Source: Dictyostelium discoideum (Eukaryota). Taken from it: DNA of 64,000 nucleotides. Under the pieces are notes generated by a model, which saw only the letters and a program-made list of their open reading frames with translations, had not been told where the DNA came from and made no database searches. The position numbers and the translations under genes are program-made. Where the stretch lies: contig CM000152.2 of NCBI GenBank assembly GCA_000004695.1, positions 4,704,001 to 4,768,000 on the forward strand. The letters run 5' to 3'. Positions 1 through 64,000 of this stretch are shown here, piece by piece; positions within the stretch are counted from its first letter, which is position 1; every line of letters begins with the position of its first letter.

Positions 1-115
1 GGATGTGAATAATCACTTTTAACACCAGTTGGTGGTATTAAATAATCTTCTAATGGTACAAATTCTCTAACAATCATTAAATTGCACGATATATTGTCTG
101 AGCAATAATTACATA

Positions 116-147
<32 letters not shown>

Positions 148-367
148 TATTAATATCTTATTTTTTAAAATAAAAAATTAAAAATTAAAAATAAAAAATA
201 AAAAATAATTATACAATACCTTTTTGTTTTTGAATTGTGTGCAGCAATCAAAATCATATCAATTTTTAATAATTTAACCTTATTTTTAATTATATGTTTA
301 ATTGAACCATATTCAATAAAAGTTAAATTTTTAATCTAAATAATTTAATTATTTTTTTATTTTTTTT

Positions 368-607
368 TTAGTATTTTTTTTTTTTTATAAAAGTAAGTTT
401 TAAAGGTTTATTATTATTACTTACATGTTTTTTATCTAATAATCTTGTAAAATGTTTCATAACATGTGATGAACGATGTCCAATCCCTCTATAGAATTTA
501 ACTTTGGCAACAATTATTACCCAATCATTTTCTTTAACCAAATTTAAAACTCTGTAAAAAGCTGAAAAAGATGGTTCTTTATCGTCAATATATACTAAAA
601 ATTTCAT
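368..607 (-). CDS. First coding exon (607..425, 61 codons: MKFLVYIDDKEPSFSAFYRVLNLVKENDWVIIVAKVKFYRGIGHRSSHVMKHFTRLLDKKH) of a minus-strand gene of unknown function. The ORF is followed directly by a consensus GTAAGT donor (424..419). Coding-looking minus-strand sequence at 116..1 (…LCNYCSDNISCNLMIVREFVPLEDYLIPPTGVKSDYSH…, running off the window) is a candidate downstream exon, but I could not find a phase-compatible acceptor.
   Basis: ORF track; GTAAGT directly after the KKH codon; in-frame coding-like stretch with no stop at the window edge. Confidence 0.4.
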   Translation of the reverse strand: MKFLVYIDDKEPSFSAFYRVLNLVKENDWVIIVAKVKFYRGIGHRSSHVMKHFTRLLDKKHVSNNNKPLKLTFIKKKKY

Positions 608-830
608 ATTTTGATTCTTTTATTAATTAATTAAAATGTTTGTGTTTGTGTTTTTTTTTTTTTTATAGTTATTTTTTTATTTTTTTATTTTTTTCTAAAC
701 AAAAATTATTTTTTTTTATTTTTATTATTTTTTATTATTTTTTTATTATAATTATAAATGAATAGCAATATAAATAAGAAAAATAAAAAAAAAAAGTTTA
801 TTATAAAATTTGATTATTATAATTTTATTA

Positions 831-865
<35 letters not shown>

Positions 866-2234
866 TATTCAATTTAAAATTTCTATAATTTAATAGTTTT
901 TTTTTTTTTTTTTTATTACAATAAAATATATTTTTTATGAATAGTTTTTTTTCTTTAAAGTTTTTTTTTTATTTTTATTTATTTTTATTTTTTATTTATT
1001 TTTATTTTTTTTTTATTTTAAATTAAAAAAATTAATAGAGTTTTTATTTTTTTTTTTTATTAATTTAAATTGACTATTCGATATTTAAAAGGATCGAATG
1101 AAATTAAAATTAATAATATTTTACAATTGGTCAAAAGTGTATTTTGAGTTAACTGGTTAAGTTCTTTTTTTTTTTTTTTTTTTAAAATATTTTTTTTTTT
1201 TTTTTATAAATTTTTTTTTTTTTTTTTTTAATTTTGATAAAAAGGAAAAAAAATAAAAATAAAAAAAAGATAAAGATAAGGTACAGGATATTGAATCTTT
1301 TTTTTATTTTAATTTTTTTTTTTTTTTTATTTTAAATGAAATGAATTATGAAATTGTTTTAATTTTAAAAATCAAAATAAATCTATTATTTATTTTTTCA
1401 ATTTTTAATTATATTTTTTTTATTTTTAATTTTTTTTTAATTTTTTTTTCCCAAAAGAGGAAATTTTAATTTTTTTTTTTTTTTTGAAATTAAAAAAATA
1501 AAATAAAAAATAAAATCAAAATATTTTAAAGCTTTTTATGGTTTGAATTTGGGATTTCTGTTGTTTTTTTCTAATTGACGTTTTAAATTAATAAGGTCAC
1601 TCCCGAATTTTTATTATTCGTTATTGATTTTTTATTTTAAATTACAACAAATTTCTAAAAAAAGTTTTTCTCTTCAAAAAGACCAAAAAAAAAAGCAAAA
1701 AAATATTAAAAATAAAAATAAAAAAAATCAATTATTGTTGATAATATTAAAATTAATATTAATTGTATATTTTTTTCTTTTTTTTTATTTATTTATTTTT
1801 ATTTAAAAAAAAAGAAAAGAATTAATTCTTTTTTTTTATTTTTATTTAAATAATATTTTAATTTTAATTATTTTTTTTATTTATTTTTTTTTATTTTTTT
1901 ACTTTTTGTTGCTAATTACGCGTTCAAAAAAAAAAAAAAGATTCTTTTACAAAAAAAGATATCCCAACTTCCAAAAATATCATTCAGGCACCAAAGTGAA
2001 AGCGAGTGTTTTTTTTTTTTTTTTTTTACCTGTTTTCAAATAAAAGCAATTCCGACAAAAAAAAAAAAAAAAAAAATATCTTGGTGCTTAAAAAAAAAAA
2101 AAAAAAAAAAAATTTTTTTTTTTGAAAATTGATTTGTGGACTTAGTATTTAAATATTTTTTTTTTTTTTTTTTTTAATTTCTATAAAACTTTTAAAAATA
2201 AAATAAAATAAAAATAAATAAATAAATAAATAAA

Positions 2235-3167
2235 ATGAAAATAATTTTATTTTTAATTTTAATTATTTTTTTAATTAATGATTGCCAAGGTTTAAAAAAA
2301 GGTACAACCTTTGGATCAGATCCAAATTCAGATAGTGCGAAGTGTAATGATATCAAAGATTTAAATGTTGCTTGGTATTATAATTGGGATAAAAAACCAA
2401 CATGTAATGCTGGAATTCCAGGTGTTGAATTTATTCCAACTATTTGGGGCAGTGGTTCATTACCAATTGGTAATTTACCAAATGGTTCCGAATGGTTAAT
2501 TGGATTCAACGAGCCAAATTACAATAATCAAGCAAATTTAACACCAAAGCAAGCAGCTGATTTATGGCCACAATTAGAAGCCACTGGCAGAAAATTAGTT
2601 GCTCCAGGTGTCGCTGATTGTGGTCAACAGTTAGGTGGTGGCTGTACTTATTCAACATTGGATTGGTATAGCCAGTTCTTGGGAAATTGTAGCAAATGTC
2701 GTATTGATGCCGTATCACTCCATCTCTACTATTGCAATGCCGATGACATGATGAATAAAATCAATAGCCTTTACCAATTAACAAAGAAACCAGTTTGGTT
2801 AACTGAATTTGCTTGTAACAGTCCCGCCAGTAAAGAAAGTGTTGTAACATTTGCTCAAGCTTTATTACCAAGATTAGAAAATTCAACCCAAGTTGGTCGT
2901 TACAGCTGGTTCATTCCATATTGTGGAGGTTGTGGTGCTGGTGATTTGTTATATAGTTCATTATATAATGATCAATCAGGTAATAAAAATTTAACACCAA
3001 TTGGTCAATATTATTCTAATTTCCAAAGTAATAATGGTGGTGGTAATGGTAATGGTAATGGTAATGGTAGCGATAGTGGTAGTGATGAAACTGGTTCAAG
3101 TTCAAATTTAATCAAATCAACTTTAACTTTTACTTTAATTTTAATTTTAATTTTATTATTATTTTAA
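2235..3167 (+). CDS. Secreted, probably GPI-anchored clan GH-A glycoside hydrolase of the GH128 / 'Glyco_hydro_cc' type (beta-1,3-glucanase-like). Single exon.
   Basis: N-terminal signal peptide MKIILFLILIIFLINDCQG. Family blocks AWYYNW, EFIPTIWG, LIGFNEPN (acid/base Glu) and VWLTEFAC (nucleophile Glu). C-terminal G/N/S linker followed by a hydrophobic tail, which is a GPI signal. Confidence 0.8.
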   Translation: MKIILFLILIIFLINDCQGLKKGTTFGSDPNSDSAKCNDIKDLNVAWYYNWDKKPTCNAGIPGVEFIPTIWGSGSLPIGNLPNGSEWLIGFNEPNYNNQANLTPKQAADLWPQLEATGRKLVAPGVADCGQQLGGGCTYSTLDWYSQFLGNCSKCRIDAVSLHLYYCNADDMMNKINSLYQLTKKPVWLTEFACNSPASKESVVTFAQALLPRLENSTQVGRYSWFIPYCGGCGAGDLLYSSLYNDQSGNKNLTPIGQYYSNFQSNNGGGNGNGNGNGSDSGSDETGSSSNLIKSTLTFTLILILILLLF

Positions 3168-3984
3168 AATTAATTGTATAATAAAAAAAAAAAAAAAAAT
3201 TATTTATTTATTTATTCAATCAAGATTTTTTTTTATTTTTATTTTGTTGTTGGTTGTGTGTTTGAATTAAATAAATTTCTTGAATAATTTTATTTTATTT
3301 TTTTTATTTTATTTTATTAATAAAATTAAAAAAAACCAGTGAAATCAAATTGTTTATTTTTTTTTTTTTCATATAGAATGTAACTTGCTAAATGTGTTGG
3401 GATTTTAATTTTTACTGATTATAAGGTATATTTTTTATTTCAAGTGCATTTAATATTACTATTAATTCACAATTATTTTTCAAGAGAATTCTTGCCACTA
3501 TTTAATACCAAATCTAAAAAAAAAAAAAAAATTGTTCCTATCAATATAAAAAAAAAAAAAAAAAATCAAAAATATCTCTTGGCTTTTAAAATTAAATTAT
3601 AATAAAAAAGAAAACATAAAAAAGATAATAAATTAATGGGAAAAATAATTAGATATTTTATATTATAATAATAAAAAAAAAAATTTTAAAATCACAAAGG
3701 TTTGATTGTTTTTGTGTGAATTTTGATAATTTTAAAAAAACAATCAAACTTTGATGTCATGACCGATGCCCATAATTTTTAAATTTCAAATAATTTTTTC
3801 AATTTGGATATTTAATAATAACAAAAAACAATGAAATTTTTTTGTTTTTAGATATTTTTTTAAAAATGATTAAAAAAAAATAATTTAAAAGCTCTTTTTT
3901 TTTTTTTTTTTTTTTTTCATTTTAAAAACTACCTGTAATATTAATTCATACCTTTTTTTTTAACAAAAACTTTTCAAATAAATA

Positions 3985-4341
3985 ATGTGCAAATTTTCAA
4001 GTGGATGTGGAACAAGTGATTCCAAAAATTGCAAGGCATGTGGTACTGCATTATGTAAAGGATGTTCAAGATCATTAAAGACTGGAAGTAAGTAAAACAG
4101 AACTTACTTAATTTCAATTAAATAAACAATAGTTTTTAAATATCAAAATAAAAAAAATAAAAAAAAAAAAATTGAAACCTTTTTTTTTTTTTTTAAACGT
4201 AAAAAAACAAATAATAAATTGTAATCAAAATTTCATGAAACTAACAATTTTAATTTCATCAAATAACAATTTTTCATCTTAGATCCACCACCAAGTGGAA
4301 ATGGTGCTGCTTGCCCAGACTGCAAGAAAAACTTCAGATAA
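3985..4341 (+). CDS. Small (~53 aa) cysteine-rich protein: MCKFSSGCGTSDSKNCKACGTALCKGCSRSLKTG|NPPPSGNGAACPDCKKNFR. Exon 1 is 3985..4087, intron 4088..4282 (GTAAGT…tcttAG, phase 1), exon 2 is 4283..4341. Not in the ORF track.
   Basis: AAATAATG start context; canonical donor and acceptor; splicing restores the frame through four CxxC-like pairs (zinc-ribbon or metallothionein-like). Confidence 0.5.
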
Positions 4342-4566
4342 ATTCTTTTTTTCAAATTTAATCTGCCATTATACTATTTTTAAATAAAGATAATTTTTTT
4401 CTTTCTTCTTTTTTTTAAACATTAATTTTTTCTTTTATAATTATTATTGTTTTTTTATATTTTTTTTTTTTTTTAAAAAACTTTATCATTGATATTATTA
4501 TTTATTTTAAAGAGTAGGAAAATTTCTTAAACCAAAATAAAATAAAATAAAATAAAATAAAATAAA

Positions 4567-4610
<44 letters not shown>

Positions 4611-5075
4611 AGATTTAATTAAAAATAGATAAAAACTATTTTTTTATTCTTTTATTTGAAATACATTTTTTTTTTTTTTATAAATAAATGTAATTAAAAT
4701 TTTAATATTAAAATACAAATAAAAAATAATGATAAAAAAAAAAAAAAAAATAAACTATTTCGGCCGATATTTTTTTTTTTAATTTAAATGGTTTTTTACC
4801 GAAGCGAAATCGCCTTTTTTTTATTTTTTAATGGCATTTGGATTGTAAGTTATCATTAATTATTTTTATTTTTATTTTTATTTTTATTATTTTTTATTTT
4901 TTATTTTTTTTTTTTTTAGTAAAGTACTGGGGTTAAACATTTTTTTTTTTTTTTTAATTATTTTTCATTTTTTCACAAAAAAAAAAAAATATATAAATAA
5001 CACAACTTCACTCTTTTTTTATTTTTAATTTTTCATTTCATACCAAAAAAAATAGATAACAAAATTAAAAATAAA

Positions 5076-7232
5076 ATGACAATAACAAGTCCAGTAATTA
5101 AAACGCCACCATTAAATTCAGAGATTAGACTTGAATCAAATTTAACAGTTGAATCAGGTGATATTGAAATTAATGAAAAAGATATTGTAAATGCATCGGA
5201 AGTAATAGTAATTTTAGATGCAGGATCGCAATATAGTAAAGTGATTGATAGAAGAGTTAGAGAATTAAATGTTGCATCAGAAATTCATCCATTAAATATA
5301 GATTTATTAGAATTAATTAAGATTAAATCAAAATCAGGATCAACTATTAAAGGTATAATTATCTCTGGTGGTCCAGAGAGTGTCTATGGTGAGAATGCAC
5401 CAAAATTCGATAAATCATTATTCTCTGAGAAATTAAATTTACCAATATTTGGTATTTGTTATGGTATGCAATTAATGAATTATATATTTGGTGGAAAGGT
5501 TGAAAGTAATTCACAACGTGAAGATGGTGTGCACAATATTGAGATTTTAAAAGATGAAAATCAACAACTTGTTTCAAAACTATTTAAAAATTTAAATCAA
5601 ACCGAGCAAGTTTTATTAACACATGGTGATAGTGTTACAAAGATTGCAGATGGATTTAAAATCATTTGTAAATCAGACGATGGTATTGTATCAGGTATTG
5701 AGAATGAAAGATTGGGCTATTATGGCGTGCAATTCCATCCAGAGGTTGATTTAACTACCAACGGTAAGAAAATGTTTTCAAACTTTTTAATTGACATTTG
5801 TGGTTGTAGTGCAAATTATACATTGGATGATCGTGAACAACAAGCAATCACCTATATCAAATCTATAGTTTCAAATAAAAAAGTATTGGTTTTAGTATCG
5901 GGTGGTGTAGATTCAACAGTTTGTGCAGCATTAATTTCAAAAGCAATTGGTCCTGAAAATGTTATTGCATTACATATTGATAATGGTTTCATGAGAAAAG
6001 ATGAGAGTTTAAATGTTGAAAAGGCATTATCAGTATTGGGTCTACATTTGATTGTTGTTGACGCATCTCAAACATTTTATAATTCAACCACCACTATCAA
6101 AGGCCATTTAACCTCATCGTTGAAAGAAACAATATCACCAGAAGAAAGAAGAAAAATCATTGGTGATACTTTTATGAGAGTTGCAGAGAATGAAGTTAAG
6201 AAATTAGGTTTACAACCAGAGGATGTTTATTTAGCCCAGGGTACACTTCGTCCAGATTTAATTGAATCTTCAAGTAAAACAGTTAGTGGTGTTGCCGATG
6301 TTATTAAAACTCATCATAATGATACAGAATTGGTTAGAATCCTTAGAGATTCAGGTAGAGTAGTTGAGCCATTAAAAGATTATCATAAAGATGAAGTTAG
6401 AGAATTAGGTAAATCATTAGGTCTTTCAGATTCTTTGGTATGGCGTCAACCTTTCCCTGGCCCAGGTTTAGCAATTCGTATCATTTGTGCTGATGAACCT
6501 TATCTAGTGAATTATGATTTTACAAATAATGTCGTGCAATATTTAGTAACCGGTGAAGCTTCCTCAGAGTTGGAATCAGAAGTTAAAATTAAAATTGATA
6601 AACAATTAACAGAGATGAAATGTAAACGTCAAGATAAAATTACAATTAAACCAGTTTTATTACCAATTCAAACTGTTGGTGTTCAAGGTGATGGTAGAAC
6701 TTATTCTTATTTATTAGGTCTTTATAGTTCAGAGAATTCAACAATCGACCAAATTCCTTGGTCTTATATTTTCAATTTAGCTAGAACTATACCAAAGATT
6801 TGTCATAATATAAATAGAGTGGTTTTCATTTTCTCTCAAAATGCTACTAAACATACAAATATTAAAGTTTCAAATGAACCAGTTAAACATATCACACCAA
6901 CTCGTTTAACTCCTGATGTTATTAAACAACTTCAACATGCTGATTCAATAGTTTCAGAACAACTCTATAAATATAATTTAATTAAATCACTATCCCAAGT
7001 TCCCGTTGTATCATTACCAATAGATTTCGGTGTTACAGGTAATAGATCAATCGCAATTCGTACTTTTATTACAAATGATTTCATGACTGGTGTTCCTGCG
7101 ATTCCTGGTAAAAATATTAGTTTCGATTGTTTACAAGAAATTACAAATAATATTTTAACTTCTGTAAATGGTATTTCAAAAGTTTTATTTGATTGTACTT
7201 CAAAACCACCTGGTACTACTGAATTCTTATAA
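5076..7232 (+). CDS. guaA: GMP synthase (glutamine-hydrolysing), eukaryotic ~718 aa form
   Basis: Class-I glutamine amidotransferase domain (ICYGMQL, catalytic Cys; HPE). ATP pyrophosphatase P-loop SGGVDS. C-terminal GMP synthase dimerisation region. Confidence 0.93.
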   Translation: MTITSPVIKTPPLNSEIRLESNLTVESGDIEINEKDIVNASEVIVILDAGSQYSKVIDRRVRELNVASEIHPLNIDLLELIKIKSKSGSTIKGIIISGGPESVYGENAPKFDKSLFSEKLNLPIFGICYGMQLMNYIFGGKVESNSQREDGVHNIEILKDENQQLVSKLFKNLNQTEQVLLTHGDSVTKIADGFKIICKSDDGIVSGIENERLGYYGVQFHPEVDLTTNGKKMFSNFLIDICGCSANYTLDDREQQAITYIKSIVSNKKVLVLVSGGVDSTVCAALISKAIGPENVIALHIDNGFMRKDESLNVEKALSVLGLHLIVVDASQTFYNSTTTIKGHLTSSLKETISPEERRKIIGDTFMRVAENEVKKLGLQPEDVYLAQGTLRPDLIESSSKTVSGVADVIKTHHNDTELVRILRDSGRVVEPLKDYHKDEVRELGKSLGLSDSLVWRQPFPGPGLAIRIICADEPYLVNYDFTNNVVQYLVTGEASSELESEVKIKIDKQLTEMKCKRQDKITIKPVLLPIQTVGVQGDGRTYSYLLGLYSSENSTIDQIPWSYIFNLARTIPKICHNINRVVFIFSQNATKHTNIKVSNEPVKHITPTRLTPDVIKQLQHADSIVSEQLYKYNLIKSLSQVPVVSLPIDFGVTGNRSIAIRTFITNDFMTGVPAIPGKNISFDCLQEITNNILTSVNGISKVLFDCTSKPPGTTEFL

Positions 7233-7302
7233 AAAAAAAATAAAAAAATAAAAAAATAAGTAAAAAAAAAAAGAAATATAATTTTTGGGTTTATAATTTT
7301 GT

Positions 7303-8238
7303 TTTATTTATAATAATTTAATGAAATCAAATGTTTGAACATCATTTGTGTTTGTGATAGATTTGAAAGTGATGACAATGTTGCCAGATTCGAATGACCA
7401 TGACCAATATCCACTCAAGTTTGCATCATGTTTGATTACAATTGTATGATTTGAAGTTGCTTCTTGAACTGCTTCTAAAATCATTTCATCTGAACAACGT
7501 TTTGCAAGATTTGCAGCAACTTTTTCAACAATACCTGCAAAGATATGACCGAAACTATTCTTTAAATCATCAGCAACTTTTGGATAAACTTCTTGTAATG
7601 ATGTTTCATCAATTGACCAATCAGCTGATGATTTTAATGCTTTTTTGACAGCTGCTAAATTATCTTTCATTTTTTGTTCATTTGTTTTAATATTTAAACG
7701 AGTGCTTAAAGTGTAAACACCTTGAGTTGGAATAATTGTTTCTAATTTAAAAGTATTTACATCATTTGTGTTGCAAATCTTTGGACGGAATAAAATTTGA
7801 CAATCACCATTTTCAAATTGGAATTTCCAGTATGATGATAATTTTTCATCAGCACAAATAAAAACAAATTTCTTATTTGGAACAGCTGCTAAAAATGCTT
7901 CTTTAATTAATGGATCGGCTCCGACTTTAGCCATGTTTTTAGCAAGATTACCAACTACATCTTTATAAAAGATACTACCACAACTATTTGTAACCCAAGA
8001 GTCATTACATTTTGTAATAATATCTTCAAAATCAAATTCAATAGCAAAAGCTTCACCTAATGATTTTTCAATTGCAGCTAAATTTGTTTTTAAAGATTCT
8101 TCATTATCTTTTAATGATTTTCTAAAAATTTAAAAAAAGTTTGAATAAATATTTTAAATATTAAATATTAAATATCTTTTTTTTTTTTTAATTTTATTTT
8201 TAATAAATACCTTGAAGTTAAAGCGAGAGGCATTTTGG
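7303..8238. repeat. Segmental duplicate unit A (~935 bp); pairs with 9353..10268, same orientation, ~1.1 kb spacer
   Basis: Direct sequence comparison. Confidence 0.9.
7308..8233 (-). CDS. Copy 1 of a tandemly duplicated gene. Exon 1 is 8233..8211 (MPLALTS…), intron 8210..8122 (GTATTT…ttttAG), exon 2 is 8121..7308. The ~279 aa protein is built from two internally repeated ~140 aa units, each with a helical half then a beta-rich half (compare KFVFICADEKLSSYWKFQFENGDCQILF with HTIVIKHDANLSGYWSWSFESGNIVITF). Function unknown.
   Basis: ORF track plus an upstream in-frame exon and spliced 5' mini-exon recovered by hand; internal repeat is visible by eye. Confidence 0.7.
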
Positions 8239-9352
8239 GTTAATAGTTTATTTTTTTATTTATTTATTTTTTTTAAATAAGAGTTTATTATTTTTTAATG
8301 TTTGATCGAATGATTTTTAAAAAAAAAACATAGTGCTTTTATATTAAAAAAAATGAAATGGATCAGGGAAATTAGAAAAAAAAAAGATTTGAAAAAACAG
8401 AAACAATTTGAAATGGAAAATAATCAAAAAATAAAATATCTTTTGGGATATTTTTTTTTTTTTTTCTAATTTTTTTTTAGTTTTTTTTTTTTTTTTTTAA
8501 TCTTTTAATTGATTAAAAAGAAAAAAAAAAAAAAAATAAAAGAATTAAATTAGTTTTTTTTTTTTTTTAAATGATATTAATAATTATTTAAATTAAATTG
8601 ATTAGAAAGAAAAAATTAAAGATATATTTAATATCAATAAAAAAGGTGAAATAAAATATAATTTGAAATTTAATTTTTTTTTATTTTTGTATTTACAATA
8701 GCTTATTTTAAAGTTTTTTGAATAAGGACGAAATTTATGAATTATCCATTTTAAATTCCAACACGAGTAAAGGTTTCCACCAAAGTATGTGTATATATCT
8801 TTACTTCAGATAATAAGGAAACATTATTATTTAATTGAGATGTTCCAGTAATTATAGTTCCTGATATATAATTGGTTTGTGAAACATTTTTGATATTGTT
8901 AATTGAATTAAATGATTCTATTATTTTTTAAAATTTTTTTTTTTTTAAATTAGTTTATAATTTAATATTATTAAATCTTTATTTTTCTTTAATTTTTTTT
9001 TTTTTTTTTAATTAAAACTTACTAAATAACATTTTATAATTTTTTATAATTTAAACTAAAATAGTACTTTTATTGTAATGAATTAGTTTGAAAATAATTT
9101 TTCATTTTATAGTTTTTTTTTTTAAGTACTAAGTAATTTTAATTTTTTTAAAATTTCCTTAAAAAATTATCTATTATAAATTATGAATCTGTTATCATTT
9201 TTATTTTTAAAATATTGTCAAAAAACCACAACTCATCTTTTAATAATTTTTAAGTGTTAAAAGATTTTAAAAAATTTAAAAAAGTTGAAAATAAAAATAT
9301 TTTTGTATTTTGTGGTAAATGTGATAATTTTAAAAAATTAATTTTTACAAAT

Positions 9353-10268
9353 TTTATTTATAATAATTTAATGAAATCAAATGTTTGAACATCATTTGTG
9401 TTTGTGATAGATTTGAAAGTGATGACAATGTTGCCAGATTCGAATGACCATGACCAATATCCACTCAAGTTTGCATCATGTTTGATTACAATTGTATGAT
9501 TTGAAGTTGCTTCTTGAACTGCTTCTAAAATCATTTCATCTGAACAACGTTTGGTAAGATTTGCAGCAACTTTTTCAACAATACCTGCAAATATATGACC
9601 GAAACTATTCTTTAAATCATCAGCAACTTTTGGATAAACTTCTTGTAATGATGTTTCATCAATTGACCAATCAGCTGATGATTTTAATGCCTTTTTAACA
9701 GCTGCTAAATTATCTTTCATTTTTTGTTCATTTGTTTTAATATTTAAACGAGTGCTTAAAGTGTAAACACCTTGAGTTGGAATAATTGTTTCTAATTTAA
9801 AAGTATTTACATCGTTTGTGTTGCAAATCTTTGGACGGAATAAAATTTGACAATCACCATTTTCAAATTGGAATTTCCAGTATGATGATAATTTTTCATC
9901 AGCACAAATAAAAACAAATTTCTTATTTGGAACAGCTGCTAAAAATGCTTCTTTAATTAATGGATCGGCTCCGACTTTAGCCATGTTTTTAGTAAGATTA
10001 CCAACTACATCTTTATAAAAGATACTACCACAACTATTTGTAACCCAGGAGTCATTACATTTTGTAATAATATCTTCAAAATCAAATTCAATAGCAAAAG
10101 CTTCACCTAATGATTTTTCAATTGCAGCTAAATTTGTTTTTAAAGATTCTTCATTATCTTTTAATGATTTTCTAAAAATTTAAATAAATATAATTAGTTA
10201 CAATTTATTTTAATAAATTAAAAATAAAAATAATAATTACCTTGAAGTTAAAGCGAGAGGCATTTTGG
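9353..10268. repeat. Segmental duplicate unit B
   Basis: Direct sequence comparison. Confidence 0.9.
9358..10263 (-). CDS. Copy 2 of the same gene. Exon 1 is 10263..10241, intron 10240..10172, exon 2 is 10171..9358. The coding sequence differs from copy 1 by ~7 substitutions, of which 2 are non-synonymous (both Ala to Thr).
   Basis: Exons align almost base for base with 7308..8233; the intron and flanks are unrelated. Confidence 0.7.
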
Positions 10269-10927
10269 ATTAATTTTGATTATTATTATTAATATTATTA
10301 TTAATTTAAATATGTTTTTTGAATTTATTGAATGATTTGGAAAAAAAAAAAAAGAAATTTAATTTATACAAAAAAAAAAGAAAATAATTAAGATTATTAT
10401 TTAAAAAAAAAAAGAAGAAAATAAAAAAATAAATAAAAAACAAACAATTAAAAAACTTTTTAGAAATGATTTGGAAAGGAGGATTTTTAAGATATTTTCA
10501 AAAAAAAAAAAAATAAAAAAAAAAAATGAAAAGAGATATTTTTAATAATTGAACGATTTTTACAATAAAGAAAGGTAAAGTTTGTGCGCTTTGAAATTTA
10601 AAATGGATTTCTAATTGGAATTAAAGAAGAAAAAAACAATATAACCAGGTAATTGGTCACGATCAGTCATAAAAAAAAGAAAATAATAATCTGTTTATCC
10701 TTTTTTTTTTTTTTTAGTATTTTTTTTTCATAAATTTTGATTTTTTTTTTTTTTGGGTTTTTATCAATATTATTTAAAAAATAAAAATAAAAATAAAAAA
10801 AAAATTTGGAGATTTGTTTTTTTAAAAATGAATTAAAAAAAACTGAAAGAAACGTTTCGTTTTTACCTTATTTTCGTGAAAAAAAAAAAAAAAAAAATAT
10901 ATTTGCATGTGAAAAAAAATAAATAAA

Positions 10928-12442
10928 ATGGATGATCAAGATATATTTTCAAAAAGAGGATCATATAGACAAGAAATAATTAAAAATGAAAATGATAAAA
11001 AGTATTTTAATAAAGTAACTAATAATATTAATGAAAATGAAAATGAAAATGAAGAAAAAATTAAAAGATTTAAACAAGATAATAAAATTAAAACCAATGA
11101 AATGAGAAAAATACATATGAATGATTTAAATGAATATTATCAAAAGTATAAAGAAGAGATCGATTTAAAATTAAAGATAAATAAAAAGAAATTATCAGTT
11201 GCAATGGTTTTTGGATATGACGGTACTGGTTATTATGGTTTAGGTTATCAAGTTGATATTAAATATCCATCAATTGAAAATTTAATTGAAAAAGTTTTAT
11301 TTAGATGTGGTCATATTTTACCAAGTAATGTTGGTGAATTAAAAAGATTGAAATGGAGTCACTCAAGTAGAACTGATAAAGGTGTTCATTCATTAGCAAC
11401 TGTAATATCCTGTTTCTTAGTTGTTGATGATAATACTTTTAAAAATGATATCAATCAAACATTCATTGATACTATAAATAATTATTTACCATCATCCATT
11501 AGATTATTCAGCGCATGTAAAGTTTCACGTAGTTTTCAAGCTAGAAAAAAAGGAATTGAAAGATCTTATAATTATATGGTACCATCAGAATATTTAAATA
11601 ATATTAAAATTGATGAAATGAATAAAATTTTACAAAATTTTATTGGTATAAATAGTTATCATAATTTTACAAGTAAAAGAAATACTTATTTAAGTAATAA
11701 TAATAATAAAAATCATGAAAAAGATGAAAAAGATGAAGAAGATGGAGATGAAGAAGAAGAAGAGGATGATGAAGTTGAAGTTGAAAATAGTAATAATAAT
11801 AATAGTAATTATAGATTAAATGAAAAATTATTATTTAGAAATAATTCAACAAATATTAGAAATATTAAATCATTTTATGTTGAAAATGAAATAATTGAAA
11901 TTAAAGGTAAAGGTTGGTATAAATTTGTAATTATTGGTGAATCATTTATTTTATATCAAATTAGAAGAATGGTGGGATTCTTTTTATCGATTGTTAAAGG
12001 TTATTCAACAGTTGAGGCATTAGAGTTATCATTGAAATCACCATTTTCAATTTGTGTACCAACAGCACCACCATTTCCATTATATTTATTTAATGTTAAA
12101 TTTGACCCAAATTCAAATGTTGAAAAATTATTTTCAAATCCAGAACCAATCCAATTTAAACAATTCAATTTTTTACAATCACAATTAATACCACGTTTTA
12201 ATGAGATTGAATTTCAAACTAATCAATTTAAAGAATTTTTCAATTATTTAGAAAATAGTCATAATTTTAATCTAGATGATATTGATCAATTAAGAATTTT
12301 AAATCAACAATATCAAACTGAAAAAGAAGAAAGAAAAAAACAAAATGAGTTATTATTATTAAAAGAAAAACAAGAAACAATTGTTGAAATTGGAAACGAG
12401 AGAATAGAAAAATTAAAAAAAAAAGAAATAAAAATTAACTAA
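10928..12442 (+). CDS. pus1: tRNA pseudouridine synthase, TruA/Pus1 type, with N- and C-terminal low-complexity extensions
   Basis: YDGTGYYGLGYQ block; catalytic-Asp motif RTDKGVHS; RSYNYMVP (compare Pus1 ARTYCYLLP). Confidence 0.85.
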   Translation: MDDQDIFSKRGSYRQEIIKNENDKKYFNKVTNNINENENENEEKIKRFKQDNKIKTNEMRKIHMNDLNEYYQKYKEEIDLKLKINKKKLSVAMVFGYDGTGYYGLGYQVDIKYPSIENLIEKVLFRCGHILPSNVGELKRLKWSHSSRTDKGVHSLATVISCFLVVDDNTFKNDINQTFIDTINNYLPSSIRLFSACKVSRSFQARKKGIERSYNYMVPSEYLNNIKIDEMNKILQNFIGINSYHNFTSKRNTYLSNNNNKNHEKDEKDEEDGDEEEEEDDEVEVENSNNNNSNYRLNEKLLFRNNSTNIRNIKSFYVENEIIEIKGKGWYKFVIIGESFILYQIRRMVGFFLSIVKGYSTVEALELSLKSPFSICVPTAPPFPLYLFNVKFDPNSNVEKLFSNPEPIQFKQFNFLQSQLIPRFNEIEFQTNQFKEFFNYLENSHNFNLDDIDQLRILNQQYQTEKEERKKQNELLLLKEKQETIVEIGNERIEKLKKKEIKIN

Positions 12443-12451
12443 TTTTTTAAT

Positions 12452-14620
12452 TTATTTTTTATTTGTAGTTTGATTATTATTAATATTTTGTTTTAAAATA
12501 TTTGCAGCACCACCACCACCTGATAAAACTAAATATGGTGAATTTGTTTTCTCTTGATAGGATTGGAATGATTTAACCATACCTAATGGAGTATCGTTTG
12601 AATCCATTTTCATTTTCTTTAATTCCTCCTCATAGAGTCTTTTTCTTTTCTCCATTTTATTTTTACCAGATTTTTTACCATGAAATACTTGAGACATCTT
12701 TACAAATGCTTCTTTTCTACTCATAACTCTACCAAATTCATCTTTATGTTCAATTACAGTAGATTCATCATTATCATAATTAATACCTCTTTTCCTATTG
12801 TTTGTAACTGGATTTGGTTGTAAATCACCTTTTTGTGCAAATAATCTTAATGCTGCTGAAACACTACCTGATACTAATGGTTCCTCTGGTAATATTGCTG
12901 ATAAATTATTATATTTCTTTTCTTTTTCTTTATATTTATTATAATCTTCATCTTCTTCATTTTCGTCATCATCATCATCGCCATCGTCAATATTTTTCAT
13001 TTCTTCATCTTTATTATTATTATTACTATTATTATTATTATCATCACTATCATTATTATTATTATTATTTTCATTTGATAATGAAGTTACTGTATTATCA
13101 TCAATTTTATTATTATTTGTTGTAGTTGTTGTTGTTGTTGTTGTTAATCTATAATTTGAAATTAAACCTTCAGGATTTAAAGATCTTACAAATTCAGAAG
13201 TTGGATTAATTGTAATTTCTTCTAAATTATTAGTAGTACTATTTTGATGATCTAATGATTCATCTTGTTTCTTTTTATTATTTACAATTTTATCAACTAT
13301 ACTTTTCTCTTTTTGAAAGATTGGTGCTTTTTTGGCGGTTGCTAAACTTTTATAAAAATCTTCATCTTCAGCTTCTTCATAATAATCTGAACTAAAAGTT
13401 TGTTTTGAAATTTCATTTGCTTTATCTTTTGCTCTTTGATAATTTTCTTCTCTTTTGCTTTGTTCTTCAATTTCTTTTTTCTCCTTTTCAGTGATGACTG
13501 ATTTTGAACTTCTTGAACCTAAATCACTACTTGTAGTAGCATCCAATTCATTAAGTAAATCTCTTGTTGCTGATTTCTTTCTTAATTTCTTTTTCTTATT
13601 TTTATCTCCTTTTGTTGCTGTTGCTGCTGTTGAACTACCAGTCTTTGTTGTTGTTGATGATGATTGACGATTCTTTTTAAATCTTTCCATCTCTTCTTGA
13701 GTATAGAATGAGGATAATATACTTGTAGTTGTATTATCTTCCATATTATAAGATTCTAAATTCTTTTTAGCTTGATCTTTTAATGATAGTCCATTTTGAC
13801 CTATGGATGATGAATCTTTATCGAATTTACCATCATTACCTAAAATGAAACCATTATCAACAACATCACCATCATCATCACTATAGTCACTTAAAATTCC
13901 ACCTTTATGTTCACCAAAATCATCATATCTATCAAATTTTGATTTCTTTTTATTTGATTGTAATTGTTTCTCTCTTTTTTCTTTCTCTGTTAAATTAACA
14001 TTTATCAATACATCCTCAGAATCTTCTAATACACTTGAATCTTGTAAAGTTAAAATATGTTCATTTTCATCTTCAAAATATTTAATATCATTACCAACTT
14101 TCATACCCTTTAAATTACTTTGATTATAATGTTGTTGTTGTTTTTGTTGTTTTTTATTTAATAATTCTTTCTTTCTTTCAATTTGTTTTTGTTTTTCATT
14201 TAGTCTTGATTTATTTATCCAACTTGATATATCATCATCTTCATCTTCATTTTCACCTTCTAATAATTGTTCAGCTATAGATTTACCTGCTAATTTTGAA
14301 TTTAATTCTCTTTTTTTTTTTAATCTAATAAAAAATAAAAATAATAAAATTATATTAATATATATATTTATATATTTTTTAGGTACAAATATATAAAAAA
14401 ATATAATATAATATAAATTTACATACCTATTAATTGTATCCAATACTTCTAAAGTATCACTATTTGTATTATTATTATTATTATTATTATTTGTTGTTGT
14501 TTGTGGTTTTACTTCTTTTGACTCTTCTTTTAATGGTTTTAAACCTAATGAAATTCTGATCCTATTCGTTTCTTCAATTGATAAACTTGTAATAACATTT
14601 GTTGGTGTTGTTTCACTCAT
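12452..14620 (-). CDS. sart1: U4/U6.U5 tri-snRNP protein SART1/Snu66 homolog. Exon 1 is 14620..14427, intron 14426..14325 (GTATGT…attAG, 102 nt, in frame and stop-free, so the ORF track reads through it), exon 2 is 14324..12452.
   Basis: Collinear blocks with human SART1: SLSIEETNRIR-SLGLKPL; RLKKKRELNSKL…DDDISSWI; ILTLQDS…EDVLINVNLTEKE; C-terminal FHGKKSGKNKMEKRKR…DTPLGMV…SPYLVLSGG. Confidence 0.85.
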   Translation of the reverse strand: MSETTPTNVITSLSIEETNRIRISLGLKPLKEESKEVKPQTTTNNNNNNNNTNSDTLEVLDTINRYVNLYYIIFFYIFVPKKYINIYINIILLFLFFIRLKKKRELNSKLAGKSIAEQLLEGENEDEDDDISSWINKSRLNEKQKQIERKKELLNKKQQKQQQHYNQSNLKGMKVGNDIKYFEDENEHILTLQDSSVLEDSEDVLINVNLTEKEKREKQLQSNKKKSKFDRYDDFGEHKGGILSDYSDDDGDVVDNGFILGNDGKFDKDSSSIGQNGLSLKDQAKKNLESYNMEDNTTTSILSSFYTQEEMERFKKNRQSSSTTTKTGSSTAATATKGDKNKKKKLRKKSATRDLLNELDATTSSDLGSRSSKSVITEKEKKEIEEQSKREENYQRAKDKANEISKQTFSSDYYEEAEDEDFYKSLATAKKAPIFQKEKSIVDKIVNNKKKQDESLDHQNSTTNNLEEITINPTSEFVRSLNPEGLISNYRLTTTTTTTTTNNNKIDDNTVTSLSNENNNNNNDSDDNNNNSNNNNKDEEMKNIDDGDDDDDENEEDEDYNKYKEKEKKYNNLSAILPEEPLVSGSVSAALRLFAQKGDLQPNPVTNNRKRGINYDNDESTVIEHKDEFGRVMSRKEAFVKMSQVFHGKKSGKNKMEKRKRLYEEELKKMKMDSNDTPLGMVKSFQSYQEKTNSPYLVLSGGGGAANILKQNINNNQTTNKK

Positions 14621-14709
14621 AATTAAATATTATTTTAAATTGTAATGTTTTTTAATTTTATGTAAAATGAGCAAAATTTTTTTTTTTGAAAATTACACAA
14701 TTAAAAAAA

Positions 14710-14749
<40 letters not shown>

Positions 14750-15331
14750 CTGTTTTCTCAAAAAAAAAAAAAAAAAAATTAATTTTTTATAGATAAATAA
14801 AAGACTAAAAAAAATATACAAAATGATATAAAATATAATAAAAAATGAATTTTATCATTCTGTTTTTTTTTTTTTTAAATTAGTCAAAAATTTTATTTTT
14901 AGAATTTAATTATTATCATTCATTTTTTGATATTATTTTTTTATTTTAAACAATGAGTGTATTTAAAAAAATTGATTTAATTAAGTTGTTTTATTTTATT
15001 TTATTTTGTTTTTTTCTTATTGATTTTATTTCTTTTTTAAAAAAAGATAAATAAGAATACAAAATAAAATTAACCAATAAATAAATAGATGGTTATTACC
15101 TTTTTTTTTATTTTTTATTTTTAATTATTTTTTTTTCAATATTTTTTAAATAATAAAAATAAATGAATTAAATCTTGATTATTTTATTTGTTTTTTTTTA
15201 TTTACCAAATCAATTTTTTTTTTTTTTAAGTATAATATTAATTCTAAAAATAAGATAATAGAAAAGGCAGATATGGATAATTGAGTACTTTTTTTTTTTT
15301 TTTTTTTTTTATATTGTTTATTTTAAATTAT

Positions 15332-17928
15332 TTATTTTTCACTTAATTGAAGTTGTTTTAAAACCATTTTTTTATTTTCTCTTATATCTTTTTCATATTC
15401 TTCTTTTGCGTTCATAATATTTACAACAATGTCACTATCTTCAGGTATTTCAATATTCTTTGAGATTGGTTTATCACCTTTTTTCAATAAAATCTTAAAT
15501 GTTTTTGTACCTGGTGTTGGTGAAACTGGATTACTATTAATATAGTTATTATTATTATTATTATTATTGTTATTTGAATTATTTGCGTCAATACTAAAAA
15601 GTGATGGAAGTGCAAGTTTTTGTTTTTCAATTATTTTCTTTTGTTCTTGTTGACCATCTGTTAACATTTGTTTAAATTCTTTAAGAATATCTTCCTCAAG
15701 ACTAATATCATCTTCATCATTATCTTGAATAATATTTAAAACATCTTGTTCACTTTCAATAATAATTGGTTGAGGTTGTGGTTGTTGAGGTTGTGGTTGT
15801 TGCTGTAATGGTAATGGTGAAGAAGAAGAAAGTTGTGGAGAAGTAGAAGACATAGATGAAGGTGATTTTGATTTATTTGATTGGATTTTAATTTTTGGTT
15901 GTTGTTGTTGTTGTTGTTGTAATTCTTGTTTTTGTTTTTGTAATTCTTGTTTTGATTGTGGTGTAATACCTGATAAAATCATACATTCATCATTTGCTTC
16001 TTCCCAAGTTTTAAAAACTTTAATATCTGGTACAATTTGTAAACAATCGGTAATCATAAATTCAATTTCTAGAGGTAATAATTTTGTTAGAGTATAACGT
16101 TGAAAGAATACTAAATATGGTTTTAAATGTTGTTCAATATCTTCTAAAGGGAAACAATCTTTACAAACTAAAAGTAAAGTGGAAATGAACCTAACTCTGA
16201 AGCAATCATTGATTGGGTCGAAATCATCCAAATTTGGTTTTGGTCTACTCTTTAGGAGATCTCTCTCTCTAAAGATATTGGAAGGGAAGAGATGACTAGT
16301 GGTATACCCAAATTCGAGTGCACCAATGAGTAAATCAAAGATATGATTAGTCTCCAATAAACATGCATTATACAATTCGCCAAATAGTGTGACTTGCATG
16401 ATTCTCTTTTGGTTGTAATTGAAATCGTTCTTTTCAAAGCCAATGGTGATCTCTTCATAAAGCTTCCAAATTACGTGACGGACAAACTCGGGATAGTATT
16501 CTTTCAAGTGATATAAAACATCGGCTATTAAATAGATGTTGCCAAATTTACCCTTTTGCACATCCAATAGATATTTACAGAGATAGTCACTGCAATCAGG
16601 CCAAGGCAATTGAAGGATCTTCTCAACGATTCTGTCCAATGTGGTGGATGATAAATATTTGAAAATTAAAAACTTTACAAACTTTTTGATAGGATTGATT
16701 TGCTTACGTTTTACCACCAACGGTCTACAAGCCAAATAGGCATTCTCTACCATTGGTTCCTTTGTAGCGCCTAAACTAGTGGAGTTACGATACTTGATTA
16801 AAATATCCAACATGTTTCTTAACCTAATTTGAGTATCTGGTGTTCTATATAGGAATCTACCACAGGTTTCAAAGATTAAACAAGCCACGTCAATATTATG
16901 TTGAATGAAATCATCGAAACAAATACGTAAATAAGAGAATGCAGTTGATTTTGGTAATATGGAAAACTTGATAAACTCTGAAATGAATGTTATATTCCTT
17001 AATTTTACATTCAATAGATTTGGTTCTTTCTTTTCAAACAAACCTTTCATATCTTCTTCAATCTCTTTGATAAAGGTATTAACATATTCCCTATAACTAT
17101 TTGATTGATAAATGGTTGCTAAAAATCTACAAATCGATGGAATATGATCAATTCTAGAATGAAGTAATAATTGTTGAAGGAATAATTTGGTGAATTTACT
17201 TGGTAATTTTATAAATTCTGTAACCAATGAATCAATTACACTTGGTTTATTTGAATTTTTTAATTGTTTAACTATATCCTCTAAACAATGTTTAACTCTT
17301 TGTTTTTCTTTTTCAATTTCTTCACTAGTTTTTGTAGTTATAGTTGTAGTTGTTGTTGATGATGATGAAATTGATTCTGTTATAGTTGGTGATACTTCAT
17401 TTGTACTATTTATTGACGTTAAAGTTGGTGTTGAATTTAATGGTGTTGAAGGTAATGAATTTATTGTTGTTGTTGTTGATGTTGGTGGTAGTGGTGTTGA
17501 AGATGGAGTAGTTGTAGTGGTAGCGGTGGTATTAGTATTATTATTAGTTGTTGTTGCTGTATTATTAGTTGAAGTTGATTTTGGAGTATTATTAATTGAA
17601 TCTTTTGAAGGTACATGTAAAGTAATTTCATAAAACTGTTTTTGTTCATCATTTTCAAATGGTGAATCAAAAACTTCCAATTGTTCAGATTTTTGTTCAT
17701 TATTAATTTCCTCTTCCAATTGGAATGAATAATCATTATTTGGAATTGGTTCACCAATTAATTCTGCAAAACTTGATATATTTGTAATTAACTTTTCATA
17801 TTGTTTTCTCATTGAATCATAATCTTTTGATGATTCTTCTGGTACTTCACCTTTTGTTCTCATAAATAATTTAATTTCTTTTTCTCTATCTCTTAATAGC
17901 TTTAAAAAAAAAAGTATATTAATATGAA

Positions 17929-17959
<31 letters not shown>

Positions 17960-19605
17960 ATTATTAATTATTAAAATTAACTTACAGATTTCTCTTTTGT
18001 TAAAAAATTACATAAAGTTTGATAATAATTTGAAATTAAGTTTTTAGTATTTGTAATTTCTTCAGTAGTTAATAAACTATGAAATAGATTTATTAAATCT
18101 GGTATTTTATCTTTATAATTTGAAACTTGTTGAAATTGTTTTAAAAATACTAAAAATGTTAATAAATTACCATATCCACTCTCTTTATCTTGTTCAATGG
18201 TTGAAGAGGTTGAAAGTTTACTAACCAATTTATAAATTGGTTGATAGGAATGAATGATATCAACACAAAATAAATCAATCATTATACGAATTATGAATCT
18301 ACGTTTGGTGATTTTCGAATTTCTTTCATTCTCTGAATCGGTTGATGCTATGATAAGGGGTGTGAAAAATGGAGGAATTTGCTCAGCGATGATGGTGTCG
18401 ACATCGTCGTATTTCTGATACATCATTGAGAGCACCTGAATCACGTAGGGGATATCCTGGGCTTTGAAATTGGATTTCAAGAGCGACGGGATGATCTCCG
18501 AGACGTAGTGGGAGAGATTGAGCTGCGACACCTCACTGACGATATTCTCCCTGCATTCAGTCAAGGTCTTGACTTTCTTTACAAATGTCGATACCTTTTT
18601 AAAGCTAGAGTCTAAATCTTTGGTGCCTTGTTTATTGGCTTTGCTATGTTTTTGATTTAGGCTACGAAGTTTTTGTTGAAGTTGTATCTCGTCTTTTAAC
18701 TTTTGAATTCTATCTTGCTCAAGTTTTAATTCCCTCTCCTTCTTTTCTTGCTCCAATTTCATTTCCCTTTCTTTTCTCTCCTCTTCTTCCTTTTCTTTAC
18801 GTTCTTTTTCAATTCTCTCTTTTTCTTCTCTCTCCTCTTGTTCCTTTTTCTCTCTCTCTTGTTTCTCCTTACGTTCTTTCTCTTCTTGTTCTTCTTTTAA
18901 TTTTTTAATATCATTTTTATTTGTTCTTATTGGTTTTTGTTTAATTGGTTTATTATTATTATTATTATTAATATTATTAATATTATTATTATTATTATTA
19001 TTGTCTTGTTGTGCTAATTGTTGTGCTGGTGGTTGTTTTTGTGCTGGTGGTTTATTTGGTTTTTCTTTTTTAATTGGTTTTGGTGGTTTAGCAATTGGTG
19101 GCTGAGGTTGTTGAGGTTGTTGTTGTTGTGGTTGTTGTTGTTGTTGTTGTGGATCAACATTATTATTATTATTATTGTTGTTGTTGTTGTTATTATTATT
19201 ATTATTATTATTATTCTTTTTTGGGATTCTACCTGCTTGTTTTTCAATTTGAGGAGCACCTGGGATAGGAGCGACCTTTTCAGGTTTTGGTCTTGGTGGT
19301 TTTTTTTCTTTTGGTGCTTGTTTTGCTAATGGTGGTACAAAAGCATTTTGTTGATTATTATTATTATTATTATTATTATTAACACCATAATAACCTTGTT
19401 GATATTGTTGTGGTTGTTGTTGTTGGAATGGTGGTTGTTGTTGTTGTTGTTGTTGTTGTTGTGGTGGTGGTTGTTGTCTTTCTACAAATACTTGTTGAAA
19501 ATGGTGTTGTGGTTGAACATTATTATTATTATTATTATTAATATTAGTGTTACTATTATTTTTATTATTATCAGGTTTTACCTTTGGGACATAAGTATAA
19601 CTCAT
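15332..19605 (-). CDS. upf2: Nonsense-mediated decay factor UPF2 (~1396 aa). Joins track ORFs 17977..19605 and 15332..17863 across an 86 nt intron at 17985..17900 (GTAAGT…tttaaAG, phase 0). N-terminus carries large poly-N/Q/P and E/K-rich tracts.
   Basis: MIF4G-type blocks match human UPF2: STFVKKVKTLTE (TAFVKKLKTITE), VACLIFETCGRFLYRTPD (MACTLLETCGRFLFRSPE), MVENAYLACRP, QKRIMQVTLFGELYN, YLVFFQRYTLTK, C-terminal FKILLKKG. Confidence 0.85.
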
Positions 19606-19777
19606 TGGATTAATTAGATTCGATTTTTAAAATGATATTCTAAAAACTAAAAAAACTTTAAAAACTTAATTTGTTAGGATTATTATTTATTTCATTGATT
19701 TTGATTAATATTTGAATTAACTACTAATGATATGAAGTTTAAAAAAAAAAAAAAAAAAAAATAAAATAAAAAAAATG

Positions 19778-19810
<33 letters not shown>

Positions 19811-19897
19811 GAAAAAAAAAAAAAAAAAAAAATTAAAAAAAAAAAAAAAAAGATAAAATGAAATTAATTTGATAGGGGAAATCAAGATTTTTATTTT

Positions 19898-20439
19898 TTA
19901 AAAATTATTTTCCAGTTTTCTTAAATCTTCCCTTATTTTCATTAAAGTAATTCCTAATTGATTTCTACCACTACCATCACCAATTCCCCAATAAAAATCT
20001 TTTTCACTACTTTCAACAATTTTTAAATTTCCAGTGTCCAATAAAACTAAAAATAAAATAAAATTAAAATTAGTATTTATTTTAAAGTTTTAAAATTGAG
20101 AAAAAAAAAAAAAAAAAAATTTCTTACTTAATTTAAGATGATCATTTTGATTAAATTTTTCAAAACATATTTCATACATAATTTGATCTTTGATTGTTTC
20201 CCAATCTTTTCTTTTTTTATCATTATTTAAATGTGCTATTCTTTTTGATTCACTCGCTGTTTTTGAATTTAAAATTTGGAAAAATATTTTTTGCTCGTGT
20301 TCAAATTTAAATGCTTGGAATGCATGTTCAGATGTTTTAAATGTATGATTTTTAAAATGAACTTTAAACCATGAAAAATTTGTGAAGCAACCATATGCAT
20401 CTGTGGACCTATAAAATGATATAATATTGTTTTCATCCA

Positions 20440-20440
<1 letters not shown>
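19898..20440 (-). CDS. NADAR (YbiA/DUF1768) domain protein, ~153 aa. Exon 1 is 20440..20128, intron 20127..20047 (GTAAGA…ttAG, phase 1), exon 2 is 20046..19898.
   Basis: FYRSTDAYGCFTNFS…F…TSEHAFQAFKF N-terminal NADAR block. The spliced exon 2 gives LLDTGNLKIVESSEKDFYWGIGDGSGRNQLGITLMKIREDL, which is the conserved C-terminal NADAR block. Confidence 0.75.
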
Positions 20441-20471
<31 letters not shown>

Positions 20472-20678
20472 AATTAACTTTTTATTTTTTTATTTTTTTT
20501 TTTATTAATAGAAAAAATTATTTCCATTTATTTTTTTTTTTTTTTTTTTTTTTTTCTGTTATTTTTTTCATATTTTATATAAAACAAAAAAAAAAAAAAA
20601 AATAATATTATTTTCTTTTTGGTGGTTTGATTTTTTTTTTCAACGATCTATTTTTATTATCCAATATCAATAAATTAA

Positions 20679-20796
20679 AATTGTAATTATAAAAATAATA
20701 ATAATAAAAAAACAAAAATACTAAAAAAGTTGTATAGGTAAATAAAATTATTTACCTATACAACTTTTTTATTATTATTATTTTTATAATTACAAT
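20679..20796. repeat. ~120 bp imperfect palindrome centred near 20746. Outer arms are ~27 bp and perfect (aattgtaattataaaaataataataat / attattattatttttataattacaatt). Inner arms are 22 bp and perfect (aaaaaagttgtataggtaaata / tatttacctatacaactttttt). The left arm carries a 17 nt insertion.
   Basis: Reverse-complement comparison by eye. Confidence 0.75.
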
Positions 20797-21129
20797 TATA
20801 AATTTATTTTATTTTATTTTATTTTATTTTTATTTTTTTTTTTTTTCTAAATTAATTCTTTTGCTTGTGTCGCATTTCAAACTGATTTTTTTTTTTTTTT
20901 TTTTTGGTTTTTTTTTATATTTTTTTATTTTTTTTAAATTTTTTTTTTTTTCAATTTTTCTTTTTCTTTTTATTTTAATTTTTATTTTTTTTTTTTTTTT
21001 TTTTATCGTTAGTGTGAATAATATAAATAACATTAAAAGTTATAAAATATATTTACACACCTTTTTTTTTTTTTTTTTCTTTAATTTGTTCTTTTTATAT
21101 TTTTATTTTTTATTTATTTTTATTTAAAA

Positions 21130-21327
21130 ATGTCAAATCAAATAGATAGAGAAGCAAATATTGCAAGAGCAAAAGAAATTTTTAAAAGATTAAAAGAAGA
21201 GGATTCATCAAACAAAGTTTGTTTTGAATGTAGATCCGCAAATCCACAATGGGCATCAGTTTCTTATGGTATTTACATTTGTTTAGAATGTAGTGGTGTA
21301 CATAGAAGTTTAGGTGTTCACTTAAGG

Positions 21328-21426
<99 letters not shown>

Positions 21427-23134
21427 TTAATATTAATAATAATAATATTAATACTAATTTTATTTTACAATTTATTATTATTTTTTTTTTTTTTATTATT
21501 TTAGTTTTGTAAGAAGCTTAACAATGGATCAATGGAATGACCAACAATTAGAAAAAATGAAACAGGGTGGTAATACAAAAGCAAAGGAATTCTTTAAAAA
21601 ACATGGTGTGCCAGATGACTCAAACATTAAAGGTAAATATAATTTAAAAGGTGCCATACTATATAAAGAGAAATTAGCAGCATTAGCAGAATCAAAGGCA
21701 TGGAAAGAGCCAGAAGCAAAACCAACATCATCACCAACATCATCAACACCAAAAAAGAAGCCAGGATTTGATGATTGGGATAAATTTGATACTTCTCCAC
21801 CAATAAATTCTGTAAATAGTAGTAAAACATCATCATCATCATCGTCATCCACAAAAGTTTATAACAGCACTACAAGTGGCGATTGGGAGAATGAAATTGA
21901 TGACACTTTTACTTCAAACAAACCTAAATCTATTAGTAGCAGTAGTAGCAGTAGTAGCAGTATCAATAATGGTTATAATAATTCTAAATATAACAGTAGT
22001 AGTAGCAGTAGTAGCAGTAGCAGTAATGGTTATAATAAAAACACAAGATCAATTTCAAGTGATGGTTATAACAATAACAACAACAACAACAATAATAATA
22101 ATAGTAATAATTCAGCACCAAAAGATTATAGACAATTTAGTGGTGCTAGATCAATTTCTAGCGATCAATATTATGGTAATGATTCATCATCAGATTATAG
22201 AAGTGGTGGTGGTAGTAGTAGTAATAATAGAAGTAATTATAATACATCATATAATTCAACCTTTGAGTATGGTTTATCAATGCTCGGAGATGGATTTTCT
22301 AAATTAAGCACAGCAGCATCAATTGTATCATCAAAAGTTCAAGACGGAACATTATTAACAGATGCACAAACAATGGTATCATCCTATATTCAAAAAGCCA
22401 GAGATGTAATCGATGGTAATGAACCATCATATAATGGCAGTAATTATAATAGTAATAATAATAATAATTATAATAATGGTAACAATAGTGTAGATAAAAA
22501 TGCGTACTATGATCAATGGCAAGGTGTAAATTCAAATGGTTATAAAAATAGTCCATTCAACTCAAGACCTAGTAATCCAATGAATAATAGCGGTAGTTAT
22601 AATGGTAATGGTGGTGGTAATAATAATAATAATAATTTACAATCATCAGGTAATGGTTATAATAATAGTAGTGGAAATTTATCAAATTCAACCAATTCAA
22701 CATCATCTTCATCAAATTATTCAAATAAACAAAATAATAGAAAAGAATCTGAAGAAGAATTTGTTGGTTGGGAAGTAAATGATGACGAAGACGAAAAACC
22801 AAGAAATAATAAAAATAAAAATAGTAACAACAACAATAATAATAATAATAAATCTAAACCAAAACCAAACCAAAATGTTAGGTATGATAGTGACGAAGAA
22901 GAATATGAAGAACCAAAGAAAAAATCACAAGCACCTCCACCATCTAAATCAACACCAAAAAAACAAGCTCCCCCAAGCGATGATGAAGAAGATGGAAATG
23001 ATTCGTGGGTTTGGAAAGATGACTCACCTAAAAAAACAACCACAACAAAAGCTTCAACTAATAAAAATGTAACAACAACTCCTGCTAAAACAACAAAAGC
23101 TTCAAACGAGGACTGGGACACTTGGAATGATTAA
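21130..23134 (+). CDS. ADP-ribosylation factor GTPase-activating protein, ArfGAP1 type. Exon 1 is 21130..21326, intron 21327..21504 (GTATAT…ttttAG, containing an (ATA)n tract), exon 2 is 21505..23134. Long S/N-rich C-terminal tail.
   Basis: ArfGAP zinc finger [35 protein letters not shown], then after splicing [11 protein letters not shown]…KMKQGGN (compare human SFVRSVTMDKW…KMKAGGN). Confidence 0.85.
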
Positions 23135-23376
23135 TTAATTAATTAATTAATTATTCATAAATTAAGTAATTATAGAAAATAATCAAGAAAGAAAAAAAAA
23201 AAAAAAAAACTAAAAAAAAAAAAAACTAAAAAAAAAAAACTAAAAAAAAAAACTAAAAAAAACTTTCAATAAAGGTCTACTATAACTTGTTTTATTATTT
23301 TATCAGTTTTCTTTTTTTTTAAAGAGTTTTTTTTTATTTTAAATAAATTTTTTTTTTTAAAGAAAATATTATTGGT

Positions 23377-23590
23377 GGTCGATTTTTCTTTAGTTTTTAG
23401 GAAACTTTTTTTTTAAAGAGATTACTGTTGGTGCTCAAGATATTTCTTTAGGTTTTAGGAAACTTTTTTTTTTAAAAGAGATTATTATTGGTGCTCAAGA
23501 TATTTCTTTAGGTTTTAGGAAACTTTTTTTTTAAAGAGATTACTGTTGGTGCTCAAAATATTGCTTTAGTTTTTAGGAAACTTTTTTTTA
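23377..23590. repeat. Minisatellite of ~3.5-4 copies of a ~58-60 bp unit (…ttaggaaactttttttttaaagagattactgttggtgctcaagatatttctttaggtt…)
   Basis: Tandem copies visible directly; copies differ by a few substitutions. Confidence 0.8.
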
Positions 23591-23822
23591 TTTTGAAAAC
23601 TCCCATTTTTTTTTTTATTACAAAATGTTTTTTCGTTTTTTCTCAAATCTGAAACCTTTTTATTTCTCAAATACCCAAGAATTATTTACTTTTTTTTTTT
23701 TTTTTTTTTTTATTTATTTTTTTTTTTATTTATTTATTTTTTTTTTTTTTTTTTTTTGTAATCATCCAAGATAATATTGAAACTATTTATTTATACAAAT
23801 AAAAAAAAAAAAAAAAAAAAAA
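23590..23822 (+). promoter_or_regulatory. 5' flank/leader of family member A. About 90% identical to 25290..25487, the leader of member B (shared …attacaaaatgttttttcgttttttctcaaat…acccaagaattattta…gtaatcatccaagataatattgaaactatttatttatacaaat…ATGGGAGA). A carries an extra 24 bp internal duplication.
   Basis: Direct alignment of the two upstream regions. Confidence 0.7.
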
Positions 23823-24653
<831 letters not shown>

Positions 24654-25387
24654 TGAAAAAATAAATAAATAATAAAATAAAAATAAATTAATTAATAAAA
24701 AATAAAAATTTAATAAATAATAAAAAATAATGATTAGTTAATCAATCTATAGATATTTTCAAAAAAAAGTTTATTTTATTTTATTCCTAATTATTTTTCA
24801 AAATTAAAAGAGTGAAATTTGAAGTGATTGATGTATGGATACTGAGTTTCGAATGCCACTAGAGTTGTTGCAATGAATGATACAATAATCACCCATGCCA
24901 ATAAAGTAATAGTTCCCATCGGAATCTGTTATTCTCTCTTACCATCATTATTCTTATCTAATGAATGGTACTACTAAAACAATATTTTATTTATTATTGA
25001 TTGCGTTAATTTGAAATAATATTCACCTGTGGATTCGACCACTGAATCATATGAAATTACAACAAATTGATATTGAAAACCGTCGATATCTGTTTGAATT
25101 GTTGATGTTTCACCATTACCACTGTGTGTATATTAAAATATACATGTTCCCATGAAACAACTTAATCTCAAACCTTTAACAAGTATAAATTTTTTATATT
25201 ATTTATTTATTTCTTTTATTTTCTTTGTCTATATTAAATAATATCATTTGATTAAATGTAATATTTTTAATAAAAAAAAAAAACTCCCACCATTTTTTTA
25301 TTACAAAATGTTTTTTCGTTTTTTCTCAAATACCCAAGAATTATTTAATTTTTTTTTTTTTTTTTTTATTTATTTTTTTTTTTTATT

Positions 25388-25420
<33 letters not shown>

Positions 25421-25487
25421 TAATCATCCAAGATAATATTGAAACTATTTATTTATACAAATCAAAAAAAAAAAAAAAAAAAAAAAA

Positions 25488-25506
25488 ATGGGAGATGATG
25501 AAAGTG

Positions 25507-25557
<51 letters not shown>

Positions 25558-27902
25558 TTGGATGTAAAATTTTAAAAACAGTTATTAGTGGTAGGAGAAG
25601 TATATTATTGGAATCATATAATAATAATAATAAAAATAAAAATAATAATAATATTATTATTAAAAGCTATGAAGATGAATTTAATTTATTTAAATTAAAT
25701 AATAAAAAGGAGTTATCAATTGAAAAATTACAAACAATTGCAAAAGATAATGGATTACCATTTGATGAAAATGAAAATGATTTATATAATAGAATTGAAA
25801 TATATTATAATATTAAAATTAAATTAGAAAAAGAAGTTAAACAACAACATGATAATAATCCATTTAATAAAGGTCACCCAATATTATTAATTAATAATGA
25901 TAATAAAAATGAAATACTATTTTGGAAAGTTTTTAGAAATAAATTAATTTTTAAAAATATATTTTCAAATTTCAAATATTCAAATTTATTTAATTATTCA
26001 AGATTATTCTCAGTTTATAATATTTATAATGATTTTAATAATTGTATTGAAATCATTAGAGATAAAGTAAAATCAAATAGTTATTTAGCATTTGGTCATT
26101 GTTTAGATAATTTCAGTGGTTTGTCAACTATTTTAAAAAATATTAAAAAAGATACTCAAGAAAATCAATTATTTCATAACCGATTATTAAATAATTATTG
26201 TAATAAATTAATTCATGCTGGTAATTTTTTTAAAATTATTATTGAGTCATTTAATTTGTTAGCATTAAAATCATTTTTTAATAATAAAACTTTAAAAATT
26301 AAAAAAGTTAAAATTAATTTTGAAATTAATAAAATTTCAGAATTAAAATTTTTAGAATATTTATTTAATAATCATAAAGAATATATTGAAATTCAAAAAA
26401 TAATTATCACTATTTTAAAACCAAATATATTTGAAAAATTTAAATTGGGTGAATTAATAAAATTGGTTATGATATTATATGATGATGAAATTTACACAAA
26501 AATTGAAAAACTAGATAATTTAAAAAATAAATTAATATATAATAAAATTAAAGAATTTCAATTTTCAGATAAAGAATTAAATGAAAATTTATTAACACTT
26601 TTAAAACCAGTCACTAAATCAGACAGATTTTACATAAAATTAAATGATAATTATAATAATAAATTAAACATAATTTTTAAATATATTAATATATTTTACA
26701 AATTAGTTGGAGGATCAACTATAAAACCATTTGAATATTATTTCACTCACATGGGTGAAAAAGAATTAATTGAAAACAAACCAAATGAAATCAATCAAAG
26801 GCAAACTAAAATGGTGATAAATTCAAATATTAAAAGAATTCTTTTAAAAAATAATAATGATACACATGAAACTATCAATAGTATTAAATCAATTGATATG
26901 TTGGATTCCCTTTTTAATAATTATCAAGATCAATTTTTTAAAGATAGAAATGAAAATTGGAAATATGTTAATAGTATTACAATTTTAAAACATTATGAAA
27001 AATTAATGCTATCATTAGGTAGAAAATTTTCATTTAATAATTCTAATGTTATTGAGATTGGGTCAAAAGGAATTCAATCAAAATTATATTTAATAGCAAT
27101 TAATAATCCATCATTATATCAAGTAATTGGTGAAAAAAAAAAAAAAAAGGATTATGTTTTAAATTTAAATTTTATTGCCTTTCCAGGCAAATTAACTTTT
27201 ATATCATTAATAGAATCGAATTATTTTAAAAATATTAAAATTTCAGAATCCTTAGAATTTACTAAATATATTACTATATCAAGATGGATTTCAGATAATT
27301 GTATTTCAATTTTTTCTGATAATAATAAACCTGAAATTTATATTCAATTACCAAATTTAAAAAAAATTAATATTGTTAGTGGAATAAGTAGTGGTAGTGG
27401 TATAAGTAGTGGTAGTGGTGGTAATGATGGGAAAATTAAAATTATTTTAGATCAACTTCAATTAGTTCAAATTTTATATAATTCAAATCGTATTGATGAT
27501 ATTTTTAAAATTAAAAATTTAGATAGTAATATAATTACTAGTTTTATTAAAAATATAAGTCCACATATTTCATTAGATTTCGTTAATAGATTAATTATTA
27601 GAGGATATTTTAATAATTATCAAAAAAAAAATAATTTTTTAAATCAAATAGTTTTAAATAATAATCTTCCAATTATTAAATTTTTATATTTAAATCATAG
27701 TAGTTGTTTCTTTTATTATAATTTAAAAGATTTACTTTTATTAGCAATTAGTAATGATAATTATCAAATAGCTGAACTTTTTTTTGTATTTTGTAACTTT
27801 ACAAGAAAAGAATTGAAATCAGTAATAAAAACAAAATTTTCATTAATAGAACTAATCCATGGAAATAAATTAAAATTAGGAATAGAAATAATAAAAAAAT
27901 AA
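25488..27902 (+). CDS. Family member B (804 aa), full length. N-terminal MGDDESDN(N)16, SAP-like helix-turn-helix ([32 protein letters not shown]), conserved core and C-terminal region. Lineage-specific paralog family of unknown function.
   Basis: Conserved blocks versus C and D: [135 protein letters not shown]. Confidence 0.7.
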
Positions 27903-27919
27903 AAAATAAAATAAGAATT

Positions 27920-27970
<51 letters not shown>

Positions 27971-28140
27971 AAAGGAATAATTTTTTTTTATTTAGAAATA
28001 AAAAAAACTTCAAAAATTAGTGAAAAATAATAATAAATGTTTTTATCTATTTTTTTATTTAATATAGTTATAAAACCTCATTATTTGGGAAATTTTTTTT
28101 TTTTTTTTTTTTTTGATCAACCTAATGCCTAAAATAAATA

Positions 28141-28740
28141 ATAATGAATAAAAGAACAAGAGATGGTAACCAAGAATTTGGTGATAAAAAATTAAAAGAA
28201 AATAATTATAATGACAAAGATAATAATATTAAAAATAATGAATTTAAATCATTTAAATCAGAATAAAGAAGAGTTAACAATTGAAGAATTACAAACAATT
28301 GAATTAGATAATGGATTACCATTAAATGGTGATGAAAATGAATTGTGATAATAGAATTTAACAATATTATAATATTAAAATTAAATTAGAAAAAGAATTT
28401 AAAAAACAACAAGATAATAACCCATTTAATAAAAGTCAACCAATATTATTAGTAATTAATAATGATAATAAAAATGAAATACTATTTTGGAAAGTTTTTA
28501 GAAATAAATCAATTTTTAAAAAGGTATTTTCAAATTTCAAATATTCAAATATATTTAATTATTCAAGATTATTCTCAGTTTATCATATTATTAAAGATTT
28601 TAGTAATGGTAGCTAGCTACTCCCCTCGAAGAGGGGATGGTTAGCGGTGCGACAGGGGGGAGGAGACAGGGGGAACTGAAATCATTAGAGATAAAGTAAA
28701 ATCAAATAGTTATTTATCTTTTATAAGATTATTAATATTA
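28141..28740 (+). pseudogene. Decayed family member E. MNKRTRD start type, with in-frame stops and frameshifts, truncated after the …[10 protein letters not shown] block. Carries the GC-rich insertion at 28611..28676.
   Basis: Recognisable family blocks (SAP-like region, [45 protein letters not shown]) interrupted by TGA/TAA codons. Confidence 0.75.
28611..28676. other. 66 bp GC-rich (~65% GC) insertion inside pseudogene E: AGCTAGCTACTCCCCTCGAAGAGGGGATGGTTAGCGGTGCGACAGGGGGGAGGAGACAGGGGGAACT. It replaces 3 bp of the family consensus and contains a perfect CCCCTC-GAA-GAGGGG hairpin.
   Basis: Aligned against intact paralogs (…aatggt|att|gaaatcattagag…); composition is very unlike its surroundings. 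Confidence 0.8.
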
Positions 28741-29269
28741 CGAGCATTAAAAAAAAAAATTAGAACAAACAACATTTAATTTTGTATTTAAACCATAAAA
28801 ATTCCTGCCTATTTAAAAAAAAAAAAAAAAAAAAAACAAATTAAAAGAGAATATATTTTAAAAAAAATAAAAAATAAACTTTATTTTATTACTATTAAAT
28901 TAAATATTATTGTTATTCTTAATCAAATATATTTTAACAAAAAAAAAAAAAAATAACCCCATCCAAATTAATAATAGACATTTTTTTATAGATCTATGAT
29001 ATTTGAAATTTGATTTAGAAAATTTTGAACATCTTTAAAAATAATATTTAGTTAAAAAAAATTAAATTTGAAAATAAAAAAAAAAAAGCCTTTTCGAATA
29101 TTTAAATTATCCTTTTGGCAATTAAACCCATTTATTTTTTTTTTTTTTAATTTTTTTTTATTTTATTTTATTTTTTTATTTTTTTTCTTTTTTTTTTTTT
29201 GGTAAGACCACTTTTTAATTTTTTTTTTATTTTTTTTATTTTTTTATTTTCAATAAATTGGTTAGAAAA

Positions 29270-30867
29270 ATGAATAAAAGAACAAGAGATAAGAATGACC
29301 TAGATTTAAATGAAGAAGAGGGAATTAATAATAAAAAATTAAAAGAAGATAATGATAGTAGTAGTAATATTGTTAAAAGTTATGAAAATGAATTTGAATC
29401 GTTTAAATTAAAGAAAATAGGAGGGGAATTATCAATAAAAAAGTTACAAACAATTTTAAAAGATATTGGATTACCACATAGTGGTAGAAAAGTTGATTTA
29501 ATTAATAGAATAGAACAATATTATAATATTAAAATCAAATTAGAAAAAGAAGTTGAACAACAACAAAATAATAATCCATTTAATAAAAGCCAACCAATAT
29601 TATTAATTAAAAATGATTATGAAATACCATTTTGGAAAGTTTTTAGAAATAAATCAATATTTAAAAATATATTTTCAAATTTCAAATATTCAAATATATT
29701 TAATTATTCAAGATTATATTCAGTTAATAATATTTTTAATGATTTTAATAATTGTATTGAAATCATTAGAGATAAAGTAAAATCAAATAGTTATTTAGCA
29801 TTTAAACAAATTAAAGATTTAGATGAATATAGTATAAAAACCAATGAAACAACAGACGAAGATGGATTAATAAAGATTTTAGATAGCTTTAAAGAAGAAA
29901 CTCAAGAAAATCGATTATTTTATACTCGATTTATAAATAACTATTGTAATAAATCAATTCACCCTTTAATTTTACTTGGTAGAATCGTTAAAGCTTCAAA
30001 TTTATTAGCATTAAAATCATTTCTCAATACAGAAATATATGTTAAAAGTAAAATTCAAATTAAAATTGAAATTAACAAATTTTCAGATTTACAAATCTTA
30101 GAGTTTTTAATTAATAAATACTATAGAAATAATGATGATAATAATAAAAAAGAAAAAGAAAGTGAAAAAGAAAGTGAAAAAGAAAGTGAAAAAGAAAAAG
30201 AAAAAGAAAAAGAAAGTGAAAAAGAAAAAGAAAGTGAAAAAGAAAAAGAAAGTGAAAAAGAAAGTGAAAAAGATAGTGAAAAAGATAGTGAAAAAGAAAA
30301 AGAAAAAGAAAAAGAAAAAGAAAAAGAAAAAGAAAAAGAAAAAGAAAAAGAAAAAGAAAAAGAAGAAAAAGAAGAACTTATTCAAAAAGATTTAAATGAA
30401 AATGAAATTGATAATCTTAAAAAATTAAAAGAAGGTAGTGAAGGTAATGATAATGATAAAAAAAAAGATGAACAAGATGAAAATTTAGTTTTTATTGAAT
30501 CAATTCGTATAAATGATTTCAATATATTTAAAGAACTTAAATTAGGTGAATTAATTCATTTAGCTAAAACAATATATCAAAATGAAAAAATTGTTAAATT
30601 ATTAGAATTACCAACCTATCATAAAGTTTCAATAGATTTTCCAGAATACATCTTTTTTTCATTAGGTGAAGAATTTAAAAATGATTATATTATAGAGAGA
30701 ATTAGAGAATCCAAACTTGATTTTTCAAATAAAATTAAAGAGGGTTTATCTTTTTTTAATGAAATTAAAGAATTTCAATTTACAGATAAAGAATTAAATG
30801 AAAATTTATTTATGCTTTTAAAACCATTAACAAATTGGGATAGACATTTTTCAAAATTAAATGATAA

Positions 30868-30905
<38 letters not shown>

Positions 30906-32011
30906 TCAATAATAATAGTAATGAACAAGGTTGTGAATTATCATTAGTAAAATATAATATTTTAGAATTATATAATAATAAATTAAGAAAGAATTATCAA
31001 AGATTAGAAGAATATTTTAGATTTCAAAGATATGAATTTGCTCAAAAAGATTTTAAAGAAATTTCAAGTATTCATAAGGAACAAATTGAAATTGAAAAAG
31101 AAATTGAAAGTTTATTTCAAAAAGAAAATGAATTTATTGAAAAACAAAATGAAAAAGATAGACTTCTTGAATCGGATGAAATTTGTAAAAAGAAAAAGAT
31201 AGTATTAGGTTACATATTTTTACTATTCAATTTATCAATGCCAAGAAGGAAACCAATTGAATATTATCTATCTTTTAAAGATGAAAAAAAGGTCATTGCA
31301 TATGGCACTCAAATGAAAGATGAATTTTTAAATTATGGTATACCAAATAATGAGATACTAAGTAGAATTTCAGAGATTGGGTATGGGTCAAATACAAGAG
31401 ACCGATTTAAAATGATAATGAATTCAAAGTTTTTAATTGAAAAGCCATTTAAAGAACATTTTATTAATCCATTGAATTCACCTTTAATCATTGCCAATGT
31501 TAAATCAAAGGATATGTTGGATTTATTATTTAAAAATTTTAATCAACAATTCTTTAAAGATAATAATAGAAATTGGAAATATTGTAATAGTATAGAGATT
31601 ATAGAATATTATGAAAAGTTAATGCAATCATTGGGTAGAAAATTCTTATTCTCTTTTGATTTTGCTAACCGTTGTACAATAGAATGCAAAGGAATTGATA
31701 TTTATCCAAAACTATTATCAAGAGCAATCAGTAATCCAACACTTTATAATCATAGTTCAAATCTTGCTCCAAAAGAAAGATTATTAAAAATCAATGATAG
31801 AACCATTGTAAAACAAAGAGCATTCCTATCGTTATTAGAATTAAATTATTTTAAAACTATTACATTTGACCGATCTTTTACTTTTAACAAATATTCTTAT
31901 AAAATTTCAAGATGGATTTCTGATAATTGTATTTCAAATATATCAAAACTCAATTTTAATGATAATGGTTATACAAAAATTAAAATTCAATTACCAAATA
32001 AAAAAAGAAAA

Positions 32012-32052
<41 letters not shown>

Positions 32053-32920
32053 GAATAATAATAAGAATGGAAAAGAAGAAGAAATAGAAGAAGAAAGTAC
32101 CACTTATGATGGTTATGGTTATAATTCTGATAATTCTTATGATTCTGACGATTATGATGATTATGATAATTATGATAATTATGATGATTATGGTGATTCT
32201 GATGATTCTGATGATTATCTTAATTTTGCTCATGATGATGATTCTAATTATGAAAATGACAATGAAGATGAAGATCATCCTCAAGATTATAGCAATATGG
32301 CAATTACAACAGCAGCAACAGTAACTGCAACAGCGACAACAACAACAGCACCAACAACAACAACAGCAACAACAGCAACAACAACAGCACCAACAGCAAC
32401 AACAACGACAACTGATAATGGTAAAAGTGATAATGGTAAAGAAGATGATGATGATGGAATAATTATGATTATTTTAAATCAATCACAATTAATTGATATT
32501 TTATATAATTCTAATCGTTTAGATGATATATTTAAATTCAAACGTGATTATAAATTTTCAAATAGAAATTTTTTTAGAAAGGTTGGACCACATATTCCAT
32601 TATCATTGGTTGAAATTTTATTAAAAAATTCAAATTTTATCAAAATTGGTATTGATATTCAAGAATTTTTAAATTATTTAGTTTTAATTGGTAACCTTCC
32701 AATTATTAAATATTTAAATTTAAATTTTAGTCATTTCTTCACAAAAAACCAAAGAACAAAGGATTTAAAGAGTTTACTTTCAACTGCCATTCGTTATGAT
32801 TACCCTCAAATCGCTGAAATTCTTTTTGTTTATATAAAATTAACAAGATATGAATTCAGAAAAGAAGTTCAAACTGATTTCTCATTAGTAGATTCACTCT
32901 ACTATAATAATTTGTGGTAA
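29270..32920 (+). CDS. Family member C (~1217 aa from ATG 29270; the track ORF starts at an upstream TTG). MNKRTRD start type, SAP-like motif LSIKKLQTILKDIGLPHSGRKVDLINRIEQYY, plus large low-complexity expansions: (E-K/S-E-K)n from 30140..30370, an acidic D/Y/N tract, and a T/A-rich tract.
   Basis: Same conserved blocks as B and D. Confidence 0.7.
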
Positions 32921-32931
32921 TGAATAGAATA

Positions 32932-32970
<39 letters not shown>

Positions 32971-33149
32971 AATAGAAATAAAATAAAATAAAAAGAAAAA
33001 GAAAAAAAATAAAATGTTTGTTAAAAAAGATATTTTATTTTTATTTTTTTATACAAAAATAATTGAAATTAATGACAATGATAATATCATTAATTTGCAA
33101 ATTTGTTGAAATTTTTGAGATGCAAGAGAAGTTGTGGTTGAATGTGAAG

Positions 33150-34530
33150 TTTATGATGTTGATGATGTTGAGGATGTTGAAGAAGTGGTATAATCACCAG
33201 TTGAATAACCTGAAGAGGAATAATCACCAGTTAATGTAGAATCGGAACCACAAAATGTATTATCATTATTTTTAGCATAACAATGGTCACAATATACAAC
33301 AAATGATGTATTAAAATTAAAATTCTCTTTTTCAAAGTCATCTCTGAATTATCACAAACAATTCCATTTTCAATGTTTTCAAAATTAATATTATTAATAT
33401 AAACTGTTGAATAATAAGCTTGAATAAATGCTGCACCATTATTTGCTTTTGGTTGTTTATAGGCAGTACCAATACTTGAATTGGTAATAGTGAGATTTGC
33501 AATAAACACATAAATGGCACCACCACCTAACAAAGCATTATAATTTATAAAAATTGAATTTTCAATCAATATTGGTAATTATAAAGCACCGATAGCACCA
33601 CCATTGGATTTAGCACTATTTCCAATAAAAATACAACCGATTACATTGCTTGAAGTTGAAATTTGATCTTGACTTGAGTATGAAACGAATAAAACACCAT
33701 TGACATTAGTATTATTAAAGAATTGACAGTTTTCAATATTAAATGAGTATTGTTTTGGAAGTGAGCTGTCAAATTTTAACACAGATGAAGAGTTTAAACC
33801 AATGTTTTCGGTGAATGAAGAATTTGTTAAATAAACTGTTGAATCTGTTGAAAAGACAATATCTCTTAAATTGGAATTTCCAATAAATGAACTGTTATTA
33901 ATAGAAACATAACCTTGACTGGATAATATAATCTCTTCAATATTTGAAACGTTTGAAACTTGAGTATTTTCAAATACAATAGATGTTTTTACAAAGTTGA
34001 TTAATGGAGTTTCAAATCTTACAGAAGCGTTTAAAATTGATGAATTTGAAATTATAATATTTGTGGTTATTGATGTTGATGTTGATGATGGCGGTGATAA
34101 ATAAACACCAGCTTCAATCATTGAACTAGAGGCTGAGCTGAATTATCAAATGTACTTTGATCAAATGTAAAGTATGAATTTGAGTAACCATCGACACTTA
34201 GTATTGATTGATTGAATAAATTAAAATATATTCCAGTAATTGTTACAGAGGATTGGATAATAAGATCTTGACTACTTTAACTACCTTCACTTGGTGTGGC
34301 AATTGAAAATAATGGAGAACCTTGACCAACAAAAGATACACCACCATTAGAGCTATTTAATGGAGAGATAACTATATCAAATTCATATAAATTTACAGAG
34401 TTTTCCACGGCTGGATATATCCCATCTACCAATTTTAAATTTAATTTTTGGTACATTGAAGCAATGGTTAAAGTTGGATTTTGAACTGTTGCAATTGTTT
34501 TAAAATACTCTATAGCATCATTAATTATTT
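33150..34530 (-). pseudogene. Parallel beta-helix (pectate-lyase-like, PbH1-repeat) protein gene disrupted by at least two in-frame stops (for example TAA at 33578..33576) and at least two frameshifts (near 34125 and 33345). Pseudogene, or a gene in error-containing sequence.
   Basis: Repetitive N/S/T/I-rich beta-helix rungs with GGAIY / NGGAIGAL motifs. Adjacent ORFs 33579..34121 and 33231..33569 are in one frame separated by a single stop. S/T-rich tail continues in the +1 frame. Confidence 0.5.
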
Positions 34531-34749
34531 TTTTTAAAAAAAAAATAAAAAAAAACTAAATTATCGTTTTTAAAACTCGCTCCAATGCCATTTTATTTTA
34601 ATTTTATTGCATTTTATTTTTTTATTATATTTTTAAAATAATTTTATATTTTCCGTGCTTACGTTATTTCCATTTTAAAATAAGTTTTACTAAGGAAAAA
34701 AAAAAAAAAAAAAACTCAATAGTGACACCAGTCACAAAAAAAAAAAAAA

Positions 34750-34818
34750 AATCTTTAAATAAATGATATTGAAAATGAATTATATAATAGAATTGAAAGA
34801 TATTATAATATTAAAATT
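34750..34818 (+). pseudogene. Family pseudogene X, 5' piece G (…[24 protein letters not shown]-like region). It is precisely contiguous in family coordinates with piece F at 37747.
   Basis: G ends …aaattagaa and F begins aaaaagaatcaaaacaacaacatgat; together they rebuild the paralog sequence aaattagaaaaagaagttaaacaacaacatgat. Confidence 0.7.
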
Positions 34819-35159
34819 AAATTAGAACTAAATTCTCTGTAGATATACCAGATTTCGATCATAATTCATTTGTTTATGTTTTCGAAGGTGAAGGTAAATT
34901 CGGTCTAGAAGGATATGAAAAAGTTGTAGCTGATCAACATATTGGTGTTTTAGCGAATAAAGATAGAGTTACAATTAATGATAATGAAATTACACCAAAT
35001 AAATTAGATGCAATCGCAGGTGAAAATGGTGTTAGATTCTTATTTTTATCAGCAAAACCATTACGTGAACCAATTGTCCAACATGGTCCATTCGTTATGA
35101 ATACACAAAAAGAAATTCAACAGGCTTTTTTGATTACCAAATGGGTAGATTTTAATTAA
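34819..35159 (+). pseudogene. 3' part of a pirin (bicupin) gene, the C-terminal ~110 codons including the stop (…FVYVFEGEGKF…KPLREPIVQHGPFVMNTQKEIQQAF…). It sits upstream of its own 5' part.
   Basis: Pirin C-terminal block PLREPI/VQHGPFVMNT-EEI-QA is unmistakable; it abuts piece G directly. Confidence 0.75.
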
Positions 35160-35503
35160 TCACCTTTTTTATAAAAAAAAAAAATAATAATAAAGATAAA
35201 AAAAAAAAAATTGTACTATAATTAATGTAAAGTGGTTATTTAATTTAACCCCCAATTAAACATTTATACTGTTGAATTAGAAAATTATAAAATAAAAAAT
35301 AATAAAATAAAATAAATAATAAAATCTTTTAAATTCAATGAAATTAAAACATAAAAAGAAATAATATGATTGTTATATTATTATAAATATATATATGGTT
35401 ATTAAAAAAAAAGTTTTATATTTTTATTTTAGTATTGTTTTTTATGTTTAAAAAAAAAATGTTTAGTGAATCTTTTTTTGATCGATCGAGAAAAAAAAAT
35501 TAA

Positions 35504-36253
35504 TTAAAATGGTAAGTTACCAAGAACTCTTGGTAAATGGACTGATGATTTCAATTTTAATTGTTTAGAATTTGGTTGATTTAAACAAATACTTGGTAAT
35601 TGGAAGTATGCTGAGTCAGCAGATGGGTTGTAATAGTAATAGTTTGTTAATGTATATCCACTTGGCGTATTGTTGATATTTTCAGTTGAGCAAGAGATTA
35701 ATGAACAATCTGATTTATCTACAAGGAGACCGACATTTGAAGAGTTACCTAAATCACCTGGATTTACTGAAAACATATCACATTGAACAGTACCTAATTC
35801 GAAATCACCAACATACTTTAATCCTTCAAGTGATGGAGTAGAGTATGATAATGGTTGTTGGAAACAATAATCAGTACCATTTACATTAACACTAACGTAT
35901 TGTGTACTATTACTACCGAAACCCCAGAGATTACCTTTTGTTTTTGTATTACCATTATCGAATAAAAAGTCAACATACAATTGTTGACCAACCAAATCGA
36001 TATTCATAAAACCAGATTCAAGGAAAGATGATTGTTGAATACCACTTGGAGTTGGATAATTTCCATTAAAACTTAACATAACATATGAACTTGAATAACC
36101 TGTTGGGAGTTGGCCACTTGAAGTAAAACATTGTTGTTGACCTACTTGATTTTCAATTTTTGAGTAATCAATTTTATTTGTACCCATACTAAATGATTTA
36201 CAACAATTTAATGCAACTGTCATTACTAAAATTAAAGATAATAATAATTTCAT
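35504..36253 (-). CDS. Secreted protein of unknown function (249 aa), apparently intact. It lies inside the inserted segment.
   Basis: Signal peptide MKLLLSLILVMTVALNCC; N-glycosylation sequons; Cys-containing Q/S/G/N-rich mature region; AT-rich 5' flank. Confidence 0.6.
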   Translation of the reverse strand: MKLLLSLILVMTVALNCCKSFSMGTNKIDYSKIENQVGQQQCFTSSGQLPTGYSSSYVMLSFNGNYPTPSGIQQSSFLESGFMNIDLVGQQLYVDFLFDNGNTKTKGNLWGFGSNSTQYVSVNVNGTDYCFQQPLSYSTPSLEGLKYVGDFELGTVQCDMFSVNPGDLGNSSNVGLLVDKSDCSLISCSTENINNTPSGYTLTNYYYYNPSADSAYFQLPSICLNQPNSKQLKLKSSVHLPRVLGNLPF

Positions 36254-37311
36254 TCTTTAATTTTTTTATTTATATATTTTATTTAATTTTTAAAAATTTT
36301 TATTTGTTTTATTTATTTATTTTAAATTATTTGTTTAATAAAAAAAAAAAAAAAAAAATTATTTATACCAATTTTTTTTTATGGGTATCCGATAACATTT
36401 TAAAAAATAAATTCGAAAATATTAACCAATAAATTATCCTGGAAAATGATATATTTTATTGCCTGGTCATGATGTCAAGAGGACTTGCAAAAATTGATTT
36501 ATTTGAATTATCTCATTTATTTACACAATATCGGATCAAAGTTTTTTCGAATATTTAAATAAAAACCGTAATAGAATTATTTTTTATCAAAGGAATATTT
36601 TTATGGTAAATAAAAAAAATTAAAAAGGAATGTCAGAGAACCTATCTCAGAAAAATGATTTTTTTTATGGATATTTTATAAAAAAAAAAAAATATCTCAA
36701 AATATTTTTTAAAAAAAAAAACCCAGGCAGTGATATCATAATCTTAACAAAAGATAGTTAGCCTGGTACTAAATTTATTGAAAAATAAATAAATAAAAAA
36801 AATAGAATTTTAAATGTTTATAATTATTTATTTGTAGTTGGAGAAAAAAAAAAAAAAAATAAATTAATTTAAATCATCAAAAATGTTTGTCACTCTAAAA
36901 AAATAAATAAATAAGTAAAATATAAAAAAAAAATAAAAAAAAATTAAAAAAATAAAGTTAAAACACCTTCAGTTAATTAATTAATTTTAATAATAATAAT
37001 TAAAAAAAAAAAAGACGAAAAGGACAAAAAAAAAAAAAAAAAAAAAAAATGAAAATATTTGGGTAAAAAAAAAAAAACCCAAAAATAAATTGGAATTCTG
37101 GAATATTTTTTTTTTATTTTTTATTTTATATTATTTTTATTTTTTTTTATAATTAGAATACCAGAACGTACAGGGAATTCATGAATAAGAAAATGATTTT
37201 TTATAAAGACTCATTTTTATTTTTTTTATTCATTTTAAAAAAAAAATAAAAAAAAACAAAACAAATATAAAACAAATATAAAACTAATAAAAATAACTAA
37301 TATTAAATAAA

Positions 37312-37746
37312 ATGTCAAGTGTTTCTAGAAAAGTTTCAAATGTTGCAAAAGGTTATAAAACTAAAGATGGCGCAGGTGTATCACTTTTAAGTGTTATTGG
37401 TGGACCTATCCTATCAAAATCAGTTGATCCATTCTTAATGTTAGATGCATTTAAATCAGAGAATCCAAATGATTATATTGCAGGTTTCCCATCACATCCA
37501 CATAGAGGTCAACAAACTTTAACCTATATGATAGATGGTATAATGGAGCACAAAGATAACAAAGGGAATAAAGGATTACTAAAACCTGGTATGGTTCAAA
37601 TTATGAATGCTGCAAGAGGGTATGTTTTTAATTATAATTGTTAAAAAAAAAAAAATAAAAAAAAAATAAAAATAAATAAATAAATAAAATAAAATAAATA
37701 CTAATAATTTAAAATAATAATATATAGTATTATTCACTCAGAAATG
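37312..37746 (+). pseudogene. 5' part of the same pirin gene. Exon 1 is 37312..37619 (MSSVSRKV…DPFLMLDAFKSE…GFPSHPHRGQQTLTYMIDGIMEHKDNKGNKGLLKPGMVQIMNAARG), intron 37620..37727 (GTATGT…tatatAG, phase 2), then 19 nt of exon 2 (IIHSEM) before the sequence switches abruptly into piece F.
   Basis: Pirin N-terminal cupin motifs (HPHRG, QxMxAgrG, IxHSEM); the splice phase is self-consistent. Confidence 0.75.
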
Positions 37747-38583
37747 ATATAAAAAGAATCAAAACAACAACATGATAATAACCCATTTAATAAAAGCCAA
37801 CCAATAATATTATTAATTAATAATGAAAATGAAAATGAAATTCAGTTTTGGAAAGTTTTTAGAAATAAAATTATATTTAAAAATATATTTTCAAATTTCA
37901 AATATTCAAATCTATTTAATTATTCAAGATTATATTCAGTGTATGATATTATTAATGATTTTAATAATGGTATTGAAATCTTTAGAGATAAAGTGAAATC
38001 AAATAGTTTTTTAACTTTTAATATTGGTACTTGGCCTAATTTTATTGGTTTATCAACTATTTTAGAAAACATTAAAGATGAAAATGAAGAAAATCAATTT
38101 TTTTATATTCAATTAATAAATAATTATTGCAATAAATCAATTCATTTTATGGTTTTTTTCAAATCTATTAATGAATCATCAAATTTATTAGCATTGAATC
38201 ATTTCTTAATAAAAAATTAATTAAACAAAACATTCAACTTTATATTAAAATTAAAAGATTTTCAGATTTTCAATTTTTTGAATTTTTAGTAAATAATCTT
38301 AGTGGTTTAATTACTATTGAATCAATTATTATTGAAAATTTCAATATATTTAAAGAATTAAAATTAGGTCAATTAATTAATATCACTAAAACATTTTATC
38401 GTGATGAAAATTTAGTTAAATTAAAAATAAATATAAAAGTTCAAAATTAATATTGGAAGTTATTAACTATGGTTATCCTGAAATTTCTGAAATTCTTTTA
38501 GTTTATATAAAATTTACAAGTAGTGAATTTAACCAACGAACAGGAAGTCTAAATTCATTATTGAAACCACTAGCTATGGATTA
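37747..38583 (+). pseudogene. Family pseudogene X, 3' piece F. It continues exactly where G stops ([18 protein letters not shown]…[32 protein letters not shown]…), with premature stops and a large internal deletion that jumps to the family C-terminus (…YPEISEILLVYIKFTSSEF…).
   Basis: Family blocks in order; in-frame stops at 38218 and 38448. Confidence 0.7.
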
Positions 38584-38881
38584 AAAAAAAAAAAATAAAA
38601 AAAAATAAAAATAAAAAAATAAATAAATTAGTTTTTTTACTATTTTAATAACAAAATATCAAACCTGGCAAAATAAAAATAGAAAAAAAAAAGAAAAAAA
38701 AAAAGATTTTTATTTAAATAAAAAAGAGTATTAAACTAAAATCTGTTTTAATAAGAAAAAATAAAAATATCCAGATTTTTTTTTCTTTTTTTTTTTCAAT
38801 TTTTTTTTTTTTTTCAATTTTTTTTTTTTTTTTTTTTTATTATTTTATACAAACATAACATTTTAAAAATAAAAAAAAAAA

Positions 38882-41739
38882 ATGAAAAAAAGAACTAGAA
38901 ATAATAATCAAGAATTTTATGATGGTAGAATTGAAAATATTAAAAAACCAAAAGAAGACCACATAATTAATAATGATAGTGATACTTTAATAGATGATGA
39001 AAATAATAATATTAAAAATTATGAAAATGAATTTAAATTATTTAAATTAATGAATAAAGAAAAGTTAGTAATTAAAAAATTACAAACGATTGCAAAAGAT
39101 AATGGATTACCATTCAGTGGTAATGAGAATGAATTGTATAATAGAATTGAACAATATTATAATATTAAAATTAATTCAGAAAAAGAAGTTAAGCAACAAC
39201 AAGATAATAATCCATTTAATAAAAGTCAACCAATATTATTAATTAAAAATGAGAATGAAATTGCATTTTGGAAAGTTTTTAGAAATAAATCGTTATTTAA
39301 AATGGTGTTCTCAAATTTCAAATTTTCAAATACATTTAATTATTCAAGATTATATTCAGTTAATAATATATTTAAGAGTTTTAGCAATGGTATTGAAATA
39401 ATTAGAGATAAAGTAAAATCAAATAGTTATTTATCATTTATAGCTATAAATGATAAGGACAATATTCAAAAATTCAATTTTAATGGTTTATCAATTATTT
39501 TTGAAAATATTAAAGATGAAAATGAAGAAAATCAGTTATTCTATAACCAATTTATAACAAACTATTGTAATAGGACAGTTCACTTTTGGAGTTTATTCGA
39601 CCACGTTATTGAATCATCAAATTTATTAGCATTGAAATCGTTGCATGGAAATGGAATGATTAAAGAAAAGGTAAAAGTTGATTTTGAAATTAATAGTTAT
39701 TCAAATTTAAAAATATTAAATTACCTAACAAAGAATTTAAGTAAACTATTTATTATTGAAACTATTCAAGTCAATGATTTTAATATATTTAAAGAATTTA
39801 AATTAGGTGAATTAATTGATTTCACTAGAGCATTACTTGATGATAAAAAATATTACAAATTATTAAAACCATTTAATAATAATAAATCATTTTCAAGAGC
39901 TACAAAAGATATTGATGATGAATTATCTTTATTTTTAGAAAATATTACAAAAAATAAATTAATTTTAAATGAAATTAAAAAATTTAAATTTACAGATAAA
40001 GAATTAAATGAAAATTTATTTAAAGTTTTAAAACCATTAACAAATTGGGATAGACATTTTTCAAAGTTAAATCATAATTATAGTAGTGACATTGATAACA
40101 ATAGTAGTATTAATAATGAAATTGAAAATGAAAAACAAAGATTATCAATAATAAAATTAAAAAATTTAGAATTATTTCAAAAAATAGTAAATAATAATGA
40201 TATTTTAAGTAAAAAATTAAAATTGGTTAGTTATGAAGTACATGAAAGTATTTTTAGTAATATTATGACAATTCAAAATGATCAAATTAAAATTGGAAAA
40301 GAAATGGAAGGTAATTTTATTGAACAGAATCAATTAATTCAAAAAATACAAGAAAAACAATTAAAAAAACAAAAAGAAAAAGAAAATAATACTCTTCAAG
40401 AATGTAAAGATGATGATTTAAATAAAAGAAATACAATTTTCAAATATATTACTATATTTTATGATTTAAATTTAATTAAAAAGAAACCAATTGAATATAG
40501 TTTAGCCTTTTTAAATGAATTTGTAGCTACAAATGAAGAATATTGTTGTTGGGATGATCAATTATTTGAATATGGTATGCCAAAAAATGAAATTTTAGTC
40601 AATGGTGTATTATCATCAAATATTAATAATTCAAAGAAAATTGAAATTGTAATGAATTCTAAATTTTTAATGGAAAATCAATTTAGAAATTTTATTTCAA
40701 CAAATTGTACTCGATCATTAATTAAAAATGTTAAATCCATTGATATGTTAGATTTCCTTTTTAAAAACTTTCAAAATCAAATATTTGCTGAAAATAATAA
40801 TAATTGGCAATATTGTAATAGTGTTGAAATTTTACAACATTATGAAAAATTAATGGAATCATTAGGTAGAAAATTCTCATATTCAGTTAATAACCCAGAA
40901 ATTCAATTCCCATTATTATTAATGGCAATTAATAATCCATTTTTATATGATGATGATGATGATGATATTCAAAAAAAAAAAAGTTTAATACTTAAAAAAA
41001 ATATAAGTTTTAATGATTTTTTATTATTAATAGAATCAAATCGTTTTAAGAAACTTGAAATGCGTAAGTCACTCACAGAATTTAATAATGACTCTATTTT
41101 AATTTCAAGATGGATTTCAGATAATTGTATAACCGGTCTTTCTTCTCTAATTGACCATGGTCGTGGTTTTAATACGTATAGTATTAAAATAGAAATTGAT
41201 GTTCAATTACCAAACTATAAAGGAAATGATGGTGATGGTGGTGATAGTAATGGAAAGGTTAAACTATTATTATACCAAAATCAATTAATTCAAATATTAT
41301 ATAATTCAAATCGTTTAGATGATATTTTTAAAATTAATAGTTTATCTGGTAAAGAGATTATTAATTTTATTAATTTCATTGGACCACATATTTCATTACC
41401 ATTCGTTGAAAAGTTATTACAATATTTAATTGATGTGAATTTAAATTTTGAAATTTATACTTTTTTAAGTGCATTGATTTCAAATGGTAATCTTTTAATA
41501 ATTAAATATTTAAATTTAAATCATAGTCATTTTTTTTCAAAAATTACAAAAGAGACCGAAGGATTTTTAGAACCAAGAGAATTAAAAAATTTACTTTCAT
41601 CTTCTGTTCTTTTTGATCATGTTCAAATAGCTGAAATACTTTTTGTTTATACAAATTTAACAAAAGGTGAATTTGAAAGGTCAACTAAACCTTCATATTC
41701 AATGATAGAATTTCTTTATTCTAATAATTTTAAATTATC

Positions 41740-41746
<7 letters not shown>
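38882..41746 (+). CDS. Family member D (954 aa), full length. MKKRTRNNNQEF start type, SAP-like motif [32 protein letters not shown].
   Basis: Same conserved blocks as B and C ([119 protein letters not shown]). Confidence 0.7.
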
Positions 41747-41770
<24 letters not shown>

Positions 41771-41943
41771 AAAAAAATAAAAAAAAAAAAAGAGAGATTA
41801 AATTCCAAATATAAAGTCACAAAGTCATTTTACTTTATAAAGATGCACTGGTCAAAAATCCAAAACTCATTTTTTTAAATAATCAACACCTATTTTTTTA
41901 CATTTCTTATTAATTGTTTAAAAAAAAAAAAAAAAATTAAATT

Positions 41944-42000
<57 letters not shown>

Positions 42001-42208
42001 TCAAAAGAGGTCCCCAAAATTTTTTAGATATTTTCAAGGGAACCCTAAATTTGTAATCGTGAAAAATAATATTTAAAAGCTCAAGATATTTTCATTCCAA
42101 GCTTGGTTTTTTTAATTTTTTTTTTTTTTTAATTTTTTAAAAAAAGTTTTTTTTTTTTTTAATTTTTTTTTTTTTCTTAATTTTTTTTTTCAACATCAAC
42201 TAAAAAAC

Positions 42209-42755
42209 ATGAAATTAAAAAACATTTTTTTGTTATTATTTATTTATATATTAGTATCTATTAGTTCACAACAACCGCAGCAGCAGCAGCAACAACAAAA
42301 TTTTATAGAATTATTTAAACCAGTTCAATTGATATACCCAGATTCAAACCACGATAGATTAATAATTAATGAAAGTTCAATTAATCTTTTAAATTCAGTA
42401 TTGAGTGAAGATAGATTATCAGTACTTGGAGTGGTTGGTACATTTCATTCTGGTAAATCATTCTTATTAAATCAACTATTAGGTACAACTGATAGTTTTA
42501 CAGTTGGGCCAACAGTTCATCCACAAACAATTGGTATTTGGATGTGGGCATGTAGAATTAAAGATGATAATGGTAAACAACATAATCTATTATTATTAGA
42601 TACTGAAGGTTTTTATTCAAGTAATGTATCTGAAACTTATGATGCTAAAATATTTGCAATTACAACTTTATTATCTTCTCATTTAATTTATAATTCTGTT
42701 AAAATTATTGATCAATCAGCTTTAGAATATTTAGAGTAAGTTTAATTTATTTAAA

Positions 42756-42827
<72 letters not shown>

Positions 42828-44719
42828 TATTAAAATTTTTATTTTATTATTTTAGATTATTATCAAGAAGAACACAATTATTTGCATTAAAATCACAAAT
42901 TAAATCAAATGAAATGAATCAAGAAATTTTAGGATTAAATAATATATTAAATTTCCCATCATTAACATGGGTAGTTCAAGATTTCTTTCAAGATATAGGA
43001 GATGAAACACCAACTCAATGGTTAAATAATTTATTGAAAGCACATAGTAGAGATAAAGGTGTTGATAGTAGTTTAATTTCAATCACTGATATTTTCCCTT
43101 CAATTGAATGTCATACATTATTTTTACCAAGTGGTGATAGAAATATATTAAGACATTTAAATAAAGCAAAATCAAATGATTTAAATCCAATTTATATTAA
43201 AGAATTAAATGAATTAAAATCCACATTATTTAAAAATGATAATGATAATGGTGGTGGTGGTGGTAAATCAAAATTAACAGGACCATCAATTAGTACATTA
43301 TTAAGATTATTAATTGAAGTTGCAAATGGTAATAAGTTTCCAACGGTACCATCAATTTGGAGTGGATTTATTAAACAACAACAACAATCAGCATTAGAGG
43401 ATAGTATTATAGCTTATAAGGATAAAATGTCAAGTATAACCAATGAGGATTCATTTTCAAAGCCACCATTATGTTTAAAAGAATTTGAAAAACTTGAATC
43501 ACAATCAAATAATTATGCAACCAATCTTTATAAACAATTATTATTTGGATTGGAAGAGGCATATAAACCAGGTCAACAAAAATTGGAAAGATTATTATCA
43601 GATAACCACCAATACTTTTTAAAAGAGAATTATTTTAAAATTCAAAATTATTGTCAAAGAATTTATAATGAAATGATTGAATCATTTGAAAATCAATTAG
43701 AGTCAATTAAAATACCAATATCTTCAAAACATTTCAATCATCAAACTTCAATTTTAAAAAATGAAATTATAAATCAATATAAAGAAATCACAAAACAATA
43801 TAACTTAAATCGAAACCAAAATCAAAATAACTATTTTGAAATATTTTTAAATTCATTAGAAAAAGATATTGAAAGGTTAATAAATGGTAAACAGTTACAA
43901 AATAGGAACGAGATTGAAATATTATTAACAAAATCAATTGATATGATATCAGAAAGATATAAATCATATATGAATCAACTCGATTTACCAATTACATTGG
44001 AACAATTAAAGAATGAGGATAAAAAGCATTATAATCAACTTTTAAATTCCAAATTTAAACAAATTACAGAGGTCGCTCATGAAGAATCTTATTATCAACC
44101 ATTCAAGTCAATGGCAGAGAAGCAATTACATCAACTATTTCAATACTTTCAAGAGATTAATGAACAAAAGATATTAGAGAAATCAAAATTTGAATCTGAT
44201 CAATCAATACTTGATTTCAAGAAAAGTGTATCACAAATCATTTTACCAATCGAAGAGGAATCATTGGTTAAATCAATGAATGAATTTAAAATTCGTTCAA
44301 TAAATTCTTACAAAAATAGATTGGAACCATTTAGAAATTCAAATTCTTATTCAACTCAATTAAATAAATTAGAATCTTCATTGGAAAAACAAATTGAATT
44401 GAAATTAAATGAAAATGTAACTCAAATGAAATGGATAGTAATGGAATCTTTAGATACTGTTAGAGTGATGATGATCTCTCGAACACCTATATTTTGGTTT
44501 CAACATTCCTATGAGAATGAAGCATATCGTGAAGCTGAAAAAAGAATTATTGATAAAATTAAATCAAAACCACTTCGTGATAAAGTTATTAAACAATTTA
44601 TAAATAATGATTTAAAACAACAATTAAATAGTTTATTTAAATTATCAACAATTTTATTAACTTTAGGTATAATTTTAATATTTTCAATTTTAATTTCATT
44701 TTCAACTATTAAAAAATAA
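42209..44719 (+). CDS. Guanylate-binding-protein (GBP) family dynamin-like large GTPase, ~795 aa. Exon 1 is 42209..42735, intron 42736..42855 (GTAAGT…ttttAG, phase 2, containing (TA)~32), exon 2 is 42856..44719. Unusually it has an N-terminal signal/anchor-like hydrophobic segment and a C-terminal transmembrane helix.
   Basis: GBP G-domain blocks LSVLGVVGTFHSGKSFLLNQLLG, TVGPTVHPQTIGIWMWA, LLLLDTEGF, IFAITTLLSSHLIYNSVKIIDQSALEYLE. Splicing gives ELLSRRTQLFALKSQ… in frame with the track ORF. C-terminal LSTILLTLGIILIFSILISF. Confidence 0.8.
42759..42830. repeat. (TA)n dinucleotide microsatellite (~32 units) inside the GBP intron
   Basis: Direct. Confidence 0.95.
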
Positions 44720-44824
44720 AATAAAATATTATATAATAAATTATTATTATTATTATTACTTTTTTTTTTTTTGTTTATTTTTTATTTATTTATTTTTTTA
44801 TTTTTTTTTATTTTTTATTTTAAT

Positions 44825-46464
44825 TTATTGTTCAGTTGATGGTGATTGTGGAAAAAAAGAAGTTGTATTAAAATGAATTGGGAATGTATCTAAAGTTTTT
44901 AAATTTACTAAAATGATTGTATTTGTTTCAGAGAAATTTGGAATGAAAATTAAACGAACGATTTCATCATTTGGACCTTTTAAAAGTTTAGTTTCAAAAT
45001 GATCTTGATTACCAACAAAGTAAATATCAGGACATTGTTCAATTACGAATGGATCATTATCTAAAGCTGCACAAGTTAGAGTATCTGGAGCAGTCGGTGC
45101 TAAATGTCTCCAAATTAAAGTTGACTCTGTTAATGACATTTTATTTTCATATGTCATATAACGTGAAGCATTTTCAATATTTTGACCACTTGTACCCAAC
45201 AATAATCTACCACCGATTTGTGATTGATATGGGTTGGTGCAAGTTGTTAAATTTGTATTTTGAATTGAGAATGGGAATAAACAACTATTCAAAGGTAATT
45301 GGGGTAATGAAATATTGGTGGGATCATTTGGACCAGGTATGATATCCACTGGAACCGTTTGACAAAGTTCACATAAAAATCCATCTAAATCTTTAATTGG
45401 TATTGCTTTTTTTGCTTGTTTTGCCTGTATTTCCGATTTGGAACTATATCTAACAAATGCTTCAATTGGTTCATTCTCTTTATGAATTGAATTACCAACG
45501 AACAATACCTTACAAATCTTTCCAAGTAAGTCACTACCATTATCAACTAGATTACCTTGTAGATAATCCATAAGTAATTGAGTTTGAAATATATTATTTG
45601 CATCACCAACATTTAAACCTGAAATTAAACAAATGTATGCATCATCTTTCAATGACTCTAAATCTCTTGAATGTGGTTGTGGTGGTATGCCTGGGAAAAC
45701 TATATCCCTAACTTCAAATTCTGCATCTGGTAAACCTTTCCCTAATATTGCAACATTTAAACCTGTAACTAAACTATCAACCATCTCTTTACTACCAATT
45801 AATTTAACTCTACCTGTATTATCTTCAAAAAATAATTTATCTTTTTCACCAATAAATGATTCTCTATTATCTGGTATTGGTAACATTGCTCTCTTTATTT
45901 TTTTTTTTTATTATTAATAATTTATAATATTGAATATATTTATTATTTATATATATATATACATACATCTTGAGCATATGCTTTTAAAATATTTGGTTTT
46001 AATTCCATTTCTTTATATAAAGTACCAATCATAATACATTCATCACCTGGTTTCATATGTAAAATCTTTTGAGTTGGTATACCTGGATATTTAGATTCAA
46101 CATTTTCTACTAATATTGGATTTAATTTCTCTAATCTACTCGCATAAATTGAACTATATTGAAGATTACTATGTTGACCTATTACTAATGATGTGGTTGC
46201 ACCACCACCACCATCACCATTTTTATTGTCATCATTCTTATGAATTGATTTTATGGTTGAATTTGGTTGTTTCTCTAAAAATCTTTCTTTATTATGATGA
46301 ATGATAACATCTAATCTCTCTGTTGTTTTATAATCTTGATCTAATCCAAAATTTTTATCTTTACCATATGATTTCTTTGTTTGTTTGAATTTAGTTTCAA
46401 TTTTTTCAATCCTTTTAAATAATTCAATTAATGATTCATTATCATGATTAATTTCTTCAAACAT
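44825..46464 (-). CDS. polD2: DNA polymerase delta small (B) subunit, POLD2/Cdc1/Pol31. Exon 1 is 46464..45967 (ends …KAYAQD), intron 45966..45893 (GTATGT…aaaAG, phase 0), exon 2 is 45892..44825.
   Basis: Exon 2 matches the POLD2 phosphoesterase domain: VLFVGNSIH, IPGPNDPTNISLPQLPLNSCLFP, NPYQSQIGGRLLLGTSGQNIE, HLAPTAPDTLTCAALDNDPFVIEQCPDIYFVGNQ, FIPNFSETNTIILVNL. Exon 1 is the N-terminal OB domain. Confidence 0.85.
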
Positions 46465-47181
46465 TTTATATTTATATATATTTAAATATTATTTTTTATT
46501 TTTATTTTTATTACAATTTATAAGCACAAACATATAAAAAAAAAAAAAATAAAAATAAAAATAAAAAAATAAAAAAATGAGAAAAAAAAAAAAAAAAAAA
46601 AAAAAAAATTAAAAAAGGGCGCTCTTTTTTTTTTTTTTTATTCAAAAAATGAAAAAAAAAAAAAAAAAAAAAAATTAATCACTTTTAAAAAGACTCTCCA
46701 GTATATAAAATAAATAGAGAAAATGTATTTATATATAATTTTTAAAATCTATATTTCAATTTTTTTTTTTATAAAATAATTTTATTACAATACAATACAA
46801 AACAAAATATTTTTTTTTTTTTTTTTTTTTAAATATAAAGTAATCATTTAAAACAATGTTAATAATAATAAATAGTAGGATTTCCAGATTTGGAAAATTA
46901 AAAATAATAAAAATAATTTTTTAAGTTTTACCACCACACACTTATAGTTTTTTTTTTTTTTTTTAGTCCAATGTCACCACACCATTCGCTACCTTTGTTT
47001 AGTATGCAAAAAAAAATAAAAAATTAAAAATAAAAAATAAAAAATTAAAATGAAAAATATTTGTTGGATGGTCAATTTTATTTTTATTTTTATTTTTATT
47101 TTTATTTTTTTTTTCTCCATTTTAAGAATAATTTTTCCCATTTTTCATTTCAAATAATAATATTAATTTATTATTATTAAA

Positions 47182-49968
<2,787 letters not shown>

Positions 49969-50330
49969 TTTATTAATAGACAATCAAAAAAAAAAAAAAA
50001 AAAAAAAAAAGAAAAAAAATGATCCAATTGATTTTCTTTTTTTTTTTTCCAGAATTAAAAAAAAAAGGATAAAATAAATAAAATTAATAAAAAAATTTAA
50101 AAATTCACCATTCGAAAACAATCACTAATAATTTAATTTTACAAATATTCAAATGGTCAATAGTTGATTGTTTTTCTATTTCATTTTTAATTATAGTTAT
50201 TCAAAAAAAAAAAATATTATTCTATTGTTGATGGTCTGAGATTATTTTTTTAACACTAACAACAGTGAGAATCGTTTATTATACATGAATACATTTCTTC
50301 ACTCCTATCTACACTAATCTTTTCTACTCT

Positions 50331-52005
50331 TCATAAATCTATGAATACTATCTTAATTTTATCAGATTCTGTATATTTGGCAACATGTCTCTGAGATAAA
50401 TCTTTATGAAAATAACCTTTTTGTGAGAAAATTTTACAAGATTCTTTAACTAACTTGAACACTCTATCATCATTCCAGTCCTCATCTGTTAAGATTTTAA
50501 AATATGGAATTATCAATGATCTCTTTTTATTTAAAACAGTAACATGTGTATTAATACCCCATATCTCTTTCCAAAAAAATTTCTCAATTTCTGCGTTGGT
50601 TTCATCTTTGAAAAACTTTATAACGAAAACATCTGAATCAAGATTAAAGGCAAGCCAACATTTTCCATCACCTCCTGATCCTAAATCTTCGAGTAAGAGT
50701 GGATTTTCTAAATCTGGTGGATTTTCAGTATCGATATCGAGAAGTTGTGAATAATTTGGAATGATTTCTTGTTCAAGTTTTACCCAAAACCATGAAGTGG
50801 AATTGATTTGAATATAATGTCTTGAATTTGAACCTTCTTCAGGATTTGTTTCTGAATAGTACATTCTTTGGACAACTGAACATAATGTTTTGACATAGTC
50901 TGGGTCATTCTGCGCAATGACTTGAGATTTATAAACCTTTCTATCAATTCTATTTGTAACTAAACCAGATGGTGATCTTGAAGTTTTTTTACTATTTCTT
51001 AATTTGGGAACAAAAGTTTTTGATAATTTGGTTGGTACAGATTGTGGGTTGATTTTTGATTTGTTTTTACTAATGTTTTCTTTAATGTTGTTAATGTTAT
51101 TTTCGTTAATCAATGGATCTTCTTGTAACCACAATATCTCTGATTCTAAATATGTACTTGTTATACCAATTACTTGTTTTAAATTGTGAAAATATTTAAG
51201 CAAACACATGTAGTCGAAAATTTGGCCACTTATTTTTCTATCTTTCTTATCTGTTAATTCTTTTGATGGTGCCCTTTTAATTTCTATTACACCTTTAGGA
51301 ACATCATTTTTTGAAACGAGCATAAAGTCTGGAACCATGTTGGTAATACCATGTTCAATTATTATATCCATAGAGTCACTGAAACCACAGAGACAAATGA
51401 TATCTTGTAAAAGATCTTGAAAAACTGATATAGTTTGTGCTTCATTTGATACAGTATAGTTTCTATTTTTATGGTTCCACCATACCTTTGAAGTAGTATG
51501 TTTAAATAAATTTTCATCGCAATATGGATTATCTAAAAGAGTAAAACTTGCATCGATTGTTGTGCACTCACCATGTTTTGAATCTGTTTCGGAAGTGGTG
51601 TGTGGAACAAATGAAACCTCACCATTTTTTATTAAATCTTTATTTTAAAAAAAATAATTTGTTAATATTTGAATGTTAAGAATATTTCAATATTGTCATG
51701 TGGTCATATATTCTCAATAACTACTTACGACTGACTTGTAGATTATTTTCAAGATAATCTTGAAGTTCTGATTCTAATTTTAAATTATCTGATTCTAAGG
51801 TTTTTAATTTTAAATTTTTTGATTCTAATTGTTTTGATTGTTCTAAATTCTCTGATTTTAATTTTTCATAAAATATTAACTGGCCAGTGCAACTATTTAA
51901 TTTCAATTTTAAACTATTTAACTTTGATGGGTCATTTTCGTTTTCAATTTTTTTTTTTATTAAATTAATTTTATCTTTTAAAAGTATAATTGGATCAATT
52001 TCCAT
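50331..52005 (-). CDS. ~527 aa protein. Exon 1 is 52005..51729, an N-terminal leucine-heptad coiled coil. Intron 51728..51638 (GTAAGT…aaataaAG, phase 1). Exon 2 is 51637..50331 and contains a PD-(D/E)XK-nuclease-like core (DIIIEHG…MVPDFMLV…GVIEIKR) followed by a C-terminally truncated protein-kinase-like module (LGSGGDGKCWLA…FVIKFFK…YFHKDLSQRHVA…KIVFIDL-stop).
   Basis: The track ORF 50331..51371 continues upstream in frame without a Met; the canonical donor and acceptor join it to ORF 51721..52005. Motif assignments are by eye. Confidence 0.55.
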
Positions 52006-52339
52006 TTTTAATTAATAAATAATATATTATTTAAATTTACTGAATATTAAAACAAAACCAAAAAATTAAAAATAAAAAAAATATAATATAAAAAAAAAAA
52101 AACAATATAAAAAAATATAAAAAAATATAAAAAAAAAAAATAATATAAAAAAAAAAATTAAAGGAAATCTTTTTTATGTATGTGACTAGAATTGAACACA
52201 CGACTAGATTGTTGTGGGTTCGATTCTCGGCTGAAAATATACAAAAATTTATGATATTATAAACTGAGAAAACTTATAATTTCATATTTATATGGTGCAC
52301 CACATAATCCAACACATAAAACCCATTTAATAAACGTCA

Positions 52340-53100
52340 ACAGTTGGTTGTTTGTGAGGATCATTTATGATACATGAATACATTTCTTCACTCCTATCTA
52401 CACTAATATCTTCTACTCTTGATAAATCTATGAATAACAGGTAACATGTCTCTTAGATAAATCTTTATGAAAATAACCTTTTTGTGAGAAAATTTTACAG
52501 ATTCTTTAACTAATTTGAGCATTCCATCATCATTCCAGTCCTCATCTGATAAGATTTTAAAATATGGCATTATCAATGATCTCTTTTTATTTAAAATAGA
52601 AGCATGTGTATTAATACAAGTTAATGATGCTATTGAGCCAAATTGATTTGAATTCCAAATTCTAATGACCTTATCATTCGAAACTATTGCAAGGAAAACA
52701 TACCACTATATTTTATCGGTTAATCAAGGTTTGGCACAGTATAGTTTCTATTTTTATAATTCAAACATTTCCTTGAAAAAATATATTCTAAAAGTTTTTG
52801 ATCACAATATGGCATTATATAAAAGAGTAAATTTTGCATCTATTGTTGCACACTCATCTCTATCAGAAGTGCCATATCGAACAAATGAAACCTCTGGTAC
52901 ACCATTTTCTATTAAAATTTTGTTTTAAAAAAAAAAATTTCTTAATATTCGAATGTTAAGAATATATCAATATTGGCTATTTTTTCATAACATATACTCA
53001 ATAAATACTTACAATTAACCAATCGTTGATTTTCATGATAAAGGTAATTTTAAATTATCTGATTCTAAATTTTTTAATTTTAAATTATCCGATTCTAATT
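52340..53100 (-). pseudogene. Decayed tandem copy of the 50331..52005 gene. It retains the 3' end (52340..52620 matches 50290..50570), part of the intron-proximal region and the 5' coiled-coil exon remnants (52950..53100), with the middle ~800 bp deleted and small indels.
   Basis: Direct alignment of 52330..52620 with 50280..50560 and of 52740..53100 with 51450..51810. Confidence 0.6.
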
Positions 53101-53249
53101 TAAAAAAAAAAAAAAAAAAAAAAATTATTCCACTTGTAATTTCACTCATTTTATATTTTTCCTTAACGTCTATTATTATGACCTCAAATTTGAATAATTA
53201 TTCATCACCCCAAGATAACTGATTTATCTACAAAATTCATATCACCTTC

Positions 53250-53284
<35 letters not shown>

Positions 53285-53539
53285 ATAATAAATTAAAAAT
53301 AACAATAATATTAATAATATTAATAATAATAAACTGGTCAGTCCCCAATTATTTGATTTTATTTTTTATTTTTATTTTTTTTATTTTTATTTTTTTTATT
53401 TTTATTTTTCATTTTTTTTTTTTATTTTTTTTTTTTTTTTATTTTTTTTTTTATTTTTTATTTTTTTTTGAAAAAATAAAAAATAAAAAATAAAAAATAA
53501 AAAATAAAAAATAAAAAATAAAAAAAATATATATCGCAC

Positions 53540-53660
53540 ACCCCTCTCTTTTTCTTATTCTCTCTCTCTTTCTCTCTTTCTCTCTTTCTCTCTCACACAC
53601 ACACACACACACTCTCTCTCTCTCTCTCTCTCTATCTTCTCACACACTCACATATATATT
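53540..53660. repeat. Compound (CT)n/(CA)n/(TCTC) microsatellite island in an otherwise A/T-homopolymer intergenic region
   Basis: Direct. Confidence 0.9.
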
Positions 53661-53941
53661 AACACCCAAAATAATAATAATAAAAAAAATAATAAAATAA
53701 ATTAAAAATTTAATTAAAAATAAAATAAAATTTAAATTAAATAAAAATAAAAATAAACCAGTTTATATAATTAATCAAATAATCATCAAAAAAAAAAAAT
53801 TAAAACAATTTATTATTTAATTTATTAAAATTTTTTTTTTAAAAAAAACCCAATTAAAATAAAAAAAAAGAAACCAATTAAATAATAATAATAATAACAA
53901 AACAAAAAAATAAATAATAATATAATAATATAAACTTTAGG

Positions 53942-56392
<2,451 letters not shown>

Positions 56393-56768
56393 ATAAATCA
56401 AAAAAAAAAAAAACTGAAAACTGAAAACTAAAAACTAACTAAAAAAAAAAAAAAAAAAACATAAAATTAAAAAATAATTTATATTAAAAAAAAAATAATT
56501 ATAAAAAATAATTATTTTATTTAAATTAATAATCTAAAGTAAATAACTAATTTACTATAAAAATAAAAAATATCTAAAAATAATTTTAAATTATTTATTT
56601 GGCCAAACAAAATATCCAAGTTTTTTTTTTTTAATTTCAATTTTTTTTTTATTTTTTTTCTTTTTTTCAATTTTTTATTTTTTTATTTTTTTATTTTTTT
56701 ATTTGTGTGTTTTGTTATTATTACTATTATTATTATTATTATTACCATTACTATTTTTAAAAATTAAA

Positions 56769-57722
56769 ATGTTTAGGGGAATTTATAAAGGTTCATTACC
56801 TCCAATTGATCCAAGTTCAATTCATCATGGTGAGAGTTTAGCAGATCAATTACAAGATAAAGATTATTATTCTGTTGGATGGAATCAATATTTTGACCAA
56901 TCAAGAGATATTAAATTACCAGGTACAGAGAATACATTTAGGATCTATGAAAGTAATGTTGATGTTGTAGATAATGGTTATTTATTTGTATTTTTACATG
57001 GTGGTGGTTATACTTCATTATCTTGGAGTTTAGTAGTTGTATGTAATTTAATAATACCAATTATATTTATATTTATATATAAATATATTAACTATTCTTT
57101 TTTTTTTCTTTTTTTTTTTTTTTTATAGGATAAAATTAAAAAAAAAAATTTAGAAAAAAAAGTTAGAATGATGTGTTATGATTGTAGAGGTCATGGTGAA
57201 ACTAAAACAAGTGATGATTCAAATTTATCTATTGAAACAATGGTTGATGATTGTGCAAATTTAATAAATTATTATCAAGATATTATTTATAAAAATGAAG
57301 GTGGTGGTGGTGGTAATGATGACGATGATCAAAAAGAAAGATTAAAAGTAATTATTGTTGGTCATAGTATGGGTGGTTCAGTTGTAATTAAAACTAGTTC
57401 AACCAATAGAATTAATAATTTATTTGGTTTAATTGTTATTGATGTTGTTGAAGGTACTGCTTTGTTAGCTTTATCAAGTATGAAATCTATTTTAGCAAAG
57501 AGACCAAAATCATTCGATTCTGTTAAAGATGCTATTAAATGGTCCATTTCAAGTAATACTGTAAAGAATATTGAATCTGCAAGAGTTAGTGTACCTTCAC
57601 AAATTAGATTAAATCCTGATGATGGAAAATATCATTGGATTGCTCATTTAGAGAAAACTGATAAATATTGGAATGGTTGGTTATTATTATTATTTTTATA
57701 TTATATTCTATATAGTATACTA

Positions 57723-57788
<66 letters not shown>

Positions 57789-58162
57789 ATTTTATAGTTA
57801 TATTTTATTAATAATTTTTTTTTTTTTTTTTTAACAGATTGGTTTTCAGGATTATCAAAAGAATTTTTGTCAAGCATGGCATTAAAATTATTAATTTTGG
57901 CTGGTACTGATAGATTAGATAGAGAATTAACTATTGCTCAAATGCAAGGAAAATTCCAATTAATTTTATTACCATTGTGTGGACATGTTATTCAAGAAGA
58001 TGTATGTTTTAATTATTTATTTTATTTTTATTTTTATTTTTTCCAAAAAAACTATATTTTATTAATACTAACAAATTAAAACAATAATACTATATAAGGT
58101 ACCAACAGGACCCAAAATCAACATCTGAAGCACTCATAGAATTTATAAAAAGATTAAAATAA
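56769..58162 (+). CDS. ppme1: Protein phosphatase methylesterase 1 (PP2A methylesterase), ~344 aa. Exon 1 is 56769..57038 (donor GTATGT). Exon 2 is 57129..57675; its donor is the non-consensus GTTGGT, so the boundary is uncertain. Exon 3 is 57838..58001 (donor GTATGT). Exon 4 is 58109..58162. Intron 2 contains a (TTA)n tract.
   Basis: Collinear with human PPME1: W-QYF…FRIYESN, LHGGGYTSLSWS, CYDCRGHGETK, IIVGHSMGG, VIDVVEGTA, LEKTDKYWNGW, spliced FSGLS…LLILAGTDRLDRELTIAQMQGKFQ, CGHVIQED|DPKSTSEALIEFI. Confidence 0.78.
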
Positions 58163-58727
58163 GCATGGCCATAATATAGTAATAATAATATGCAATATGA
58201 TAGTATATATATATATTTTTTTTTTTTTTTTGTATTTCACTTGGCTTCTAACCTTTATTTATATTGTAAATTTGTATATATTAAAAAAAAAAAAAAAAAA
58301 AAACTACTAAATTAAAAAAAGTAATAAAAATAAAATAAATAAAATATAATTTCAATTATATGAATTATAATAAATTTGACAAAAAAGTATAGAATATTCT
58401 TTTAAAGCAAAATTTTATTTATTAATTATTATAATTTAAAGAATTCAAAGTAGAAAAAAAAAAATTAAGAAAATGGAAAACTGACATCATCGATAATAAA
58501 ATTATTATTAATAATTTTCATGTATAAAAAAAATAAAAAATAAAAAAATAAAAATCACAACTTAATAATATGATAATAAAAATTTTATTTGTAATATTAG
58601 TGGTTAATTTTATTTTAAATTTTTATTTTTTTATTTTAAAAATAATAATAATAATTTGTATAAAAAAAAAATAAAAACCAAAAATGTGGTTGAGGTGTTT
58701 AGTAAATTCCTCAAACAAAACCAAAAC

Positions 58728-58769
<42 letters not shown>

Positions 58770-58920
58770 TATTTTAAAATCCAACATAATTCCTGATTTG
58801 TAAAATTTTGTTATTTTTAGCTTATTAATTAATATGAAGTATTAATTTTTTTGAGATTCCACTAAAGTATTCAGATTATTATAATAATTTAAAAAAAGTT
58901 GTGTTTGGATTTCAATTCAG

Positions 58921-58972
<52 letters not shown>

Positions 58973-59089
58973 ATAATAATAATATATCCCATTTCTATTT
59001 TTAATAAAAAAAAATGATGTTTAATACCATAAATGGTGTTGTTTTTAATGGTGATGTTATTTGATTAGATTAAAAATTTTAAAATATTT

Positions 59090-59121
<32 letters not shown>

Positions 59122-60071
59122 TAGTTACTATCCAATAAATTAAAAGATAAAAAAGTGACTATAAAAATTAAAATTTATAAAAAAAATAAATATAAAATTA
59201 TTTTAAATTTTAAAATTGTTATTAATGTGGAATTTTGTAATTTTTAAGAGACACAATACTAAATACTAAAATAATTTCCATGGTGGTTTCGTAAAATAAA
59301 ATTAAATAAAATCCCCCAACAACTTACAAAATATTATTTTCAACTTGTAATTAAAAAAAGTGTAATATACTGAATATAGTCACACTCCAACATAAGGCTT
59401 ATTTTAGTAAATTAAAAATATTAAAAGATTTACTGTTGTGATGGTGTTAATGATGATGATGTTTTTTTAATAAAACAAATAAAATAAAATAAAATAAAAT
59501 TTATTTTATAAAAATGAAATAAAATAAAATTAAAAAAAATAAAATAAAAATGGATATCATTAATTAATTCAACACACATGCAAAAACACACACACCTAAA
59601 GAATTCTTCTTGTATTTTTATCTTTTTCACTCAAACTCACACTTTTTATCAAACTCTAAAATTTAAAAATTCACATACACCAAAAACACACAAACACACC
59701 CCCCAAAGTATATAAAAAAAATTTATTATTGTATACAAAAAAAAAAAAATATTATGTATTTATATTTTCGTCTTTTAATCTTTATAATTTTTATTTTAAA
59801 TTTAAACTCCACAAAAATGAAGAGTTTTATTCTTTTTTCTTTTTTTCACAATTGTTTGAATTGTGATAAAAATTATTTTTTTTTTTTTTTTTTTTTATAT
59901 TCTAAAAATGAACCATTATTAAAAAAACTTTATTCATTCTCTCACTTATTATATATATATATATATATGTTTATGAATATATATTTATTTTTATCATTTA
60001 TTCATTATAATAATATCTGTTAAAATAATTATTAAAAAAAAAGTCCATTTCATTGAATTCACCACATTTTT

Positions 60072-60107
<36 letters not shown>

Positions 60108-61777
60108 CTATTTAAATATCTTTTTCCATCCAAAATTATTTTTTGATATTTTAAATGCACCCGAGTGTGCATTATAGTTTGATTTTTATGGTGTGTGGTG
60201 GTGTGTGTGTGTGAGTGTATATAAGTGGAATATTTGAGTTTTTAAAACAATCTTTGAGCTGGTGTTGGATTATTGTTATTAAAACAAAAAATATAATTTT
60301 TTTTTACCAAAAAAGGCAATAATATGAATACGGTATTGTGTCTTTACATATTAAATTTACTTTTGTTTATCCTTACTTGTATGTTAAAGGTGTGTTTATG
60401 TGTGAATATATGTGTTAATTTATTCATCATTTAAATTAAAAAAAAAAAAAAATTTTAAAAAATTGGATACACCCTTTAGTAAATATATGAGCTATTTTTG
60501 GGTTAAAAAAATAAAATAACTACTATATGAAAAAAAAAAAACACAAAGAGACATTTTTGTAGTGAATATCTTAAAATCCCGACATTGGAAATTATAATTA
60601 TTATTTTCGATTTATTTTTTCAATTATTCTTTTCCCATTCAATCCAACTCCTTTTTTTTTTTTGGGACTCAGTAAAATTTTATTTCCCACAATGTACTAC
60701 CTCTTATAATGTGCTTATATTTATGTTGTTTGTGCAAATGGTTGTGGGGTTTATGAAAAAATATGAGTGTGGGTGCGAATAAATTATTATATTTTTAAAT
60801 TAAGTTTAGGTGTGTGGTGGGTGACATTTTAATTTTGTTTTTTTTTTTTTTTTTTTTTTTTTTTATTAGTTTAAAAGTGGGAGTGCATGTACATATATAT
60901 ATAAGTGTGTTCTTTTTTAAACACGCGCACACACACACATTAACACACAAACACTTAAAACAACTAAAATATAATTATAAATATAATTATAAAATTATAT
61001 AAATAATATTGATATATATATGAATAATAAAATTTAATTTATTTATTTAAATAATTTTAAATTGTTTTATTAAAATCTAACTATTTATTTCATCATCAGA
61101 AAAAAAAAAAAAAAAAAATCAATCTATATTTTAATTGTGTCAATTTATTTTAACCATCATTTATCTATTTCAAGCAAATATACATTTTTCTATTTTTATT
61201 TTGTTTTTGTTTTTGTTTTGTTTTTTTTATAAAAATAAAACAAATAATTTTAATAGTAATTGGATTTTTTAAAATATCATTTTATTATTTTTTACTTACT
61301 AAAATAAATAAAATATAATATAATATAAAAAAAACATCATCAAATAATTTTAAAATTCCAAATAGTATTAACAACCCTCCCAATAATTTTTATATTTTAA
61401 TTTTTTTTTTTTTTTAACTATATAATTATTTTTAAAATAAAAAATCAAAAAAAAAAAAAAAATCATTTTTTTAAAACACATAAATAGAAAGATTTAATTT
61501 TTATAGTTTCAACACCACTACCCCATTACCACCAAATAATTTCTTTTTGTTTTTTTTTTTTTTTTTTTTTTTAGATCAATCATTGTTTATTTCAACCTTC
61601 TTATCAGTTGGTAGTATTAATAATTATCTATAAAATATATATTGTTATTATTTAATTTTTTTGATTAATTTTTTTTTTTTTTTTTTTTTTTTTCTTTTTT
61701 ATTTAAATTTAACCTTTTTTGGTATTATTGTTTTTGTTCACTTATTATTATTTTTTTAATATATCACTACAAATTTT

Positions 61778-61808
<31 letters not shown>

Positions 61809-62010
61809 TTTATTTAAAAAACAAAACCAATTTATTAAAAATATTTATTATTTCGTTTAGAGAAAAAAAAAAAAAAAAAAAATAAAATATTACTTGTGTT
61901 TAATTTTTTTTTTTTTTTTTTTAAATTAGGATTAAAAAAAAAAAAAAATAAAAAAATAAAATTATTTATTCCAATAAAAAAAAAATAAAAATAAAAATTA
62001 AATTAATAAA

Positions 62011-62440
62011 ATGACAATGATTAATCCATTATCATATCCAGTACCATCTCAATACTCATATACATATAATAATAATAATAATAATTCAAATAATAGTTCA
62101 AATAATAATTCAAATAATAATTCAAATAACAATAATAATAATAATAATAATTGTGGAGTACCAAATGTTTCATATGGATCAAATTTAAATCAACAAAGTA
62201 TGGCACAAGATTTAAGAGTTCCCGAACAATACAGTATAAGTTCACCATCACCAAAAAAGAGACCATTCAACTCAACCATGACAACATCACCACCAACACC
62301 AACCCTTCTTTCAAATTCACCATATATTCATGGTTCTCATATAGTACCACAATATTCACCACAACTTCAAAATGTATATAACACACCACACCAATCCAGT
62401 CATTCAATTCATCAACCACCACAACAAACTCCAAATATAT

Positions 62441-62474
<34 letters not shown>

Positions 62475-63857
62475 AAAATCAAATAATCAAAATTTTGGAA
62501 ATACATTATTTAATTCAATAACAAATAATTCATCAAACTCATCAAACTCATTAATACAACAAAATAATTTAACAAATAATGGATCATCTTCATCATCTTC
62601 TTCTTCTTCATCTACAAATTTTAATCAAAATAATAATTTTATAAACAGTAGTAACGATTCGATTTATAATTCAAATATATGTTCATTCTATGGTAATACA
62701 AGTAGTAGTAGTAGTAGTAGTTTAAATGGTATTGAATCACCGCCATCAGTTGAATTAATGGACGATGATATTGAAGATCAATTAAGAGAATATATTTCAC
62801 CAGTAATTTGGGGAATGATGGATAACTATGCAAGAGAACAATTTTATAATGCAATAGTTGAATTTATAAATGAAGAAATTTCATTTAGAAGTTTATTATT
62901 GGAATTAAGAGTTATTGCAGTGATGGATGTTAATTATAAATCGATTTTTCAATTTTTAGTAGATTTGTTTCTTTCAATAGAACCAAATCAAAAAATGGTA
63001 AATTATCTAAGAGATAATGGTGTCGAAGAAAATGAATTTAATATTGATTTAAAATCATTAGAATTATCTAGTGATAACGATTCAAATCAAAAAAAGGTAA
63101 AAAAAAAAAAAAAATTTAATTATAATAATAATAATAATAATTATTATAATTTTTTTAATATAATTATATTAATAATTTTAATTTTTTAATTTTTTAATAG
63201 AAAAGAGAAAGAATTAGAAAAAGTGTTAGTAGAGGATTAAGAAATCCACCAAATAAATGGGCTAAAGAAGAGAGTCAAAAATTGATTCAATTAGTTCATG
63301 AACATGGCGATAAACAATGGAAAAAGATTGCACATCAAATTGGTGGAGGTAAAACTGGTGCACAATGTGCTCAACATTGGAAACGTGTTTTATGTCCAGC
63401 CATTAGAAAAGGTTCTTGGGATGAAGATGAAGAATCAAAATTATTTAATTTAGTTGAAAAACATGGTCAAAGTTGGAAAAATGTTGCAAGTGAAATTAGA
63501 ACACGTACTGATATTCAATGTCGTTATCAATACTTTAAATCTTGTATGTCCAGAGAAGTTCAATGGTCATCAAGAGAGGATGAAATCTTACAAAAAAAAG
63601 TATCTGAAAATAATCAACAAGATGGAACTATCAATATAAATAATACACGTGATATTAGTTGGATGGATGTTTCAAAAGCAATGGCACGTGGTCGTCAAAC
63701 TAAAATTCCGCGTACTGCTTTGGAATGTAAAACTCGTTACTTCCAATTAAACTTTGGTGGTGCTCCAATTCAAATTGTTGTACCCCATAATGATGATCAT
63801 TTAAATAATCCTCATTCACCCTTAAATTCTTTATTACAAGATCAAAATTGTTATTAA
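62011..63857 (+). CDS. Myb-repeat (R1R2R3-like) DNA-binding protein, ~580 aa. Exon 1 is 62011..63096 (S/N/T-rich), intron 63097..63200 (GTAAAA…ttaatAG, phase 0). Exon 2 is 63201..63857 and holds three Myb/SANT-like repeats.
   Basis: NKWAKEESQKLIQLVHEHGDKQWKKIAHQIGGGKTGAQCAQHWKRVL; WDEDEESKLFNLVEKHGQSWKNVASEIRTRTDIQCRYQYF; WSSREDEILQKKV…ALECKTRYFQL. The track ORF 63282 starts at TTG; the frame is open back to the acceptor. Confidence 0.8.
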
Positions 63858-64000
63858 AAAAAAAAAATAAAATAAAAAAAACAAGGGAAAAAAAAAAAAA
63901 AAAAAAACCAGGAAAAAAAACCAGGAAAAAAAAACTAGGAAAAAAAAAAAAAATGGAAAAAAAAAAAAAAAAAAAAAAAAATTAACATATTAATAAAAAA

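Follow-up and report, generated by a model that had tools for sequence, protein, structure and literature searches.

Two neighbouring genes on Dictyostelium discoideum chromosome 3, located in a 64,000-nucleotide stretch of DNA that is referred to here as the window, have very probably undergone concerted evolution by recurrent local gene conversion, as judged from the sequences of four genomes. The mechanism is well known, and this pair is a new instance of it. When the coding sites that are informative on grouping are counted by genome and by position in the locus, the ratio is 51:0 for D. discoideum versus D. citrinum, 47:0 for the divergent D. discoideum strain L004 versus D. citrinum, and 17:0 for the window versus L004. 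In contrast, the flanks and the spacer between the genes group by position. These patterns bear out the original prediction of conversion limited to the coding sequence.

The gene pair and its genomic setting

Gene A, the copy proximal to the GMP synthase gene, lies at 7308..8233 on the minus strand, with exon 1 at 8233..8211, an 89-nt intron at 8210..8122 and exon 2, stop codon included, at 8121..7308. Gene B (DDB_G0281617), the distal copy on the same strand, lies at 9358..10263, with exon 1 at 10263..10241, a 69-nt intron at 10240..10172 and exon 2 at 10171..9358. These gene models give exact form to the predicted two neighbouring copies of one two-exon gene. Both coding sequences are 837 nt long and translate into 278 residues; the product of gene A is uncharacterised, and the translation of gene B matches the DDB_G0281617 protein letter for letter. 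The copies are direct repeats, 2,050 bp apart from start to start. Their coding sequences differ at 8 of 837 nt, in 7 codons, 6 of the differences being synonymous and 2 (A68T and A214T) non-synonymous, so that the earlier count of about seven was one too low, while its two non-synonymous changes were correct. The resulting NG86 estimates are Ks 0.036 and Ka 0.003. The differences are scattered over CDS positions 147-642 without the visible outline of a recent tract. They are not assembly noise, because an independently made assembly, L001, agrees with the window at every base of a 4-kb segment that takes in both copies; a gene identical to A is called in L001 at 8031-8956.

The window, L001 and L004 have the gene order [pseudouridine synthase]-B-spacer-A-[GMP synthase] in common, and D. 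citrinum (L002) has the order B-spacer-A-[GMP synthase]. There are two copies at the locus in all three syntenic genomes (L001, L002 and L004), and the suggested check on copy number in other dictyostelids thus finds two copies beside GMP synthase in both L004 and D. citrinum. Since the arrangement of pair, spacer and GMP synthase is common to these two genomes, the duplication is, by the evidence of the aligned sequences, older than the split between D. discoideum and D. citrinum and older than the strain split. The GMP synthase gene, an ORF of 718 aa at 5076..7232 on the plus strand, serves as the syntenic anchor and as the single-copy control for synonymous rate; the Pfam domains GATase and GMP_synt_C are found on it in L001, L002 and L004.

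The entire 1.1-kb spacer can be aligned between D. discoideum and D. citrinum. It holds DDB_G0281615, an unrelated small gene of 58 aa at 8751..9032 on the minus strand (exon 1 at 9032..9023, intron at 9022..8918, exon 2 at 8917..8751), which was modelled from conservation and matches the named protein exactly. Its product is conserved at 54/58 positions in L004 and at 42/58 in D. citrinum, with an in-frame indel in the latter (a 58/59-aa gene). It is noted that the location of DDB_G0281615 in the ancient spacer marks the arrangement as old.

Introns, flanks and the edges of the homogenised blocks

The cores of the A and B introns are 51% identical, compared with 55 ± 3% for shuffled sequences, and local alignment of the two introns gives z < 0. 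The predicted intron lengths of 89 and 69 nt are therefore exact and the predicted dissimilarity is borne out at shuffle level, standing against an exon Ks of 0.036. In L004 the proximal copy has an 84-nt intron that is the ortholog of the A intron (core identity 0.82, reached by 0/300 shuffles), and the distal copy has a 69-nt intron that is the ortholog of the B intron (core identity 0.96, 0/300 shuffles; z = 17.7 in local alignment). Over the comparisons of window and L004 introns, z is 7-18 at the same position and < 0 otherwise. The introns of D. discoideum and D. citrinum are near random relative to each other, with 13/300 shuffles for the distal copy and no significance for the proximal copy. 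Intron orthology, as far as alignment reveals it, can be read clearly in just the two genomes of the D. discoideum group, and the cross-species argument rests on flanks and spacer because the D. citrinum introns are too diverged. The D. purpureum gene (L006, 10001-10840) is intronless and may have lost its intron by way of a cDNA.

The upstream flanks align across species with z = 33 and 15 at the same position, versus 1-8 across positions. Within the window, the 3' flanks of A and B are unrelated (z 1.8), as was claimed for the flanks in general; the claim fails for the upstream regions, which share a putative promoter core, although nothing beyond it. This core consists of a T-run, then (A/T)(A/G)TATAAA, then AAATCATTC(G/A)A. 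For gene A it spans 8306..8345 on the minus strand, with the TATA-like AATATAAA (8345..8338) and AAATCATTCGA (8316..8306); for gene B it spans 10328..10370 on the same strand, with TGTATAAA (10370..10363) and AAATCATTCAA (10338..10328). It is present upstream of 7 of the 8 aligned copies (in D. discoideum, L004, D. citrinum and D. dimigraforme copy 2), with the TATA part alone retained upstream of D. dimigraforme copy 1. The position and conservation of this element suggest that it is a promoter.

The persistence of these non-coding differences bears on whether the copies could have been homogenised by cycles of unequal crossing-over, that is, by loss to one copy and re-duplication, instead of conversion. 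Unequal sister-chromatid exchange can act on direct repeats 2 kb apart, and the copy number of the family does vary, with at least six listed proteins in D. dimigraforme and one in Acytostelium. However, every round of loss and re-duplication would remove the spacer, DDB_G0281615 included, along with the flanks of one copy, and the flanks and introns of the resulting paralogs would be identical. The spacer, the two distinct introns and the two distinct putative promoters instead persist at orthologous positions in three genomes, which makes this route quite unlikely.

Under gene conversion, the inferred tract in gene A is the block at 7302..8138, which aligns without gaps over 837 nt with its partner in gene B at 9352..10188, with 9 mismatches and sharp edges. 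Besides exon 2, the block takes in 6 nt of 3' UTR beyond the stop codon and the 17 intron nucleotides that adjoin the exon, and the conversion tract is essentially exon 2. In each species, both paralogs have the same final 8-13 nt of the intron, and this sequence differs from genome to genome. A second, short block of identity, 8211..8244 and 10241..10274 (34 nt, 1 mismatch), comprises exon 1 and 11 nt of the 5' UTR. Exon 1 (23 nt) is nearly invariant across all species and is therefore uninformative on conversion, leaving only the 5' UTR part informative. Because the paralogs of L004 are without the 5' UTR similarity seen in the window pair, this block possibly arose in the window lineage as a short conversion patch of its own.

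Synonymous divergence and the probable route of homogenisation

The paralog Ks values within the four genomes are 0.036, 0.049, 0.056 and 0.108, whereas Ks of the pair between genomes is 0.14-0.16 and 0.36-0.41, the latter range being between species. The single-copy GMP synthase gives Ks of 0.120 for the window versus L004 and 0.436 for the window versus D. citrinum. Its agreement with the between-genome values of the pair indicates that the synonymous sites of the pair are not constrained and that their rate is normal. The 17 fixed sites between the window and L004 include 8 derived in the window lineage and 7 derived in L004, and conversion in both lineages after the strain split is thus indicated. 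The unlinked paralog on chromosome 2, DDB_G0271254, has Ks of 0.61-0.65 and 96 variable positions and is not homogenised, which fits the known dependence of gene conversion on the distance between copies. A micro-conversion of codon 214 of gene A, which reads GCA as in the chromosome 2 paralog, was considered and rejected: the adjacent position 639 differs and 96 other positions are not shared.

The paralog Ks of 0.036 is low enough to fit a recent duplication of the whole segment, whose introns and flanks would then have been scrambled fast by slippage and indels; the non-coding DNA of the locus, being 5-14% GC and of low complexity, is prone to indels. However, the orthologous introns of the window and L004 (at Ks 0.12-0.15) are still 82-96% identical, so that non-coding decay is too slow for a recent duplication, while the paralogous introns at Ks 0.036 are at random level. 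In addition, D. citrinum, at Ks about 0.4, has orthologs of the pair, the spacer and the spacer gene, and the 17:0 and 51:0 site patterns require homogenisation after speciation. A recent duplication is accordingly highly improbable, as had been predicted: pair and spacer are orthologous in D. citrinum and L004, and introns and flanks are unlike the exons. No more credible is the originally suggested alternative of strong purifying selection, by which an old duplicate would be kept near-identical, codons included, without sequence exchange: the protein is indeed strongly constrained (Ka/Ks is about 0.03-0.05 between genomes, and the D. purpureum protein is 77% identical and the Acytostelium protein 40%) and C-ending codons are slightly more frequent than in neighbouring genes (0.22 vs 0.07-0.16), but the synonymous sites of the same genes diverge normally (Ks 0.36-0.41 between species, vs 0.44 for GMP synthase and 0.036-0.056 between paralogs) and 51 substitutions, mostly synonymous, are found in both copies of one species and in neither of the other, a pattern that selection cannot generate.

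We propose that an old tandem duplication would have given rise to two direct-repeat copies with DDB_G0281615 in between, and that non-reciprocal conversion between these linked copies would since have homogenised their coding sequences time and again, in each lineage independently of the others. Vegetative Dictyostelium is haploid, and conversion without crossover during break repair templated by the paralog on the same chromatid or on the sister chromatid would therefore be the most likely route. The tract would be confined to exon 2, the only place where homology runs on unbroken for a long distance, and would spill over by a few bases into intron and 3' UTR. Introns, promoters and 3' flanks, which are rich in AT and prone to indels, would have diverged past heteroduplex tolerance, such heterology acting as the probable barrier to the tract. 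The protein is under purifying selection (Ka/Ks about 0.03-0.12), which may help exon 2 to stay similar enough for more conversion, and the homogenised state could thus be self-sustaining.

Interlocus conversion confined to coding sequence is known from the primate gamma-globin genes, the Drosophila hsp70 and amylase pairs, and the yeast ribosomal-protein and TEF paralogs. Conversion of this kind between the coding regions of paralogs was reportedly treated by Gao and Innan in 2004, Pyne et al. in 2005, and Sugino and Innan in 2006. As in known conversion pairs, the paralogs described here resemble each other within a genome more than orthologs from different genomes do, their synonymous sites are homogenised, the tract stops where homology stops, at coding/non-coding borders, the copies are closely linked, and the protein is under strong purifying selection. 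Unlike those pairs, this one resides in a haploid, extremely AT-rich social amoeba, has an unrelated small gene inside its spacer and encodes a product without known function. Homogenisation within genomes is also seen in the rDNA, 5S and histone arrays, where unequal crossing-over is its main cause. However, the present locus has two copies only, its spacers and introns are not homogenised and its copy number is stable, and the latter features argue for conversion and against array turnover.

Current understanding is not overturned by what is an ordinary case of concerted evolution. The case is clean and fully controlled, and it comes from a haploid protist with AT-rich DNA, a setting for which documentation of concerted evolution is poor. 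For Dictyostelium it means that low paralog Ks is no proof of recent duplication, and that Ks-based age distributions of duplicates are biased for linked pairs. The tract of 837 bp has sharp edges, the introns are unconverted, and the unlinked paralog, likewise unconverted, provides an internal control. The locus could be used to measure the length and rate of conversion tracts in a genetically tractable amoeba.

The encoded protein and its repeat module

Residues 5-132 of the protein align with its second half at 39% identity (E 4.6e-16), in agreement with the predicted internal tandem duplication of a unit of about 140 aa, which is an alpha/beta module. The protein has no convincing structural neighbour in the PDB, and the NTF2-like or cystatin-like fold that had been tentatively suggested is not supported. 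With the gene B protein as the query for structure and HMM searches, Foldseek gave no significant match (best E 0.38), phmmer against the PDB gave no match below E 0.28, and the sole Pfam match was sub-threshold noise. Ten other members of the family share no Pfam domain, and no RNA family of Rfam was found over 7200..11000. The analysis thus draws attention to a repeat-domain family that is strongly conserved, uncharacterised and absent from Pfam. Among solved folds, the C-terminal lobe of HECT ubiquitin ligases comes closest to a single repeat module, as a resemblance only: the module has no cysteine among its family-conserved residues and no N-lobe. Membership in the HECT family was rejected, given sequence identities of 4-10%, the lack of a significant fold match and the missing conserved cysteine.

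A broader reading, which we offer tentatively and regard as possible but not favoured, comprises three possibilities: that the module constitutes an uncurated eukaryotic domain family of unassigned structure, that the pair is kept identical because cells require twice the amount of a protein that is abundant in the cytosol, and that two conversion patches (exon 2, and 5' UTR with exon 1) flank an unconverted intron. Selection on dosage is a conjecture, since the product is without known function. Two patches, if true, would imply that very short tracts, of 40 bp or less, are at work in Dictyostelium.

No paper on the pair was found in the literature on the gene identifiers and on Dictyostelium gene conversion; DDB_G0290465 appears in that literature only in one row of a pull-down table. 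It should be mentioned that the A68T and A214T positions are offset by four residues in the alignment of the two halves, which lends no support to their being equivalent repeat positions. The module of about 140 aa is present in dictyostelids, in Physarum, in Percolomonas, which is a heterolobosean, and in unnamed sequences from metagenomes that have no taxon assigned, with 1-5 copies per protein and, in one case, fused to a PH domain.

Gene pair and neighbourhood

The two copies lie on the minus strand, in a window that is extremely AT-rich (21% GC). The proximal copy, A, has exon 1 at 8233..8211, an 89-nt intron at 8210..8122 and exon 2 at 8121..7308. The distal copy, B, has exon 1 at 10263..10241, a 69-nt intron at 10240..10172 and exon 2 at 10171..9358. 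Both carry a CDS of 837 nt for a product of 278 aa, and the translation of B is letter for letter the protein named DDB_G0281617 in Dictyostelium discoideum AX4. Between the two CDSs there are 8 nucleotide differences in 7 codons, 6 synonymous and 2 non-synonymous (A68T and A214T), giving a Ks of 0.036 and a Ka of 0.003. Local alignment yields a single ungapped block of 837 nt with 9 mismatches (7302..8138 with 9352..10188), spanning exon 2, 6 nt past the stop codon and 17 nt at the intron 3' end, and a second block of 34 nt (8211..8244 with 10241..10274) made up of exon 1 and 11 nt of 5' UTR. Identity between the intron cores is 51%, no higher than the 55 ± 3% obtained with shuffled sequence. 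These exact models and comparisons agree with the original prediction of near-identical exons and unrelated introns, in which only small counting details were off. An independent assembly of the locus (L001) matches the window without difference across 4 kb containing both copies, and no further copies of the pair were found within the 64-kb window.

The GMP synthase gene (5076..7232, plus strand), assigned by Pfam via the same gene in L001, is upstream of the pair, and a pseudouridine synthase gene lies past copy B. Between A and B, on the same minus strand as the copies, is DDB_G0281615 (8751..9032 from stop codon to ATG, with an intron at 9022..8918), whose two exons encode exactly the 58-aa protein of that name. 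It is not called as a gene in the annotations of L001, of D. citrinum (L002) or of L004, a divergent strain labelled D. discoideum, and a database search matched its own protein only. Its residues are identical at 54 of 58 positions in L004 and at 42 of 58 in D. citrinum, with an in-frame 3-nt indel in the latter. The order of distal copy, spacer, proximal copy and GMP synthase is also found in both of these genomes.

Grouping of coding and non-coding DNA

Coding DNA groups by genome. Informative sites that place both copies from a genome together total 51 (D. discoideum vs D. citrinum), 47 (L004 vs D. citrinum) and 17 (window vs L004), and in all three quartets there are 0 informative coding sites uniting copies by position. 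With D. citrinum as the polariser of the 17 fixed window/L004 sites, the derived state falls to the window lineage at 8 and to L004 at 7; substitutions therefore reached both copies in both lineages after the split. Within the three syntenic genomes the paralogs stand at Ks 0.036, 0.049 and 0.056. Between genomes, Ks for these genes is 0.14-0.16 and 0.36-0.41, whether proximal copies are compared with each other or with distal ones. The single-copy GMP synthase gene of the window, a control for synonymous constraint, gives matching Ks values of 0.120 against L004 and 0.436 against D. citrinum.

Non-coding DNA groups by position. The entire 1.1-kb spacer, small gene included, is alignable between D. 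discoideum and D. citrinum. Upstream flanks compared across species reach z = 33 and 15 at the same position and z = 1-8 at different positions. Between window and L004, same-position introns share 82% and 96% identity, whereas cross-position pairs are at the random level.

The claim that the flanks are unrelated does not hold entirely for the upstream regions, where a paralogous promoter core is kept. About 70-110 nt before the ATG, 7 of 8 aligned copies have in common a T-run, a TATA-like (A/T)(A/G)TATAAA, another T-run and AAATCATT(C/G/T)(A/G)A; copy 1 of D. dimigraforme has the TATA part only. The core lies within 8306..8345 in A (TATA-like box 8345..8338, second motif 8316..8306) and within 10328..10370 in B (10370..10363 and 10338..10328). 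The second motif, also written AAATCATTC(G/A)A and conserved with the TATA-like box in the same 7 of 8 copies, could be an initiator or regulatory site. Because this core is common to the paralogs, the promoter was part of the original duplication, and selection appears to have preserved the core alone.

Gene conversion between linked copies

The pair is an old duplication, homogenised repeatedly by gene conversion between linked copies, that is, by concerted evolution. The conversion tract is essentially exon 2, the sole long uninterrupted homology. The final 8-13 intron nucleotides are genome-specific and common to the paralogs (window, TTTAAATTTTTAG; D. citrinum, AATTATAG; D. dimigraforme, TTTTATTATAG), which indicates that tracts enter the intron by a few bases and then stop. 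The barrier would be heterology; introns, promoters and 3' flanks have 5-14% GC and differ through indels. A and B have almost the same final 11 nt of 5' UTR (8234..8244 and 10264..10274, ATTAAYCCAAA), which are not alike in L004; together with exon 1 they may form a separate, very short conversion patch beside the unconverted intron, although the evidence is thin.

Conversion is local. The unlinked chromosome 2 paralog DDB_G0271254 (Ks 0.61-0.65, 96 variable positions) has no tract seen in common with the pair, and its orthologues in other strains retain locus-specific residues.

Homogenisation could alternatively have come from unequal crossing-over, but this is unlikely, as such exchange would delete or homogenise the spacer, introns and promoters, all of which persist. 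Purifying selection on an old duplicate, the alternative offered in the original prediction, is excluded as the sole cause by the contrast in Ks within and between genomes. A recent duplication of the whole segment, which the prediction had itself doubted, is excluded by the synteny in L004 and D. citrinum.

That linked paralogs evolve in concert through conversion confined to their coding sequence is a textbook phenomenon, known for globin, hsp70 and amylase genes and for yeast ribosomal-protein paralogs. In the library searched, no literature was found on this gene pair or on concerted evolution of protein-coding genes in Dictyostelium. The pair is a new, well-controlled instance of the known phenomenon, and for Dictyostelium tandem duplicates Ks-based dating can mislead badly.

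Some further observations concern the relatives. The Ks between the window and L004 (GCA_054859385.1; 0.12 for GMP synthase, 0.14-0.16 for the pair) seems large for one species, and L004 may be a cryptic species. In D. dimigraforme (L003, 10001..15140) two copies with a paralog Ks of 0.108 stand 4.2 kb apart. Their gene neighbourhood is a different one, and GMP synthase is absent within 10 kb. Given this neighbourhood and the at least 6 family proteins listed for this species, family copy number and location are fluid. A phase-2 intron follows codon 7 in all D. discoideum-group copies. The D. purpureum homologue P0020 (L006, 10001..10840) is intronless, its 840-nt continuous ORF translating to the query; the difference is possibly a loss, perhaps through cDNA, or a gain.

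The encoded protein and its module

The protein is under strong constraint (Ka/Ks ~0.03-0.05 between genomes) and is 77% identical to its D. purpureum homologue and 40% to that of Acytostelium. Residues 5-132 align with the second half (39% identity, E = 4.6e-16), and in an AlphaFold2 model built on a 13-sequence alignment (mean pLDDT 88.4, pTM 0.67) each half has largely the same helix order and a three-stranded sheet. Searches returned neither a Pfam family for the protein nor a PDB relative by sequence, and the proposed NTF2-like or cystatin-like fold is not supported, since no such structure is among the matches listed.

An exhaustive profile search gave 273 cluster representatives at E <= 1e-3. 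The ~140-aa module, covered by no Pfam family, occurs in 1-5 copies per protein, two being the commonest architecture, and reaches beyond dictyostelids to a Physarum polycephalum transcript and a Percolomonas protein (P0051), where it stands once behind an N-terminal PH domain. The 695-aa D. discoideum protein DDB_G0290465 has five modules. Hydrophobic or structural residues predominate among those conserved across 163 non-redundant modules (L3, L5, R8, G30, D38, G56, D77, K81-E82-A83, Y105, F110, G113 and N125), with no catalytic-looking motif among them, and no hydrophobic N-terminus is read from the protein sequence. As a tentative guess, the module would be soluble and non-enzymatic and serve in binding or as a scaffold.

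Both A68T (codon 68, 8032..8030 in A and 10082..10080 in B) and A214T (codon 214, 7505..7503 and 9555..9553) change NLAK to NLTK, and each internal repeat has one of the two changes. Their recurrence in the same tetrapeptide may be coincidence or mark a tolerant surface site; in other species A, T and S all occur at residues 68 and 214.

What the first reader, a model, noticed from the sequence alone, without database searches (positions are those of the whole stretch)
28611..28676. 66 bp GC-rich hairpin insertion inside a decayed family gene copy, in a ~22% GC genome
In pseudogene E the family consensus …gattttagtaatggt[att]gaaatcattagagataaag… is interrupted. 3 bp are replaced by AGCTAGCTACTCCCCTCGAAGAGGGGATGGTTAGCGGTGCGACAGGGGGGAGGAGACAGGGGGAACT (~65% GC). 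This contains a perfect 6 bp-stem hairpin (CCCCTC GAA GAGGGG), a GCTAGC palindrome at its 5' edge, and G-runs. It has no tRNA cloverleaf; I checked for T-loop and B box. It has no obvious coding frame. It may be a footprint or filler DNA from a repair or transposition event, a fragment of a GC-rich mobile or extrachromosomal element, or foreign or vector sequence.
Basis: seen in the sequence. Interest (0 to 1): 0.55.

Follow-up and report, generated by a model that had tools for sequence, protein, structure and literature searches.

The report
Telomere fragment pasted into a pseudogene
The GC-rich insert is a 67-base patchwork copy of the Dictyostelium telomere region (the end of the extrachromosomal rDNA palindrome), pasted into a dead gene in the middle of chromosome 3, most likely when a DNA break was repaired; it is a repair scar, not a gene, a mobile element or an artefact.

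Summary
Window 28611-28677 carries a 64% GC block, unique in the window and its most GC-rich 66-mer, inside a truncated SAP-domain family pseudogene of D. discoideum chromosome 3. The source is identified. The first 39 nt (28611-28649) are 39/39 identical to the 81-bp "A repeat" next to the telomere of the AX4 rDNA palindrome (PMC6759168, S1 Table). The remaining 28 nt (CGAC AGGGGGG AGG AGAC AGGGGG AACT) resemble the start of the terminal A(G)n telomeric tract, including its AGACAG signature. The roughly 180-260 bp that separate these two pieces at the native end are missing, so the insert is a patchwork. An independent AX4-lineage assembly carries the identical insert. Two diverged D. discoideum strains have the full-length gene with an empty site (AATGGTATTGAAATC). 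The net change is 1 nt lost and 65 nt gained, with no target-site duplication and no terminal inverted repeats. The best explanation is capture or copying of telomere-end DNA during end-joining repair of a double-strand break, giving a short interstitial telomeric sequence. Telomerase involvement cannot be excluded. There were no vector, E. coli, bacterial, tRNA or Rfam matches. This is a known kind of event, and I found no earlier report of it in Dictyostelium. Interest is modest.

The parts
28611..28649 (+). Segment 1: a 39-nt copy of the telomere-associated 81-bp 'A repeat' of the rDNA palindrome end. It spans the boundary between two A units (...AGCTAGCTACTCCCCTCGAAGAGGGGAT|GGTTAGCGGTG).
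   Evidence: 39/39 identity to the AX4 terminal sequence in S1 Table of PMC6759168. blastn-short gave E = 1e-16, and this was the only such match in the window.
28612..28645 (+). Hairpin intrinsic to the A repeat. It has a perfect 7-bp stem TCCCCTC/GAGGGGA (28621-28627 / 28631-28637) with a GAA loop, extended by GCTAGCTA/TGGTTAGC with G-T(U) wobbles. The NheI site GCTAGC lies at 28612-28617.
   Evidence: The same sequence and NheI site occur in the published telomere repeat.
28650..28677 (+). Segment 2: a telomere-like G-rich tract, CGAC AGGGGGG AGG AGAC AGGGGG AACT. It contains two copies of GACAGGGGG (28651-28659 and 28665-28673). Positions 28654-28673 align with the first ~20 nt of the native A(G)n tract (AGGGGGGGGAGACAGGGGG) with one indel. 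CGAC and AAC(T) are unassigned filler.
   Evidence: searches (17/18 blastn match at 28656-28673; 20-column local alignment with one gap; direct repeat D2), and the native tract.
28146..28760 (+). Host: truncated pseudogene ('E') of the tandem SAP-domain gene family. It keeps only the 5' ~600 bp and has internal stops and frameshifts.
   Evidence: Alignment to the intact positional orthologue L002 6080-9373. Family identity.
28605..28683 (+). Insertion site. Empty allele: AATGGTATTGAAATC. Filled allele: AATGGTA + 65 nt + TGAAATC. One T is lost, microhomology is 0-1 nt, and there is no target-site duplication.
   Evidence: Empty sites in strains ACTFIW (L002 6638-6660) and ACTFIR (L006 ~2430-2447). 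No flanking repeats.
28733..28860 (+). Approximate junction of a ~2.6-2.8 kb deletion that removed most of gene E in the AX4 lineage. It lies 55-180 bp downstream of the insert. Whether it is the same event as the insertion is unknown.
   Evidence: Homology to L002 stops near 6703 and resumes near 9500-9560.

Best explanation
The block is a short interstitial telomeric sequence. [quoted passage not shown] The copy sits in the SAP-family gene E on chromosome 3 of the AX4 lineage.

Shown:
- Segment 1 is an exact 39-nt copy of the subtelomeric A repeat.
- Segment 2 is an A(G)n-type G-rich tract that carries the AGACAG signature of the innermost native telomeric repeats.
- The two segments keep native order and polarity (proximal to distal, G-strand 5' to 3'), but the ~180-260 bp that lie between them at the native end (the rest of the A repeat, four B repeats and a spacer) are missing.
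- The orthologous site is empty in two other strains.
- The junctions show a 1-nt loss, microhomology of at most 1 nt, a few unassigned nucleotides, and no target-site duplication.

Inferred:
- A double-strand break between GGTA and TTGAAATC was repaired by end joining.
- In that repair, telomere-end DNA was either ligated in as a fragment or used as a transient template with template switching. This DNA is abundant in the nucleus: about 100 palindromes, hence about 200 ends.
- The result is a non-functional scar. It adds an in-frame TAG and a +64 frameshift to a gene that is dead in this lineage.
- The hairpin has no role at this locus. It came in as part of the A repeat.
For: - Source identity: 39/39 identity to the A repeat and a 17/18 match to the start of the C tract. 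The NheI site and the GATG/GGTTAGCGGTG motif match the published primers and repeats.
- Empty sites: two strains have an empty site and a full-length gene.
- Filled sites: two independently assembled AX4-lineage sequences carry the insert and differ by 5 substitutions and 33 gap positions over 20.8 kb.
- Position: the locus is internal, 4.81 Mb into a 6.43-Mb chromosome contig.
- Junctions: there is no target-site duplication and no terminal inverted repeat.
- Other origins: no tRNA or Rfam family; no significant plasmid or E. coli match, and none of the exact 25-31-mers tested occurs in the bacterial-genome or metagenome collections.
- Precedent: one-step insertion of telomeric repeats at break sites, shown by empty orthologous loci and small junction changes, is established in vertebrates (PMC8537989).
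Against: - The insert is not collinear with the published native end, so a simple one-fragment capture needs a rearranged donor. No such donor was seen, because neither the AX4 genome nor long reads could be searched.
- Segment 2 is short and of low complexity, and its match has one indel. The flanking CGAC and AAC have no identified source.
- Which end-joining pathway acted (Ku-dependent or polymerase-theta-type) is not determined.
- The empty-site strains are about 8.5% diverged from AX4 in flanking genes. The age of the insertion is therefore poorly bounded, and 'one step' is inferred, not shown.
Confidence: 0.75

Rival explanations
1. Repair assisted by telomerase or another reverse transcriptase, as in 'TERC-ITS' or chromosome-healing events. 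In one form, an A-repeat end (...GGTTAGCGGTG-3') was extended de novo by the Dictyostelium telomerase-like enzyme (TERTHP) with CGACAGGGGGGAGGAGACAGGGGGAA before or during joining. In the other form, the whole insert is a cDNA of an RNA that carries a C-rich template next to A-repeat-like sequence. The twice-repeated GACAGGGGG would then reflect the template.
For: - The architecture (break, non-repeat fragment, telomeric repeats, break, with an empty orthologous locus) parallels vertebrate TERC-ITS loci.
- The G-tract is on the strand and side expected for 3' extension of the A fragment.
- GACAGGGGG occurs twice, 14 nt apart, and AGACAG also lies at the very start of the native tract.
- RNase-sensitive TERTHP-dependent activity has been reported.
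Against: - The 39-nt fragment is identical to a known subtelomeric DNA repeat, so a DNA donor is sufficient.
- No telomerase RNA is known in Dictyostelium, so the defining test cannot be made.
- The bulk native tract is A(G)n without AC, so GACAG is not the usual product.
- The tract is only about 25 nt long and starts with C, which is atypical for healing.
Confidence: 0.17
2. A small non-autonomous mobile element (MITE-like or hairpin element) that inserted into the pseudogene.
For: It is a discrete insertion with an internal hairpin, and the site is empty in other strains.
Against: There is no target-site duplication and no terminal inverted repeats, and only a single copy in 64 kb. Its two halves are explained by known telomere-end sequence. 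One target base is lost, not duplicated.
Confidence: 0.02
3. A functional structured RNA or regulatory hairpin, or a G-quadruplex element, that is retained at this locus for a purpose.
For: The plus-strand RNA fold is -26.4 kcal/mol with z = -2.4, and it contains G-U pairs that form only on this strand. The 3' half has G-runs.
Against: - The hairpin is inherited from the A repeat.
- There is no Rfam match. The best hit was 16 bits against a 71-bit threshold, E = 3.3.
- It lies in a truncated pseudogene and is absent from related strains.
- No conservation or covariation data exist.
Confidence: 0.03
4. An artefact or foreign DNA: cloning vector, adapter, bacterial food or symbiont DNA, or a mis-assembly.
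For: The GC content is extremely atypical for the genome, and there is a restriction-site palindrome at the edge.
Against: - An identical insert is present in an independent assembly, GCA_054883475.1.
- The only plasmid hit was noise (E = 7), and there was no E. coli hit.
- Exact 25-mers and 26-mers are absent from 185,579 bacterial and archaeal species genomes, and a 26-mer of the insert and a 31-mer of the A repeat are absent from the metagenome collection.
- The sequence is endogenous Dictyostelium telomere-region DNA.
Confidence: 0.01

Closest known systems
Short interstitial telomeric sequences (ITSs) inserted at double-strand break sites in primates, rodents and horses (Nergadze, Giulotto and colleagues; PMC7215372, PMC2246262)
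   Same: Telomere-type repeats lie at an internal chromosomal site. The insertion is revealed by empty orthologous loci. The junctions show small deletions, a few extra nucleotides and no target-site duplication, as expected of end joining.
   Different: Here the repeats are the irregular A(G)n type of Dictyostelium, not TTAGGG. They span only about 20-25 nt. They are preceded by 39 nt of subtelomeric A repeat from the rDNA palindrome end.
TERC-ITS loci: telomeric repeats flanked by a fragment reverse-transcribed from telomerase RNA (PMC8537989)
   Same: A two-part insert, consisting of a unique fragment and telomeric repeats, arrives in one lineage at a break site.
   Different: The unique fragment here matches a known DNA repeat of the telomere region, not a telomerase RNA. 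No Dictyostelium telomerase RNA is known, so membership cannot be claimed.
Capture of extrachromosomal or organellar DNA at repaired breaks (NUMTs/NUPTs; mitochondrial DNA and Ty cDNA capture in yeast). This comparison rests on established knowledge and was not tested here.
   Same: A short piece of an abundant non-chromosomal DNA species is pasted into a chromosome without homology.
   Different: The donor is the nuclear extrachromosomal rDNA palindrome, or chromosome ends carrying the same sequence. The insert is a two-piece patchwork, not one collinear fragment.
Templated 'filler DNA' patchworks made by polymerase-theta-type end joining (plant T-DNA junctions, C. elegans, Drosophila). This comparison rests on established knowledge.
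   Same: The insert has several short stretches copied from one donor region in the same orientation, separated by a few unassigned bases, and includes a re-copied motif (GACAGGGGG twice).
   Different: The donor is not the break's own flank. Microhomology at the junctions is minimal (0-1 nt), and only 1 nt of the target is lost. Whether this pathway operates in Dictyostelium was not examined.
[quoted passage not shown] 2019, PMC6759168)
   Same: Sequence identity (39/39 for the A part), the AGACAG plus G-run signature, and the same relative order and polarity.
   Different: The location is internal. The B repeats and spacer are absent. The total length is 67 nt against more than 500 bp, so it cannot act as a chromosome end.

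Membership tests
Interstitial telomeric sequence inserted at a break site | Telomere or telomere-associated sequence of the same species at a non-terminal chromosomal position | tested here: met
   39/39 identity to the A repeat, and an A(G)n-like tract matching the start of the native tract. The locus lies 4.81 Mb into a 6.43-Mb chromosome contig.
Interstitial telomeric sequence inserted at a break site | An orthologous empty site showing a discrete insertion, not repeat expansion | tested here: met
   Empty AATGGTATTGAAATC in ACTFIW (L002) and ACTFIR (L006). Three window paralogues are also uninterrupted.
Interstitial telomeric sequence inserted at a break site | Junction changes typical of end joining: small loss, a few extra bases, no target-site duplication | tested here: met
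   1 nt lost, 0-1 nt of microhomology, unassigned CGAC and AAC, no flanking direct repeat.
Interstitial telomeric sequence inserted at a break site | Synthesis of the repeats by telomerase | not testable with these tools
   The template RNA is unknown in Dictyostelium. No experimental data are available.
TERC-ITS | The flanking fragment is homologous to the species' telomerase RNA | not testable with these tools
   No telomerase RNA has been identified for Dictyostelium. The fragment matches a subtelomeric DNA repeat instead.
Transposable element or MITE | Target-site duplication and defined termini (terminal inverted repeats or LTRs) | tested here: not met
   No direct repeat flanks 28611/28677, and the ends are not inverted repeats. 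One target base is lost.
Transposable element or MITE | Multiple dispersed copies | tested here: inconclusive
   There is a single copy in the 64-kb window and none in about 110 kb of fetched loci. The whole genome could not be searched.
tRNA or other known structured RNA gene | A match to a covariance model or a cloverleaf | tested here: not met
   ARAGORN found 0 genes. Rfam at gathering thresholds found 0. The best sub-threshold hit was 16 bits against 71. ARAGORN on three tandem A repeats found 0.
Vector, adapter or bacterial contamination | Similarity to plasmid, E. coli or other prokaryotic sequence, and absence from independent assemblies | tested here: not met
   (nothing significant). 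The insert is present and identical in GCA_054883475.1.

The most novel reading that the evidence does not exclude
The insert may be a fossil of telomerase-mediated (RNA-templated) break repair in Dictyostelium. On this reading the G-rich half was synthesised de novo on the A-repeat 3' end, and its tandem GACAGGGGG(G)AG units record a full copy of the still-unidentified telomerase RNA template. The same AGACAG mark sits at the innermost position of the native tract. In the extreme form, the A repeat itself is related to that RNA. This would provide a concrete sequence (complement 5'-CUCCCCCCUGUC-3') with which to search for the Dictyostelium telomerase RNA.
Probability: 0.08. Interest if true: 0.75.

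Novelty: new member of a known kind. Interest (0 to 1): 0.35.

Why it matters
The result explains an extreme compositional outlier in the D. discoideum reference as endogenous sequence, not contamination. As far as the searchable literature shows, it is the first sequence-resolved interstitial copy of the unusual Dictyostelium telomere region. It shows that ends of the extrachromosomal rDNA palindrome, or chromosome ends, have served as donor or template in chromosomal break repair. Such copies may account for part of the Bal31-insensitive internal hybridisation to the T(C)n probe noted by Rodriguez-Centeno et al.; this link is an inference. The direct joint between the A repeat and the G-tract, together with the repeated GACAGGGGG motif, gives a small testable clue about how Dictyostelium telomeric tracts are started. 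Both the telomerase RNA and the maintenance mechanism are still unresolved in this organism. The locus itself appears to have no function.

Tried and rejected
- **Known RNA genes.** ARAGORN and Rfam found nothing, both on the whole window at gathering thresholds and on 28400-28900 at E <= 10.
- **Vector or bacterial origin.** blastn in distant mode against PLSDB plasmids gave one noise hit (E = 7) and nothing against 5,426 complete E. coli genomes. Exact scans for a 26-mer and a 25-mer of the insert in bacterial and archaeal genomes found nothing. Scans for a 26-mer of the insert and a 31-mer of the A repeat in JGI metagenomes also found nothing.
- **Finding palindrome-end contigs in other data.** I searched the protein collection with the two open reading frames of the tandem A repeat and got no hits. 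I therefore could not check independent telomere-end sequences, or look for ends with a direct joint between the A repeat and the G-tract.
- **Wrong anchors for the orthologous locus.** Ependymin-family paralogues P0014 and P0003 led to paralogous clusters (L003, L004).
- **Papers not held.** Eichinger 2005 and Sucgang 2003 are not in the library, so their descriptions of chromosome-rDNA junctions were not used.
- **tRNA-derived reading.** The A repeat contains a B-box-like GGTTCGATTCC on the opposite strand, but ARAGORN finds no tRNA in tandem A repeats, and that motif lies outside the inserted part.
- **Coding reading.** One frame is open across the insert, but the host frame hits TAG at 28614-28616, and open frames are expected in GC-rich DNA.

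Full report
**1. The observation**

Window 28611-28677 reads AGCTAGCTACTCCCCTCGAAGAGGGGATGGTTAGCGGTGCGACAGGGGGGAGGAGACAGGGGGAACT.

- **Composition.** It is 63.6% GC in a window of 21.4% GC, and it is the most GC-rich 66-mer of the 64 kb. It is unique in the window, even allowing 3 mismatches.
- **Hairpin.** The hairpin is a perfect 7-bp stem, TCCCCTC/GAGGGGA, with a GAA loop. As RNA on the plus strand it extends to about 15 bp using G-U pairs (-26.4 kcal/mol, z = -2.4). As DNA the fold is not unusual (z = -1.4).
- **RNA genes.** No tRNA and no Rfam family reached threshold.

**2. Context**

Exact protein look-ups place the window on D. discoideum chromosome 3: XP_640551, a SAP-domain protein, and DDB_G0281635. 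The insert lies in a short, decayed member ("E", about 28146-28760) of a tandem SAP-domain gene family. Three paralogues in the window carry the uninterrupted motif ...AATGGTATTGAAATC... or ...AATTGTATTGAAATC....

**3. Not an artefact**

An independent chromosome-scale assembly, GCA_054883475.1 contig CM142509.1 (locus L001), contains the identical insert and flanks. It differs from the window by 5 substitutions and 33 gap positions over 20.8 kb, so it is not the same assembly. The locus lies 4.81 Mb into that 6.43-Mb contig, so it is truly internal.

Searches for a foreign source found nothing:

- Plasmids gave one noise hit at E = 7, and E. coli genomes gave none.
- Exact 25- and 26-mers of the insert are absent from the bacterial and archaeal genome collection. 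A 26-mer of the insert and a 31-mer of the A repeat are absent from the metagenome collection.

**4. Source of the sequence**

Rodriguez-Centeno et al. 2019 (PMC6759168) determined the terminal region of the AX4 extrachromosomal rDNA palindrome and propose that it is also the telomere of all chromosomes. From proximal to distal it has:

- three and a half copies of an 81-bp A repeat;
- four 28-29-bp B repeats;
- a spacer;
- an irregular A(G)1-8 tract that ends in a 3' overhang.

Their S1 Table gives the A repeat as GGTTAGCGGTGGGAATCGAACCGGTGATCCGAAGAAGTCGGCCACACTCAAGAAGCTAGCTACTCCCCTCGAAGAGGGGAT. It gives the tract start as ...GGTATATGAGGGGGGGGAGACAGGGGGGGAGAGGGGGGGGAGGGGGG....

I compared the window with this sequence:

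- **Segment 1.** 28611-28649 is 39/39 identical to the A repeat across an A|A unit boundary (E = 1e-16).
- **Segment 2.** 28656-28673 matches the very beginning of the G-rich tract at 17/18. A local alignment pairs insert AGGGGGGAGGAGACAGGGGG with native AGGGGGG-GGAGACAGGGGG.
- **Signature motif.** AGACAG occurs once in the native tract, at its innermost end. In the insert GACAGGGGG occurs twice, 14 nt apart.
- **Elsewhere.** No other telomere-region pieces occur in the window.

The insert therefore has two parts in native order and polarity: an A-repeat fragment and an innermost-type telomeric tract. The intervening 180-260 bp are missing, and CGAC and AAC are not assigned to any source.

**5. 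Empty sites**

The neighbouring 1216-aa gene has an 88%-identical orthologue in strain ACTFIW. Immediately upstream of it lies an intact 1097-aa gene. This is the best match (90.8%) and the positional orthologue of E, and it reads ...AGTAATGGTATTGAAATCATTAGAGAC... with no insert (L002). Strain ACTFIR likewise has a full-length E orthologue with ...AGAAATGGTATTGAAATCG... (L006).

Relative to these, the AX4 lineage shows:

- GGTA[T]TGAAATC changed to GGTA + 65 nt + TGAAATC, which is 1 nt lost with microhomology of at most 1 nt;
- no target-site duplication and no terminal inverted repeats;
- loss of about 2.6-2.8 kb of gene E, beginning 55-180 bp downstream of the insert;
- frameshifts and stops upstream of the insert.

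The empty-site strains are deeply diverged from AX4, at about 91.5% identity across the conserved GBP and DNA polymerase epsilon subunit B genes. The insertion is therefore dated only as later than that split.

**6. Mechanism**

Two things are shown: the identity of the two segments, and the presence/absence polymorphism with clean, non-duplicated junctions.

The rest is inferred. A double-strand break in E was repaired by end joining, and telomere-end DNA was either ligated in or copied. Palindrome ends are abundant: about 100 copies per nucleus according to the paper's introduction. Because the insert is not collinear with the native end, the donor or process must have been one of the following:

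- (a) a truncated end re-capped with G-rich repeats;
- (b) two captured fragments;
- (c) polymerase template switching along one telomere end, with the GACAGGGGG motif copied twice.

The data cannot separate these. [quoted passage not shown] In the TERC-ITS subclass, a fragment of telomerase RNA accompanies the repeats.

A telomerase-assisted version is possible here (about 0.17). The G-tract lies 3' of the A fragment on the G-strand, and RNase-sensitive TERTHP-dependent activity has been reported. However, no Dictyostelium telomerase RNA is known, and a DNA donor explains the 39-mer exactly.

**7. Rejected readings**

- **Mobile element.** No target-site duplication, no terminal inverted repeats, and a single copy in all sequence available.
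- **Structured RNA gene.** No family match, and the hairpin is inherited from the A repeat.
- **Vector or bacterial DNA.** See section 3.

**8. Novelty and interest**

This kind of event is known: interstitial telomeric sequence, or capture of extrachromosomal DNA as repair filler. I found no report of one in Dictyostelium. The 2019 paper only inferred possible internal copies from Bal31-resistant Southern signal.

The locus is a non-functional scar in a pseudogene, so its overall interest is modest (0.35). Its one non-trivial feature is the direct joint between the A repeat and the G-tract, together with the repeated GACAGGGGG motif. This could bear on how Dictyostelium telomeric tracts are started.

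Noticed in passing
window 23823-41746: There is a tandem array of SAP-domain family genes. Intact copies lie at 25488-27902, 29270-32920 and 38882-41746. Decayed or truncated copies lie at 23823-24653, 28146-28760 and 37939-38220. The family turns over quickly between strains.
   Followed up: partly
window 33000-38300 versus L002 13690-14281 and L006 9421-10001: In AX4, about 6 kb separates the 1216-aa and 954-aa SAP genes. This stretch carries an ependymin-like gene (35504-36253, minus strand), a pirin gene and other ORFs. In strains ACTFIW and ACTFIR the two orthologous SAP genes are adjacent, so there is a structural difference at this locus.
   Followed up: no
L002, L006 (GCA_054859355.1, GCA_054859385.1): Assemblies labelled Dictyostelium discoideum (ACTFIW, ACTFIR) are only about 91.5% identical to the window across the conserved GBP and DNA polymerase epsilon subunit B region. 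This is far more divergence than expected within a species and suggests cryptic lineages.
   Followed up: partly
A repeat of the rDNA palindrome end (PMC6759168 S1 Table; not in the window): The 81-bp A repeat contains GGGAATCGAACC, the reverse complement of a canonical tRNA B-box/T-loop motif (GGTTCGATTCC). ARAGORN finds no tRNA in tandem A repeats. This motif lies outside the 39 nt copied into the window. The unit is exactly 27 codons and is open in one frame on each strand.
   Followed up: partly
window 18478-18543: This is the second most GC-rich 66-mer in the window (56% GC). It lies inside a 542-aa ORF on the minus strand (17977-19605), next to an 843-aa ORF, and appears to be ordinary coding sequence.
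   Followed up: partly
window 53580-53645: A (CT)n/(CA)n dinucleotide microsatellite block lies in a region of strong negative GC skew (-0.59 over 53001-54000).
   Followed up: no
window 30107-30395: The 1216-aa SAP gene contains a long (EKESEK/KEKE)n low-complexity insert that its paralogues lack.
   Followed up: no

Follow-up and report, generated by a model that had tools for sequence, protein, structure and literature searches.

A gene on the minus strand of Dictyostelium discoideum contig CM000152.2 raises the question of what a protein that joins a restriction-endonuclease-like segment to a kinase-like domain might do, and what the decayed copy lying beside it says about the history of the gene. 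The window analyzed is the whole stretch of 64,000 nucleotides from position 4,704,001 to position 4,768,000 (assembly GCA_000004695.1), and all coordinates given below are positions within it.

Spliced translation of the minus-strand model (52005..50331) gives a product of 527 aa with a single 91-nt intron. Translation starts at the ATG at 52005, exon 1 spans 52005..51729, the intron (51728..51638) has GT..AG borders, exon 2 spans 51637..50334, and a TGA stop occupies 50333..50331. The product is identical at 527 of 527 residues to XP_640555.1 (Q54TN6) of D. discoideum AX4, which UniProt names "DUF5898 domain-containing protein". This is a real, previously annotated protein-coding gene, DDB_G0281645. 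Every motif named in a preliminary description of the DNA (IIEHGITNMVPDFMLVSKNDVPKGVIEIKR, LGSGGDGKCWLA, VIKFF, HKDLSQRHV and the terminal IDL) lies in one and the same frame of this translation, in agreement with the gene model proposed there. The AF2 model has a pLDDT of 80.6 and a pTM of 0.81. A single-sequence search of the PDB gave no direct match, and a word-indexed homolog search, dominated by low complexity, returned only two matches.

The N-terminal region had been described as a leucine-heptad coiled coil; in a crude test, however, its a/d occupancy was no better than that of shuffled sequences (1295/2000). The demonstrable feature of this region is instead a 30-nt (10-aa) tandem repeat of the LESxNLKLKT type, found by TRF at 51775..51862 on the minus strand within a helical, coiled-coil-like N-terminus. 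By TRF, the number of repeat units is 2.8 for AX4 and 4.7 for another strain, and an extra ESENLEQSKQLESKNLKLKTL unit is present in L002, a sequence from another strain. Between the repeat and the nuclease domain, residues 93-152 (51459..51637, minus strand) form a segment that is conserved in family profiles and is the counterpart of a family-wide linker, "GLPPL..S.SS.S..H...F".

Nuclease and kinase domains of the DUF5898 family

Residues ~153-288 (51051..51458, minus strand) make up a PD-(D/E)XK nuclease domain of the HsdR-N/BpuSI type, with an alpha-beta-beta-beta-alpha-beta-beta core that includes the alpha-beta-beta-beta-alpha-beta fold characteristic of these enzymes. The catalytic motif, E187 ... 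P195-D196 ... E211-I-K213 (51276..51356, minus strand), is well preserved: in the 42-sequence alignments A3/A4, E187, D196, E211 and K213 are invariant or conserved at 90% or more, with E118 and K120 invariant. A RecB/HsdR-type QxxxY motif, the role of which has been described in HsdR (PMC2475608), follows as Q231-I-F-D-Y235 (51210..51224, minus strand). It is conserved as GQxxDY in the DUF5898 family, with Q231 and Y235 retained in family alignments along with the catalytic residues. The best match of the DDB_G0281645 protein to a curated PD-(D/E)XK profile is to TnsA_N (E 0.067), and PADLOC gives no match to this protein; family relatives match HSDR_N (3.9e-7), Cas4 (1.9e-4) and PADLOC PD_DExK (3.2e-5). 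The restriction-endonuclease-like E..PD..(E)xK core proposed from the sequence holds, both in its fold and in its acidic PD and ExK residues, which are present here and conserved in relatives. In AX4 the cores of both the nuclease and the kinase are intact.

A low-complexity linker, predicted to be disordered, follows at residues ~289-315 (50970..51050, minus strand), with pLDDT below 50 over exon-2 residues 195-216 in one model and 195-221 in another. Next, in the interval between nuclease and kinase, is a conserved middle region (residues ~316-397; 50724..50969, minus strand) that is modeled with confidence as beta-beta-alpha-beta-beta. The remaining part of the protein (50334..50723, minus strand) is a minimal ePK-like kinase domain, identified by Pfam, profile comparison, Foldseek and conservation. 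The match to Pfam DUF5898 (PF19250) scores 115.5 bits against a gathering cut-off of 28.9 (E 1.4e-33) and covers model positions 1-109 of 109 at residues 410-514; Pfam assigns DUF5898 to the PKinase clan (PMC9758233). Additionally, the family profile matches CK2alpha' in the correct register (E 2.8e-6, 29.6 bits), and Foldseek with the predicted structure finds kinases, with the best target coverage for NleH2 (TMt 0.54) and OspG (TMt 0.48). Each of these lines agrees with the earlier kinase-like assignment.

The kinase residues of DDB_G0281645 are the G-loop G412-G417, K433, E444, the catalytic loop H503-K-D505, H510 at the Asn position, and D526, the Asp of the IDL, which does occupy the DFG site as had been claimed. 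The suggestion that the domain is a pseudokinase or an APH-like fold is not supported by the family, in which G-loop, beta3 Lys, alphaC Glu, HxD Asp and DFG Asp are kept, with G414, G417, K433, E444, H503, D505 and D526 each at least 90% conserved. Because the catalytic-loop Asn is replaced by His in 93 of 110 members (Asn is kept in 13), as by His510 here, the phosphotransfer chemistry could be atypical. The canonical ePK C-lobe (activation segment, APE, alphaF-alphaI) is absent from the family.

An exhaustive HMMER search yielded 616 cluster representatives at E<=1e-3, the majority covering both halves of the protein, in diverse protists, a distribution at odds with the notion of a lineage-specific family. 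From N- to C-terminus, the family unit consists of a variable header, an HsdR-N/BpuSI-type nuclease (E..PD..ExK..QxxxY), the disordered linker with the middle domain, and the minimal kinase, which ends ~24-30 residues past the DFG-position Asp. The headers are interchangeable (coiled coil, Ubl-like, SAM-like or TM, the Ubl and SAM hints being sub-threshold), and a conserved linker joins them to the constant module. Three members match Pfam Kdo. Members of the family share nuclease and kinase folds with conserved sets of catalytic residues, and the two domains are shown to travel together. From sequences and structure models, we infer that DUF5898 proteins would have both nuclease and kinase activities. 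For annotation, the N-terminal half of these proteins can be labeled as an HsdR-like PD-(D/E)XK nuclease.

A truncated allele and an apparently declining subfamily

The AX4 protein ends one residue beyond the DFG-position Asp, at a premature TGA (50331..50333, minus strand) that is TCA (Ser) in all relatives in 3'-end alignments. In P0001, P0003 and P0173, which are proteins of paralogs and alleles, the sequence continues past this position as IDLSRVEKISV..., and the tail beyond the DFG-position Asp is 24-30 aa long in relatives (family median 29, minimum 11). Part of the conserved C-terminal tail (RVEKISVDRSEEMYSCIINDSH...) is still visible as untranslated sequence in the 3'-end alignments at 50259..50330 on the minus strand; after it, comparison with three other copies shows a frameshifting deletion of 11 nt. 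Judged from these alignments, the C-terminal truncation of DDB_G0281645 is allele-specific, consisting of TCA>TGA and the downstream 11-nt deletion. With the conserved tail lost in this way, the AX4 allele has most likely become hypomorphic or been inactivated recently. The short kinase end, previously taken as a sign of a pseudokinase, is a nonsense mutation particular to AX4 and not a family trait.

Upstream on the same strand, BLASTN and TBLASTN identify a decayed tandem copy, a pseudogene also present in another strain (52339..53100, minus strand). Two blocks align with the gene by BLAST: 53100..52730 with 51830..51445 (74.6% identity, intron included) and 52617..52354 with 50557..50265 (83.6% identity). 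The central ~890 bp, encoding the nuclease core and the kinase N-lobe, are gone, and stops and frameshifts are present. The copy is therefore real and centrally deleted, as the preliminary description had it, but it does not retain the true 5' end, since ~175 nt at the start of the CDS are absent, the ATG among them. In L002 a syntenic partial copy is represented by a 126-aa model. DDB_G0281645 merits a flag in annotation as a C-terminally truncated allele with an adjoining pseudogene.

The duplicated unit (~50230..52255) includes an imperfect palindrome of ~45 nt (52186..52230, plus strand), which sits in a near-invariant block of ~75 nt upstream of all three copies. One palindrome arm resembles a tRNA B box. 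The idea that a tRNA gene or its remains lie between the copies was considered and rejected: ARAGORN finds 0 genes, Rfam gives no match, and the B-box-like string is the palindrome arm. Similarly, a transposon or mobile-element context was rejected, as the neighbors are normal chromosomal genes (a GBP-like GTPase, DNA Pol delta subunit B, a SLAC1-like channel and a kinase) with no transposon signature. The clustering near transposons or tRNA genes that had been envisaged is thus not seen at DDB_G0281645, and BLAST finds no further copies within the 64-kb window.

Among strains, both the copy number and the position of the gene differ; one strain keeps the syntenic locus and has a further copy inserted at a distance of 20 kb. 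Each D. discoideum copy examined has its own distinct lesion. The L002 ortholog and P0001 are nuclease-dead with an intact kinase, and the AX4 allele has an intact nuclease and a truncated kinase. Estimates of dN/dS, from small counts, are about 0.48-0.97. With its local duplication, strain differences in copy number and position, near-neutral dN/dS and distinct lesions, the D. discoideum subfamily behaves, as far as sequences can tell, like a declining gene family of the conflict type. "Selfish"-type dynamics, raised earlier for this locus, are plausible in light of the copy-number polymorphism, the per-copy lesions and a layout common to Spok killers and Crinkler effectors.

If DUF5898 were instead an ordinary DNA- or RNA-processing or repair enzyme with a regulatory kinase, the duplication and decay would be incidental neutral turnover. 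Normal chromosomal neighbors, the lack of a transposon signature, the synteny of the gene-copy pair between strains, and the wide occurrence of the family with both active sites conserved are in keeping with such a role, as is P0159, a more distant paralog of the D. discoideum group that appears intact. However, variable headers and lineage-specific expansion would be unexpected of a housekeeping enzyme, as would presence/absence polymorphism, near-neutral dN/dS and independent disabling lesions in each close copy, and among the named matches there is no named homologue in well-studied model eukaryotes. Neutral turnover of an ordinary enzyme is very unlikely on this evidence.

The locus comprises the annotated gene and a dead tandem duplicate. 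On balance, the protein is probably a nuclease effector that is controlled by the kinase attached to it and is now degenerating in AX4. By analogy with Podospora SPOK and Phytophthora CRN8, the nuclease would be the effector, probably DNA-cutting and potentially toxic, and the covalently attached kinase may gate or neutralize it, using ATP to phosphorylate either itself or the target. AX4 tolerates an intact nuclease together with a crippled kinase, a combination that would be toxic under SPOK logic; either the allele is silent or dead, or the SPOK model is not transferable.

Comparison with known nuclease-kinase systems

Fusion of a nuclease with a kinase, regarded as uncommon in the preliminary description, has precedents in SPOK and CRN8. 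SPOK comprises the Spok1-4 spore killers of Podospora, with homologs in Fusarium. Killing by these proteins is due to the nuclease and protection to the kinase, and the nuclease of SPOK3 is reported to be an HsdR-like PD-(D/E)XK enzyme with a QxxxY motif (PMC6660238). The order of parts in DUF5898 is that of SPOK3: a coiled-coil-type region on a repeat of variable length is followed by an HsdR-type nuclease with QxxxY, which a disordered linker separates from a small ELK/ePK-like kinase. DDB_G0281645 has the repeat, nuclease, linker and kinase of this layout, though the coiled coil itself is not demonstrated here. In each case there are several copies, whose number and position vary among strains. 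When whole proteins are compared by hhalign, the DUF5898 family and SPOK give one collinear alignment of 441 columns with the functional motifs in register (prob 84.9%, E 6e-6). The lesions are also of two types, with the nuclease-dead, kinase-intact copies (L002 ortholog, P0001) resembling a resistant non-killer Spok2 allele and AX4 showing the opposite.

These similarities raise the possibility, considered unlikely, that DUF5898 is a very distant true homologue of SPOK, a single-protein toxin-antidote selfish element that would skew transmission in its own favor, in chimeras, for instance, or in the sexual macrocyst cycle of Dictyostelium. By the same analogy, DUF5898 might be the protist counterpart of Spok, a self-contained killer/antidote whose HsdR-type nuclease would poison cells while its kinase shields the carriers, and the lesions at this locus and the copy 20 kb away might be footprints of past cycles of drive and suppression, a proposal that is doubtful to the same degree. 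Taken separately, however, only the kinases align significantly by hhalign (E 5e-8), whereas nuclease against nuclease is not significant (E 0.014, prob 3%). The family HMM scores 9.9 bits against Spok1, confined to the catalytic-loop/DFG segment; against CK2 the family kinase reaches a higher score, 29.6 bits. Spok1 has no match to PF19250; 120 SPOK homologs have PF27653 and Pkinase and none has PF19250, and PF27653 is listed in no DUF5898 member. In SPOK, resistance depends on a Cys/His cluster that precedes the kinase, whereas the DUF5898 consensus has no conserved C-x3-C...H cluster, and hhalign gives no alignment of the middle domain with the SPOK Cys region. In addition, SPOK has a longer post-DFG region; in place of these two SPOK features, DUF5898 has the beta-beta-alpha-beta-beta middle domain and the "GLPPL" linker. 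SPOK is fungal and the DUF5898 family is protist. Killer and resistance functions have been tested for SPOK alone. Membership of the SPOK family was rejected, as Pfam, HMM-versus-sequence and per-domain hhalign comparisons give no support for specific homology past the kinase. The shared architecture of DUF5898 and SPOK is shown, but specific common ancestry is not established.

The second precedent, CRN8 of Phytophthora infestans with its D2 domain, belongs to the Crinkler (CR) effectors. As reviewed in PMC5289972, REase and kinase together account for about one-sixth of CR C-termini in the dataset of Zhang et al. (2016). In the same account, the REase is viewed as a toxin regulated by the kinase, and kinase-dead mutants of CRN8 still kill while REase mutants do not. 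DUF5898 resembles CRN8 in its layout of modular header, REase and kinase, in module size (~350-400 residues ahead of the catalytic Asp) and in being an expanded family with many pseudogenes; CRN8 has 10 paralogs and 38 pseudogenes (PMC3426532), dynamics similar to those of the Dictyostelium locus. Homologues of CR have also been reported from amoebozoans, and interchangeable headers, a conserved linker and a constant module would suit a header-swapped Crinkler/CR branch, whose REase-kinase toxin would act against other cells (prey, competitors or pathogens) with the header setting its trafficking. Against this, the Pfam Crinkler header is absent from 59 members and from 8 N-termini at E<=10, and the LxLFLAK and HVLVxxP motifs occur in 0 of 223 family sequences; Crinkler membership was rejected on these grounds. 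The Ubl and SAM header hints do not reach threshold, and the N-terminus of DDB_G0281645 has no Pfam match and, by inspection, no obvious signal peptide. Furthermore, the kinase of CRN8 is of the RD type (RD at 469-470 of 599), has an activation loop and extends into a longer C-lobe (PMC3426532), in contrast to the minimal, non-RD kinase of DUF5898. A Crinkler origin is thus quite unlikely, and the effector gated by its own kinase remains the preferred reading.

The individual domains have counterparts elsewhere. Type I (HsdR) and type IIG/IIL (BpuSI, DrdV) restriction enzymes share the D..ExK and QxxxY motif set (PMC2475608) and likewise fuse an N-terminal nuclease to an NTP- or cofactor-using domain, but their partner is a helicase motor or methyltransferase rather than a kinase, and they are prokaryotic defence enzymes working in multi-subunit complexes, unlike DUF5898. 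The minimal kinases NleH, OspG, Rio, Bud32 and Kdo/WaaP have the same compact core of G-loop, beta3 Lys, alphaC Glu, HxD and DFG Asp, also without an activation segment or substrate-binding C-lobe. From these, DUF5898 is set apart by the nuclease fusion, the catalytic-loop His in ~85% of members and its separate Pfam family. In Ire1 and RNase L, a kinase-fold domain (kinase or pseudokinase) that binds nucleotide or phosphorylates itself, and oligomerizes, controls the nuclease to which it is covalently joined; however, the domain order is reversed, the RNase is a KEN domain and not PD-(D/E)XK, and the sequences are unrelated.

Single-protein nuclease–kinase toxin/antidote systems have so far been characterized only in fungi (Spok) and among oomycete effectors (CRN8). 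DUF5898, an uncharacterized protist family of ~600 clusters known as a Pfam DUF, has a SPOK/CRN8-like build with both active sites conserved, and therefore a testable function. Dictyostelium, which is genetically tractable and has well-studied social and sexual conflict, is a possible experimental system for it. Taken together with Spok and CRN8, the family suggests that the nuclease–kinase design has spread, or arisen repeatedly, across eukaryotes.

Gene model and tandem copy

The window has an extremely high AT content, poly-N/Q tracts, and introns that are short and bounded by GT..AG. Spliced translation of the minus-strand gene at 50331..52005 yields a first exon of 277 nt (ATG at 52005), a 91-nt intron (GT at 51728, AG ending at 51638) and a second exon of 1304 nt closing with a TGA at 50333..50331. 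The 527-aa product contains, in a single frame, all of the motifs quoted in the preliminary description. By cluster look-up and pairwise comparison it is identical at 527/527 residues to XP_640555.1 (hypothetical protein DDB_G0281645, D. discoideum AX4), whose UniProt entry is Q54TN6, "DUF5898 domain-containing protein". This identity indicates that DDB_G0281645 is real and already annotated, though uncharacterised. A literature search found no paper naming the gene, and the sole paper found to mention DUF5898 lists it within the PKinase clan of Pfam (PMC9758233).

A BLAST search of the 64 kb with the gene returned exactly one further copy, immediately upstream on the minus strand, in two blocks: 53100..52730 against 51830..51445 (74.6% identity, intron included) and 52617..52354 against 50557..50265 (83.6% identity). 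A decayed tandem copy had been proposed from the sequence, and both the copy and its central loss (~890 bp) are borne out; it was also said to retain both ends, but it lacks ~175 nt from the start of the CDS as well. The surviving pieces lie in different frames, with stops, and the copy is a pseudogene. No transposon or tRNA gene was found near DDB_G0281645, an association that had been proposed for checking. While the gene itself is already known and catalogued, it is new that the AX4 locus holds a pseudogene beside a truncated allele, the lesions being specific to the strain.

One flanking gene (47182-49968, plus strand) encodes a 928-aa protein that has an anion-channel domain of SLAC1 type (1.7e-23) and matches DEP weakly. 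The other (53942-55459, plus strand) encodes a protein rich in poly-N/Q, and its first exon stops within the N-lobe of a canonical protein kinase. Both flanking genes appear ordinary and unrelated to the nuclease-kinase finding.

Nuclease and kinase halves of the DUF5898 family

The N-terminal half had been called restriction-endonuclease-like, correctly so. The window protein itself has only a faint TnsA_N match (0.067). Relatives score better, with Pfam HSDR_N matched by 7 of 59 (best 3.9e-7); relatives also match Cas4 and PADLOC PD_DExK (3.2e-5). The family consensus reads E...rPDiWv....G.PiGVvEVKkP....GQ..DYM...FGI.TTY.eWR, with E187, D196, E211 and K213 at least 90% conserved or invariant, and its GQxxDY segment corresponds to QxxxY, a motif of HsdR and of nucleases of the RecB family (PMC2475608). 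From these sequence features, the N-terminal half of DUF5898 proteins is newly predicted to be an HsdR-like nuclease.

In the C-terminal half, Pfam DUF5898 (PF19250) covers residues 410-514 over the full model (E 1.4e-33), and a profile of 19 diverse relatives matches solved protein kinases, with CK2alpha' at the top (E 2.8e-6). The register is correct, pairing G-loop with G-loop, the VIK Lys with the beta3 Lys, the alphaC Glu, HKDLSQRHV with HRDVKPHNV, and IDL with the CK2 IDW. Foldseek with an AlphaFold model (pLDDT 80.6, pTM 0.81) returned kinases only, the minimal kinases NleH2 and OspG having the best target coverage. These three lines uphold the kinase-like fold. The pseudokinase label, however, needs correcting: conservation across the family reaches at least 90% for G414, G417, K433, E444, H503, D505 and D526, so this is not an obvious pseudokinase family. 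The catalytic-loop Asn position is His in 93 of 110 members and Asn in 13. The DUF5898 domain is best described as a putative compact ePK-like kinase lacking an activation segment and a substrate-binding C-lobe.

Exhaustive HMMER searching recovered 616 cluster representatives at E<=1e-3 (268 at <=1e-10), most of which align over both halves. The named members belong to dictyostelids (Tieghemostelium, Synstelium), to Cavostelium, to one MMETSP marine protist transcriptome and to many eukaryotic metagenome or transcriptome contigs, all with PF19250 and none with an annotated nuclease domain. DUF5898 proteins have two folds and two conserved catalytic sets, with obligatory linkage of both domains. 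Their N-termini are interchangeable, of coiled-coil type in dictyostelids and several others, and elsewhere Ubl-like, SAM-like (both sub-threshold matches) or with transmembrane segments; a conserved 'GLPPL..S.SS..H' linker connects them to the constant nuclease-kinase module.

This short motif, in fuller form 'GLPPL..(G)S.SS.S..H...a.....F', precedes the nuclease domain at 51566-51637 (residues 93-117). It is kept in most members whatever the header, reminiscent of a module junction, and is degenerate in DDB_G0281645 (LIKNGEVSFVPHTTSETDSKHGEC). In P0002, a relative from Dictyostelium cf. discoideum (ACTFIY_004925) with internal deletions, a SNARE domain (PF05739) and a TM segment precede the module, perhaps through an error in the gene model, perhaps through a genuine header swap.

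Truncation and decay in two strains

The kinase was described as stopping just after the IDL, which holds for the AX4 protein, ending one residue beyond the DFG-position Asp, but not for the family. In 97 relatives the chain continues for 11-96 residues (median 29), with a conserved pattern L.rV....a..Ml..L. A family-type tail remains encoded in frame beyond the AX4 TGA (RVEKISVDRSEEMYSCIINDSH). The stop site is a Ser codon in the AX4 upstream copy (TCA) and in the relatives P0001, P0003 and P0173, and further downstream the AX4 gene lacks 11 nt present in the three other copies compared. By these differences, the short end is the product of two derived lesions of the AX4 lineage rather than a family feature.

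Assembly GCA_054859385.1, labelled D. discoideum, has the syntenic order GBP, Pol delta B, SLAC1-like, then the DUF5898 pair. Its counterpart of DDB_G0281645 has lost residues ~161-280 (the nuclease core) and carries the segment for residues 281-327 inverted, with kinase and tail intact. Because the partial upstream copy is also present there, the tandem pair is older than the strain split. A third copy, P0001 (89.7% nucleotide identity over 1.2 kb), sits ~20 kb away within an array of large paralogous genes, where AX4 has no copy. Its nuclease core is altered (PD>SN, EIK>EFR, an in-frame stop), and its kinase and tail are intact. P0046, like P0002 an annotated relative, also has internal deletions, and P0159, a paralog at greater distance (33% identity), appears intact. 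From small counts, dN/dS for the kinase half is 0.67 between AX4 and the ortholog; between AX4 and P0001 it is, again from small counts, 0.74 overall, 0.97 for the nuclease and 0.48 for the kinase. The other strain carries 4.7 copies of the exon-1 repeat and AX4 carries 2.8. In D. discoideum the subfamily has the look of a declining conflict-type family. Repeated loss of the nuclease with the kinase kept in other copies is the outcome expected from selection against a toxic moiety, but is also compatible with chance.

The paralog array (window ~21300-41800; positions 1-21632 of L001, the P0001 region) has many internal cross-matches and includes a 954-aa ORF at 38882-41746 with a weak SAP-like match. 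It is syntenic between strains, the 1.84-kb P0001 unit lying mid-array in the other strain and absent from AX4. Against window 46000-57000, the syntenic locus (L002) region is only 86-96% identical, coding sequence included. This degree of difference is high within a single species, pointing to a divergent lineage or a cryptic species.

All three gene copies share, ~180-240 nt before the ATG, a non-coding block of ~75 nt that hardly varies (window 52165-52245, plus strand, hairpin core 52186-52230; L002:4828-4923; L001:~9700-9800), while the flanking DNA is only 74-90% identical. The block lies ~20 nt inside the duplicated-unit boundary and folds, on the plus strand, into an imperfect palindrome of ~45 nt (dG -24.4 kcal/mol, z -4.5, 0/200 shuffles). 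Where AX4 has an A.G mismatch the other strain has an A-U pair, and one arm resembles a tRNA B box. Candidate roles for the block are a promoter palindrome, an antisense hairpin RNA or a structure linked to the duplication.

Comparison with Crinkler and SPOK proteins

The preliminary description was confirmed as an observation and largely right in its interpretation, apart from the pseudokinase label and the view that such fusions are uncommon, since Crinkler (CR) effectors and SPOK proteins have nuclease-kinase fusions of similar type. According to passages of one review, REase-kinase proteins make up about one-sixth of CR C-termini in Zhang et al. 2016, the REase is regarded as toxin and the kinase as its regulator, and kinase-dead mutants of CRN8 still kill while REase mutants do not (PMC5289972). 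CRN8 has 10 paralogs and 38 pseudogenes (PMC3426532). DUF5898 proteins can be set beside the CR REase-kinases by description; however, the Ubl/LxLFLAK header and HVLVxxP junction that define CR effectors were looked for in DUF5898 proteins and not found.

The layout of SPOK3 is that of DUF5898 nuclease-kinase proteins: its N-terminal coiled coil is specified by a repeat of variable length, its PD-(D/E)XK nuclease has HsdR as best HHpred match and contains a QxxxY motif, and it further has disordered linkers, a cluster of Cys residues and a kinase of ELK type (PMC6660238). Killing requires the nuclease (K240) and resistance the kinase (D667); protein without a kinase, or kinase-dead, is toxic and rescued in trans (PMC6660238). 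By this logic an intact nuclease with a crippled kinase would be harmful. Probably, then, the allele in AX4 is silent or unstable, or else enough function is left in its truncated kinase.

Relationship was assessed with Fusarium Spok1 sequences from a supplement and 120 collected SPOK homologs. Spok1 does not match PF19250, and the homologs carry PF27653 and Pkinase, never PF19250. The family HMM scores only 9.9 bits on Spok1, in the catalytic-loop/DFG segment, against 5.1 for the highest of 2000 shuffles. When whole profiles are compared, hhalign yields a single collinear alignment of 441 columns (probability 84.9%, E 6.4e-6) with all functional motifs in register. Per domain, only kinase against kinase is significant (E 5e-8); nuclease against nuclease (E 0.014) is the best non-kinase pairing and exceeds all reversed-profile controls, yet is unconvincing. 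The family and SPOK share architecture and domain sub-types, but the profiles fall short of demonstrating specific common ancestry.

By analogy with SPOK and CRN8, the HsdR-type nuclease would be the effector, gated by the kinase in cis or in trans, with the variable header probably there to determine localisation, oligomerisation or target. HsdR and BpuSI offer a looser likeness, the same nuclease domain there being subordinate to an NTP- or cofactor-using partner domain. It is the design of SPOK and CRN8 that the DUF5898 family is newly found to share.
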